Shown: in pieces, positions 1-64,000 of the stretch | How the letters are laid out: every line of letters starts with the position of its first letter | Numbering within the stretch: the stretch's first letter is position 1 | Assembly (NCBI GenBank): GCA_017499595.2 | Contig: CM039010.1 | Coordinates: forward strand, 868,001-932,000 | Source: Psilocybe cubensis | Taxonomy: Eukaryota | Reading direction: 5' to 3' | Length of the DNA: 64,000 nucleotides | Notes under the pieces: model-generated | What the model saw: only the letters and a program-made list of their open reading frames with translations | What the model was told of the DNA's origin: nothing | The model's database searches: none | Made by a program: the position numbers and the translations under genes

Positions 1-59
1 AAAATTCAACGTGCATTCTCAATGAAAGTGTAAATTTTCTTATGTATCTAACTTCAACC

Positions 60-1030
60 CGGATGGGTGTGTCTGCTCTCAGCGAATTTTTTTTCTTTTT
101 GAAATTCAAAGTTCGAGTTGAACCAGATTTCGGAGTTTAGAATTTATTTAGCGCCAACTTGGAGCCGCTGTGCCGGATGAGCGACTTGTTTCCCCGGACT
201 TCATGCCGAATGTATGACTCTAAAGCGGTACTTCAAACCGGGTTTCTCCGCAAGGAGGTTGTTTTCACACGGGACTTTTAAGTTTTAATCACGGATGCCT
301 CCGACGAACATTAGTCAGCTACCCGTTTCTGTTTCCTCTTATCCTTCCAACATGTTCCCCTGTTCGAGCCTCTTCTTAGCCTAGCAAACACACTCTTAGT
401 CTTCGACATCCTCCTCTACAGTACATGTCCCCAAACCACCTCTTTATACCCAGCATGCTTGAATGCATTGCGTGCCACATCTTGGCCGAGACTCTGAGAG
501 GGAATGTACATAACTGGCACTTGGGTGGCGAGAGCGACTCTGGAGTGTCCTCTCCTGTGTCCTGTTTCACACGTTTTATGATGGTGTTGTTTCTTTTTTA
601 ATAGTCAAGAGTCCTTCTTGGCCAGGCTGTCTCCCGTCCTCTAGCATGTCTTTGTCTCACGTTTCTAGCTCCTACCTCTGAACCGGACGAAACGCTTTGG
701 CGACCACGATAATCGCACTTTGCAATGCTGGATGCTGACGCTGGATTCTGGCTCTGGAGGGTTGCTTCTGATTTAGATATTGCTCCTTCGCCGTCACTAT
801 TGCTGCGAGGTCAAGGACAAGTGCGAGAGCGAAGGCGGGAGGATCGCTGAGGGTGGGCGTGCATGGGCACCAAATACTTCTCCATGATAACTTACAGGTA
901 TTTTGGGGCACTGACACGTCCATATCTGCTCAGACCTACAGTGTACACGCTCGCGTGATGATTGATGGAGATGATGATGATTATTTATTTTTGTTCTTCG
1001 CCCACCCCTGCACATCTCCTATCTTCTATC
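60..1030 (+). pseudogene. Degenerate F-box-like gene remnant (copy A), homologous to 4130-5000
   Basis: ATGCCTCCGACGAACATTAGTCAGCTACCC at 296 reads MPPTNISQLPVSV, resembling an F-box start, then frameshifts. Blocks align by eye with 4130-5000 (e.g. agcgccaacttggagccgctgtgccgg vs agcgccgattcaaagccgctatgccgg). The homology is clear; the F-box call is inference. Confidence 0.4.
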
Positions 1031-3376
1031 TAAATCTGACGTGGTCGTCGCAGTGGTCGCAAGAGTGGTAGTGAAGGTTTCTGTGACGGCTTCGACTGCT
1101 GTATAACGCGCGGACGTCCTTCGGTATCAACAAGGACTCTGGACGTGACTAGAGCGCGAATAGGACAAGGACGGCGGGATGCGGAGGGGGCAGGCGATCG
1201 GTGTGAAGCTTGGATTAAAATGTTGACGTTGACACTTGTCAAAGCAACTCGTCTTTGCTTATAACCACCAGCCATACTTGGCTATAACCAGCAAATTCTA
1301 CGGGTGGGTATACCCTCGCAGCATGGTATATTTCTTTGGATATGAAGAGGCTAAAGACGGTAATTGTATACGACGAAAGGAAGGGAAACGTAAAGCGTAT
1401 ACAGAGTACCGTATGTGCATGCATGTAGTGGTCCTCGAAATGCCGCCGGGATTTGCACCTGCCATCCTTGCGCCATGTCTATAGACTAAGTGCGCAAGAA
1501 CAATCTAGTCGTTCACGCATAGCGTGTCTGCTGATGAGTCCCACATTTATACACTTAAGAAGACCTTTAGGTCAAGATAGTGGTCGTGCAGGTAGATCGT
1601 ATGAGCCAGAAAGAAATTTGAAGGTCGACATTGTCAGACGCAGTGGAACTGCGCATACACTGAGCTCTGTTGAGATGCTACGGGTATCTATCGCAGCTGC
1701 CTCGGTTGTAACTGTGGTCATGCAATAATCGAAGAGTACCTACGCTCACAAAACGCACCACTATTACAATGCTTCTTCGATAATAGGAGTCACGTTGGTG
1801 GACTCGAGTCTTGAGGGAACAGAACATGGTGTACGGCAGCACTGAGGAGCGTCATGAAAGACGTCAGACTCCCACAATACAAGTTATTAGAACAACCAGA
1901 AGAGTCTGCCTAATAGTTCGGCATACTAATCTGCTACTGCCTTTTTGCATGGACAAATGAAGATAATTTTCAAGTTGGTATAACTTCGAGTTTGATTTTT
2001 TGCCAGCGTCGCACGTCGTCTGGTACGTATGACACTTACTAAGTACTCGTTTATAGGGAGTCAAGTTCCGCGTAATTTTTTTATTTAGATACTGTGAATA
2101 AGTAAAAATGAACGGTGGTGAGAGCACTAAGTAGCAGTAACCCCTCGAAGAGTAAAAATAAATTGCAGTCGAACACGCTCAGGCATGATTTGGGAATGGG
2201 GTATTTTCCAATGCCTATTATTATCAAGAAGCTGGCCATCTATTTCTCATACCAGCCAACCCAGGGTTCGAAGAAGCCCAGGGCGTCTGTCGGCATCCAA
2301 ACATGATCGAGACGGCACGGAAAGAAGAAGTCGGACATGAAATCGTGACATAGGACCTATCACCTATACTGATCATATTCAGCAGAAATAGGTTCAAGAT
2401 GCATCAATCGTGCTCAGCTGACTGAATTAGAGAGTGGTTTGTTTGGCGCTCATTATGTATAAGGTGATAGGGGCTAGTACAGAGAACGGGTATGTACCGA
2501 GAGGACCCACCACTGTGAACTTGACGAGAAGCAAGGATTCTGATGCAGCATGAATTTTGGGCAGAGGTGTAGATGGTTCGTGTTCTTCAAATTTAAAATG
2601 GGCTGTTGGTCGTCGCATTTTCCCGTGGAAAAGGGGACACGCATGCAATAGGTTGGATCCATTCTCCGATGTCAGCCTTGTTGCTCCAGTCCATACACGT
2701 ATACAATCACATAGTTATTTTAGAAAATCAAAATTCAAAGCATCGAATCCTGCAGAAAATGGTCTTTCTTATTTGAATATTAACAAAGCTTTAATTTGGT
2801 AGTAGATTGCCTGGAAATTAAGAAGGTGGTGAATATCTCTAGATTAACGAGATCTCCTTACGTCGTCATTTTCCTAAATGGCTCGAAGCAAACGAATACT
2901 CAACTCCTATTCAAAGAATTTACAAACCACTTATCAGCAGTAATTTTGAAAATGACCAGCCGTGGGACGAATGGCTGACCTACCCTGCTGTGCGGCATGC
3001 GTCATTGCAAGGCATCTATTCTAGGACCCACAACGTCTTCTTTCATTTGTTTTGTGTCTTCTAGTAAAATTTAGGAGTCTTGTACTGTCCTGGACGCTGG
3101 AAGCTATGACACGGAAAACCTAAGGGCGCATGCATGCGCTGAGCCGAAAGAAAGCTCTGAAAATTTTGGGAATTTGTAATTATGGAAGTCCAATGTAAGT
3201 TACGAGTACGAAAATGCCGACACGACAGTGGGGGATGTTCAAAAATAAGAACTTCTGGGAAAGCACTGTCCGAATAGCAGTATTATGCACAGACGTATCA
3301 GATCTCTGGGGACTCCATCCAAGCAATAATCACTAACAAATATTATTGATTATCTAAAAAGTGCATTGCAAAGAGG

Positions 3377-3382
3377 TATAAA
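3377..3382 (+). promoter_or_regulatory. Putative TATA box of the hydrophobin gene
   Basis: TATAAA about 105 nt upstream of the ATG at 3483, followed by an A/C-rich leader. Confidence 0.5.
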
Positions 3383-3482
3383 GAAGAGACTGGCATCGAC
3401 ATAACTCTTCAGAAAGACAACGCCTTTCAAACCAACAGCTTAGCTTTAGCTTCAGAACACAAACACCCAACAAACAGCAAAC

Positions 3483-3958
3483 ATGAAGTTCACCTCCGCC
3501 ATCGCTGTTGTTCTCGCTGCCCTCCCCATCATGGTCTCCGCCGCCACGACGGCCACAAATGCCGCCGACGCGTGCACGCAAGCCTGCTGCGACGCTATTG
3601 TTCCCGGCGTCAGACCCTCTGGAAACGTTGGCAGTAAGTCGTTATTCTTGACAAGTTATATCATCCCGCTCGCTGCATTGCATTCAATGGGCTCTAACAA
3701 TGTATGCGCTACAAAATGAATACTGATCGCTGATTGCTTTTCTGTTTTATTTCTTTTGAACAGTCAACTGCCATGCGGACAGCATTGGAGACTGTGGATT
3801 CACGGGCCAATTCCTCACATGCTGCGCGCGTATTGTACGTGACTCGCGAACTTTGATGATACCTGAAATGCAATATTGACTCTACTTTTTTGCTTGCTTG
3901 CACGCAATTTTAGGGGACCCCTGGAGCTAAGAGTGGAACTGGTCTTGGCTGCAATTAA
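3483..3958 (+). CDS. Hydrophobin-like small secreted protein, 88 aa, 3 exons (3483-3633, 3764-3834, 3914-3958)
   Basis: Signal-peptide-like N-terminus. GT-AG introns join in phase to give MKFTSAIAVVLAALPIMVSAATTATNAADACTQACCDAIVPGVRPSGNVGINCHADSIGDCGFTGQFLTCCARIGTPGAKSGTGLGCN, which has the hydrophobin C-CC-C-C-CC-C pattern. Confidence 0.85.
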
Positions 3959-4129
3959 ATGGATGTGTGCCGAGGCATCGGGAAAAATATGCATATGTCG
4001 TTAGCAAAGGAAATGAAAATTACGCAGATAATGAAATGTTGATTGCCGTTGAAACGATGATGGAAATGAAATACGGTTAAGGTTCATTAACATTTTCAAT
4101 GAGATTGTGATTTTTTTGCGTCTTCAAAC

Positions 4130-4719
4130 GCGGTGCGTGTGTATACTCAGCGACCTTCTTTTTTTTTATTTGAATTTCAAAGTTCAGTTATTGGAGGTTT
4201 AAGTTTCTTAGCGCCGATTCAAAGCCGCTATGCCGGTTGATAAAGCGCCGTCACTCCGACTCCGACAAACCATTTCACATTTTCACACGGGTCCCATTAT
4301 CAGTGCACAGATGCCTCCGACTACGTTAGTCAGCTCTCCTTCTGTTCTCCTCTTATCATGCACCCCTTCCCTTTGTCTCTCTTCTCTCTTCTCATCCTAA
4401 CAAACACCCTCTCAGCCTTCGACCTCTTCATCTACAGTACACACCAACCAAATAACCGCTCTATATCTTATACTTGATGACCATGCCCGACATGCTTGTA
4501 TGCGTTACAGTTACTCCCGGTCCAGGTGCCACAGGCTCTTGTCTGAAACTAGGCTAAGACTCCGAGTTTATACATCCGGCTCTTGGGCAGCACCAGCGAC
4601 TCTTGAAGCTTGAGGTGTCTTCTTCCTCGCCTTGTTTCACACGTACAGTGATGGTGTTGTTGCTCTGTATCAAACTAAACTCACGCGCAGATGGAGATGC
4701 AAGATGAGATGGAGGCGGT

Positions 4720-4756
<37 letters not shown>

Positions 4757-4815
4757 GCGTGTCCATTTCGAACCGCCTGAATTGCTTGACGAGCGCAAGC
4801 AACAAGCAGCAAGCA
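4130..4815 (+). pseudogene. Degenerate second copy (B) of the 60-1030 segment
   Basis: atgcctccgactacgttagtcagctc at 4311 matches 296; other shared blocks include gatggtgttgtt and ctacagtaca; interrupted by a poly-G tract. Confidence 0.5.
4720..4755 (+). repeat. Poly-G tract (36 nt)
   Basis: Direct reading of the sequence. Confidence 0.95.
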
Positions 4816-5990
4816 GAGGGGCGTGCAAGGGCACCTAGATACTTCTCAGCGATACCTTGCGTCCGCGCAGACGGAGTGTATGCGCGCGCGCGCGCGCGCG
4901 TGTGTGCGTGTGTATGTGCGCGTGATTATATTATTGCGGGAGATTAGGGAAAGGTGATCGTTTGCCCGCCCCTAACATGCCTAGTTTCTGCTCCTAGTTT
5001 CTGGATTCTCGCTTCTGGATTCTGGATTCTGGATCCTGGGATCATCAACATCAACTTGAGGACAGGAGGTTATAGTGCGACGAGGGAGGGGGCGTGCAGG
5101 GCACCTAGATGATACTTTGTCAGCAACACTTCACAGACACGTCCGCTCAGCGTATATGCGCGCGCGGGGGTATACGTGTGTCAGTGATTATTGCGGGAGA
5201 TGAATTTTTAACTTCGGGGTTGTACTCGCCCCCCCCCCCCCCCTCCCCCCCTCATACTCATATTTCTAGTCTCTCCTCCTAGGTTATGGCTTCTGTCTTC
5301 TGTCTTCTATATTCTGGCTTCTGGCTTCTGGCTTCTGGATCCTGTCTCATGGAGTATGGGGAGATCAATATCAACGCGAGGACAGGAGGTTATAATGCGC
5401 AGAGCGGATGGGCGTGCAGGGCAGATAGATGATACTTCTTCAGCAAACATCTCACGGATTCGAATACGTGCGTCTGTGATGATTGCGGGAGATAAATTTA
5501 ACTTTGTCTCCTTGCCCGCCCCTCATCCTCGTACCTGGATTTTGGACCCTGGGGAGATCAACGCGAGGACGGGAGGTTATAGTGCGCCGAGGGAGGGGAG
5601 GCGCGTGCAGGGCGCCCGAGTTGATTCTCAGCAAAACTTCACGGATATGAATACGTGAGTCTGTGATGATTGCTGGAGATAAATTTGACTTTTGTCACCT
5701 TGCCCGCCCCTCATCCTTATCCTCATCCTCGTATTTCTAGTCTCCAGTTTTCTCTTCGTCTTATTAGCGCCTGGCTTCTGGATACTGGATCATGGGGAGA
5801 TCAACATCAACGCGAGGGCGAGGGCGGGAGGTTATAGTGCGACGGCGGTGGGGAGGGGAGGGGCGTGCAGGGTAGATAGAGTATTCTCAGCAACACTTCA
5901 CGGATGCGTCTGCTTAGCGTGTATACGTGCGTCAGACGTCTGTGATGATTGCGGGAGATGAACTTTACGCGGGTGCCTTGTTCGCCCCCC
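4815..5990 (+). repeat. About five degenerate tandem units of ~190-320 bp
   Basis: Recurring GCGTGCA(A/G)GG...TTCTCAGC...TGATGATTGCGGGAGAT...GCCCGCCCC...TTCTGGAT...GGAGGTTATAGTGCG near 4818, 5090, 5410, 5602 and 5862; homologous to 853-1020. Confidence 0.85.
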
Positions 5991-7690
5991 TTTTCCTTTT
6001 CAACTTGTGTCTCCTAATAGTGCCTTCTAGTGTTTTCTAGGCATGTTTAATTCCTAGGCAGATCAAGGTGAGGGTATACAGGATACGCGGGGAGGACCCG
6101 GGCGTGTAAGTGTAAGTGTAATGGCTCTTTGGATCTTTACTTGTACTAGTACTTCTTGGACTTTGTAATAGCTTGCTAGTTTGGCGGAGTTGAGCTTGGA
6201 CTTGGACTTGGAGTTTGGAATCTGGAGTTTGGAGTGTATGCGCTCTGTGTGTGCGTGCAGCAAAAACGCAAACGTAAAGCGTGAAGAGGGAACTGTCTAC
6301 CATACTACTACATAACATGCGTACAAAAGTGCTATTTACATATATGTATGTATGTGATAGCCCATGAGATGAGGCTGCTGAGTACGCGATCATGCCTATA
6401 CCCATGTCCGGTTCTAGATCTAGAGTGTGGTCCAGTCCAGTCCAGCCTAGTCCGAGTCCGAGTCCTCTTGACCCGCATCTGGGTTATCCTCATCGCCATG
6501 TCTATCGCTATCAGCGCAGGGTGTAATAGAACCATCTCATCGTCTTACGGTCTTACGGTCTTACGGTCATGTAGTGATTCTTGGTGATAAGATACCTGAC
6601 GAGTAAGAGGTTAGGAAGGAAGGAAGGTGGTTTGGAGATGGGTTAATAAGTCGAGGCTCAAAGTTAAGGCCTTGAGACTCGAGGGGACATGGTGGGTAGC
6701 CGTAGATGCTAGTGGTTCATGGAGGTTAGATATTAGATATTAGATATTAAATTGTCGATGGACTAGGAGGGGGAGGGTGGATGGCGTGATACTGGTACAA
6801 GTAGTATACAAGGGGTGATTTCGAGAATCGCCTTCGAGAGTCGTTCCACTCTTTCAGTTTTCAGAGTCAGAGTCAGAGTCAGAGGCACTGGGTCTGGGTT
6901 TGGAACGCGGGATGTGGGGGATGCAGTTGTGCACTTGCAGTGTGCACTGCTCGCGATCGATCGAGTCTGACCGACGGGATTGATTGAGTTGATATTGATA
7001 TTGATATTGGAGCTGTCGCGACCGCGACCGCGAGTCGCCGCTGCCAGGCTGGGAGTATATAGGTCCGTAGGAGGGGTGAAGGGTTGAAGTGAAGGGTGTA
7101 CATAATACTAGTACCTAATTTAATATATCATATATCATCGTTCGCGAGGGGTCGCAACAACCGCGCGGGAGTGTTGTGTCGTGTGTCGGCATGCCATGTG
7201 GGGTTTAATCGATGTCATTGTAGTTGTAATGTGCCTCAGCGTTGGGCAGTTGGAGTAAAGAAATTATTTTAATAGCGGGCGGGAGGGATGCGGGTTATAG
7301 GCGCAGGCACACCCGCTCCGTCATAAATCACAATCACAATCACAATCACAATCACAGTCATACGACAGTGTACATAAATGCTGTCTGAACTCTGAAGTCT
7401 GTCGATTTTCATTTTTTGCTCCGAGCTTTTTTGATCGCCTCACCTCATCCAATACGTACGTACGGTAACATCACACCAACACCGCTCCGCCGATCTTGGT
7501 TTTAGTTTAGATTCAGTCAATACCTCCCGGCCCTCCTTCCTAATTCTCTCCTCTCCTGAATCCCGCCTTGTGCAGTTTCACTACCACCACCACCACCTCG
7601 CCTCCCTCCACTCCTCCCTCCACTACCACTACCACGCCCACCTCTCCTTACTCCCCTTGCTATCCCCCGCTACACGCAACGACGACGACG

Positions 7691-9044
7691 ATGACCGTCA
7701 AACGAACCCCTTTCTACAGTGAGTCCCCTCTCCCCCCTCCCTCGGAGCTAATTATAGCCCCTATTCCTCGTTATGCTATGCATGTTGGATACCCCGCCAA
7801 GAGATGCTGAAGTTGAACACTCGAACGCTGACGCTGACGCTTCTTTCCTCTATGTCTACCTATCTGCCTCCTCCAATGTGCAACTCGCAACTCGCAACTT
7901 GCAACTTGCAACCCTGCCCACCCGCCCACTCGCCCTATTCGCTATGCTACGCCCGCCCGTCCTGTTCGATGTGCTACGCCCGCCCGTCCTGTTCGATGTA
8001 CTTCGGTACTACGTCTACCAACACACAAACGAAACGCATGAACGTACTACAACCGTGTAAACTCTCCAACACTAACCGCACCGACACCAAACGCACAAAC
8101 TCAATCCCAACCCAAACCAAACTCTGCAACGCCAAACCCAAACTCTGCAACGCCAAACCCAACCCCAACCCCAAATGAAACGCAAACTCATACGAAACCC
8201 AACCGCATACGAAAACCCCAACCCCAAACGAAAAGGCCTTGCGCTCTTCACAGCCGTCCTCCAAAGCGTGTTTGGCGTCCTCGCGGGATTCGTGAATGGG
8301 CGGAGTCCGTACCTCTGTGCGTCTTGTTTCTTGTTTCTTTTGTGGTTTTTGGTTCTGTTTTGTGGTTCTGGTTTTGGTTGTGGTTCTGTTTTGTGGTTTC
8401 TGGCTTTTGGCGTTTTTTTGTGTTTTATGGGTGTTTTATGGGTGTTTTATGGGTGTTTTTTTGGCGTTTTTTTTTTTTTTTTTTTGCTGTTTTGTGAGTT
8501 TTGTTTTGTCTGTGTTTTCTGTTCCGCGTCTGTTTCTGTTTTGGCTGTACTCTGTTTTTTCGGTGTTTTGTCTGTGTTTTTGGTGTTTCGGTATTCTCTG
8601 TTCGCCTTCTCGCTGTTCTCTCTTCCCTCCTCACTCTCTCTTTTCTCTTTCTTTTTTCTGCCGCTGGAGGTTTGCTGGTGCCTTTGATTTTACCTTCTTC
8701 GGCTCTAGCTTCAGTTTTGTGCTTTGGTTTTGGGGTTTTTCTTTCCATCTTGTGATTGCCTTGGCTCTATTTCGCGGTTCCCCTTCATTTTCACTCCATT
8801 TCCTCCATTTCCTTCGTTTTCCTCGTTTCCTTCGTTTCCTTCGTTTTTTTTTTTTTGGATTTGGATTTGGCTTTGGCTTTATTTTATTGCGGACGGTTTG
8901 ACGGGAGGCTGACTTACTCTTTACTCTTTATTTTTACTCTAACTACACTCGACTCGACTGACTCGACCGACTTTCCTACTACAACGCACGCACTACACGC
9001 ATTCACTACACCCAACACCCAACACGCACCCAACACCCAAACCC

Positions 9045-9075
<31 letters not shown>

Positions 9076-10481
9076 ACCCAACCCAACGCGCAAATGCGAA
9101 CACAGACATATTCGGCAAACTAGCCGGTGCACTCTCGATCGCGACGTGGGTGTGGATCGCTATTCTGTGAGTCCCGTCAGATATTGTTTGATGTAATGTG
9201 TAATTTCGGTGGTATATTTTTGGTGTGGAGTTGGTGTTGTTGCGCCGTGTGTAGTGTGTAGTGTGTTGCCATTTGACTGCACTGGATTGGATTGGACTGG
9301 ATTGGCGCTTACTCTCTTTTTTTCTCTTTTTCTCTCGACTCTCTCTCGATGTTATATCCCCTTTGCGTCTCGACGCGACTCAACTCAACTCAACACTCAA
9401 CTCGACTCAACACCCAACTCAACTGAACGCGTCCAAACACGTCCAACCCCATCTAAACCCGCCCATTGAAACGCCGTGACTATGCACACCAACTGCCAAC
9501 TCCACCCTTCGTCTTCGCCCTCGCCGTCATGTATTTACATTCGCGCCTGTGCTTATGCTCGCGCTCGGCCTCGCGCGTGTACTTGTACTTGTACTCGCGC
9601 TCGTGCATACGCTCACGCATATACGAATACACGAATACATGCCCACACACACGCATACACGCGAACAAACGCACGCTACCCACGCATACCCACACACGCC
9701 TACACGGAACAAACGCACGCGCGCACGCGCACGCGCATCATACAGCCTACGATTCAACAAACGCCCGCAATCAAGCCACTTCCTGTGTCGCTCCTATGCG
9801 CACTTTACGTCGTTTGTGGTTTTTGCTGTTGTTTGGGTTGGTGAGTTCTATGTCTTTGGGTTTTGTGTGTTTTGGGATATAGTGTATCTCTTTTTACTGT
9901 GTACTGTGCACTGTTATCTGTGCCCTGTCCTCGAGTTTCGTTTCACTGTTCCCGATTTTTTTTTTTTATTCAAATTCCCATTTTGTTTTATTGTTTTATT
10001 CCAATACCCACTCCATATCCCCGGTTTTCCACTCCTACTTATAATCATACTCATATCCCTACCCCTTCCTTGTCCTTGTTCTTGTGTACTTGTGTTCTTG
10101 TGTCTGTCCCTCCTTCTCTGCGTTCCCATTTCAATTGATGTTTTTTTTTTCTATTCCTCTATTTCTATTTGATCTCATTTCATCTAACTGACTTGTCTTT
10201 CTCTCTCTCTCTCGCCTCCCTTCCCCGCTCCCCCTCTCTCTCACATCACATCCACACACCCATCCCACATTACCCCCTCCTCCTCTCACATTGCCATCAC
10301 CATCAAAAATCAAATAAAAAATCACATCAAAAAAAAAAAATTCAAAAAACACCAGCAACAGGAATAATGCTAGCAACCCAAATGCCATACGAATGCAGCG
10401 CCAAAACGCTCTGGTGCGCCGCGGCGAGCTTTTCGAGCGCGTTGGGCTTTTGTACGGGTGTTTTGTGTGAGTTGTTTTCTG

Positions 10482-10537
<56 letters not shown>

Positions 10538-11438
10538 AGAAATTGGTTTTTTGGTATTTTTTTTTGTGCCTTTGTGTGTGTGTTTTTCTTTCTCCTTTTT
10601 TTTGGGAGGGGGTCGTTTTTGGGAGCGTTTTTTGGGTTTTTTTTTTTTTTTTCGTTGTTCTCGCGTCATCTGGCGCCTCGCGTCTGATATCCCGGTTAAC
10701 GGTTAGCGCTTGGTGGTTAGCGGTTGCGAACTGGTGCTCAGCGCTCAGACCCAGACCCAGACCCAGACCCAGGCCGAGAACGGGAGCGAGAACGAGAGTG
10801 GGACTTGGCCAGCCACTTTATCACGCTCACGCTCACCCTCACGCTTCGGTGTCTTCTGCCTTCTCCAACGAAGGCGAAGTGGAAGTGTAGAAGCAGAAGC
10901 GCAGAAGTAGAAGTCGAAGAGCAAGCGCTGAACTTGAGTGCAGAAGTTGGAAGTTGGGAAGTAAAGGGGCACGTCCGTGTCGTTTTTGACGATGACACGC
11001 GCACGCACGTATCACATCAGGCTGATTGCTTCGTTGTGTGCTCTCGTAACGTTGGGTTGGGTTGTGTTGCTTTGGGATAGCGACGGAAATCGCTGTCTGA
11101 TTTGTCCTCTATCCCTGGGATTTGAAGCCGGGACTTGATTACAGCAGCGTAACGTCTCTCTTTTATTCTTTTTTTTTTCTCTATTTTTCTCTATATTTGT
11201 GGTTCGTTTGGATTTGGATATGTTGCTGATCACTTTTTTTTTTACTTTGTATGACTCCTGCCTCTATCTCTAACAACACCAACGAAAAAACCAAAAAAAA
11301 AAAACAGCCATAGCAGCCGCATACATAATCTACACACACGCCTCCGCCTCGGGCGCGGGGCTCTCTGTGAACGTGGCGCAGATTGATAAGCGCGAGCGGG
11401 AGGTTGAGGATGTTGATTTTGGGTGTGGGTCGCCTTGA
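7691..11438 (+). CDS. Small multi-pass membrane protein, MARVEL-like 4-TM topology (exons ~7691-7718, ~7758-778x, 8236-8304, 9106-9166, 9746-9840, 10356-10466, 11308-11438)
   Basis: Exons 3-7 join in phase across GT-AG sites: LALFTAVLQSVFGVLAGFVNGRNIFGKLAGALSIATWVWIAILLRFNKRPQSSHFLCRSYAHFTSFVVFAVVWVATGIMLATQMPYECSAKTLWCAAASFSSALGFCTGVLSIAAAYIIYTHASASGAGLSVNVAQIDKREREVEDVDFGCGSP*. N-terminus is MTVKRTPFYTPIPR. The exon 2 donor is uncertain and the family call is inference. Confidence 0.75.
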
Positions 11439-12882
11439 TGAGGCTAGATGGTTCCGGATGGGAGTTGCTAAAGTGCGGAGCGTTTGAGTTTGAAAGGAGA
11501 AGGAGGTGGGCGGGCCGCGGTGTAGATGAAGTGATGCCTTTTTGCTTTTGTTTCTTTTTTTTCCTTTTTGGTTTTTTGTGATTTTTGATGATTGACGATG
11601 GCTTGCAAGACGACGACGACGGCGGCGGCGGCGGCGATGACCTTTCCTTAATCCTTCTTCACTTCCCCCTTTATCTCATCTCATATACAGCGCTCTCCAA
11701 CCATCATCCCCTTCTCATTCTATGTCGTCATTATTATTCTCCGTCCCCCTCTCCCTCTCTTGTGTTTTGTTGTTGTTTGCCTGTTGTTCGTTGTCTGTCC
11801 GTTTGTCGGTTGTTTGTTTGTTGTCGTTTGTTGTTGCTATACCATATCGCTCTCACATACCCACCCCCACCCCCACATCCACATCCATCCATACCCACAC
11901 TCCACCACCCCGCCACCCTCCATCCCACCCATCCCATCATGCATCCCATCCCTTCCCCTTCCCAACACTTCACATCCCATATCATCCCATCACACACCCG
12001 GCTGACTGACCGACTGATCGCGCGACAGCCAGTCCCTGTACGACCCTATTTCATCCCTATTTCGTTTCGTTCTTACCTCTACTCTACTCTACTTCACCTC
12101 TACTTCACCTTCGCCTTCGCCTTCAAAGCTTCAGCCTTCAAGCTTCACCGGTCACCCTTCACATTCACCTTCACGTTCACATTCAAGGTCTCGCCGCGCC
12201 GCACTGGTGACTGGCATCACATGTTATTCTACTCATACATGCCCTCCGCCTCCGCCTCTTCCAAATCGGTATTTGATGATGCCCCATCATCCATTCCCGC
12301 CTTTAGGTTCAAGATCGAATCCGAGTCCTCTCATTTGTGCGGCTGGTAGTTGGTTCGTTCCGGTTATTATTTGACCAACTCAACTCCAGCGGCATATCGA
12401 GCTTCGAGCATCGAGCATTGAAACTCGGTTCTCGCTTCATCGCCTTGCTGAGCCGCCCTTGCTGATACATCCCAATCCCCAACTCCACGCATACATCCAT
12501 CCATCGTGTTCTTCGCCGCTGTATATAGTATATAGTATATCATCATAAACCCACCACTGCATTATAGACTTTTCTTTGTTCCTAGTTTCCATTTTGCGTT
12601 TTCCGTTTTCTTTTCATCTTACTTTTTCCTGTTCGATTCGGCTGTTTTCTAGTAAACTTTTTTGGTCTCTTTTCTTTTTTTTTTCTTGGTCCTTAGTAGG
12701 TCCTTAGTACGGGTACAGTTAATTGTCCTTGAAGTGAAAAGTAAAAGTAGGTTAAATACCACCACCACCACAACGCTACCGCCAGCCTGAGTAACAGTTT
12801 GGTCCTGCGTGTCGTAACTCGTTTACGTTGCCGTTTATTACGAGTACGTGTGTCTTGCGTCTTGCGTCTTGCATCTTGCCAC

Positions 12883-14034
12883 TGGAGGCGTCGGATCGGA
12901 CTGCGCACGAAGGGATGGTGGTGGAAGCTTCTTGAGTCTGCGCTACACAATGTGCGGGAGTCTATCTACATGGTCACGTGACTAACGACCGAATCCCCTA
13001 GTACATGTTCCCCCGTCCCACAAAAGCAACGTCCGCGTTGCAACAAAAACACAACCCAAAATAAAAAAATGAAAATATACTAACTAGAAATCCCCTTCAA
13101 ACGAGCCTTGACTCGGCGTATGAAGCCTCGAAATCGTGTGGCTGATTTTCCAAAAGACGGAAGACAGAAAGAGCGAACCGGCTTGTAGCTTTGCGAGTGC
13201 AACAAGGGTTTGTCTGAATGCGATTCGGGAACTCGAATTTGTGTGGTAGATAAAACTGTAGTCGAGGTGGGTCTGCTTGGTGGCTGAGAATAGGGAATAC
13301 GGGTGGCTGTCACCAAACCAGATGAGAAGTGCTCGGAAATTGGTGATGGACTGTGGCAACGTTGGAATCGGCGATGAATGGAGCTGAACGGATTGGGAGT
13401 GATTCGGAGGGGTGAATATGGATAGGATTGACCGCCCGTAATAAGAAAGGAGGATCCAATGAACATGGGGTGAGTGGTAGGGCATGCCTCCCTGGCCCAC
13501 CTATTTTTCGGCTTTTTGCTGGCAGATGGAAACTGAGGGGTGGCGGTCTCAGGTAGGAAAGGTGGCGGAAGTGTGGAAGTGAGGGTGGGCGAAACCAAAG
13601 GGCCCGATATACCAGTCAGAGACGCGGGCCCCATGGGTGAAAATTTTTTGAGGGGTCCTAGGACCAGGATCTTGTGATGGTAAGGATACGAAGATGAAGG
13701 GACAGACTGTAGCATTCCAGAACCATATATTCCTGCAGCTCAGTAACCTGTAACCCTCTAACCCGTTTACTGAAACTGAATGCCGAAAACTGTAGACTGA
13801 AAACTGAATGCTGAAAACTGAAACTGAAGACGGAAGGCTGAAGGCGGTACACGGATAGTGCGGCTGGTCTGATACGGCAAGGTCGTGTCGAATTGCTCTG
13901 TTGTCACCATATGGAGGCGTCGGATCGGACTGCGCACGAAGGGATGGTGGTGGAAGCTTCTTGAGTCTGCGCTACACAATGTGCGGGAGTCTATCTACAT
14001 GGTCACGTGACTAACGACCGAATCCCCTAGTACA
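12883..14034 (-). mobile_element. Non-autonomous miniature LTR retroelement (TRIM-like), 1152 bp
   Basis: Two identical 123-bp LTRs (12883-13005, 13912-14034) with TG...CA ends, and a 4-bp TSD CCAC (12879-12882 and 14035-14038). On the minus strand, a PBS TGGTGACAACAGAGCAATTCGA (13909-13888) lies 2 nt from the 5' LTR and a purine-rich GGGACGGGGGAACA abuts the 3' LTR. No gag/pol motifs recognised. Confidence 0.9.
13080..13715 (-). CDS. Hypothetical Pro/Ser-rich ORF inside the LTR element (first ATG ~13634)
   Basis: Open frame of 211 codons in the element's sense orientation, with a basic C-terminus (RFRGFIRRVKARLKG); no recognised domain. Confidence 0.35.
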   Translation of the reverse strand: MLQSVPSSSYPYHHKILVLGPLKKFSPMGPASLTGISGPLVSPTLTSTLPPPFLPETATPQFPSASKKPKNRWAREACPTTHPMFIGSSFLITGGQSYPYSPLRITPNPFSSIHRRFQRCHSPSPISEHFSSGLVTATRIPYSQPPSRPTSTTVLSTTQIRVPESHSDKPLLHSQSYKPVRSFCLPSFGKSATRFRGFIRRVKARLKGISS

Positions 14035-15508
14035 CCACTTTCCACTTGCCACTTTCCGCACGCTTTGAAATCATTTTTTATGTTATCGCAAAAGTATATC
14101 TTCACCCTCCTCGTCGTCATCATCGTCAACATCATCATTTTGGACATACACACATCCTTTTTGCCTTGCTTTGCTTTACATTGGTCCTTGGTCCTCGGTC
14201 CAGTCTCATGCACACATTTCTTATAAGTTACACGCATCACAATTCATATACATCATCGACGCATTTGAAGTACATACATACATGTTACATACATCAGTTA
14301 CTTACGCAGTATGGATGTTTAATTCATTTTCATCCAGGCTGTTGGAAATTCTGACCGGGTAAAATTTGAAAGGTCTGAATCTGGAGTCGAGACGATGTGA
14401 GTTTTGTTACTGTATTAATACATGTGGATCCTCGCTCGCTGGGCAGACGGTCCAGGGATTAAGTGAAATATGCCATCTGGCCACATGGGAGTGTGTTGAG
14501 CTAGTAGTTGCGGGAGGATACCCGAGCTACATACACCTCGGAAAATCACCACCTAAGATCTATAGCGCACACACTGTATAACTTGCGTATCTATGCGCCT
14601 GACGGCTCGCCTTACCTCGAGCCTTGGCTTCCCTTCATTATACTTCGACGACAGCATTTTTTTTTTGTATGTATCGACTTTCCGTGTCTCCCTCTGCTTC
14701 TGCTTCTGCGTCTGTTCTCAGTGGTCAGTGGTCAGTGATAATTAAAGTAGAGACCGCACGAACGACGAGTGACGAGTAAGTGACGAGATTGTACAGGACT
14801 ATAGTACAGCACAGGTGCGCTGGGCTGCGCAGGACTGCACTGGACGGGATGGGATGTGCTAGCTGCTTCGACACGCCACGTCGGATGGGTAACATGGCCT
14901 GACACCACGTACCACGTACCACGTACCACGTAGCTTTCAGCTTGCTAGCTTGCCAGCACAGCACAGATACGGACGGCGGACGGCGGATGGCGGATGGCGG
15001 ACGGCAGCACCACGATTCAGACTAGCCGAATCGCCAGTAAGTCTCACTCTTACTCTCTTCAACGCGGAATTTTTTTTTTCCATACGCAAATCCATACGCA
15101 TATGCGTATGCGTATGCGTATTTTTTCGTTCTTTTCATTTCTTTTGATTTTGATTTTATCTTTTTCCAATTTGAATGTGTTACCCTTTACCCGTCCATTT
15201 ACGTTTCTGCTCCCCAAAAAATCCATTCAAAACCACCAAAACACAAACACCAAGATAGAAAAAAAAAAAAGAAAGTCAGCTACGCTTTTCTCCAAATAAG
15301 AAAAAAAAAGACCGGGGTTGGTCGAAGACTCACAGATTCATGTACATACATACACCCCTCCCCTCCACTCCACTCCACTCCCATTTTTGACATAACATAA
15401 CATAACATAGAAAACCCCGAATCCCCATTCCGACTCCCCTTCCCGAATCCCCATCCCCATCCCACAGCACACCCCCATCCACACCCACAAACCACACCCC
15501 CAAAACAA

Positions 15509-17082
15509 CTATGACTTGCCGCCCTTCTTCTTCGCAGCGGCCTTGGCCTCCTTCTCCTTCTTGGCCTTTTCCTTGGCGGCGTCTTCGATGGCGATCTGGT
15601 GCGCCTTTTCGTTTAGGCCTAGGCGGTTGCGTGCGATCTGGGTGGGTGGGGATGGGATGGGAGGTAGATGGACGGGGGTGCGGAGGTAAGTAGAAGTGGA
15701 AGGTGGGTGGGCGACGCAAAATAGGATAGAAGATAGAATATGGAAAGGGTGTAAGAGGGTGAGGGTGGGAGGGACGGAGGGTGAGGAGAGCGTTCGTTAG
15801 CCTCGCGTATAACAAAACTGATAACCTACACGACGTACCTCATACGCGTAGAACTATTCGAAAAAAAAATCGAATGTTAAACCCAATTCATATCCTACCC
15901 AATCATTCACTCAAATAAAACGCGTACCTGTATCCGGGTAACTGAAATACCAAAAAAAAAAAAGAAAAAGAAAAACAGAGAAACGCGTGAGCAGAATGAT
16001 TCACACTACTCTTTGATGATAATGGAAAGGAAAAGAAAGGAAAAGGGAGGGAAAGATAGATGATAGATGATAGACAAGACATACCGAAGATGGTGTTGGA
16101 CTCGCCGTATTCGTCGCGCGCGTCGGTGCGAATGAGCGAGCCGAAGTTGTAGTCTTTGACTTTGTCCTTGTAGCTGTGGGAAGGGAAGAAGCGGGATCGA
16201 GCAAGTGTGAGTTGAGATTAGATGGTTTGGTCAATGGGATGATAGAGAGTGGGTTGATAAGATTGCGGAGGAAGAAACCTCGAGAGCGATTTGTATACAT
16301 ATTGCCATTGCAGACAGATCAACGGCCGACCATCGCCCACCAAAAAAATCGGGTGTACAAAGGGGGGGTGGGGGGAGAACAGAGCGCGAATTAGACTGGA
16401 ATGACGAACCTCTCGATGAAAGTACGCCAGCGGTTCTTCCCGTCCTTGCTCTTCATCCAGTCTTCGTCGATCTTGACGAGCTTTTCGTATGGCTCCTGGT
16501 TGAGCTCGGGGAACGTAGCCATCAGATGGTCGAAGATCTCGTCATCGTATCTGCACACAAACCATAAGTCTGCCTGTCGAGTCGGGAGGGGAAAGTGGCA
16601 CGAGATGCGAAGAAACTGACTTGGTGAGCTTGAGATCCTTAGGGTTGACTTTTTCGAGGAGGTTCCAGTACGTCTGTTATCAATAAGTATCGTTTGGGAT
16701 AGAGAGAGGAGCGGCGTGTGAGATGAGATGGGTTGGGGTAAGAGAGTGGACGAGCGCCACGTACCTGAGCCTGTTCGACAGCTTTCACAGCGAATCTGCA
16801 GGTGCGCGACGACAGCGACGACGACGAGGGCGCAAAACGAAACGGCGTAAACGAACACGCAGGGTATATGTACGACAAAAACGAAACGATGCGTTCGGGG
16901 GAACACAACTCACTGTTTCTCGATCTGCAACAGAACAGATCAGGACACGTATTCAATCAGAAACAGAAACACGCGCGATTGGACTCCAAGAAAGAAACGG
17001 AATCAATCGCGAAATAAAGGAGAGAGAGCTGACGGACCTCCATGAGATTCTGGGCATTGTTAGGGTCGAATTTGCCAGCCAT
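15509..17082 (-). CDS. PBDC1: PBDC1/YPL225W-family (DUF757) protein, 9 exons
   Basis: Spliced product: MAGKFDPNNAQNLMEIEKQFAVKAVEQAQTYWNLLEKVNPKDLKLTKYDDEIFDHLMATFPE...WRTFIESYKDKVKDYNFGSLIRTDARDEYGESNTIFVTRIQFYAYEIARNRLGLN. It carries the family motifs IEKQFAVKA, DYNFGxL and RIQFYAxEIARNRxGLN. Confidence 0.92.
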
Positions 17083-17332
17083 GGTGCCCGTCGTTGGTTG
17101 TCGGTGTGGTTCAAGTGAGAGGAGAGGCGTTGGGTCAAATTGATGATGATGTGGCAGTTTTCTGAGAGTTGTCGGGGATGCTCCGGGGGCTTATACTTAG
17201 CCTAGTGATACGCCTTTGGAACAAGGTCGACTACAATTTCACACTCATCAATCTGTCGCCATGTGACCTTTTTGCCCACTGTGGGAGTTCATCCTGACCA
17301 TCTTTCGAGGTTAGGGTTCCGCTATGGTTATC

Positions 17333-17930
17333 CTAAGATTGGGCTCATCAGAAACCAGCACCCTTACGTAATCAATGGGCTTGGCGCCAAGAGCGGCCAA
17401 AATCCAGCTCGAAAAAAAAATCAAAAGTTATGTTGACGGAAAATGGTTTCAGACAAAAAGTTTAAAAAAAAAAAATTCATAAATGTGCATATACAATCCT
17501 TACTACTAGCCTTTATGCCCACAATAATAGAATTACACCTCAGAGGTCAAATTGTAGTCTCTGGAAGTCCATAATGAGTCTGAGAGGTATTACTTAGGCG
17601 TGACTTATTGTCACGTGTGGTCACGTGTACCATTATATAAGCGGCCAAAAGAACATTGTCAAATTTTCGAAAATCTCCCAAACTCGAGAAAACACCATTT
17701 CTGACGTGTTAGACTAAAAAAAAAGGAAAAAAATTAAAATCTTTATAACTTCTTGAGATCAAAATTTTTTTGAAAAAAAAAACCACAGATGTGTTCAAAG
17801 AAGCATAACCTACATATCTGTGGTTCAAAAATGTAGAATAGTGTGAGTGCAGAAGGGTTGAAAAGGTTCGGAGGTAAGCCAACTTTTGCTTACCTAAGGG
17901 GGTGCTGGTTCCTGATGAGCCCAATCTTAG
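17333..17930. mobile_element. MITE-like element, ~600 bp, with ~38-bp terminal inverted repeats
   Basis: Left end CTAAGATTGGGCTCATCAGAAACCAGCACCC; reverse complement of right end CTAAGATTGGGCTCATCAGGAACCAGCACCC. AT-rich non-coding interior; TA at 17334-17335 and 17928-17929 could be a Tc1/mariner-type TSD. Confidence 0.8.
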
Positions 17931-19089
17931 TCATTCCATCTTGAAGAGAACCGAACGACCTGCGCAGCGACCCTGCTGGGAATCAGCCATTTTATACCGC
18001 ATGCATGGAGACAGGGCGTGCATATCGGAAAGATGACAAAAAAGATCGCGAGAGATAACGATTCACGGTGAGCGGGCAGGCCTTTCGTCATCGCGGAGGG
18101 CGGCACATCAGCGACAGCCTCAGTTCGTCGTTGCGGATGGATGGGTTCAAGATAGCTCAGAAGAAAGTAAGGATTTTCACTCTTCGGGTGTATGTTCGGA
18201 GCTGATAAGATATTTCTCTAGTTTCCGATCGCACGAGATAGGGGTTATACGTCGAGGTCCACCTCGTTGTGATCAGAAAAACCGCTTCTACGTCGAAAAA
18301 GTAAAGTGCACTCCTCCATATGAGGAGGTATTGGACCCGAGCCATATCCGTATGAAATGTTTCACTAGAACTTCGCAGACGCCACTCGCAAACCTCTGAT
18401 GCTGTGAAATGACTCACGCCGCCCTGAATTGAGAGAAAACACTCACCCCTTGGCTGCCTCGAGGTTGGATCAGGGTAGTCGAGTGATGTCTACTTGACGA
18501 TTGCACCCAATGACTCATAGAAAGAGATCCTGGAGCTTGCGTTTTCTCACAACAAAACGAACGGGTTTCGTCCAAAATGGCCATCGATACGCCCAAGGGT
18601 AAGGTAGCCTAGGCAAGAAGCCTGTTATTCGTGTCAAGAAGTTTTCCTCAACGATACCGGAGCGAGAGATGCAAGCAGTCCAACGCCAGCCTGACCATCG
18701 ACGACGACCTCCCTTTTCACACTGGGATCCAATCAAAACACCGTAAAGCCTCCAAATTTCCGAGGTAATGGTAAGGGAGGAGGAAGAGTCTCGGGCCATC
18801 ACAGAATTTTCAAGAAGGCATTCTAATTCCACCTATACGTGTCGCCGCCCATCGACAACGAGGCACTATCACCTTCCCGTGAGTACCATCTAACCCCCTT
18901 TAATCCATGACGACAACGAAGAACAGGGCACTCCTCTTATCAACCTGTCGCTGATTGCTATCGATCCGTAGAAGCCTCGGTCACACCCACTCCTCTGATA
19001 GTTTTTCCTGAGCACGTCCTGCCTTGAAATCCAAATCTGGAAATTAGTTGCAAGTTCATGGGTGCCATGATGTTGATATGTCGCGAATA

Positions 19090-20048
19090 ATTCGGGGGCC
19101 GGATGTGCCGTTCTTACTCATCTACAACACACAAGTCGAGTGGCACCTTGGGACAACTTGGGAAGAACCAGCACATGCCCCAGGTATAAAGCCCCGTCCA
19201 GCTGGCGTTCATTCTCCACAAACCCCCAAAGCCTGCTATGCGATGAAGACTACATCGCGTCCTTAGAGGACGCTGATTCAATCCTCATCGACATGGCAGC
19301 AGGCCGCAAACAAAGGTGCGTCGTTGTGCCGCTCGTTGTGGCACTCGTACTAACATGCTCTCCACATACACAGGCCTTTACGATCGCTCACCGACGATCG
19401 TACTATCGGCATCGCGCAGCCAAACGGCAGCGCGGTGTCGATAAAGGTCTCCGTCGCTTCGGCGACGTGAGGCACTGCCATCGAGCATACACGCTCGGTG
19501 GCAAAGCTCGATCGACGGCATGGAGCCGTCGACGAGGTCAGTGGTCTCTACGACCACTTTGGCCGGCGCGGCACAACTGCCCGCTGGTCCACTAAGCACC
19601 AAGTGAGTACTTCTTGTCATCGATGGCTTTTCGTGGCTAACTTTCTTCCGCGTCGTGTTCAGACATCGATGAAGTCTATGGCTAACCGTGTGCCTCAAGA
19701 TGTAAGTCCTTGATTTCTATCGTACCACCACTATACTCACTGTATGCCGCCACATCGCTAGGTTCCACAACTATCAAATGAAGACATTATGCGTGCGTCA
19801 AGGTATGTTTCCGTCTTCATCGATGTTCCCGAGATTTTATCTGACCTACCTTCGTTTTATAGATTTCTTTTACTGTGTGCCTCAAATACACGACTGCGAT
19901 GAGATATGTATGGCCCCACGTTGAAGGGGCCATCGACTACTTTGGCCGGCTGTAGTAGAAATAACAGCCGGCCCATTAAGTTTTTGTGAGTATCCCTCCT
20001 TTCCGATATCGTCGACAGCGCTAATCGATAACACTTCCATTCAGATAA
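19090..20048 (+). pseudogene. Multi-exon gene remnant of unknown family, directly upstream of the structured-RNA array (may extend 5' to ~18770)
   Basis: Five GT-AG introns (19316-19373, 19603-19662, 19702-19761, 19803-19862, 19986-20044) join in one frame, broken by in-frame TGA at 19468 and 19900, and ending in TAA at 20046. Confidence 0.6.
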
Positions 20049-20259
20049 TTATCTACTATGCTCGAACGACGCTCTAAAATACCACAGTACGTGAACTGCA
20101 AAATATCCCCACATCCCCACATCATCGATGATTGAACCCTTCTCTAACGAGAAGCAGGTATACAACATCGATTCCCTCCCCCTCCCCCCTCTCCCCCAAA
20201 AAATATACTACTCATCCATTGCCCCCCCATTCCCCAAATCGCCCCTACCCCCTTCTACC

Positions 20260-20482
20260 GTTCCCCAGTCAAGCCTGCCGGGTAGGGCAGGACTTGGCTG
20301 GCAAGGGAGCTCGAGCGGTAATGGCCAGGCCTCTCGCGTTGCCAAGCGCGATTGTAGGCCGGCACTGTTGTTCTCGCAAGAGAACAACAATGGAGTCTCT
20401 GATGGAGACTCACACATCGCTGGATAACAGCGATCACAACCTCTTCGATCCGTGCTCCGAAAGGAGCCCGGTTCAAGTGGGA
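20260..20482 (+). ncRNA. Multi-hairpin structured RNA domain, copy 1 (copies at ~20999-21220 and ~21725-21948)
   Basis: Six consecutive stems, including tgttgttctc-GCAA-gagaacaaca and gctcc-GAAA-ggagc (GNRA tetraloops). G-U pairs form on the + strand and many inter-copy changes preserve pairing. Confidence 0.65.
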
Positions 20483-20491
20483 TTTTTTTTT

Positions 20492-20603
20492 CCGAGGAGA
20501 GGGTGGCTCCCGAGTTGGGAGCCATCCTTGTGCAGCCTTGTCGTGGCTCCTCGGCTTAGGTTGCATCCATCGAAATCGATGGGTGCGACTGACCAATAGC
20601 ACA
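20492..20603 (+). ncRNA. HDV-like (CPEB3-type) self-cleaving ribozyme candidate, copy 1
   Basis: P1 CCGAGGA(20492-98)/TCCTCGG(20548-54); J1/2 hairpin; P2 TGTGCA/T-a-GCACA; P3 GCC/GGC; L3 TTGTCGT; single P1.1 pair G20540-C20555; P4 stem-loop; J4/2 C-C-A-A (20593-96). Confidence 0.7.
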
Positions 20604-21228
20604 TAAAATGATAAGGTCAGTTAATCTCTTGGCCGGCTAGACCAATAGTCACAGCCGGCCTACTACAACCTTGGTGAGTAATACTTGTCGTTCATGGTTT
20701 TACATGCAGTGCTGACCAGCCATCTTTATACGCAGAATGTTATGTGCTATGCTCGAAACACAATGCAATATGCAAATGTACGCGTCAATCATATGTTTCA
20801 ATGATTCGTCTATTGACTCTTCGTTTACAGAAAAAAATAATATGCAAAATATCCCCATATCCCCCCTTCTACTCGATAGTTGAACCCTTCTCTAACGAGA
20901 AGCCGGTATACAACATCGAGTTCCTTCCCCCACCCCCAAAAAATATACTACCCATCCATTTTCCCCCATTCCCCAAATCGCCCCTACCCCATACTACCGT
21001 TCCCCAGTTAAGCCTGCCGGGTAGGGCAGGACTTGGCTGGCAAGGGAGCTCGAGCGGTAATGGCCAGGCGTCTCGCGTTGCAAAGCGCGATCGAAGGCCG
21101 GCACTGTTTTTCTCGCAAGAGAACGACAATGGAGTCTCTGATGGAGACTCACCTATCGCTGGACAACAGCGATCACAACCTCTTCGATCCGTGCTCCGAA
21201 AGGAACACGGTCAAGAGGGATTTTTTTT

Positions 21229-21340
21229 CCGAGGAGAGGGTGGCTCCCGAGTTGGGAGCCATCCTTGTGCAGCCTTGTCGTGGCTCCTCGGCTTAGGCCG
21301 CACCTATCTAAATCGATGGGCGCGACTGACCAATAGCACA
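21229..21340 (+). ncRNA. HDV-like ribozyme candidate, copy 2
   Basis: Core identical to copy 1; substitutions confined to P4. Confidence 0.7.
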
Positions 21341-21956
21341 TAAAATGAACAGGTCAGTTAATCTCTTGGCCGGCTAGAGCAACAGACTCGGCCGGCCTTC
21401 AACAACCTTGGTGAGCATTCATTGTTTGGTCATGATTTTACGTGCAACACTGACTAGCGTCTTTATACACAGAATTTTATGTGCTATGCTCGAAACACAA
21501 TGCAATATGCAAATGTATGTGTCGATATGTGATTTAATGATTTGTCTATTGACTCTTCGTCTACAGAATAAATACTATGAAAAATATTCCCACATCGATT
21601 GCTGAACCCTTCTCTAACGAGAAGCCGGTATACAACATCGAGTCCCCTCCCCCCCCTCTCCCCCAAAAAATATACTACCCATCCATTGCCCCCCATTCCC
21701 ATAATCGCCCCTACCCATTCTACCGTTCCCTAGTCAAGCCTGCCGGGTAGGGCAGGACTTGGCTGGCAAGGGAGCTCGAGCGGTAATGGCCAGGCCTCTC
21801 GCGTTGCAAAGCGCGATCGTAGGCCGGCACTGTTGTTCTTGCAAGAGAACGACAATGGAGTCTCCGAAGGAGACTCACCCAATCGCTGGATAACGGCGAT
21901 CACAACCTCTTCGATCTGTGCTCATTTGGGAGCGCGGTTCAAGAGGGATTTTTTTT

Positions 21957-22068
21957 CCGAGGAGAGGGTGGCTCCCGAGTTGGGAGCCATCCTTGTGCAG
22001 CCTTGTCGTGGCTCCTCGGCTTAGGTCGCATCAATCGAATTCGGTCGATGTGATTGACCAATAGCACA
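21957..22068 (+). ncRNA. HDV-like ribozyme candidate, copy 3
   Basis: Core identical to copy 1; P4 diverged with mostly pairing-preserving changes; repeat homology ends at the P2 3' strand. Confidence 0.7.
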
Positions 22069-22513
22069 AAAACAAATTCATTTGTTCTTCGTTGGTCGCT
22101 CGGTATTGACAGCGTGGTGAGGCTCATATTTACCTTGTTTTACTCTCTGCTAATAATGCCTTCCTTTGTGGTCTCCTATTGTAGATATTCGTTATTAATC
22201 TTGACAGGTAAGCACTTTTTTGGTACCTCTTAGTTACTTAAATGTGTTACCGATGATGATAATGAATTAATACCATTCTTGTCACTTGAACCGTGAACTT
22301 TTGATATATGAATAATCAACTCGTAACGGTCGAGAGTCGGAGACCCGTGTTGGGATCCATTTTTGTTCGCAGTCTCGTTTTGTCGGTAACACGATCTTTG
22401 TGATACGCTTTCGAATCGTCATTTACGAATTACAACTTCAACAAGTCTCTATAACTTGATGTAATCAGCAACATTTACTGATTGCACATCTTTGACAATA
22501 ATATTGGACCACT

Positions 22514-24897
22514 CTAAGTAAAATTTTGTAGATGTTTTCCTTCGAAGGTGTCCCACCAGGTGGACGAGAATGGCAATCCTGCAGAAAAGGCATCGTACTT
22601 AATATAATTTCTACTATGCTGTCGGTCTGCACACAGTCGTCTCTCCAGAACAGAATCAATAATCCCTATATCGATGGTGCGTTTCTTATATTGCAGTATA
22701 GTTTCACGAAGGGAATTAAATGTTTCATCCTTGGAGAGAGGGCCAATGAGCTGTTGAGTATAGCAGACGGTGAGATAGAACAGCAAGCTTGGCTTAGCTT
22801 GATCATCACCCCACGCAGTGACCTCTGTGTCTAACTTCAAGCGAATATAAGAAAATGTGTCGTGAATCATTTCCTTTGTCGCAAGAAAGACTGCCGAAGA
22901 TTCAGAGCTATGGATGGATGGTGAAAGTGTTCGTGAGGTGATATATCCAGATACTTCCAGGTAAAATGGGAGTCCAACTTCCTGTGCAAACGGGGTGTGA
23001 ACCAAAGAATGAGGGTGAAAGTCTTCGCAAATCTGTTTGAAGATGCACAAAGTGAGGTTCGAAAATTGCCAAGAGAGAGCTTCGAATGTGTCTTTGTCAC
23101 GAAAGTCGCGATCCCTGTCAGCCAAGGAAGAGTAAAACACAAAGTTTTGAAACGAGACACATGCGGGAATCCGGATTTTTGTGTGTGATAAATGAAGTTT
23201 GTGCGGTTTTTGATAAAAATAACCAAAGAGTCTTAGAGCGAGCTCTTTTTGATGACGAACGAGCATGCCGCCGTTCCAATGTGTAAAGGATGCTAAATTT
23301 TGTTGATGAAGTATGCAAGTTAAGACATTTGCAGGCAACAATTCCCCCATCTCAATGTCCCTGAACCAACTGGTGGTGTCAAAGAAACTTGTCACGGAGA
23401 CGTTGTCAGGTTCAACCGCTAGCAAGCTGTATAGATAGTCGTTTTCTCGAAGTCCTTCCTGGGGCAAAATCTGGTCAGGGTCCGTCAAATGAAGAAGTAC
23501 AGCTTGCGAAACTTCGGATATACAGTGATACGCCGCATTAGCGACATTATTCTGCCATTTTTGAGAGTTTAGACCGAAAACAATGTCAAAAAGCGGTAAT
23601 AATTCGTCGTGTCCAAATCCAAAGTCATAGGGATTCCCATAGTCCTTGGACCAGTCTCCGAAGGAACGTCGCATGTACATATCGCGAAGTATCACCCAAT
23701 CTTGATCAAACATGTCCCAATTTCCACAACATGCGGCAAGAGACACCTGAGAACGGAATCGAGAGGGCACTGTAAATCTAGAAATCATTTCCGAAATAAA
23801 ATATGCACGAGGAAGACGTGAGATTAGTGATTGGATAGTGAAAAGTGTCGATGATCGGGTCAGATAGAACTGTATACTAAGTAGAGGTGCACAAAGTCTC
23901 CGGACGGCATGTGATTGTGGTGATTTGAACGGACACTGACTAGGCGGATGGGGCCAATTGGATGGGGTGATAAAAAGTGCCATTGTTTGTAGAGTTGGAA
24001 GGATCGTTGTTGTAACGAGGAATAGCAATGATAATCCAATTACGGCGGCCACAGGGATGACCACTGACCAGCGTTCGCTGAAAGCATGAAGAAAGTCAAT
24101 GAGCCCCCCGAGAAAGAGAACCAAAGCAGTTTGTAGGAGAAGTGGCATCACTGTAAATATCCTGTCCACCCGCCATTTCTCGAGCCCATGCTTCCTCATG
24201 TAGAATATTGCGTATTTTTCACGCTGGTCGGAGATGTCTGAGTAGGACTGGTGCTCCCTTAGCCATTGTAAAGAGATAGTGCCCACAAGCACCGTTGTCA
24301 GGCTAAGGACGAGGCTGATGAACCAGAAAACATTGACCCGGATCGTCGACGCAGAAGGCACAAAGGGGTCATTTGAAGACAGGGAAGTGCTAGTGATGAC
24401 GCCGGTGTCATTGTCAAGCCGGGCAGCAATATGGGCAAGCAATGTAATCATAGCACCGCTCGGGTCGGGCTGAAGATCTTTATAGGATTCCACAAGGAAT
24501 GTTGTGACCACAGCCGAGAACAAACCAGCCTTAAAAAAATTCATAGTCATCTATACCATACTCGAAAGATACACAATGCCAACTCACAAAGATGAGCAAA
24601 TTCTGAACCTCATCCTTCCATGCATCACAACGCAGCTTGTCGTCCTTCAGCAGAGGTTCAAGGAGAATTGTCCATGGATCACCGTCTGGTTTTGGAGGCG
24701 CATATTGGAATGGGTCCTCTATGCTCCACATTTTGGGAAGGTCCGAGTTGGTTTCTTGCGGCATGTTCTGAAGAAAGGTACACGTCTGCGTAGCAAGAAC
24801 GAAAAGACAAATATCTCACATTAAGATCATGACGTACTGGTTGTTCATTGGTGCCATTGCGGTCTTGGGGACAGGAGGAATCATCATCGGAAGGCAT
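22514..24897 (-). CDS. DUF6535-domain membrane protein, copy 1 (exons 24897-24820, 24767-24588, 24529-22514)
   Basis: Family-typical CDAWKDEVQNLLIF|AGLFSAVVTTFLVESYKDLQPDP and RVNVFWFISLVLSLTTVLVGTISLQWLREH, hydrophobic helices, then PSQCPFKSPQS. Confidence 0.85.
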
Positions 24898-25255
24898 TGT
24901 GAGTCGTGACGAATGGTTCAAAAAAAAGGAAAAACCGACTGGAAGTTCAGTCGGCGTTAACTGTGGGTCGGAGTTACCTCGGAAGATTAGCACACTGCCT
25001 CCCTGCCATCATGTACTTGGGCTGGGGATTTAACAGAGAAGTCCTGCATCTCCAACTTTTGAACCGTGTTTAATAGCAGACATTGCAAATACCAAGAAGA
25101 ACTGAGTCTCCTGCTGTCGTAAATGAACAGCTCTCATGTCCGTCGCATAGATCGCACTTCTAATCTAAATTCTAATGTGGGCCAGTCACAGTGCGCCTAC
25201 GGGAACTTGCCATTTGAAAACTGAAAATTCGATACCAAGTTTCGTTAATTGACTG

Positions 25256-27764
25256 TTAATCGACAACATTTATTTGTTGGCAATCATCAAATAAAACAGG
25301 GGGTTCTGGACTATAATTGAAACCTTCTGGAGTTTTTCCTTTAAAAGTGTCCCACCAACTGGATGAAAATGGGACGCATATATACTCGTCATCGTACGGA
25401 ATATGGTTGTCGCTGGCATGCTGTCGGCCAGACAGTCGTCTCTCCAAAATGGAATCAATAAGACCTACATCGATGGTGTGTTCCTTATACTGGAGGATGG
25501 TGCCACGATGGGAGATAAAGTTTTCGTCTTTGGAGAGAGGGCCAACTAGCTGTTGGGTATAGCAGGCAGCCAGGTAGAAAAACAAGCTTGGCTTTGGTTG
25601 GGAATCCTTCCAGGACGAGATCTCCATGTCTAAAATTGAAGAAATATAGGTAAATAGGTCACGAAATGTCTGCTTTGTGGCGAGAGAAACTGCCGAGGAT
25701 TCACTTTCATTGTCGATGGAGAAGGAGATGGATGGCGAAAATGTCCGAGCGGTGATATATGCAGCTACTTCAAAATAAAGCGGAAGCCCAAGTTCCTGTG
25801 AAAATGAGTTGTGGACCAAAGAATGAGGATGGAAATCTTCGCAAGCCTGTCTGAAGATGGAAAAGGTGAGGTTGGCAAATTGCCAAGCGAAGGCTTCAAA
25901 GGTGTCCTTGTCACAAAAGTCGTTATCTCGGTCTGCCACGAGATGGTACGATGAGACATTGAAGAAGGATACACTCAAGGGAACTTGAAAGACGTAGTAG
26001 AATGAGAAATTTCTGAAGGAGACGGATACGGGAACCTGACGTTTTGTATGTGATAGTTGTAGTTTGTGCGGTTTCTGATAAAAATAACTAAAAAGACGCA
26101 AGGCGAGCTCTTTTTGATGACGTTGGAAAATACTGCCGCTCCATTCCGTGAATGCTGCTAGGTTTTGTTGATGAAGTATACAAGTTAAGGCCTTTGCGGA
26201 TGACAATTCCCCCTTTCCAACATGGTCAAAGACAGAATCGGTGTCGAAGAAACTTGTTATGGAGACCCTGTCGTGTCCAATAGATGACAAGTTGTACAGG
26301 TAGTTGTTCTCACAGAGGCGGGCCCGAGAAGACAACCGGAGAGTGTTCGTCAGTGGTAGAAGTGCATGTTGCGAAACCTCTGACATACAGTGATAGGCGG
26401 CATCAACAACATCTTCACGCCAGTGCTGATATTTAAGACCGTGGACAATATCAAAAAGTGGCAATCGCTCGTCGCGGCCAAAACCCATGGTATCCATAAA
26501 CCAATAGTATTCTTTGAACCGATTTTCCAAAGAACGCCGCATGTACAAATCACGAATTATCACCCAATCCTTATCGAACATGACCCAAGTTCGACACCAT
26601 GCGGTATAGGTCACTTGAGTCTGGAATTTGGAGGCCATTGTGTAGCTAGAAATCATTTCCGAACTCAAAGATATACGATGAAGACGAGAGATCAGTGATC
26701 GAATAGGGACAAGTACAGATGATTGCCTCAAATAGGACGGTATCTTGAGTAGAGGCGCGCAGATCCGCCGCACGGCATGAGATTGTGGCGATTTAAAGGG
26801 GCACTGACTAGGCGGGTGGAGCGATGTGGACGGGATGATAAAAAGTGCCATTGTCTGTAGAGTCGGGAGGATCGTCGTTGTAACGAGGAATAGCAAAGAT
26901 AATCCAATCACGGCGGCAACAGGAATGACCACCGACCAGCGTTGACTGAAAGCATGCAGAAAGTCTATCAGCCCTCCGAGAAAGAGAACCAAAGCAGACT
27001 GTAGGAGAAGGGGCATCACTGTAAATATCCTGTCCACCCGCCATTTCTCTAGCCCCTCCTTCCTCATGTGAAATATCGCATACTTTTCGCGCGGGTCGGA
27101 GACGTTTGAGTAGGACCGGTGCTCCCTTAGCCATTGTAAAGATATGGTGCCCACGAGCACCGTCGTGAGGCTAAGCACGAGGCTGATGAACCAGAAAACG
27201 TTGACCCGAATTGTCGATGTAGCAGGCACAAAGGTGTTGTCCGAAAAGATGGAAGTACTAGTGATGATGCTGGTGTCATTGTCAAGCCGGGCAGCGATGT
27301 GTGCAAGCAAAGCAATCATAGTATCATTTGGGTCTGCCTGAAGGTCCTTATAGGATTCCACAAGAAAAGTCGTGACCACGGCAGAGAACAGACCAGCCTT
27401 AAAACAACAGTTCTTGACATCTATACCATACTCGAAATATAATGCTAACTTACAAAAATGAGCAAATTCTGAACCTCGTCTTTCCATGCATCACAACGGA
27501 GCTTGTCACTCTTCAGCAGAGGTTCAAGGAGAATTGACCATGGATCACCGTCTGGTTTTGGAGGCGCATATTGGAATGGGTCCTCTATGTTCCACATTTT
27601 GGGAAGGTCCGAGTTGGTTTCTTCCGGCATGTTCTGAAGAAAGGTACACGTCTGCGTTGAGAACGAAAAGACAGAGATCTCACATGAAGATCATGACGTT
27701 CTGGTTGTTGATTGGTGCTATTGCGGTCTTGGGAGAAGGAGGAATCATCAACGGATGGCATCAT
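25256..27764 (-). CDS. DUF6535-domain membrane protein, copy 2
   Basis: Same three-exon structure and motifs as copy 1; starts MMPSVDDSSFSQD. Confidence 0.85.
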
Positions 27765-28116
27765 GAGTCGTGAGGAATGGTTCACAAAAAAAGAACCAAC
27801 TGGAAGTTCAGTCGGCGTTAACTGTGGGTCGGAGTTACCTCGGAAGATTAGCACACTGCCTCCCTGCCATCATGTACTTGGGCTGGGGATTTAACAGAGA
27901 AGTCCTGCATCTCCAACTTTTGAACCGTGTTTAATAGCAGACATTGCAAATACCAAGAAGAACTGAGTCTCCTGCTGTCGTAAATGAACAGCTCTCATGT
28001 CCGTCGCATAGATCGCACTTCTAATCTAAATTCTAATGTGGGCCAGTCACAGTGCGCCTACGGGAACTTGCCATTTGAAAACTGAAAATTCGATACCAAG
28101 TTTCGTTAATTGACTG

Positions 28117-30625
28117 TTAATCGACAACATTTATTTGTTGGCAATCATCAAATAAAACAGGGGGTTCTGGACTATAATTGAAACCTTCTGGAGTTTTTCC
28201 TTTAAAAGTGTCCCACCAACTGGATGAAAATGGGACGCATATATACTCGTCATCGTACGGAATATGGTTGTCGCTGGCATGCTGTCGGCCAGACAGTCGT
28301 CTCTCCAAAATGGAATCAATAAGACCTACATCGATGGTGTGTTCCTTATACTGGAGGATGGTGCCACGATGGGAGATAAAGTTTTCGTCTTTGGAGAGAG
28401 GGCCAACTAGCTGTTGGGTATAGCAGGCAGCCAGGTAGAAAAACAAGCTTGGCTTTGGTTGGGAATCCTTCCAGGACGAGATCTCCATGTCTAAAATTGA
28501 AGAAATATAGGTAAATAGGTCACGAAATGTCTGCTTTGTGGCGAGAGAAACTGCCGAGGATTCACTTTCATTGTCGATGGAGAAGGAGATGGATGGCGAA
28601 AATGTCCGAGCGGTGATATATGCAGCTACTTCAAAATAAAGCGGAAGCCCAAGTTCCTGTGAAAATGAGTTGTGGACCAAAGAATGAGGATGGAAATCTT
28701 CGCAAGCCTGTCTGAAGATGGAAAAGGTGAGGTTGGCAAATTGCCAAGCGAAGGCTTCAAAGGTGTCCTTGTCACAAAAGTCGTTATCTCGGTCTGCCAC
28801 GAGATGGTACGATGAGACATTGAAGAAGGATACACTCAAGGGAACTTGAAAGACGTAGTAGAATGAGAAATTTCTGAAGGAGACGGATACGGGAACCTGA
28901 CGTTTTGTATGTGATAGTTGTAGTTTGTGCGGTTTCTGATAAAAATAACTAAAAAGACGCAAGGCGAGCTCTTTTTGATGACGTTGGAAAATACTGCCGC
29001 TCCATTCCGTGAATGCTGCTAGGTTTTGTTGATGAAGTATACAAGTTAAGGCCTTTGCGGATGACAATTCCCCCTTTCCAACATGGTCAAAGACAGAATC
29101 GGTGTCGAAGAAACTTGTTATGGAGACCCTGTCGTGTCCAATAGATGACAAGTTGTACAGGTAGTTGTTCTCACAGAGGCGGGCCCGAGAAGACAACCGG
29201 AGAGTGTTCGTCAGTGGTAGAAGTGCATGTTGCGAAACCTCTGACATACAGTGATAGGCGGCATCAACAACATCTTCACGCCAGTGCTGATATTTAAGAC
29301 CGTGGACAATATCAAAAAGTGGCAATCGCTCGTCGCGGCCAAAACCCATGGTATCCATAAACCAATAGTATTCTTTGAACCGATTTTCCAAAGAACGCCG
29401 CATGTACAAATCACGAATTATCACCCAATCCTTATCGAACATGACCCAAGTTCGACACCATGCGGTATAGGTCACTTGAGTCTGGAATTTGGAGGCCATT
29501 GTGTAGCTAGAAATCATTTCCGAACTCAAAGATATACGATGAAGACGAGAGATCAGTGATCGAATAGGGACAAGTACAGATGATTGCCTCAAATAGGACG
29601 GTATCTTGAGTAGAGGCGCGCAGATCCGCCGCACGGCATGAGATTGTGGCGATTTAAAGGGGCACTGACTAGGCGGGTGGAGCGATGTGGACGGGATGAT
29701 AAAAAGTGCCATTGTCTGTAGAGTCGGGAGGATCGTCGTTGTAACGAGGAATAGCAAAGATAATCCAATCACGGCGGCAACAGGAATGACCACCGACCAG
29801 CGTTGACTGAAAGCATGCAGAAAGTCTATCAGCCCTCCGAGAAAGAGAACCAAAGCAGACTGTAGGAGAAGGGGCATCACTGTAAATATCCTGTCCACCC
29901 GCCATTTCTCTAGCCCCTCCTTCCTCATGTGAAATATCGCATACTTTTCGCGCGGGTCGGAGACGTTTGAGTAGGACCGGTGCTCCCTTAGCCATTGTAA
30001 AGATATGGTGCCCACGAGCACCGTCGTGAGGCTAAGCACGAGGCTGATGAACCAGAAAACGTTGACCCGAATTGTCGATGTAGCAGGCACAAAGGTGTTG
30101 TCCGAAAAGATGGAAGTACTAGTGATGATGCTGGTGTCATTGTCAAGCCGGGCAGCGATGTGTGCAAGCAAAGCAATCATAGTATCATTTGGGTCTGCCT
30201 GAAGGTCCTTATAGGATTCCACAAGAAAAGTCGTGACCACGGCAGAGAACAGACCAGCCTTAAAACAACAGTTCTTGACATCTATACCATACTCGAAATA
30301 TAATGCTAACTTACAAAAATGAGCAAATTCTGAACCTCGTCTTTCCATGCATCACAACGGAGCTTGTCACTCTTCAGCAGAGGTTCAAGGAGAATTGACC
30401 ATGGATCACCGTCTGGTTTTGGAGGCGCATATTGGAATGGGTCCTCTATGTTCCACATTTTGGGAAGGTCCGAGTTGGTTTCTTCCGGCATGTTCTGAAG
30501 AAAGGTACACGTCTGCGTTGAGAACGAAAAGACAGAGATCTCACATGAAGATCATGACGTTCTGGTTGTTGATTGGTGCTATTGCGGTCTTGGGAGAAGG
30601 AGGAATCATCAACGGATGGCATCAT
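28117..30625 (-). CDS. DUF6535-domain membrane protein, copy 3 (same translation as copy 2)
   Basis: Translation identical to copy 2. Confidence 0.85.
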
Positions 30626-31153
30626 GAGTCGTGAGGAATGGTTCACAAAAAAAGAACCAACTGGAAGTTCAGTCGGCGTTAACTGTGGGTCGGAGTTACC
30701 TCGGAAGATTAGCACACTGGCCTCTGCCATCATGTACTTGGGCTGGGGATTTAACAAAGAAGTCTGCTATGGGTCATGTTCAAATTTTGAGAGAAAGTAG
30801 CTACCAATTGTCAAGTTCGCAAGAGGAAGGGTCGGATGTGATGATTATTTACAATAAGATTGACAGGGCTTAACTTAGAGCGGAGGAATAGCAAAGGTAT
30901 AAAGTAGATAAGTAACAGCATAATGAGTCACAGCGAGACGTGGGCAACTGATAAAACAACCAAAGAATTTAGACAAAAGCCCCCCAAAAGCAAGAAAATA
31001 GCTGCAGAGATAGCACCAATATAAAGAGCTGAGAGTAGAGATAGGTTGAACAGACGCCTACTTGAAGCCACATCCAACATACCGAGCCGATAGAAATACA
31101 GATGGAAAGGCTTGCAAACTGGAGTACAATCAATGACGAGTTCCGCAAATTTG

Positions 31154-33633
31154 CTATTTGGAAACATCTGCTGGCTGCGAATCTTCTTCAACATAGGGCG
31201 TTGGATTATAAATTAGATCTTCTGAGTGCTTTCCTTCAAAGGTGCGCCACCACAAGGATGAAAATGGTAAGCCTGGACAGGAATAATACGCCCCGAAACG
31301 GTCGCTAGTAGCTCCTTGATCTACGGACAGTCGTCTCTCTAGAACAGCATCGATTATCCCTATGTCTATAGTGCATTTTTTATATTGCAAGACGGTATCA
31401 CGAAGGGAGGCAAACGTTTCCTCTTTGGCCAGGGGGTCAATAAGCTGAAGAATATAGCAGACCGTCACGTAGAAAAGCAAGCTGGGCTTCGCCTGGTTGT
31501 CCTTCCACGTAGACATTTCCATTTCTAATTTAGACCGAATATAAGAAAATGTGTTGCGAATCATTTCCTTCATGGCGAGGACTACCGCCGACGGTTCATT
31601 TTGACAGTTGATGGAGAAAGATATGGATGGTGAAAGTGTTCGAGACGCCATGTATCCAGCTACGTCCAGGAAAAACCAAAGCCCATGCTCCTGTGCAAGC
31701 GAGTTGTGAACCAAAGAATGAGGGTCAAAGTCTTTGCAGGCTTCTTTGAAGATGGCGAATGTGAGGTTGGCAAATTGCCAAGAAAGAGCTTCAAAAGTGT
31801 CTTTATCACGCATGTCCTGATCCCGGTCCGCTATCAGATGGTAATATGAAAAATGTTGGAAGGAGATGCATTTGGGAGCTTTAAGCTTGGTGTCTGTTAG
31901 TCGTAGTTTGTGTGGTTTCTGATAGAAATAGCCAAAAAGTCGCAAGGCGAGCTCCTTTTGATGGCGCTGGAGCACACCACTGCTCCAATCAGTAAAGATT
32001 GCCAGGTTCTGCTGGTGCAGTGCACAAGATAAGGCTTTTGCGGACGACAGTTCCCCCTTTTCAACATCGCTGAAGCACGCATCGGTGTCAAAGAACCTTG
32101 TTACAGAGACGCCGCCTCGCCTAGATAAAATGTTGTATAGGTAGTCGTTCTGACGAAGGCGTTCCCGGGGTGAATATCGGCTAGTGTCCGTCAAAAGCGA
32201 AAGCACACGTTGCGAAATGTCGGAGAAACAATGATATACCACATCAGAGACATTTCCTTGCCACTTCTGACGGTTAAGCCCAACAACAATATCGAAAAGT
32301 GGTAATTGTTCATCGAGTTCCCAGCCGATTATATCGAAATGTCCAAAGTCTTTGTTCCAATTTCCCAAAGAGTGCCGCATGTACATATCACGAATTAGAA
32401 CCCATTTCTCGTCAAATCCCGACCAACTACGACTCCATGAGGAATAAGTCACTTGAGAACGGAACTTGGAAGGAAATGAAAATCTGTGCTTCACCGCCGA
32501 ACCAAACAATATACGACAGAGACGTGAGATCATTGATGGAATAGAGGATAACCTCCATAAACGCTTTAGATGGAAGTGTATGTCGTATAAGTATACGCAG
32601 ATGCGCCGTACAGCATGCGATTGTGGTGATTTATAAGGGCACTGACTAGGGGGATCAGGCCACGAAGTCGGGATGACAAAAAGCGACATTGTCTGTAGAG
32701 CCGGGAGTATTGTCGTTACAACGAGGAATAGCAATGATATTCCAATCACAGCGGCCACAGGGATGACAACGGACCAACGTTCGCTGAAAGCGTGCAAGAA
32801 GTCTATGAGACCCCCAAGAAAAAGAACCAAAGCGGATTGCAGGAGAAGGGGCATTGCTGTAAACACCCTATCCACTCGCCATCTGTCTAGCCCATCCTTC
32901 CTCATGTGGAATATCGCGTACATCTCGCGCGGGTTGGAAAGATTCGAGTAAGATTGGTATTCCCTTAGCCATTGTAAAGAGATGATTCCTACGAGCACCG
33001 TCGTCAGGCTAAGGACAAGGCTGATGAACCAGAAAACGTTGACCCGAACTGTCGACGCAGCGGGTACAAAGGGGTCGTTCGAAGAGAGGGAAGTTTTAGT
33101 GATGACGGTGTCATTATCAAGCCGAGCTGCGATGTGTGCAAGCAAAGTGATCACAGTATCGTTAGGGTCGGGCTGAAGATCTTTATAGGATTCCACAAGG
33201 AAAGTGGTAACCACAGCAGAGAAGAGACCAGCCTTGTGAAGAGAATAAAATTTCTTCATCGATACACGCTTGGAAGACAATGCCAACTCACAAAGATGAG
33301 CAAATTCTGAACCTCGTCTTTCCATGCATCACAACGTAGCTTTTCGTTCTTTAGCAAAGGTTCAAGAAGAAGTGACCATGGTTCTCCGTCTCGTTTTGGA
33401 GGTGCGTATTGAAATGGATCTTCTATGCTCCATACTTTGGGAAGTGCCGGATTCGCTTCTTCCGGTACTTTCTGCAATGAAGAAAAGGCGCATGTAGTAG
33501 GTGAGTTTGTGGATAACCTGATTGAAATTTGGCACTGAAAAGAGTGGTAGCTTACATCAAGATTATCCGGTAGTTCACTACTACCACTGTGGTCTTGTGT
33601 ACAGGCGGTATTATCGACGGATGTCATAGACAT
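31154..33633 (-). CDS. DUF6535-domain membrane protein, copy 4
   Basis: MSMTSVDNTACTQD start, same intron positions, CDAWKDEVQNLLIF|AGLFSAVVTTFLVESY. Confidence 0.85.
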
Positions 33634-33906
33634 AGATTGTCACTCCAATTAAACATGCTGGGGCACCAATAACCGGCTTGCCTCGGCGTTAATTGTGGGT
33701 CGGAATGATCCCGGAAGATACATATATCTCTTAGTTGATACAGTGCAGGTAATATACGACAATGTTAGTGAACAGGTTTGTGCAATTATAGGGAACAATA
33801 ATAAAAAAAAAGTGGGCATGAATTGCAGTTGGGAGTTGCAATATCGATGTATATATGCACCTCTCCGTAGTCGAAGGTATGCAATCAACATAAGTCCAAT
33901 CCGAAG

Positions 33907-35412
33907 TCAATCGCCGTCAATCATCAGTCCAAACTTCTTCAGCTTCTCAAAATACTTTTGCACACGGCTTGCGACCTGTCTCGGTGTCCTCCTGCCACCC
34001 ATTGCGCGTGAAATCTTCTGCCACCTTTGAATATCAACCAAGAGTCAACGCCAAGTTCGCGAGAAGAAGAAAAAGGACAATGCCCACCGGAACTTTTCTC
34101 CCTCGGGTATTTGCTCCAATAATTGCTCAAGTAAATTCTGCTCGGATTCGGACCAGGCTTGCTTGTACGTCTCTGGTTTGGGCTTTCCATTTCCTCGTGC
34201 TTTACTTTTCGTTTTTATTTCCTCTGCAGGATCGGCGCCATAGTAATCATCGTCCTCACTTCCATCTTCGAAATCGTTCTTCTTCCTTTTGGTTTTAGCC
34301 AACGCTTTTGGTTTGGTCTTTTTCCGAGGGGCAGGAGGGTTGTCGGGTAGGGGCGCGAAAGGAGATATGTCATCGTCATCATCATCATCGTCGAAAACGG
34401 GTGGAGGAGGGAGGTTCTTCTTTCCACCACGGTGGACTCGGGTGCTGGCTGACGAAGACGACACTTTTTTGATCTTGGGTGGAATAGGAAGCTGCTTGCC
34501 CATCGGCGGCGGTAGCGGGACCTCTCCATCACTCGCATCCATCTCCACGTCAAATTGCGGCGTCGCCGTGATGGTTCCCTTTTCTCCATCGTCGTCGTCA
34601 ATGGACACGTCCAGAGCCATTGCCTCCTCCGCAACGTCCTCTCGAATAAACACTCCCATCGAGCCTGCCTTGCTTGACAGTGGCATACGCAGCGCACACC
34701 CACCGCGGATCTTTCTTTGTTTCAACTCGCGAATTTTCTGCTGCTCGAGCCGCCGCTGACGTTCAATGGGATCAAGTTCCTCTTCGCTGCTGCTTTCAGG
34801 CTCGGGAGACATAGCGGCGAAGCGAGCTAGGATGGGGTCGAGAATGGTGCGCCGGGAGCGCTTGACGAAGCGTTGGAGGTCTGAAAGTGAAGAGGGACGT
34901 TGAGTCTGCGAGGGCTGGGCACGTGAAGCTATCTCGTCGCGCTTGCACTGTGCCAGGGTGCGCAGGGGACCAGTGTCTGTAGGTTGAGTTCGGTCGGTTG
35001 ATCGTTCGATGAAATTTTGAAGGATTGCGAGGAATGGAAACGTACCAGACTTTTCAAATACTGCCCAGTCGATGTCTTTTGGCAGGGTGAGCCTGCAGCT
35101 GGCCTGTTCACTCAGCCTAAATGCATTGTCGTCGAGCTACCAGAAAAATGATTTTAAGTAACGATACGATCTACGGACAGTAGTGGGCGCACTTCGTTGC
35201 TGAGATTAGAAAGGAAGTGAGAAGGCCTTTGGACTATATCGACTTTGAGCCGTTGGAGTCTCTCTATATCTGCTCGTTGTTGAGCAAGCAACGTCCTCTG
35301 GGTACTAATAAACACTTCTAGTGCCTGCAATCTGCATTCAAACGATAAGCATGGGTAATGTACGATGACCAGTGGGTGCTACGCACGTCTGCGCGTGATT
35401 CTGTTCGTCCAT
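33907..35412 (-). CDS. Myb/SANT-domain nuclear protein (ZZZ3-like Myb domain), multi-exon
   Basis: C-terminal PETYKQAWSESEQNLLEQLLEQIPEGEKFR|WQKISRAMGGRRTPRQVASRVQKYFEKLKKFGL; N-terminal coiled-coil-like exon; acidic/Pro-rich middle. Confidence 0.8.
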
Positions 35413-38400
35413 AGTAACTTATCTGTATTTTCCAGATGAGAGACAGGAAGGGGAGGAATGAGAATCATTGAAGCAGTTGGAGTACCACGGGTGTGTATAT
35501 AAGATTTTTTTGAGTTCAGGAATAACCCTCTTTCGGATATCCAATTTCAGTGCCGCCAACTTTTCTCACGCACGGGGAGCTTGTTTATATTTGTCCCTTG
35601 CCTCTGCCTTCCATCATCTGTATTGTCTGGCTCACTGCCAATTTATGCAAAGTGCTGAGTACAGGACTACAATAGTGCAGATCCCAGTGCTTTGAGGCTC
35701 GAGTCATAGTCTCGCTCAACGGGGTAACCTTCTCCTCCAGGTGCATTGGGCGTTTCAACTGTGTCAGCAACTCAGCGTCATACTTTGTTCATACTTCTCC
35801 TGTTCACTCAGACCAGTGTTGTATGGTTACGATTTCAGGCGTCTCATACAACTTCACCACAGGAGAGCCACCGTCGACAGTCGCAGGGCACCGCGTCAAA
35901 TTAGACTAGCACGGAATTTTGCGCCCTGATATTCCATTGTCGAAATCCGACTCTCCGAGGGACAGTGTGAAGGGGAGTTCGGATGCTTTCATGGGGCATA
36001 TCCATCTGTCTTGCGTCGAGGGACCCTTTCGCAATGCCGGCGGCTCATTCTCCTATCCCTGATGCGTTGTTGGTGCAGCGTAGGGACACTTTGTTGTAAG
36101 GGTGCCGCCAAGAAACCGCATTTGACTTAGTGCGATTTTTTTTTGCGCCCTAGTTTCTTGGGTTTCGAGTTTCAGTCCCTCAAACTCGACCAAATGATTT
36201 CGCTTGTTCTTTGTTCTTTCTACTTTTTGTTCACCTTGGACCTTGGGTACTGAGGGGAACATTCGTTGTTACACAACCGTTCCCTCCACACCTCACTTCA
36301 GGCCTGCCCTCAGCCTTATGAATAGTCTCATATCCACCAAATCTGCTCAGCTACTAGCTACCAATGGTAGGCATCAGTTAGAATGAAGGGCATCTTGTCA
36401 GGGAAGCTACTCATCTTTCGAGACAAACTCGTTTCCTCTCACGCTACCGGTCGCGATTCACGTCAAACGTTTAACAAAGTATGTTACATGCTCGATTTGC
36501 GGCCATTTCACCTATCTGTGTCTTTCCATTCCATTCAGAGTATGTTGAATTTAATTTGGAAGGATTGGTACAATGCTAATTTTTCTGATCGTTTAGGTAT
36601 CGAGGTCTCTTAACATGGCTTGATTTCCAACCATCTTGTGGTCATTCTGTTTAAGTATGCGGCGTCTGATTCAAATGCCAGTGCCGCAGGTACCATATGC
36701 GCCTTCCGAGATACATTGCTGTTCTTCGGAGCTCGTTTTGCTTTTCCATCGATAACTATATTCCAGTTTCGACCAATGAAGTATGTATTCTCTTGATTGT
36801 CGGCGGTGCTATGTGGGATGTATTAATCTTTGTTGAAGGGCTCTTCCATTTCAACCCCTAGGCTCTCCACTTTGGAGGTGGCGTCATACAATTAATGGTG
36901 GTGCATCTGCAAATATTGTGTTACAAGCATCCGTATCTAAATGTGTCCATATTATGCGGAACATCTCAATATCCGAACACTCTATCAATCAGCTGGCTAT
37001 CGATGTCTGTTCTGTTCTGTTCTGTGCCTCCTGGCCAGCATTATCTCCAAAGCTCGCTGGGGTCTAGCATGGAGCGTCACCTGCAACATTGGACGGATCT
37101 TTACGGTGCCTGATATGAATGCGAGATACTGCGACGTCAAGGCACTCAGACCTTGGACAACCGCTGAGCCGCTATCTTGCTAACCTACTCCGTTCGATTT
37201 AATGCGATCGCTCTTAAAACCGAAATGTTGAAGAAATAATCTGCTATCACAGTGGCGCAGGGGGAGGCTGTTACTGCGGACTTCCGTTCTCTCCTGCCCA
37301 ACTATTCACTCTGAAAACTAGGGTTTGATCTCCTTTTTTGACTCGCGATATAGTCATATATTCTGCCAGGTTATTTAGCCGCCGATTTATCTGCTACCCA
37401 TGACAGAAAGTGACTTGAACAGTGCATCAATAGGGCGAAAGGTTCGACCTCTTGCAACTGCTAAGATACAACTAGGACTACCTTGAAGTGTACTGTAATG
37501 CTGCCTTCGTTTTCTCCGAATCGTGTTCTATCTCATCACGCTATATAGACTGACTACAATGTTGGTTTTTGTCCGGCTTCCACGACTCTCAATATTCCGA
37601 ATATTCCGAAGAAGTCGATGACATGAGTCAACGGCAATGTGACGCCTGAAATTACCCATGTTTATCGCATAAAAGGAGTATGGGAATCAGTTAAAGTTTG
37701 TTCTACCAGTGCCAGTGCGATCTCTTTTGGTCGGATGACAACAAGCTGATTTAATTTTCTCATTGTTTCGCAGATATGTTTTGAACGCTCCAATGGAATT
37801 GAGGGTGCGAGTCCATTGTCCGGAGTTACGTTAATTGTTTAGTGTCATTGCAAGCTGTTGATGTTGAATGTTGAGCGCCGATCGGGAAAGGGTGATCAGG
37901 CGCTTCGCTTGCACCTTGTAGCTACAGCAACTCGCAGTCGGTGTCATACATAGAAGGTAGGCTTAAAGAAGCGGAAGGCTGCCAAGGTCCAACGTGCCCT
38001 TTGTTTTTCCATCTTGCCGAAAAATTTCAGGATGTCGCAGGAGCGCGGCGCAAACTTCGGGCAAGTCCTATACATAATCAAAAAATTGATTTCTCATTAT
38101 AGTCAGATTTTTTGGAAGCAGTATATCTGTCGAATTATATTTTACCAGTCGGGGTTTTCAAACGATGAAAGTATACACTATTTTTGCAGGCTTAGAGCTA
38201 CTGCCCGGAGCCATTGATGGGATTTAGTATGACTGATTTGTGTTTTGGCACCCGGAGCAGCCACAAGCTATACGATCACTTCACGCTGCGCTGATTGCTC
38301 GATGCTGATGCGCTTCCTTCGCAAGTGTCGATGCAGATGTATACACAAAAGGGTATTTTGCTGTCAGCTATCGAAGATACAACGATATCCGCGCCAAATG

Positions 38401-41400
38401 TCGCCATGTTCCCGTTCCGGAATATATACCCACCTTGGTCATCTGTGCCGAGCCACATTCGCGGGGTTTGGATCTGCGGCATATGCCATCGATATCGTGC
38501 TTATCTCCCCAAGTACATGCCTAGTTAAGCTTATCCAACGAACGTATGTCGTCTCTTCTTCTCCTCTTTTGATATAGGTACTGAGAAAGCAAAAGTGTCT
38601 AGTTCATCCGAGTCTAGGCCCAAGCCACTTCGTGCTCTGAATCGTATATACATAGGCCCTAAAGCTCACCGATTCGTTTTTATCTCCCTTGCCCTTCCCT
38701 ATCCGGCTTGCCTTTCGCTCTTTATCTTCACTTTTACAGTTCCCGATTGTGCACAGAATGCGCTATACCCGAACACGAGCACAAGCACGAGCACGCTGGG
38801 TGGCATAAGGATGTTTTACACGGGCTAGGGTAAGTAATTTATTCCAATTCGACAGCTTCAGCCTCCTTTGGAGCGAAGGCATACACACAGGTACTAATGC
38901 ACTTGTAATAATAATAGATCTGGCACGTCTGACCAAGTAACGAGTCGAAACTCCTCGGATTTCATCAGTTTTTTAACTGTTATTTTTGCTTTCTTTGACC
39001 CCTTTTTGTTCTGTGCTGGGGTGTATCTGTGCGCGAAGTTTTCGCCCTTTGGAGACTCTCGCTCGGGCGCTTTCCGTCTCGTGATCTGGTGGTTTGGCAT
39101 TTCCCTTTGATTTGACTCGCATTGTTTGCTATTCCTGCAGAGGAATAAAACAAACATGATTCTGTACAGGCTAACAGGGTACTTGGTGTATTCGCACTGC
39201 TCTGTAGGCATCATTTAATGGTCACAGCTCTTGTACGTGTTCATTACCTACCGTCTTATGCAACAAAAGACTATATTTTATAGACTTTTTGACAGAATAT
39301 GGCAGCCTAACTTTCGTATATCCGTGACGTGAGTCCTACCTCGTAGTACATACACTCTCGCTCCCGTGCACGCTAGTTTATGGCATAATGTTGGCGGATC
39401 CACCATGCGATACAGTATGGGTGCGTCGACAGAAATAGTGCTGAAGCATGTCGCGATTTTTGTCATGGCAGGTATTTTAGGTTATTTCTGCTGTCTTGTG
39501 TGGAGACTTCTGGAGGCATGGCTTCAAATTCTAATATTGGAGGCTTTGAGATCGGTATCTATGTGAGGCTTACTATTACAAAGTGATAGGCAATGTTATA
39601 TATGGATGTGATGCACTATGTTTGACTCACCGTTATCAGAACCTCCTTTATCTGTTTGTTTGGACCCCTGTGGTATTGACTACAGGCGATTGGCAATGGT
39701 AGTCTGTCGGAAAAAGGACAACAGGCTGCAAAACGCCAACGCCAACGCCACTTGAATCCTGAAATCTGGCGGGCCAATCAGAGTCTCTATGTCTCCAGGA
39801 ACGTCGACTCCTGTCTTCACGGTGTTCTGTGTTACTCGGTTTCGGGCATGTTCGGTCGTGTTTTCAGTACTCCCCGTTGCTTTCTTTGACCTGTGAGCCC
39901 TTGCAGCATGGCATTCAGGCGGAAATGACCTTCCAGATGGACAGTATGAATGGCATTCCATTTTCCAATTTTCATTTAAATTGAAGCTTGAACCTTGACT
40001 GTTTGCAGTCGTATACGGTCCGAAATTTTGACAAAACGCCGTCGTCTTTTTCCTTTGGAACTTGACGCCTTGAGTCTTGAGAGCCCCATTCCATCTTGGC
40101 ACAAATCCATACACAATTGTGGTTGACAGTGCGAGGTTCTCGGTGTTTTTATTCATCATATCATCATAAATCTCGGAGATTCCCAGAGCCCACAGTGAAT
40201 ACATTCACACCACATACCATGCCCAATTGCTGGTTGGAGACGGACAGCTGAGTGTATAGCCTTGTTTAGCCTTTGCGATTGAATTGATGATGTGCAAGGA
40301 TCCTGAATACCTACGTTCTTTATTGTTCTTGTTTTCAGTGCTATTTATTCCGCACATCGGACGTTGTGAGCCGTGATTAGAAAGAGTCAGAAGACATATC
40401 TTGAATCGTTTTATCCGGATTCATTTTATGGTTACAATTTCTATCAGAAATCGTGTTTCTGATTGAATGATTACAGGGGTAAGAACTACAGGACATACTT
40501 GGGTTTACATTGCACTATGGAACCTGTTATAGACATCACGCGAAAAGGACAACTTTCTATTAATTTTGAAGTCCCTACATAGTAAGCTCGATAACGCGTC
40601 GTGTCAGCCGGGATATTTTGCCAAGGGCCTTTTCTGCGCCCACACGGCCACATTTCCGCCGGAGTACAAAACGCCCTGAGCTCCGGTTTGGAAGAAAGAA
40701 GCAGGGAAAATTTTACGCAGCTGTACTAGGACCTTAACAATTATAATGTTGACTTGGTGTAGGATACCCCCGCGTACAATGGCACAGGTGTCAATACCCC
40801 AATGGGATGAAGAACTTGCTGCATGATGGCCGACCTGGATAAATTTGGACTCAACTGCGGACGTTTTTTCGATCATGTGGCGCAATGTCACAGTTCAGAG
40901 CCGCTGCCATCAAGAAGAACATCCTCAAGGCCTCAAGGTGCAACCTTCCTTTCCCATTTACACTTGCTCCAGGTCTACTTTTCTCTCACATATGTTGCGC
41001 TCTATAAGGTTGGGTTCAGCAAGGCGAAACACACCCGGAGTAGCGCGTGGGCTTTTGGGGCCAATGGAGCCTGTCTTGCGACTGGTGGAGAAAAAATAAT
41101 AGAGATGGAGCACATTAGGTTTATATACAGTTGTACAAGATGACGGAACATCAGTAACGCAGCAACATTGACCGCGAATAAGCTACGGTACCGCAGAAAA
41201 TAGGCATCACAACACTTACGAGATAGAACCCCTCTTTCGAAATCGATGTTACACGAAAAATTACCAAATCTATATATATAACCACCGGAATTTCAAATCA
41301 TTGATAAGATAAGATTGTCACTTCCACGCGTCGTCACGGCACACAGTGCTGTCACTCTGAACGTGACTCGGTGTCGGTCGCATCTTTGGTGGTCAATTTT

Positions 41401-41465
41401 GCGGCCTGAACTCTCGTCGCCGTCCCGTCTGGCTTTGGCCCACGTCCCCATTCGACACATAGTAA

Positions 41466-44400
41466 ATGCAGCAAGAAGTAATCGAATTATTCTTTTCGGA
41501 CGACGAAGATCGACGGGACGATGAAGATCCTTACTTGGATAGAAGGGCTCTTTTGGAACCAGTAGTTGGACGCGTTGTGGATGCTTTGGGAGGTCGGGAA
41601 GGTGGGGTCTATGTGATGGGTGATCAAGTGAGCGGGTGCTTGAAAGATTTGAAGAAACTATGGAGAAAGGACGATACTGACGACGAACGCACGGTCGCTC
41701 GACTCTTCTGGGAGATGCGTGTCCTTCCCAATGATCTTGTCCCCATCTTACTTGAAACGGCAGGGAAAGGCTTGGTTGAGGACAAGAGGGCGATATCATG
41801 CATTGACCTAATTACCGCGATGACATGGCCTATCGATATGGCAGAGGAGCTGAAAGAACTTGACGAGGAACTCGACAAAGGCACGGATTATACTGCCCTC
41901 CTTCAAAGCCACCTTCACTACAAGGCCGCTCTACTACAACCAGGCGTGATACAAGCGGTATTTGGAATCATACTTCCTCCTTTAGCCAAGGGGATCAGGG
42001 AGAGAGTGGAGCGAGATGGTCAGGTCATCAACGTTGCTCTACACCTAATTCGAAATCTCGCTTTCATCAAGGACTTGCCATCTAACTCGCATTTGAGTTC
42101 CGACCAGGCAGAATTCTCCAACCTTCAGTCCAAACTTATCCGGTCTCTCTCTGAAACTCACATTATTGATCTGATCCTGACAATTGCTGCAAACACCGAC
42201 AACGATCCTCTTTTCAATAGCTGGAACACCCTCGTTTTAGAAATACTTTATCTTCTTTTCCGAGGGGTCAAACCAAACACTTTGGCCGTCGATCACTTGA
42301 AGGTAACGTCTTTTATGAAATCAATCCTCAGACCTTGTTGATATCTCCTTCCAGCAATCAAAGGACAACCTTCAGCGTCTTCTTGCGCTCGAAGACCGAA
42401 CGCGTCGCGACCTCAGCCGTAAAGCTACGTCTCGCCATTCGCGTTTTGGAACAACCATTTCTGTCAAGCTCAATCCTGATAAGCAAACAGCAAGACTTGC
42501 CGACGGTAATGCGGCTGATGCTCAGCCAACTGCTTCAACATCGCGCTCCATGGTTTTGCATCGACAGCAAGCTATCTACAACGATTCTGGGACAGTTCTA
42601 GATATGGCTAAACGACAGAAGAACAAAAGGCTCAACAAGGCAGACGACCTTGGCGTAGAGACCGTTCTTTCCATGGAGGCTAGGGTCATTTTGCAGGAAT
42701 TAGCTACTGAATTCTTGGGCTCGTGTTTCAATCGTAAGTTATGCTTGCCACCTTATTGACACCGTCATATTGAAATATTATAGCTTTCCTTTCCACTCTC
42801 TTAAAGGATATTCGCTCTGAAAGGCCGAAGATTACGGAGAAGGATAATCTCCGACTACTCTATGTGACCAAATGGTTCCTGGAATTTTTCCTCTTCATGC
42901 GCTCCAAAGAAAAGCACGATAAGGCTGCTGAAGATAAATGGAACTTTGGCCTCGTTGCCGAGGTTACAGAGCGGTCATGGATCATATGGGTACTGAAACG
43001 CATGCGAGAGGCAGTAGAAGAAAAGGTACTTTGCCAATTTGTCGATCTCTGTCATGTTAAGCTGACAAACAACGTTTAGCCCAAGCTATGGAACGAACTT
43101 CAAGCGGGAATAGAGTGTTTGACCCAACTCCTCCTCCTCATCGACAAGATGTCCTCTTCGGAGATAACTGACCCCACACTGCAAGAAGCCGCGGAAGTTT
43201 TACAACAGCAGCTCGTGTACAACGGGGAGGTACTAGATATTGCGTTAGAAAGTCTGAAGTCATACAAACCAGGGACGCAATCACTTGCCTATCTCGACTC
43301 CAGTGTTTATTTGGCTTACGCGTTGCTCCGGATGCTCGAGAGATGGGGCAAAGAAAAAGGAAATGAGACGTATGTACGACAGAAAGTTACAAAGAAAAGG
43401 CGCAAGAAAGGTAATATTCAACTTTTTATCCGCGTTCTCGTTGCTGATGATCCTCACAGGCATCACGGAGGAAGATGGCATTCCAGATGTTGAAGAAGAA
43501 GAGGAGGTAGTGGACGATGTCATCACAGAAACATTGTTCACGTTTGAAGTATTCGAAGCAGTATGAAACCTCTCTTTTCTCCTTCATCTCTTTCCTAACG
43601 ATCTATTCCTTAGAAATTTGCGCAATCGGAAATCACCCATACACTTTTGACGTATTTGGAGCGTTATCGTGAATTTTCTTCTTCAGAAAACATGAGGCGA
43701 GTGGTCAGCTTGCTCCACAGACAAGCCATCAAAGCCAAGGCGGAAGGGCTTTTTTTCAAGGTCCGTGATGCGCGCTTGTTTTGACCCTTCGACGAATGTT
43801 GAAAAATCAAATGTGGATACCGTTTGTATGTAGGTCTCAACTTTGGACCTCTTCAAGACAATCCTTGCAGATCAGAAGTCCCTGCCACGAGAGCAGCCCT
43901 ACAAAGACCTCATAAACCTTGTTAATTTCATCTTGCGTCAGTTCTTCAAAGCATTGGAAAAAGATCCGTTTTTAGCTGTTGAGGTACGATCTATCAGCCG
44001 CCTGTCACTCCAAGTCATCAGACTCACCTAACTCGTTTTGCTATCTGCAGGCGTTCTTCCCGAAGAATCGCGGAAATTGGAAGCAATATTCCAGCTGGGA
44101 ACCAGAAGAGAAATCGAAGAAATCAAAGAACGTTGTAGACGATAAACGTTTCCCACCTGACGTGGTAGTGAAGAAAGGTTTTTCCTGGAGCGACCAGCTT
44201 GGAATCGCCATTTCCGTTCTTGTTGAAGCGGGCGAGGCTGACCTGGTGAAATGGACCACACAGGTTTGCTATTTTTTTCGAACCAGAAATTCGTCTCGAA
44301 GCTGAATGCAAATACAGATACTATCTCTGGTTATTTCTCGACGACATCGTATCGTTGAAGAGACAGATAACAAGGGTGACGATAACGCGACTGTTGAACA

Positions 44401-45471
44401 TGACGACGTTGATTCCTCGGCACAACGGCATAAGCCACCTTCGGACGAGGCGTTGGCTAAATTTACAGACTATTGTGAGAACATGCAGTGGTTGTGATGC
44501 ATCGTTTCTCGTCGTACTGACTTAATTTTACTGTCCAGTAATTCCGTATACCAGCGACGAACAAGCCGATGCGGCCACCAATAACCCTAATTTGAAGCTG
44601 TTATTTCGGTTGTCTAAATTTTACATTCTCGACCAAGGTAAGGAAACTTTTTCCAGGCTTGTCGAATACAATCGACTCATTTCCGCCTACAATAGACTCC
44701 GATGAACTGGAGTGGTATATACCCTCAACGATAGAAACAGACGAACTGCAAAGAATCCACAACGTGATCAATCAATTCCTGGACACACCGTTCGATCTTG
44801 ATGGGAAGAAGGCTTCTGAACTCCTGCAGAAGAAGCGACGGCGCAGGAGGCGGCGATCCCCGTCACCCGATTCAGACAATGCGGCAGTGCTTTCAGGTGA
44901 CGAGCGCCGAAGTAAGAAACGAAAGGAGAAGAAAATGAAGGAAAAGGAGCAATATAAATCGGCGCAGTTCATCGAGGACAGTGACGAGGAGTATGGAAAT
45001 ATGGAGGCATTCCTAGAAAAAGAGAAACTCCAGCGTCAGAAGGCGGTTTTAGCTGCAGAGGCTGAGGGTCTCAATCGGCCACCGACAATGAAAGCTTCGG
45101 GAACCAAGAAACGCCGTAGGAAAAACATGGAGGGCTCAAAGGCCAAGAAACGGAAAGGGGATGTATCCTCTGCCCGCAGCTCGGGCGCCGACAATTCGGA
45201 TGACAGTGAGGTGGAGGTAGTCTCGATCACCCACACACAACCTAGCAGCTCTGTAGGGAACCAGACCCCGAAGAAAACGCCTCGAATTCGTCCACGTCCT
45301 CGCCCGAAACGCCTTGAATCTGTGTTGCCTGGGTCTTCACCTATAGCGATGTCTGACCATGACAATCTGCCGAGCTCACCGTCGCGCGAACAGAATGTCG
45401 AACCCGAGACGTTGGCGGGAAGGAGCATTCGCTACACCAAGCGGCTAATTCTATCGGACGACGAAGATTGA
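41466..45471 (+). CDS. TOF1: Topoisomerase 1-associated factor 1 / Swi1 / Timeless replication fork protection protein, multi-exon
   Basis: ALGG...YVMGDQVSGCLKDLKKLWRKDDTDDERTVARLFWEMRVLPNDLVPILL, LTWP-like MTWPID, SRHSRFGT, and a C-terminal YKSAQFIEDSDEE. Confidence 0.92.
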
Positions 45472-48400
45472 GAGCCCTCAGACCTGTTTCTTTATTTCTT
45501 CCATCTTCCCTCATGTATGGTGCCGCATACTTGCCCTGTAGAGCCAGCCTGAAACGGGCGTCAATATCCCATCTGAACTGAATGTACGCAACATGCTTCT
45601 ATGTATTCATCTAAATCTGTATTATTATTTCAAAAACCGGTTGCTAGCTTAATTCCAGACATTGTACACATCTAGGGTGATTGATGAGGGCTGAATAAAT
45701 TTATCTTCCACGAACCAAATTGGAACTAGCAACATGGAAGCGGGCGAAAGGGAAACATTCTTCCAGTTAGAAACTTCGAGTAATCGCTCCTTAACCCTGC
45801 TGACCACGGTGATTTGCCACAAAACAAGGTTTAGTAGTGGAATTCATTTATTTCACATTTTTAATCTCCAAATTCGAAAACCTTCCGGCTCCCAGTCACC
45901 TGTGGGTCAGTGTGTGGGCCATCATCATGTTCTTCACATCTAACGGTCCGAAAAATCCAGGCTCACCGTTCCTATCATTCACACTACCATGCTGCCCAAA
46001 AAAGAAGATTTGGAGGAGTTTTCTCATCTTCTGAGGGTGCTCTGAATAGAATTTACGTGGGAGGGAACTGTGGGGACAACATTCTTCTGACACGATAAAC
46101 ACCCAGGTCCCAGGTCCGTCAATCGGAAATCGCGTTTCGACATCAAGTCAAGCCACGCATGTCGTTACTGGACCTATCGACTTGCAAGATGTGGAGTCAG
46201 TATGACTCTAAAGCATATTTTATCGACCAAGTATAGGTCTGGTACACGGAACTGTGCCACGTTGATCTTCATTTTTCAAAGGTCTTTCAACTCTTCCACT
46301 GACTCGGAATGACGCCGATAGTTTCACAAGGAAGAGAACTTGCTATGATAAAGAAAGTTCCAGATTATTCTACAAAGTTCACTGCGCTCTTCATGATACT
46401 ACAGTGTACTCACAGCTTCAAGCTCCATTGTCTTACGAGTTACGCCAGTCTAGATAGCCGATGCGTCGCGGGGCTTGAAATCGTGGTAACGCGCAACCCT
46501 GCTCAGGTTGTCTGCCGTACGTACCTAGACTTACCTTTTGCGGAAAACATGTGAGCGGAAGCAAATTTGCGATCTTTTCTCAAAATGGTCTGCCAAGGCG
46601 TTTGTACTTCAATTGAAGAGGGGTGAACACAAACCCGTTGACCCGTCGGCCCTGTGGGCGATCTTCTTATGGAAAGATTGAGCCCAGCAGCAGAATCATT
46701 CTCATTCCTTGTTTTCCAACTATCTTTCTCACTCACCGATCTATCCCTTGAGCATTGATTAATATTGATATTGGGTATTGGGCAACAATCACCCAGTTAG
46801 CCTTACTAAGCTAGCGTTCGCATTCAATCGCCCCGTTCCTCCGAGTTATTCGCACCATGTCGACGGTCTCGAGGAACATTCAGGTCTTAAGGTTTGCTTG
46901 TTTTAAGTTAATATTAGATATCGTAATAAAACACGCTCAGAAGGGCTGTTTTAATTGCCGTTATGTGGGCTGCAGTTTTTTTGCCCGAGGTAGGCAGGCG
47001 TGCTAAGTAAACGATAGTATTCTTCGACTCCATATGCCAGTCAGACGCAGATTGTTAATAAATTCTACCTATTTTCTTCAAAATCGATGTACATACCGGG
47101 CTCCTGGCTGTTGAACGGATATTCCCGTGGCGTACTACGGCGGGCGCTTCTGCATGTAAGGTTTTTGTACATATTTCGTACACGTCAATCTGATAACAGA
47201 GCAGCCTTGCACAGGCTCTGCAAAGGCAACTGCTTTATCGAAGTGCCGTGATACCCGGACATACACGCAAGCCTATGTGCTTCAGTTTTATACGGAATAA
47301 GGACAAAAAGGTCCTGCAGCTTAAAATACATTTTCTTGGATTACCTTTGCTTGAATTTTTGAGACCACGGTCTGTGGCTGGCCATGGATGGCTGTAACGC
47401 AGTTTGTACTAAGATCAGATCACATAGATGCTAAAGATATCAGACACCATGGGTTTCAACTTTGCACAGGCCTTTCGAAAGTCGGGATCATTGATAGTTC
47501 AGATATCTAAATGCTCTCTTTCTAATTTACTCAAATCTAACCCTAAGCTCTGGGCTATCAATGACTACTTCAAACTAGATACTGAGGCAAAGATGATATG
47601 AATCGAAATATGCCTTGACAACCTATAGACCGGAAGTGATTTACATGCCTGAACGCAGCTGAATTCAATATTCACTGTGGGCCATCGAGAGTGTGTGAGG
47701 CATCTGACTGCCAAGCTCACCTGACAAGAGAGCTCGGATATGTGCGAAGAAAAACGATTGGCGGATTGGGTTTCCCATGGTTTCCGAGGCCCTCTACAAG
47801 GTTGACAATGTTCAGTATACTCACATGTATAATCGTTCTCGGACAGAGTTATTTGTAGAGAGATGTGCGCCACTAAACCATTTGGACTGCAATTCTTTGA
47901 CGGGCAAAGACAGGAGAAGATGGGGGCTCGCGGAGTGCGAAAGCAGACATCTCTACATGGTTGGCCACTCATTTTGGACAAACCTACGGAAGCTTTTAGT
48001 TTTGATCGGGGATCAACAGTATCACTCCCTCAAGCCTCCAGGCATCAGGCACGGCGCTCATGTTCCACCATTGCCGCAAGTTGCCGCTGCCGATGGCAGG
48101 GCCGTTTTGTCCCAGCAAATATCCCATTTTCAGCGAAGCATCATGGCCAAATTAGCTTAGATGCAAATGCTACGTCAGAGAAAGAGCATTGATCCTGATG
48201 TGTATTTGGAGATAAACAGAACAAGAAGATCGCTGGTTTGTAAGTGTGGCAGGACCCGATCCATAGTGACCCGATACTACGGTACAGCTTGGTGTGCAGG
48301 GTCAAACTAATCCAGAGCCTTGCAACCAAATCGAAGAAGGGCGAACAACTCGGGAAGTCAACCCTCGAAACCTATTCAAAATGGAATTCATAAAACCCAG

Positions 48401-48508
48401 GAATGGGCGCTGCAATTAGAGACCGCGAATATAAGTTGGAGTCTCGTCCTCTATAACTCTTTCCAAACCCCGATCCCCATTCCCCAAACCATCCTTTACG
48501 TTACTATC

Positions 48509-49649
48509 ATGTCGTCTGTTACTGGCCATACGGCACACTCTGAGCGCCCTGAGCGCAGCCGTAATGCTAAAGCTCAAGCTAGGCATCGAGCAAAGCGAAA
48601 GGCCTACATAGATCAAGTATGTCGTTCTCGGTCTACAACATCGAAAAAGTCGTTAACACGCGTTCTTAGCTGGAGCAAACTGTGACCAAGCTCCAGGTTG
48701 CTGTTGGATATACCACGGAGCAAATTCAATCACTGCCACCACCGCTACTAAAGATTCGGGAACTGGAGCAGGAGAATGCGCGTTTGCAGAAGGAGAACGA
48801 TGAGCTTCGCCGATTGTTGACGGACCCAAATTCGAGGTCGCTCTCGTCCGACTCCGGGCGACGTCCATCAATTGGCTCTTACCAGGACTCGCGAAGTAGC
48901 GATCGCGATTATATGATTAAACGCCGCAAGCAGGACGGAGTTTATATTGTACGTTTCTTGGTCATCATTGACGATCCCGACGACGGTGGAGGCGGACTGA
49001 TTCGAATATTATTAGAGCCCTAGCGACACACCACCGCACGTTAACGAGACATCCCGACCACCGCCCCCTTTGACCATCCCTCAACCACTCTCCCACCACT
49101 ACGGAAATAGCATCGGTTCAAGTTCAAACCATAGTACCAGCAACCAAAGCTCATTATTCAACCTCCACGCTCCAGCATTCCAGATGCCTAACACACCGTC
49201 GGGGTCGAGTGCCACCTCGAGTCCTCCATTTTCGGCGAGTCTTTTTCCTTACAATTAGTACCCTAGGGGTGCCTTATACTGGGGACTTGGATCCTAGTGA
49301 TCATTGTTTTTCTTTCTGTAGCCCATTCAAATGCAAAGTTCCTCGCACCTTCCTATGGACCATCGTTCGCACATATCAAGCCACCACTCAATGTCAAATT
49401 ATTCGCATGGTGGTCATTATGTTAAGGTGGAGGATGATCATTACAGTGTCAGTCCCTAATTTCCATTCATCTTCCTTATACTGAACCCTATACTTCCAGA
49501 CGGCAAGTCAGACGAGTCACCACTCGTCAATGCCTTACTCGTACTCCAACAATCACGGGCAGAGTCAGGGTCAGAGTCAGAGTCAGAGTCACAGCGGAAT
49601 GGATTGGAACAGTACATACTCATCGGACAGATCACACCTACACCGGTAA
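48509..49649 (+). CDS. bZIP transcription factor, multi-exon
   Basis: Basic region RSRNAKAQARHRAKRKAYIDQ|LEQTVTKLQ, second heptad IRELEQENARLQKENDELRRLL, Ser/His/Gln-rich tail. Confidence 0.85.
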
Positions 49650-50420
49650 TGTCTTTGTATTTCTATGTAATAAAAGGTTATGGTGTCGTCTATGCTTTCG
49701 TTAGAATATACCCTTCGCTTTTACTGTTTTTTTACCGTCGTACAATAATTCACAATCATCTTTTTTATCTGTTCAGCTCTTGGCACTTGGCGCATGCTAC
49801 GACTCGACGCAACGACTCTGATTAGCTTGTGTAATAAATATCGCTTTCGTAAGTTCATTTACGAAAGAACGAGAAAAGTCTAAGTGATCGTGAGACAGAG
49901 AAGATCAGAAACCCTAAAGAGGGCAGATCTGCATATAACGGCAACATGGTACAGAAGTCATACACAATCAAGTGTGATATTTTTGTAGGCCGCAAATTCT
50001 TATGTATAAGTGGAAGCAACGATGAGAGAATTTGCTCACAATGCGCCATAGTGCTGTTCCTACATCGTCCGCGCCCAGTAAGAAAATCGGATGCCCTTTG
50101 GAAGCCATGGTCAGTGGCTTCTGACCATTTTATGATAAAGAGGCCATGTTTTTTGTGGCATTCGCATGCGTGGTGGCTGTCAAGTGCTACGATAATCATA
50201 TCCTTCGGCTTTATTCGACCAAAAAGGCATATAGATATGATGGGCCAACGCCGTCATGGATTCCATTGTCTGAACATAAAGGTTGCATTCAGCAAGTCGT
50301 CTCTTGGACCACTGTGGCATTTCTTAAGGCAGTCACTTATAATGGCGTGTTTATACACATTAATAAATTATTCCTCCTACAGACTGTCAGTCAAAAATCT
50401 CCACTCATCAGTGATTTATT

Positions 50421-52169
50421 ATGCCAGGCCACCTTCTAGAACAAGGTACTGGCAGCGAGACATTGCTTCAGAAGTTAGCCTCCCGGGAAACGATAATTCT
50501 AGCTGACACGCTGCACCTGGAAAGTAAGCTAAAGAGACGACAGTTATGAACGAACTATGGACCTTAATTTACCGTCTCTTCTGTATTTATAGCGCTTTCG
50601 ATGAACGATCCTGATGGAACAATGCTCAGCTTACAGGCAATACTTCAGGCGGTCGCCGAGAAAAACCTGGATTATCATGTCTGGGCGGCCACTAAGATTG
50701 TGTTGGACAGGTGGCACAAGTCGGTGTTGGCGTCTTTCGTTTGTTGGACAAACTTAATGCTTCTGTAGAGAAAAGTCAGCGACCAACGCGACCCGTACCA
50801 GAAAAGAACATGTTCTGAGGGTCCTTGAACAACTGGTGAGGCTGAATCCGGACCGAAATCTTAAAGTTTACTCTGGCTTTTTCCAACTGAATGCCTCGTG
50901 TATTCCATGCAGTTCGTCGAACTTGGAATGGAAATGCGTGCCCGCGTCCCTGGGCCGCACATTTCTTTAATCGATCCCCGAATCCACAACGATGCAGAAG
51001 CATTAGTAGCAAGTGTACAACGAACGTATGCCCTGTTCAAGGAAAAGGGTGTGCAGAAGAAAGACATCATGGTCAGCGTGAGTATCTGTTCTGTGTTTAA
51101 AGCCTACCTAACTGCGTCCGGGGTCTGAGTCGGAATTATTCGGCAGATACCCGCGACTGAAGATGGTATGCATGCCACCAAGAGACTTCAGTCGATGGAC
51201 TACGAGAATAAGATCAATCTCTACTTAGTGAGCAGCTTGAAGCATGCTGAAGCCTGTGTAGCGGCGAACTCCACGATGATAACAGTGCCCGTGGGACCCG
51301 TGAGTGCAATCGCTTTGTATCCTTGAGCGCGCGGGCACGCCGAGTGCCCCGACTAATTGTGTTAAAAATAGGTCCTTAAATCTTTTGAGGATAAACAACA
51401 AGGTATCAGAAATATGTCAAGTTGTCAGGGAGGAATTGAAGAAATCCAGTCAATGTTCGAATACCTCAACAGGACAGAAATAAGAACCAGAGCAATCGCC
51501 ACCTCGTTTCGAAATGTCAGGGCGCTTCTAACCTCTTTCAAATTAAATGTTGATCTATGTTTTTTTCGGCTTTCTGACGTCCAGATGTCAGAGGTAGGGC
51601 AGTTAAGCGAATGTTTTGCTGTATGCGTTTCGCCAGAGCAGGTAGAACGATTAAAAGGCGGTGCTCGTGTTCCCATCGCTTTGGTGAAGGGACCAAATAA
51701 TATTGACAAACAGCGTGGCCAAGACGCGAATCCGGTAAATATTCTAACACGAGGTGGTGCACTAGGCTTCTCTGGGACAACAAGAAGTGCGATTAATAGT
51801 GTCCTTTTCCACGGACTGCAAACGATGAAGCGCCAGATGGACATTATAGAACAATACGTGGAGTTGGAGTTCGTCAGGCAGTTTGAGTTCCATGCATTAG
51901 ACCTAAGCAAGTTTTACAACCTCCATCAAGAAGTACGAAATATCCTTTTGTGGCGAGCGCCAAAGAATACCACGAAAAGCAATAGTACCAGGTTGCGAAT
52001 TACTTTCCAGGGAACACCCAAAGGTCCTACCACAGGGAGTCCTAGTGCCAATACTCAGTCCAAAAATGGGCGGAGCGAAGCCGGCAATTTGAAAGAGGTT
52101 TCAAGGGAATGGTGTTTTAGAGCGCCTGCAGAAGAAGAGGACGATGATGACTTGGATGAAGTATTCTGA
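50421..52169 (+). CDS. Divergent transaldolase-fold protein, probably catalytically inactive, multi-exon
   Basis: Segments align by eye to transaldolase: IILADT; IDPRIHNDAEALVASVQRTYALFKEKGVQKKDIMVS|IPATEDG; INLYLVSSLKHAEACVAANSTMITVPVG; TRAIATSFRN. Confidence 0.75.
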
Positions 52170-53433
52170 ATATCACGCTTGCAATGACATTCCATCCTGT
52201 TCCATCACACCAAATGGAAAAATCCAATAAGCCATAGAAACTTTGTTTTGTGAGAAATTCGGTCATGACCCTCACACACACACATGCAAGTGCAACAGAT
52301 TTATCTTTTGAATATAATCGGATTGTCCCGCCTACGGTTGGTCGGCATTTGGCACATGGCGTTGTGACGATTCGATTTTTGTGATAAACACAAAACGACC
52401 GCAACTATTCCCTTGTCATGCACGGGGCTTGTGCGATTAAACTGACGTCGCCACAGGCTACCTCTGTCGGGGACAAGGTGGGAAGTCTAAAGCCAGCATT
52501 GTCGTTTGCCATAAAAGTCAAATTATAACGTCGAAGCATAGATTCCCTGGTCTTGGCGTGTGGAACATCGACGACCGCCGGAAAATAGCTGCAATGTCTG
52601 AAGGTTGTCATGATGGAGATCACATTGTACTCGTGACGCAAAATCGAAGGACAGACGGTAGCCTCAGGAGTCCTGAAGGCTGAAAAAAGCAAGTGCCCAG
52701 GAGAATTGTCTGAGTCATAACGACGTATCCGTTGGCGATATCTCAGACGAGCAAAGACCGTAGTTCTGTTTCGTAGAAGCAGTGTTTCCCAGTAAGTTGA
52801 GTTTCTCGGAGTCGTTGTGTTGCATATAAAGATCCGATCTTGTTAGTCCAGGGGTAGATGACAGCCATTGAATTGGAAAGGCGATATACGTAGTATTGCA
52901 TCTCGGAAGTTCAATCATCCATTCCAAAGGCACCGGACGAGGCTGACTGCTGAGTGTAGATAAGCGGAACAAAGATGTGAGTAGTGTTTTTGAGCTGCGT
53001 GTAGGCCGGTGAAATCGTAAGAAAATACTGCATCGAGTGTCGGAAGAAACAAAGTGATGGTACTGCCTCGGAACCCCTTTGATCTTTAGACTCGGCATTC
53101 GGCCGTCTTCGGCCCGTGCCAGAACGAGTGCCACCTCGGTTTTAACACTGAACAGTCCCCTAAGACCTCATCACAAACACAATAACGACGTATCTCAACG
53201 CGCCTGCGCTATCTGACGTACTATATAACCTAAACAGAGCTAATATGCACTACCAGAAAAAATACCAGCCTCTAAAGCAACCTGCAATTCCTTGTTGGCG
53301 CCTTATCGGAGTTCGGATCGGATTTAACTTGGAATCAATTTTATTTTTGGTCCAGCAAATTCAAGATCCTAACTGATACGACGATATACCACGGTCCCTT
53401 TCAATACCTGACACTGGAAAGTACGTTTATACC

Positions 53434-54615
53434 ATGAGCAACCGACTTTCATCCAAGGAGGATTATGAGAAGCTTTTGGACAGCTATGATACATGGCTAT
53501 TTGACTGCGACGGTGTTCTATGGCGCGGAGATCATCTGATAGAAGGAGTCGTTGAGGTTTTAGATATCCTAAGGCGTCGAAGTGAGTACTGGACTCCTTA
53601 TCTTAATGGTCAATCATTAACATACATGTCCATTTGAGATAAGAAGATAGTCTTTGTCACGAACAATGCCACGAAATCTAGGAAGAGCTACAAGACCAAA
53701 TTTGACCAACTAGGGGTTGAATCTCATGTCGTGAGTATGAGAGCAGTCCTATGAACTTTCCATTCAATTCATTGATCTGTATATTTTTTAGGACGAAATT
53801 TATGGATCGGCTTATGCCGCTGCTGTTTACCTGTCTTCAGTTGTCAAAATCCCGAAGACCAAAAAGGTCTATGTTATTGGTCAAGGAGGATTAGAAGAAG
53901 AACTTCGGGACGAGGGTGTAAACTTCATTGGCGGCACGGTCATTATATTAAATTTCCCGACATAGCTCATATTCACATCTCTGACTATCTAGGATCCCGC
54001 GGACAATACGCTCGCACCATTCAGTCTGGGCGACTTCGTTCTTGATCCCGATGTGGCCGCCGTTGTCTGTGGCCTGGATACACAGATAAATTATACGAAG
54101 CTCTCAAAGGCCTTTCAATATTTAACTCGGAACCCAGACTGTCTTTTCATTGCGACAAATGAGGATAGCACATATCCTAGCGCACACGGCTTACTTCCAG
54201 GAGCAGGTTCCATCAGCGCACCCTTGAGATTTTCTCTTGGTAGAAGCCCTGTCTGCACAGGAAAACCGTCAAATACCATGCTAGATTGTGTCAAAGCTAA
54301 GTTGGTCACCAGTTTCCCTGCTGCGATGAATGATTCAATTAACGATCGTGGTTAGAGTGCACTTTAATCCCGAAAGGACAATCATGGTCGGCGATAGACT
54401 AAACACAGACATTCTCTTCGGGAAAAACGGCGGGTTAGCAACACTGCTCGTTCTCACAGGTTTGAAACACTTCGTACACTTACTTAGTCTAGTACTTTTT
54501 GTTGATGATTCATATAGGGATAACGCGGGAAGATGAAATTTCCGGACCCAGCGCTTCGCCAATTGTTCCAGATTTTGTAACGGAGTCCTTAGGCGACTTG
54601 CGTGCTGTGCTATGA
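53434..54615 (+). CDS. PHO13: HAD-IIA 4-nitrophenylphosphatase / phosphoglycolate phosphatase, multi-exon
   Basis: Motifs [31 protein letters not shown] and [13 protein letters not shown]. Confidence 0.9.
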
Positions 54616-54701
54616 AAGAGTACCAGAGCATTGTACGAACTTAGAGCGGCTAGTTGTAGAACGTTTAGATAGAGTGGGCACAGATGTCCAAGATCGATCA
54701 T

Positions 54702-55855
54702 TTATTCTGATTTTTCTAAGCTGTCTTGTGCCCGTCTGTGATCTTCGGCGAGCTGTACAACGATGCTAACGGTAAGCGCTGATAATGTTGCGATGATGTA
54801 ACCTGCAATGGCACCGAATGCGGGGGTTAAGGGCCAGGCCTATGAAATCAGAGTTGGGATTACGACACTTTAAAGAGACATATTTGCATGAGACCAACCT
54901 GCCACGGGCGAATCCAGTCAAGAGCGAGAGGAATGATGCCAAGCCAGCAACCAACGACTGTCCCAACCTCAGAGTAAACAAAGTTGCGTTCAACAGGATT
55001 CCGGACTCTGTAGCACGCGGTCAGGAACACGAATGGGCAACGACTTGGCCGACTCACTGGAACTCTGTGAACAATCTGACCCATGTCCACCTATTAACGA
55101 TAGACGCGGAATTATTGCCCGTGATTGAAATCCCAATGGTGTAAGCAGGGGGGTAGACCGTTATTATAGATATCAAAAGGGAAAGAAGGTATGTTTTCAA
55201 GACCAGACTGCAAAAAAGAATTCCACGGTGAGCTTTCATCTATCCAAGACCAAAAATAACGCCCAAACCTTGTGATAGGTGCTCCAAATAATATTAGGAT
55301 AAAGTGAATAAAAAAAGAGGCCGCTATGGTCGCAGCGCAGGCGTTCCGGGTTATCTATTGCTCCAACTCAGACCTCGTCGAAAATTAGACGATAATAGGT
55401 GTAAGGTCACGCACCGTGAATTTCTGACGATTGAGTAGCGCTATTTCTGTCCGTCTTTCATCTTCTGAGCCGCGGACTCCCAGCTTCAGCCACCAGTCTC
55501 TCATCGTACCGGCCCACATCATCTGAAGAATAGCGGCTCCCAGGCAAATGTAAATCAAAGTCGACGCAGGATTGACGGTCAACGCATCGAGGAAAGGATG
55601 CTGTGGCTGATCAAGAGAAACTTGGTTCTGTTCGCCCCATTCCAAGTCGACTAGCTCCCCTAGAAAAAACTTTGTCCGTGGGAGATAGAGCGCGACGAAC
55701 ATCCAAAGCGTAGTGTGGACGCCAACTTTGGAGATATACGAAGTCATCGGCATGGCCAGAGGTGCGTATACACCTAGATCCTTGGAGTTTGGGACATTCT
55801 TGGTTACACTCGGCGGTGTCTTTTTGGCATTCACCTTGCGTTTGCTGTTTGTCAT
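54702..55855 (-). CDS. GPI11: GPI biosynthesis protein PIG-F/Gpi11, multi-exon
   Basis: ILFGAP, VGTVVGCWLGIIPLALDWIRPWQ|AWPLTPAFGAIAGY, and an N-terminal DQPQHPFLDALT. Confidence 0.85.
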
Positions 55856-58800
55856 GAGAGGACAAGCCAGTGACGACTGCGACGGAGGTGAATGCGTGGA
55901 TGACGTAATCAACGAATTGATGCCCGGCCCGGCATCTGTTTTGGAATGTACCCGGGGAAGTTGCAAAGGTTCTTTTCACCACTCATGGCGCACTGAGAAT
56001 GCTCTGTGTTCTCCGTTTCTTGGAACGTTTGCCCTATGTGTATGACTGAGGGAGTCCTCTTTGACTCTACTTCGAAATTACTTCCCTTCCATTCCTTCCC
56101 CTTGATCCTGTTTACCCACCTTCGCCGGCCAGTACGCTCAAAAGTCAACGAGGTGTTTACATGGACATGACCGTGCCTCTTCCTTAATTGAATGTCTCAG
56201 AGGGGACAGCTAAATCGGAACTGTCATATCGTTCTATGTGTTCTAGACATGCGGCGTCGGTGTTTCTAACCCTTCATGTCTAGTGTCCAGTAACCTTTTG
56301 CCTTTGCAAGCCTTTGCATCTTTCTCCGTCCTCCCACTCGACTGCCCACTGTTCTGGGATGTATGATGCGCAGTCTGATATGTTCTCGGTGTTATCCCGG
56401 TCTGGAAGGAATGCTTCTCTCTTATCAGCTTTTTAGTTGCTAAAATAACGGCCAATCGTGAAGTCCTTCGAAACCCAACTTGGCTAACTGTTCACTATTG
56501 CGATTTTGCAGTCTTTCCTGCGCAAGCTTTCGATACGCACCGCCCCCTATGTTCATTTTTTCTGTTGTACTTAGACTGATACGCACGTTCCGCCTGGTTG
56601 TTCATATATTATCTCAGATAGTACTCTGGCAAAATCCCACAGCAAAATAGAGGCAAAGCTCGAGACTCCACATAGAACCTCAATGCAAAAATCAATCATT
56701 CATTTGAGCTCTTGTTTGATGTCGATGTTAATGCGGAAACGACTGATGTAGCTTACCAAACTGGTGGTCAAAGTTCAATCCTAGACCCAAGGCGTATAAG
56801 TTGTGGCGCAACAAAATCAATCGCCCACGATTTAATGACTCCAACAGTAGGTAGTCAGTTTTCCTGCTTCAAACTATTTTTGCCCCAGATACTTGTTATC
56901 AAGGTGCGGTAATTAACAGGATATCTTCAGAACTTGGAAGGAACTCCTGCCCACTACTACGGAAGGAATCACAGAGAATAACTATAACAGTGGCAAGGGG
57001 GGAGATATGTTGTACCAATGAGGTAGTTGTTCACAGCCTCATTGATGATACCTGTTTCTTCGGTTGTTTGTTCAAAGTGATGATCTTGGGCAGAAAATAG
57101 CTTGCTAGGCACGTTCCAGTGGTCGTTTGTTTTTGGTTGAAGCTTGACACCTGTTTGGGAACAGATCGCCTGCAACTATTGAAAAAATTCAACTCATTTC
57201 CCCACGCCGCAAGATGAAAAGGACACATGAAACAGCGGACATTGCTTTTCAAATTTGGTCTATTAAAGTAGCTAAAATTTCTTGCATCGCCTGTCATACT
57301 TCTTTAGTTGCGAAAACAGCCTGGCTTGCGTGCTATGACGGTTAGAAAATTTAAAGTTGATTCAACCGGAACAGCACTAAACACCGTATCTCCTTAAACA
57401 AGAGTTGTCAAAGGTACTTCCCGTTTCTGAAGAATACCGTTGTATTCAGATGTGCAATTGATATGGCTCTTGTTCGTCCATGTTATTACCAATCAAAGAA
57501 CTGAGTTCAGAACTGAGTTGGTAGGCTCTTGGGAGGTAGCGGCAAGTTTAATCTAATGCAAATTGGCTCTATTTTAGCCGTTTGGAATACTATGCAGATG
57601 TCCATATGATACACGAAGAAATAGGGGCTGTTCTACTCAACCATGGTCCGTATTTTAACATGTGCTCCAAGTCAGGGTTAATATGTATAGAAAGTGCGGA
57701 AAAACTGATTGTGTGACTCTACATACTTAAATACGGCTATTTGCATTTGGGAATGTGCACGAACTATGTAAGTGAGTAGAATGTATGTAGTAAGACGGTC
57801 TGAGTCAGGTTCTCACCGACCAAACTTCTTTAGCCATCATAATCTGAATGTGATCGTTGAATTATGAGCGGTGGTATCAATTTTCTCTAGTTGAATAAAG
57901 CAGGCTGCAGTTATTGGTGCTCCGGCGCCTAGACATGAACAAACGGTGTACAGCATATCGTAGTGATATACTAGTCACTAAGCAGCCTCTTGCGCCCCGC
58001 CGCATCGAGATCTGAGTAAGCGCCGTGGTTGCAGCACTCTCACTGTCAGTGATAGTAAGCGCTCGCGCATCGCACATGACCAGGGACAAAAGTTAGAAAA
58101 TGGAATCGATGACTCGGTGAAACGCTTTTCGAGACAATTTTCTCATAGCAAAAGTAATCAGTCTGTCTGAGTCACAAGGAGTAGATACTCACACGAAATA
58201 ACTTTTCACCATTTTGCCTCGGGTCCTGACCAGGTCCGTTTTGTCCATAGACGAATGTTTTAGACTGGTTATTAGTAATAGATATTAAGCTAAGTCTTGT
58301 CGCCCGGCCTGATGTTTCTAAAAATGATAGGAACAATGCATTCTCAGGACACCATTAGAAAAACGGCTATCAAGTCTCTTGCTTCTTTCCCTGTCCTAGG
58401 ATAGTTGGGAGTCATTGCCTGCATTCAGCTCGCATGATAGAAGACGAGACCATGTACACCCCTGAGTGTCGGTTGTCCGGACCTTGTGTTTCCAACAATC
58501 GACGATGAAATCGGAACTTCTCAAACCTATTGGTCAATACCGATACCAGGGAACGCCATTCATCTTGTCCGTTTCCATATTATTAATAGCAATAAGGAAT
58601 GTACTGCCTTTTGAAGTGGCTTCTATCTGGCTGCCTTGTCGCATTAGTACTCTCGCAATGATAGCAATCTATTACTACTACTAGTATCCGTATTTCTCCA
58701 AAAACTTGGAAAATATTAAAATCCGTTGACAGGAAAAAATGCCAAAATCTTAATGTTTATTTCATGTTTTCAATCACTGTGCAAATATCGTTAGAAGGAG

Positions 58801-59032
58801 AGCTCCAAACCTCTCAAGACAAGCCAAAGGTACCAAGACGACATTGCCAAGACCACTAACGCCAGCGACGCGACCAAAATGATGGTATTTGTTCTTGTTA
58901 TCATGACGCGTCAACTCAGAAGAGCACGTGCACTGTGAGGCTTCGGAAGTTGCCGTGGTCCTATCCAGTTTTACAGCCACACAAGCATGTGTATTATTGG
59001 TCCGCCATCGCCATCGCCATCCTCAAGACAAG

Positions 59033-59323
59033 GTAAGGAAATTATTGCATTTTTGAACCATGCAGCTCACTGACCCTGTATTTGCAGGTAACCGCACTAT
59101 GTGAGTAACATCCCGCTTGTTTGGCGTCATTCCGTGCACTTGGTGGAATTCTATGGCGGTTTGGGCTGGAAGGTCAAATTTTGGGATGGTTAGGGTCTGG
59201 AGATGGAAATGGAACTGCAGATGACGGATTTGAGAGGAGATGGGAGGTCGGGGGATCGGTTCATCACGGCGCATGTTGAGTGCAAAGTTTAGAGTTACTG
59301 ACGCACTTTGTTTTTGTCTGTAG
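59033..59323 (+). other. 5'-UTR introns of RPL34 (59033-59087 and 59101-59323) around a 13-nt non-coding mini-exon
   Basis: GTAAGG...ctgac...TGCAG and GTGAGT...ctgac...TGTAG, the second ending 8 nt before the ATG. Confidence 0.6.
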
Positions 59324-59331
59324 CTTCAGCA

Positions 59332-59787
59332 ATGGCTCAACGTGTTACCCTCCGCAAGCGCAAGTCGTACAACACCACCTCTAACCGCAGACGCGTGATT
59401 AAGACTCCCGGAGGCAAACTCGTTTACCACCACCTTAAAAAGCTCGGCTCTGCCCCCAAATGCGGTGACTGCGGTATCGCCCTTCCCGGTGTATGTTGTA
59501 CAACCTTTGGTGGAGCATACGATATATTCATTATTGAGTGTATAGGTCCCCGCCCTCCGCCCCCGTGAATATGCCACCATCTCCAAGCGCCAGAAGACTG
59601 TGCAGCGTGCTTATGGTGGATCAAGATGCGGTGACTGCGTCAAGTCCCGGTAAGCCTTGGTGTCTGCCCTAATGCTCCTCGATCCCGATCTAATATGCTA
59701 CATAGCATTCTCCGTGCTTTCCTGGTGGAGGAGGCCAAGATTGTGAAGAAGGTTATCAAGTCGCAGGAGAAGACTGCCCGCAAGTAA
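59332..59787 (+). CDS. RPL34: 60S ribosomal protein eL34, 3 coding exons
   Basis: MAQRVTLRKRKSYNTTSNRRRVIKTPGGKL...KCGDCG...[31 protein letters not shown]. Confidence 0.97.
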
Positions 59788-60543
59788 ACACTTGTTGTAC
59801 TCGGAGGTTTCTTCTATGATTTTATCGCATCCATGTATTCACGATTCCAAAACATTCGCCGATGACGCAGTATGCTGTTAATATGCATTACCAAATCTTG
59901 TTGGACTACATCCAGGCGACTTTTCGTCCTCATTGTATCATTGCCTTTGAATTGCAATTGAACGTGAAGAACTTCCGCTATCCCTCGACGTGTCTTTTTC
60001 GATTAGCTCAAATTTCGCCAATCAGATGACTGCTATGCAGTCATGGTATACTGAATCTAAGTTGTGTCTTCTCAAAGTTTTCTAGACGCTCAAATTGCAA
60101 CTAAAGTATAGTGGGCAGGATCTTTGAGTCCCCTCTTTCATTATTGTGCCGTCTTCTTTGACCGGCACCTGTTGTCAATCAGGCCTCGAGTCCCGACGAT
60201 GTTCCTTTTCTCTCTGCTAATGACTTTTTTTGGTGAATGGTGCATCTGCTGGGTGTCAAAATGATCAACGGTTCTTTGTCTTCATCAATCTAACAGTCGT
60301 TGAGTTGGCGATTCACAAATAGCATGTAGATGGAAGCAACTAATAAACAAACAACAGATGATGCACATCCTTCTCGACAGACGACCCTTTCATCAGCATC
60401 CTTTCATCAACCATAACCTCCAGAGAGTTATCCTGCCCAACCACCAGCTCCACAGAGGTCCGTCGGTGAAAACTTCGACCCTTGAATGTATTGTTGTCTG
60501 AGCCTTCTTCCTTACTTCTTCCCACCTTCACGTTCTCAGGGAT

Positions 60544-62277
60544 ATGTCTATCCAACGATGGTCAACTGAAATGCTGGTTATGCTCTCGGCTCATATTGGG
60601 CATGAGGATATGTCGGTCACAAATCTTGCGATGACTTGCAAGAGCATCTACAACGCTCTGATTCAAGTTATTCTCGTCGACGAGGTCTGCTACATGGAAA
60701 AGATGATGCAGGCAGGCAAGCTTATCTTGACCAACGATAATGGGCGCATTTACCGTATACCGCCCGAGAACCCCGAAAATTTTTACAACACCCTCTTCAA
60801 AACCATATTTATCGAGCTCCCGGACGTCGACAAGGATCTTCGATGCCTTAACAGACTCATTGTGCGGGCAAAGAAAGTGGATTTGATCAAGCTTCAATTA
60901 AAATCTTATGGATCCCGGCTGCCACCCAGAAGTCGGGCGCGCAAATTGGCGACAATTTTCAACATCTGCGTTGAAAAGGACGCGGATGTAGAGATCAAGG
61001 GATATCCGCGCGACTGGGAATATGAACCAGGACCATTTTCACTAATAGTCGTAGAGGAATCTGGGGGGCGTCGCAATTCTCGTCACTTGGACACCAGACG
61101 CCGCTCTAGTCAACATTACAGTGTTTCCGTACTCAGTGCAGCAAACCGTCGCCGGAAAACAAATCCATTGATGGCCTTACAGCGTACGCTTGACGTGATT
61201 CTACTGGCGAAAGAGTCATTTTCCAGCCAAATAACAGCCTCCTCGACTGTTCCCCCGTCTGTGCTGGTCAGCATGAGGAAGCCAAAATACGAAGTTCCAC
61301 TTGTAGGCGAACCGAGGGCGACCGGCATAGTTTTTTCAAGCACCATCCCATTCCGAGCTTCATTTGCACGATCCACATTTTCTATGCTCAAAAGTCCACA
61401 TCTAACCAACTTGGTCTTCTACAACGTCAATCTGTCTGAGTATGAGTGGTCTGTCATTCTAGCGCGTATAGATCTCCCCGCACTATCCAACTTCATCACT
61501 GTGGACGAAACAATTGCGTACCCTGACCTACGGAAGTTCCTTGCCAGGCATCCTCGCATCACAGGCCTCAACTTGTCTGGGTGTTTATACCAGAACTCTG
61601 AAATCGTGTTCGAGCTACCGATAAAAGGTATAGGCAGAAGGTTCTTGCCTGAGTTGGATTATTTGAAAGGAAAACCTCAGTACCTAACAGCATTTATGCG
61701 TGGCGGCGGTGGCCGATTTCCGAAACTGATGGTAGTAGACGTTCGCCTGACAAAGGACAAGGGAGAGAAATTCATAGACGTCGGCAAAAAGGATACACAA
61801 CGGTTCTTCGAGGCGTTAGCGCGTTTTGGACCTCATAAACTTATTTTGCGCGTCGAGTGCCTCCAGTCGACCAACCTTGTCGGCTGGCTCGCGGATTGGA
61901 ATGAAAGTCATTCGCGCTTCCGGATACGCCGCCCACGTTCGTTGCCCTCCATTCATAAACTCATCATCGGAGAATCTGGTTTTACTGTACCCCTAGAGCT
62001 ACTAGAGAAAGTTGCCGCTTCCAATAATGCCGCCAGCAGAGGTCCTCCTGAAGTCGACGACGAAAAAATTGTGAAGACATATTTGTGGAGAAAGTGTCCC
62101 AATTTACAGGAAATCACATATAGTTTCATACGCTTCGTCAGTTCTTGTTTTATTCCCTCTTTCGTTGGCTTACAGGTTTTTACGTTTACAGGGAGCGCAT
62201 TGTACGCTCAAAAGACCAGTGAATTGACCAGGGATTTTGTCACATTAATTTGTGCATGGCAGCTGCAATCGTTATAA
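60544..62277 (+). CDS. F-box/RNI-like LRR protein (3' end may be spliced differently)
   Basis: 577-aa ORF with a degenerate F-box N-terminus (STEMLVMLSAHI...LAMTCKSIY) and LxxLxL repeats (LTNLVF, LPALSNF, ITGLNLSG, LPELDYL, CPNLQEI). Confidence 0.7.
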   Translation: MSIQRWSTEMLVMLSAHIGHEDMSVTNLAMTCKSIYNALIQVILVDEVCYMEKMMQAGKLILTNDNGRIYRIPPENPENFYNTLFKTIFIELPDVDKDLRCLNRLIVRAKKVDLIKLQLKSYGSRLPPRSRARKLATIFNICVEKDADVEIKGYPRDWEYEPGPFSLIVVEESGGRRNSRHLDTRRRSSQHYSVSVLSAANRRRKTNPLMALQRTLDVILLAKESFSSQITASSTVPPSVLVSMRKPKYEVPLVGEPRATGIVFSSTIPFRASFARSTFSMLKSPHLTNLVFYNVNLSEYEWSVILARIDLPALSNFITVDETIAYPDLRKFLARHPRITGLNLSGCLYQNSEIVFELPIKGIGRRFLPELDYLKGKPQYLTAFMRGGGGRFPKLMVVDVRLTKDKGEKFIDVGKKDTQRFFEALARFGPHKLILRVECLQSTNLVGWLADWNESHSRFRIRRPRSLPSIHKLIIGESGFTVPLELLEKVAASNNAASRGPPEVDDEKIVKTYLWRKCPNLQEITYSFIRFVSSCFIPSFVGLQVFTFTGSALYAQKTSELTRDFVTLICAWQLQSL

Positions 62278-62638
62278 TAGTTTAAATTTACTAATAGTTA
62301 TTCTCAAGCCTGTTTTGATATACTTGTAGTTCAACACGACCATTAATACATGTCCAAAGCGTCGCACTAATTAACGTCCCATGTTGATGCCTTGTTGACT
62401 CTTTTTGACCTTGAGCTTGAGCGGTCAAGTCATCGGATGACAAATAAGCGCAAAGTGCTAAGCAACGGGATCATTGAACATTCAACGTTGTCAACTGGGA
62501 CTAGTTTCATCCCTTCACCTGTTATTAATTATCACTTGTGCGCTGCGATTTCACAATCCGCCCCCGTTTCTTGCTTCGTGGTAGAGACCTCTGCACGACC
62601 AGACACATTCCCGCCATCACCTCAGGATATCTCACAAA

Positions 62639-64000
62639 ATGGGGATCGCCGACTTGCCTGCGGAGCTGCTTTTTGAAGTAGCATCGCACCTCGATCAATC
62701 TGAGGGCCCGGAACAAGCTCGTTTGGCTCTCACTTGCAGGTGGTTTTATACGACTCTTATGCGCGGTGTAGCAGAGTACCAATCTCGTCAGTTTGAGGTT
62801 CTACTCCAGCGGGCCGTGATTACACCGTCCCTTCAGGCCTCCCCACTTAGTGCTGTCCAACTTGACAAAGACAGTGCCAACTTGAAGCTATTCGAGAGGC
62901 CCTTTAGCGACCTTGTAGTACATGCCACTCACCTAGACGCTGCAGACACTCGAAGCTTGCGGTACATAATTTGCCAGTCGAAGCACCTACAGAGTGTGGA
63001 GATTGCGATAATTCAGCCGCTTCGTGACCATCGGCACCTGGCGGCTGTGATGGGAACATGCTTTGGCAAAACAGGACTCCACCTCAGGATAACTGGTAGT
63101 TTCAGCGGAGACCAAAGTCCATTCAGCTTCCAATTCCACTCCAATGGTCAATCCATCCAAATTGCATCTCATCCAACAGAAGGTATCCATGCAGTGTCCA
63201 GGACTGGAATATGGCCCAATTTTCGGTACTTCTTTCGCCGCTTTTTGGCACTATTTCCAGCTGCGTTACCTTCTACGCCTATTTCAGGAGAGAGCCCTTT
63301 AGCTGCACCGACTCCAACTGTAACTTTTACTGTCACTCAGCGCAAACCCAAATTTCACATATCTTCCTTGCCAACCCCTCAATTAGAGTCCCTGCATCTA
63401 GACGGCGCACTCTCCCTTCTGCAATCTGTGTATCCGGTCACCCTGAAGGCTTTAAACTCGCAAATGACGAGTCTTACACTCCAGCGAATCTCGTTCAGTA
63501 TATTCGACTGGAATCAAATCTTACCCTCCATTTCTCTACCTGTGTTAAAGACCTTTACACTGATTGGGGATCTAACTATCGCATTTCCAGATTTACTAAT
63601 GTTCTTCGAACGTCATCAATCGATCGAGCACCTATATATGACGGATAAAAACCTCATTGGCATGGCAAAAATGCCTCTACATTCCATCTTACCGAACCTC
63701 AATACACTAGGTGCCAACTCGGAATACCTTACACCATTTCTTCAGTACAAGCGACTTGGTCATCTCCCTGCATTGCGCTACATACACATTAGTAGCATTA
63801 AAACCCCCAACGGTCCATCGATGACGCGATATCCATATCCATGCGACGATCTTTATCCAGTTTATGAACTGATGTCTGACCCACATTTCAGCGACTTATG
63901 GGTTACCATTGATGCATTAAGACCGAGTGGGCTCATGGACTGGATTTTATTCTCGAAATTTGCTAATAGAGATGGAAATAGCTTTGTTCACCTTGCAGGC
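62639..64000 (+). CDS. F-box/RNI-like LRR protein, paralog of 60544-62277, truncated by the window end
   Basis: Frame is open from ATG 62639 to the window edge (not in the ORF track). MGIADLPAELLFEVASHL...LALTCRWFY; DWNQILPSISLPVLKTFTLIGDLTIAFPDLLMFFERHQSI aligns with EWSVILARIDLPALSNFITVDETIAYPDLRKFLARHPRI. Confidence 0.75.
   Translation, partial: MGIADLPAELLFEVASHLDQSEGPEQARLALTCRWFYTTLMRGVAEYQSRQFEVLLQRAVITPSLQASPLSAVQLDKDSANLKLFERPFSDLVVHATHLDAADTRSLRYIICQSKHLQSVEIAIIQPLRDHRHLAAVMGTCFGKTGLHLRITGSFSGDQSPFSFQFHSNGQSIQIASHPTEGIHAVSRTGIWPNFRYFFRRFLALFPAALPSTPISGESPLAAPTPTVTFTVTQRKPKFHISSLPTPQLESLHLDGALSLLQSVYPVTLKALNSQMTSLTLQRISFSIFDWNQILPSISLPVLKTFTLIGDLTIAFPDLLMFFERHQSIEHLYMTDKNLIGMAKMPLHSILPNLNTLGANSEYLTPFLQYKRLGHLPALRYIHISSIKTPNGPSMTRYPYPCDDLYPVYELMSDPHFSDLWVTIDALRPSGLMDWILFSKFANRDGNSFVHLAG

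Follow-up and report, generated by a model that had tools for sequence, protein, structure and literature searches.

Tandem HDV-like ribozyme candidates behind structured RNA in a spliced gene of Psilocybe cubensis

The array and its host gene

The window analysed here is a 64-kb stretch of the Psilocybe cubensis genome (CM039010.1, 868,001-932,000; all coordinates below refer to this window, in which position 1 is the first letter). Its + strand carries three direct copies of a single module, spaced 687-748 nt apart and delimited from a repeat listing and blastn: unit 1 (19935..20621), unit 2 (20622..21358) and unit 3 (21359..22072, with an approximate 3' edge). When unit 2 was compared with the whole window by blastn, it recovered unit 3 (86.2% over 731 nt) and unit 1 (90.5% over 528 nt, starting at 20097), just as the original prediction of three direct + strand units had it, and returned no other match below E 0.039. 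TRF does not list the array, because its maximum period is 500. A nearby gene family is likewise in tandem duplication, and two of its copies are ~100% identical.

Every unit follows the same order on the + strand: a hairpin-rich RNA of ~225 nt (20256..20480, 20995..21220 and 21721..21948, delimited by RNAalifold and, in units 2 and 3, by alignment), a run of T residues (T9 at 20483..20491, then T8 at 21221..21228 and 21949..21956), and a 112-nt HDV-like stretch (20492..20603, 21229..21340 and 21957..22068). Eight T residues of the run are invariant in the three units, and each run stands before its ribozyme, the first of them directly 5' of the predicted cut. Homology had been proposed to stop exactly at 22068; the ribozyme-like stretch does end there, but the blastn homology of unit 2 reaches 22072 and unit-like features continue beyond 22068, in the form of a hairpin closure (TGACCAA/TTGGTC) and a short stem that precedes a 5' splice site.

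Older, decayed unit pieces seem to flank the array on both edges. Upstream, the hairpin-rich exon 2 of the host gene (19374..19602, + strand) reads, by local alignment and inspection of the sequence, as a structured-RNA copy in decay: 19494-19519 and 21072-21098 align at a score of 32, where 200 shuffles reached no more than 25, and 19553-19606 resembles the units' stem-loop plus GTGAGT, exon 2 ending in a GC stem-loop and then a 5' splice site. Downstream, 22344..22378 (+ strand) is a possible piece of a decayed fourth ribozyme that would cover the J1/2-P2-P3-L3 region with a mutated core; its local alignment score of 29 exceeds the shuffle maximum obtained with a 121-nt query (26), but the match is marginal because the maximum obtained with a 446-nt query (32) is greater than that score.

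The array is embedded in a longer, multiply spliced gene, as judged from contigs of a relative derived from two runs (X11 and X14) that are RNA-like, their RNA nature being only a guess. These contigs cover the gene from bin 19200-19306 onward, close to a TATAAA box read in the sequence at 19185..19190 (+ strand) that may serve as its promoter, and they display GT..AG joints at eight introns. In the upstream part of the gene these are intron A (19316..19373; X11 joint 19316->19394, with 20 diverged exon letters between) and three 60-nt introns (19603-19662, 19702-19761 and 19803-19862), for which both runs give joints at 19602->19663, 19701->19762 and 19800->19861 (cut +2), and which are separated by microexons of 39-41 nt.

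Within the array, one intron per unit had been predicted, on the same strand as the ribozyme. The introns at 19986..20044 in unit 1 (joint 19980->20045) and 21411..21472 in unit 3 (joint 21409->21473) indeed possess GT..AG borders and are absent from contigs of both runs. The corresponding intron of unit 2 (20674..20735) has the + strand signals (GTGAGT..CTGAC..CAG) and is homologous to the unit 3 intron missing from the RNA-like contigs, but no joint is listed for it in the relative. The expectation of a single intron holds for unit 1, which has a 47-48-column alignment gap at the position in question, but not for units 2 and 3, where a second intron is found at 20778..20830 (GTACGC..TTGAC..CAG) and 21515..21566 (GTATGT..TTGAC..CAG), respectively; the evidence is a joint in an X11 contig that leaves at 21514 and ends at 20831 (21514->20831). 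The unit introns and the ribozymes do share the + strand, and transcription and splicing of the unit on that strand are supported in the relative, with the run type only guessed as RNA.

The further suggestions that each unit represents a ‘last exon’, and that the last ribozyme forms the 3' end of the upstream gene, are not borne out by these contigs. Record 9 of X11 extends from about 22050 across 22068, is spliced at an intron downstream of the array (22117..22184, + strand, GT..AG; joint 22115->22184, cut +1) that follows a short stem and 5' splice site, and runs to 22333. One contig of the relative bridges the T-run|CCGAGG cut site of ribozyme 2 and extends well over 31 letters to either side of it, and the RNA-like contigs are unbroken from the C-rich tract and the TATA-like element of the unit across the structured RNA and the T-run into the ribozyme. 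Either uncleaved or re-joined molecules exist, or DNA is present in the X11 and X14 runs; contigs of this kind reveal neither transcript ends nor cleavage.

Fold and conservation of the ribozyme-like stretches

The core descriptor used for the search specified helices P1 (7 bp), P2 (5 bp) and P3 (3 bp), one Watson-Crick P1.1 pair, U....G. as the pattern of L3, and a J4/2 with C-N-R-A. Over both strands of the window together (128 kb) it matched at three places, and all three matches are the array copies, which satisfy the complete order of the HDV double pseudoknot, P1-(J1/2)-P2-P3-L3-P3'-P1'-P1.1-P4-J4/2-P2'. In ribozyme 1, with a predicted cut at 20491|20492, the helices are P1 (CCGAGGA/TCCTCGG), P2 (TGTGC/GCACA) and P3 (GCC/GGC), with L3 as TTGTCGT, a 13-bp hairpin within J1/2 and a 14-bp hairpin as P4. 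The first U and the sixth G of this L3 correspond to the bases of the reverse wobble pair, the conserved pairing of which is described as an HDV-like feature (PMC3774820, PMC13635239). The J4/2 context is CCAA in each copy (20593-20596, 21330-21333 and 22058-22061), for which a catalytic role is predicted; the candidate catalytic C of ribozyme 1 is 20593 or 20594.

The minimum free energy (MFE) folds of the isolated 112-nt stretches consist of P1, the J1/2 hairpin, P3 and P4, with both P2 strands left unpaired, at -61.9 kcal/mol (z -6.4), -54.9 kcal/mol (z -4.2) and -53.7 kcal/mol (z -4.65) for ribozymes 1, 2 and 3. The same nested helices with free P2 strands reappear in the MFE of a 420-nt context. 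Some features depart from the classic consensus: position +1 is C, in place of the usual HDV-like purine; the cleavage-site pair is C-G (C20492-G20554 and its equivalents) rather than the usual purine-pyrimidine (G.U); and all three matches need a 1-nt spacer between P2 and P3, occupied by A. The Rfam models of the HDV family gave no match at gathering score, nor any at E up to 10 when the search covered 4 kb or 161 nt, and no hammerhead or other Rfam ribozyme was found on either strand; the ribozyme assignment rests on the descriptor, the folding and the conservation pattern.

The loose descriptor by itself is expected to match by chance 0.31 times per window. Across 927 shuffled windows it produced 284 chance matches, among which J1/2 was short or folded in 37 and P4 folded in two, while none combined a folded J1/2 with a folded P4, these stricter thresholds having been set after the candidate had been seen. 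The core is identical across the three copies, without a single difference in 65 positions from P1 to P1.1 and 12 positions of J4/2 and P2 (77 in all), and the P4 hairpin lying between these blocks differs among copies at 6-11 of 35 positions; for comparison, differences number 13-19 in 221 positions of the structured RNA and 7-9 in 84 of the C-rich tract. Because the core is invariant, it offers no covariation among the copies. In P4, six of the eight stem changes between units 1 and 3 retain the pair, as read from the folds. The changes listed in the relative's contig across 21251-21340 comprise two in the J1/2 hairpin, three in P4 and one in P1 (a C>T that turns G-C into G.U), and none listed in P2, P3, L3, P1.1 or J4/2.

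An invariant core on either side of a variable P4 is what selection acting on an HDV core would be expected to leave. Taken with the descriptor, the nested MFE fold and features published for fungal variants, it makes the HDV-like assignment of the original prediction credible. From sequence and fold, we infer that the array ribozymes probably cleave themselves.

Structured RNA and putative off-switch elements

The RNA preceding each T-run has 81 pairs predicted by RNAalifold, and in unit 1 it comprises seven local helices, some of them with GCAA or GAAA loops; the segment from 20254 to 20673 has an MFE of -208.1 kcal/mol (z -10.9). No Rfam family matches the structured RNA. Among changes in its stems, eight keep the pair, six pairs contain a broken cell and none is doubly compensated, and the overall change rate is close to that of the C-rich tract. 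The case for a function of this RNA therefore leans mainly on the stability of its predicted fold.

Downstream of the ribozyme core, a hairpin and complements in the microexons could restrain the ribozyme. An alternative hairpin (ACTGACCA..GGTCAGT, 20589..20621, + strand), present in the MFE of 20492-20625 and of 20254-20673, is predicted to sequester J4/2 and to carry the 3' strand of P2 in its loop, and its closure is retained in unit 3 as TGACCAA/TTGGTCG despite a diverged loop. It is followed by a GC stem-loop (GGCCGGC..GCCGGCC, 20631..20660, + strand; repeat family D6, MFE) situated 13 nt before the 5' splice site, with equivalents in unit 1 (19944-19973) and unit 3 (21368-21397). Beyond the first intron, alignment defines a 42-nt microexon in unit 2 (20736..20777) and unit 3 (21473..21514), both on the + strand, identical at 41 of 42 positions, although the introns on either side have diverged at 14 of 61 and 8 of 52 positions. 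Part of the unit 2 microexon (20740-20750) is an 11-nt perfect complement of 20596-20606, which spans J4/2, the P2 3' strand and the tail of ribozyme 1, and part of the unit 3 microexon (21474-21487) is a 14-nt perfect complement of 21333-21346, at the 3' end of ribozyme 2. The latter is the longest perfect complement within 19200-22400, and one of at least 14 nt arose in 1 of 300 shuffled units.

Readings of the array and its known counterparts

The preferred reading, to which a probability of about 0.6 is assigned, is that the array is a single-locus tandem non-coding RNA gene able to process itself: one locus-bound, Pol II-transcribed, multiply spliced Agaricomycete gene (~19.2-22.35 kb) that makes self-cut RNAs and would have grown by tandem duplication of a ~730-bp module. 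Each ribozyme would fold during transcription, forming P1, the J1/2 hairpin, P3 and P4 and afterwards the P2 and P1.1 pseudoknots, and the cut would fall between the last U and C+1. The upstream product would be released with a 3' end made of the structured domain and an oligo(U) tract carrying a 2',3'-cyclic phosphate, and the downstream product would start with a 5'-OH and the folded ribozyme at its head; unit-length RNAs with both kinds of end are a fair prediction. A spliced primary transcript would thereby be divided into two internal pieces of ~615-620 nt (~735 nt unspliced) and two terminal pieces. The downstream complements may limit or shut off the ribozyme after a short window, first through the 7-8-bp hairpin and then through the 11-14-nt microexon stretch.

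A bolder and rather unlikely extension would make the locus an ‘RNA factory’, in which the three HDV-like ribozymes cut one Pol II transcript into defined units of ~615-735 nt. The 5'-OH heads of these units, capped by the ribozyme, and their oligo(U) tails with a 2',3'-cyclic phosphate would recruit U6-type end-binding proteins or be sealed into circles by tRNA ligase, and the conserved microexon, as an anti-ribozyme strand coupled to splicing, would set the extent of cutting. Were this true, a cell would possess, fixed at a single locus, its own HDV-based equivalent of retrozymes and viroid-like RNAs.

It is also unlikely that the array is itself a retrozyme-like element built on an HDV-like ribozyme, with unit-length monomers arising from read-through and being circularised by host tRNA ligase, and the circles then accumulating, or spreading after reverse transcription. 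HDV chemistry, as described in PMC5640933, would lead one to expect monomers with ligatable ends from head-to-tail ribozyme units; the deepest of the locus records shown is a contig of unit length, which measures 766 nt in X11 and 760 nt in X14; and a 10-bp complement, the second base of which covaries, brackets the cut sites (20354-20363/20654-20663 and 21093-21102/21391-21400) and could hold the ends together. However, that contig is better taken as linear and broken at a homopolymer than as a closed cycle, because X11 and X14 agree on the A-run where it begins but differ by 6 nt in its tail, and the circle junction of a tandem array equals read-through sequence, hence contigs cannot reveal circles. 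The copies retain their spliceosomal introns, which argues for DNA duplication rather than passage through spliced RNA. The 64-kb window holds no further copy, and the summed DNA-contig depth in X6 averages ~36 on the array as compared to 31-34.5 on the downstream flank, a weak hint, depth not being copy number. Neither an RT nor an LTR-like frame, a PBS/PPT or a TSD came to light at the locus: Pfam revealed no RT among the eight ORFs of at least 200 aa submitted (17 listed in all), ORFs of at least 120 aa in 7500-19200 have a low-complexity look by eye, and no long conserved ORF is found in the units or after the array, in agreement with the earlier remark that no LINE ORF follows. With no copy elsewhere in the window, retained introns and no hammerhead, LTR-like frame or TSDs, the retrozyme option that was part of the original prediction gains no positive evidence.

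An improbable alternative holds that the structured RNAs are separate small-RNA genes, each preceded at a distance of ~50 nt by a conserved TATA-like element (AAAAATATAC) and closed by the T8-9 run, which would serve as a Pol III-type terminator; the role of the ribozyme would then be only to trim read-through or Pol II precursors to the same U-tailed 3' end. The size of ~225 nt is typical for a small RNA, the invariant T-run directly follows the last hairpin, and all three units carry an identical AAAAAATATACTAC (family D4), which P. cubensis translations retain as KIYY and QKYTT. Set against this, no known Pol III RNA family matches, no tRNA-like gene is present and the B-box-like GGTTCAAG is not retained in unit 2; the unbroken RNA-like contigs, which give no transcript starts, imply at least a long Pol II precursor.

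It is more doubtful again that what resembles a ribozyme is a relic without activity, or a fold that arose by chance in a hairpin-rich repeat, and that the array is a tandemly duplicated lncRNA segment or a non-autonomous retroelement in decay, made uniform by gene conversion. The lack of an Rfam match, the chance expectation for the loose descriptor, the abundance of hairpins across the whole region, the apparently decayed unit pieces at the edges, and the neighbouring gene family, the near-identical copies of which suggest a region prone to duplication and conversion, would all accommodate it. But conversion homogenises a contiguous tract, and here the invariant blocks surround a divergent P4; the combination of folded J1/2 and folded P4 never occurred among the chance matches; and the departures from the classic consensus are features of experimentally active fungal variants.

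Finally, the P. cubensis annotation would have the array code for a repetitive protein, which is scarcely credible. A 221-codon frame does span unit 2 and matches database proteins P0001 (E 1e-51) and P0002, but that frame is open in unit 2 alone (those of units 1 and 3 being broken into pieces in different frames), homologues in P. cubensis are present solely as ‘hypothetical proteins’ of 174 and 188 aa that repeat the translated structured RNA and microexon, P0001 has no Pfam domain on record, a search of 1.84 billion representatives yields that one cluster alone, the two P. cubensis models disagree in exon choice, and the sequence folds as a succession of stable RNA hairpins. The ‘hypothetical protein’ is the array mistranslated, and its annotation implies that RNA genes of this kind are mis-annotated.

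A self-processing non-coding gene, the reading preferred here, would be of interest since variant HDV ribozymes are common in fungi, where the study describing them gives no biological role for them (PMC5640933). The array offers a setting in which to test whether a cellular ribozyme sets the 3' and 5' ends of RNAs, perhaps coupled to splicing, and allows one to ask whether genome-encoded HDV-type repeats yield unit-length or circular RNAs, as hammerhead retrozymes do.

The closest known counterparts are the fungal HDV variants described by Li & Breaker in 2017, with 230 representatives in 26 species, of which those of P. chrysogenum and A. niger cleave in vitro (PMC5640933). Typical of these variants are a C-G pair where cleavage occurs and one additional base that separates P2 from P3; the array shares both features, as well as the nested double pseudoknot, the failure of classic criteria and models to match and its residence in fungal nuclear DNA. 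It differs in that the extra base is A (most commonly C in the variants), that P4 is a plain 13-14-bp hairpin in which the loop E that partly replaces P4 in the variants is not evident, that a 13-bp hairpin is inserted in J1/2, and that the host is an Agaricomycete, the portion of the published species list consulted naming Ascomycota only. The main text of that report describes ‘widely variable gene associations’ and does not use the word ‘tandem’.

The ribozyme of L1Tc (from Trypanosoma cruzi) and the R2-type 5' ribozymes of non-LTR retrotransposons likewise adopt an HDV-like fold and cut at their own 5' edge, so releasing the RNA downstream from a longer co-transcript (PMC3185411, PMC3774820). 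L1TcRz is described as cutting before C1, which pairs with G37, and as having a one-pair P1.1 (PMC3185411), and R2 ribozymes are reported to tolerate long J1/2 insertions and a variable P4 (PMC3774820). Unlike these elements, the array has no RT or endonuclease ORF, no poly(A)/3' UTR module and no dispersed copies in the window, and its units, which contain spliceosomal introns, all belong to one spliced host gene. With retrozymes and hammerhead satellites, as described in PMC6765202 and PMC11721086, it shares tandem ribozyme repeats on the same strand, and cleavage of the read-through transcripts of such repeats would leave unit-length RNAs that bear a 5'-OH and a 2',3'-cyclic phosphate; it differs in being HDV-like rather than hammerhead, in its three copies at the one locus seen, in its intra-unit introns and in its lack of an LTR-like frame or TSD. 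Finally, the array resembles the CPEB3 type in being a cellular, single-locus HDV-like system in a Pol II unit, where cleavage and splicing may compete; the CPEB3 ribozyme is described as single-copy and lying in an intron of a protein-coding gene (PMC6765202), whereas those of the array lie in exons of a putative non-coding gene, are present three times, and each stand behind a structured RNA and a U-tract.

Anatomy of the array and its candidate ribozyme

Three direct repeat units (u1, u2 and u3) occupy the + strand from 19935 to ~22072, at a spacing between copies of 687-748 nt. By blastn, u2 (20622-21358) is 86.2% identical to u3 over 731 nt and 90.5% identical to u1 over 528 nt, the latter alignment starting at 20097; the same query found no further copy in the 64-kb window below an E value of 0.039. 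TRF reported no tandem repeat for the array, because its longest period (500) is shorter than the unit.

Read along the + strand, u2 begins with a GC stem-loop (GGCCGGC..GCCGGCC, 20631-20660), followed by a 5' splice site and intron 1 (20674-20735), a 42-nt microexon (20736-20777), intron 2 (20778-20830), and then an A-rich stretch, a small hairpin and a C-rich tract with an invariant AAAAAATATACTAC (20831-20994). A structured RNA of ~225 nt with seven local helices (20995-21220) leads into a T8 run (21221-21228), a ribozyme-like stretch of 112 nt (21229-21340) and a hairpin closure (~21341-21358). The minimum free energy (MFE) fold of 20254-20673 has a beads-on-a-string shape (-208.1 kcal/mol, z -10.9). 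Rfam returned no family for the ribozyme or the structured RNA, either at the gathering score or at E values up to 10, with queries of 64 kb, 4 kb, 161 nt and 271 nt, and ARAGORN found no tRNA-like gene.

The ribozyme-like stretches were located with a descriptor of the HDV core that specified a P1 of 7 bp, a P2 of 5 bp and a P3 of 3 bp (with a P2-P3 spacer of 0-1 nt), an L3 of 7-8 nt that opens with U and has G in sixth position, a single Watson-Crick P1.1 pair, and C-N-R-A in J4/2; J1/2 and P4 were left free up to lengths of 60 and 80 nt, respectively. Scanned on both strands, the window contained three matches: 20492-20603, 21229-21340 and 21957-22068. The bare core is not rare, since 927 shuffled windows yielded 284 matches (0.31 per window). 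Among those chance matches, J1/2 was short or well-folded in 37, P4 was well-folded in two, and none combined both properties, at fold thresholds that were chosen with the candidate already known. Folding of the isolated 112-nt stretches is independent of the descriptor: in all three copies the MFE structure contains P1 (CCGAGGA/UCCUCGG), a 13-bp J1/2 hairpin, P3 (GCC/GGC) around UUGUCGU and a long P4, and leaves exactly UGUGC and GCACA unpaired and available for the P2 pseudoknot. The energies of ribozymes 1, 2 and 3 are -61.9, -54.9 and -53.7 kcal/mol, with z scores of -6.4, -4.2 and -4.65.

The strongest argument for a ribozyme lies in how the three copies have changed relative to one another. 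Pairs of copies differ at 0 of 65 positions from P1 through P1.1 and at 0 of 12 in J4/2 and the P2 3' strand, and at 6-11 of 35 in P4, which lies between these two invariant segments. The corresponding counts are 13-19 of 221 in the structured RNA and 7-9 of 84 in the C-rich tract; between u2 and u3 the introns differ at 14 of 61 and 8 of 52 positions. Conversion would not spare P4, and so an invariant core around a varied P4 fits selection on the HDV core. Between u1 and u3, pairing is preserved in six of eight P4 stem changes, as read from the folds. A contig from a relative, compared with 21251-21340, changes only the J1/2 hairpin (two positions), P1 (one, from G-C to G.U) and P4 (three), in a listing that excludes changes near the ends of contig pieces. 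The ribozyme is probably genuine.

Transcription, splicing and the extent of the array

Among sequencing runs, none recorded as RNA contained the stretch; evidence for splicing comes from contigs of two runs, X11 and X14, whose kind was guessed as RNA and which derive from a relative ~90% alike (compared at 80% likeness). Upstream of the array, intron-less joints connect 19316 to 19394, 19602 to 19663, 19701 to 19762 and 19800 to 19861 (cut +2); within the units they connect 19980 to 20045 and 21409 to 21473. A further joint, from 21514 to 20831, corresponds to intron 2 mapped across units, and one from 22115 to 22184 was found in X11 only. The + strand is therefore transcribed and spliced. 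The original prediction had described three repeats of intron, structured RNA and HDV-like ribozyme; it was largely right, and two of its three introns are directly seen as intron-less joints, with the correction that u2 and u3 carry a second intron. Introns in this region are short, and their signals, as read in the sequence, are of the GTRAGT and CTRAY types. The absence of intron 2 from u1, visible as an alignment gap of 47-48 columns (20045-20100 against 20736-20860 of u2), reflects either loss in u1 or gain in u2 and u3. An additional intron considered before the structured RNA (GTATAC..CCCCAG) was rejected, as the listed joints include none at that position and the main contig reads through it.

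The deepest contig among the records shown for the locus is 766 nt long (760 nt in X14), represents a whole unspliced unit and bridges one T-run/CCGAGG site; uncleaved (or re-joined) molecules, or DNA, must therefore be present. Contigs of this kind are blind to RNA ends. A circular reading of the 766-nt contig was rejected: it has the same A-run head in both runs and tails that lie 6 nt apart, and it is therefore read as linear.

The proposal that the array, and with it the gene, ends exactly at the 3' end of the last ribozyme (22068) does not survive for the gene, since a spliced, RNA-like contig runs on to at least 22333. For the array, apparent unit-like remnants lie on both sides. Upstream, the exon 19374-19602 is a chain of hairpins and ends in the units' stem-loop and GTGAGT, followed by 60-nt introns and microexons of 39-41 nt; its segment 19494-19519 aligns with helix 3 of the structured RNA at a score of 32, where shuffled sequences reached no more than 25. 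Downstream of 22068 the hairpin closure (TGACCAA/TTGGTCG) is retained, the intron 22117-22184 has a short stem in front of its 5' splice site, and 22344-22378 resembles J1/2-P2-P3-L3 with a mutated core, a marginal likeness whose score of 29 compares with shuffle maxima of 26 and 32 for two query lengths. The sharp 3' edge thus probably marks the limit of what is well preserved in an older and once longer array.

Several other features of the neighborhood were recorded. A 12-bp perfect complement links the first upstream microexon (19663-19674) with a later intron (19815-19826). Palindromes of the CATCGATG type occur at ~19625, 19664, 19817, 20122 and 20167 and in P4, and their core ATCGAT recurs through the gene. 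Pfam assigns DUF6535 and TIMELESS domains to the ORFs neighboring the array. These domains, the intron signals and the array's only database relatives, two Psilocybe cubensis proteins, place the source of the window in an Agaricomycete close to Psilocybe. Four tandem DUF6535 genes (678-744 codons, period ~2.86 kb) occupy the minus strand at 22514-33328; two of them (25256-27490 and 28117-30351) share 99-100% identity over the repeat stretches that were compared, so that duplication or conversion has been recent directly beside the RNA array. The TIMELESS domain (E 6e-73) lies in an exon-sized + strand ORF (41466-42341), and an ORF at 44596-45471 is equally long and unrelated to it. The region ~7700-12400 is CT-rich, of low complexity and microsatellite-like (GC skew to -0.195, AT skew to -0.31). 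Several of its frames hold long spurious ORFs, of which one was put through Pfam and had no match.

Mobile-element, promoter and coding readings

The suggestion that the units behave like a retrozyme, yielding monomers through an HDV-like ribozyme, is possible but unsupported. The accompanying statement that no LINE ORF is present holds: no reverse transcriptase match was obtained for the eight long ORFs (of 17 listed) put through Pfam, and the remaining ORFs were judged by eye. A metagenome scan with AGCCTTGTCGTGGCT-gap-ACCAATA returned three loci, all attributable to chance and without blastn homology to the array, and a scan of viral contigs with a 17-mer of the core returned three that appear unrelated by eye, their flanks being high in GC and dissimilar to the ribozyme.

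Reading of the units revealed no convincing or conserved A or B box for Pol III. An invariant AAAAAATATAC in the C-rich tract (20198-20209, 20938-20949 and 21665-21676) lies ~50 nt upstream of each structured RNA and is also retained in P. cubensis translations; together with the T8-9 run at the end of the structured RNA, it could be an internal promoter/terminator pair.

A coding reading is rejected, as the 221-codon frame is open in u2 alone. Searched against 5.8 billion and 1.84 billion proteins, that + frame matched a single cluster of P. cubensis 'hypothetical proteins' (174 and 188 aa), and a minus-frame ORF matched nothing. The two entries concerned (XP_047742155.1 and UniRef A0A8H7XTY4) are different gene models that translate homologous array; both contain the 5' part of the structured RNA in translated, repeated form, and the second also includes the microexon. 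They are likely mis-annotations of a non-coding locus, but they show that array and microexon have been retained in another species.

Proposed working and relation to known HDV ribozymes

In the proposed scheme, one Pol II transcript would start after the TATAAA at 19185-19190 and be spliced, and its three ribozymes would cut just 3' of each U8-9 tract (20491|20492, 21228|21229 and 21956|21957). The 5' pieces would then end in structured RNA and oligo(U) with a 2',3'-cyclic phosphate, and the 3' pieces would start with a folded ribozyme bearing a 5'-OH; internal pieces would measure ~615-620 nt when spliced (614 nt computed for one) and ~735 nt when unspliced. Lsm2-8 binds U6 snRNA at a 3' end that is similar to a U-tail carrying a cyclic phosphate, and paired 2',3'-cyclic phosphate and 5'-OH ends are substrates of tRNA ligases; both are possible leads to the fate of the predicted pieces.

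Cleavage might also be timed. When the ribozyme is folded together with the next 22 nt, the MFE structure contains an 8-bp hairpin (ACUGACCA/GGUCAGU) that sequesters J4/2 and places the P2 3' strand in its loop. In addition, J4/2, the P2 3' strand and the tail of ribozyme 2 (21333-21346) form a 14-bp perfect complement with the start of the next microexon (21474-21487), the longest such complement in 19200-22400; its homolog between ribozyme 1 (20596-20606) and the u2 microexon (20740-20750) spans 11 bp. Among 300 shuffled units, complements of at least 14 bp arose in one and of at least 11 bp in 11. RNAduplex pairing of microexon with ribozyme, a weaker result than the count of perfect complements, was equaled in 10 of 500 shuffles for u3 and 73 of 500 for u2. 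The microexon is identical at 41 of 42 positions between u2 and u3, and its flanking introns differ by 15-23%. We infer a possible timing device, in which the ribozyme would be active until first the hairpin and later the microexon captured the P2 and J4/2 strand; such capture could also couple cleavage to splicing. The complementary start of the microexon may act as an anti-ribozyme strand or tie cleavage to splicing.

Each cut site is also bracketed by a 10-bp complement (20354-20363 with 20654-20663; 21093-21102 with 21391-21400), one half of which lies in the structured RNA, on the 3' side of helix 3, and the other in the 3' strand of the GC stem-loop past the ribozyme. The complement covaries at its second base, reading GTA/TAC in one unit and GAA/TTC in the next, and it is absent from the MFE fold of 20254-20673.

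Judged by its sequence, the ribozyme is of a kind already known in fungi. Li & Breaker (PMC5640933) describe 230 fungal HDV variants from 26 species, two of them demonstrated to cleave; these variants pair C with G at the cut site and have one more base between P2 and P3. The array departs from the classic consensus in these same two respects; it shows no evident loop E in P4, which is the third feature given there. L1TcRz (PMC3185411) likewise is cut before C1, paired with G37, and has a single-pair P1.1; in the array candidate the predicted cut precedes a C paired with G, and one P1.1 pair was required by the descriptor. Conserved catalytic-core residues named for HDV-like ribozymes in PMC3774820 and PMC13635239 include the L3 U and G and the J4/2 cytosine. 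The array ribozyme is accordingly filed under the fungal HDV variants, with cleavage predicted. The literature searches returned no description of this array, and its ribozyme may already be listed among the variants of PMC5640933. None of the papers they returned describes the context either: a tandem, intron-bearing, single-locus non-coding RNA gene in which the ribozyme is combined with a U-tract and a complementary microexon.
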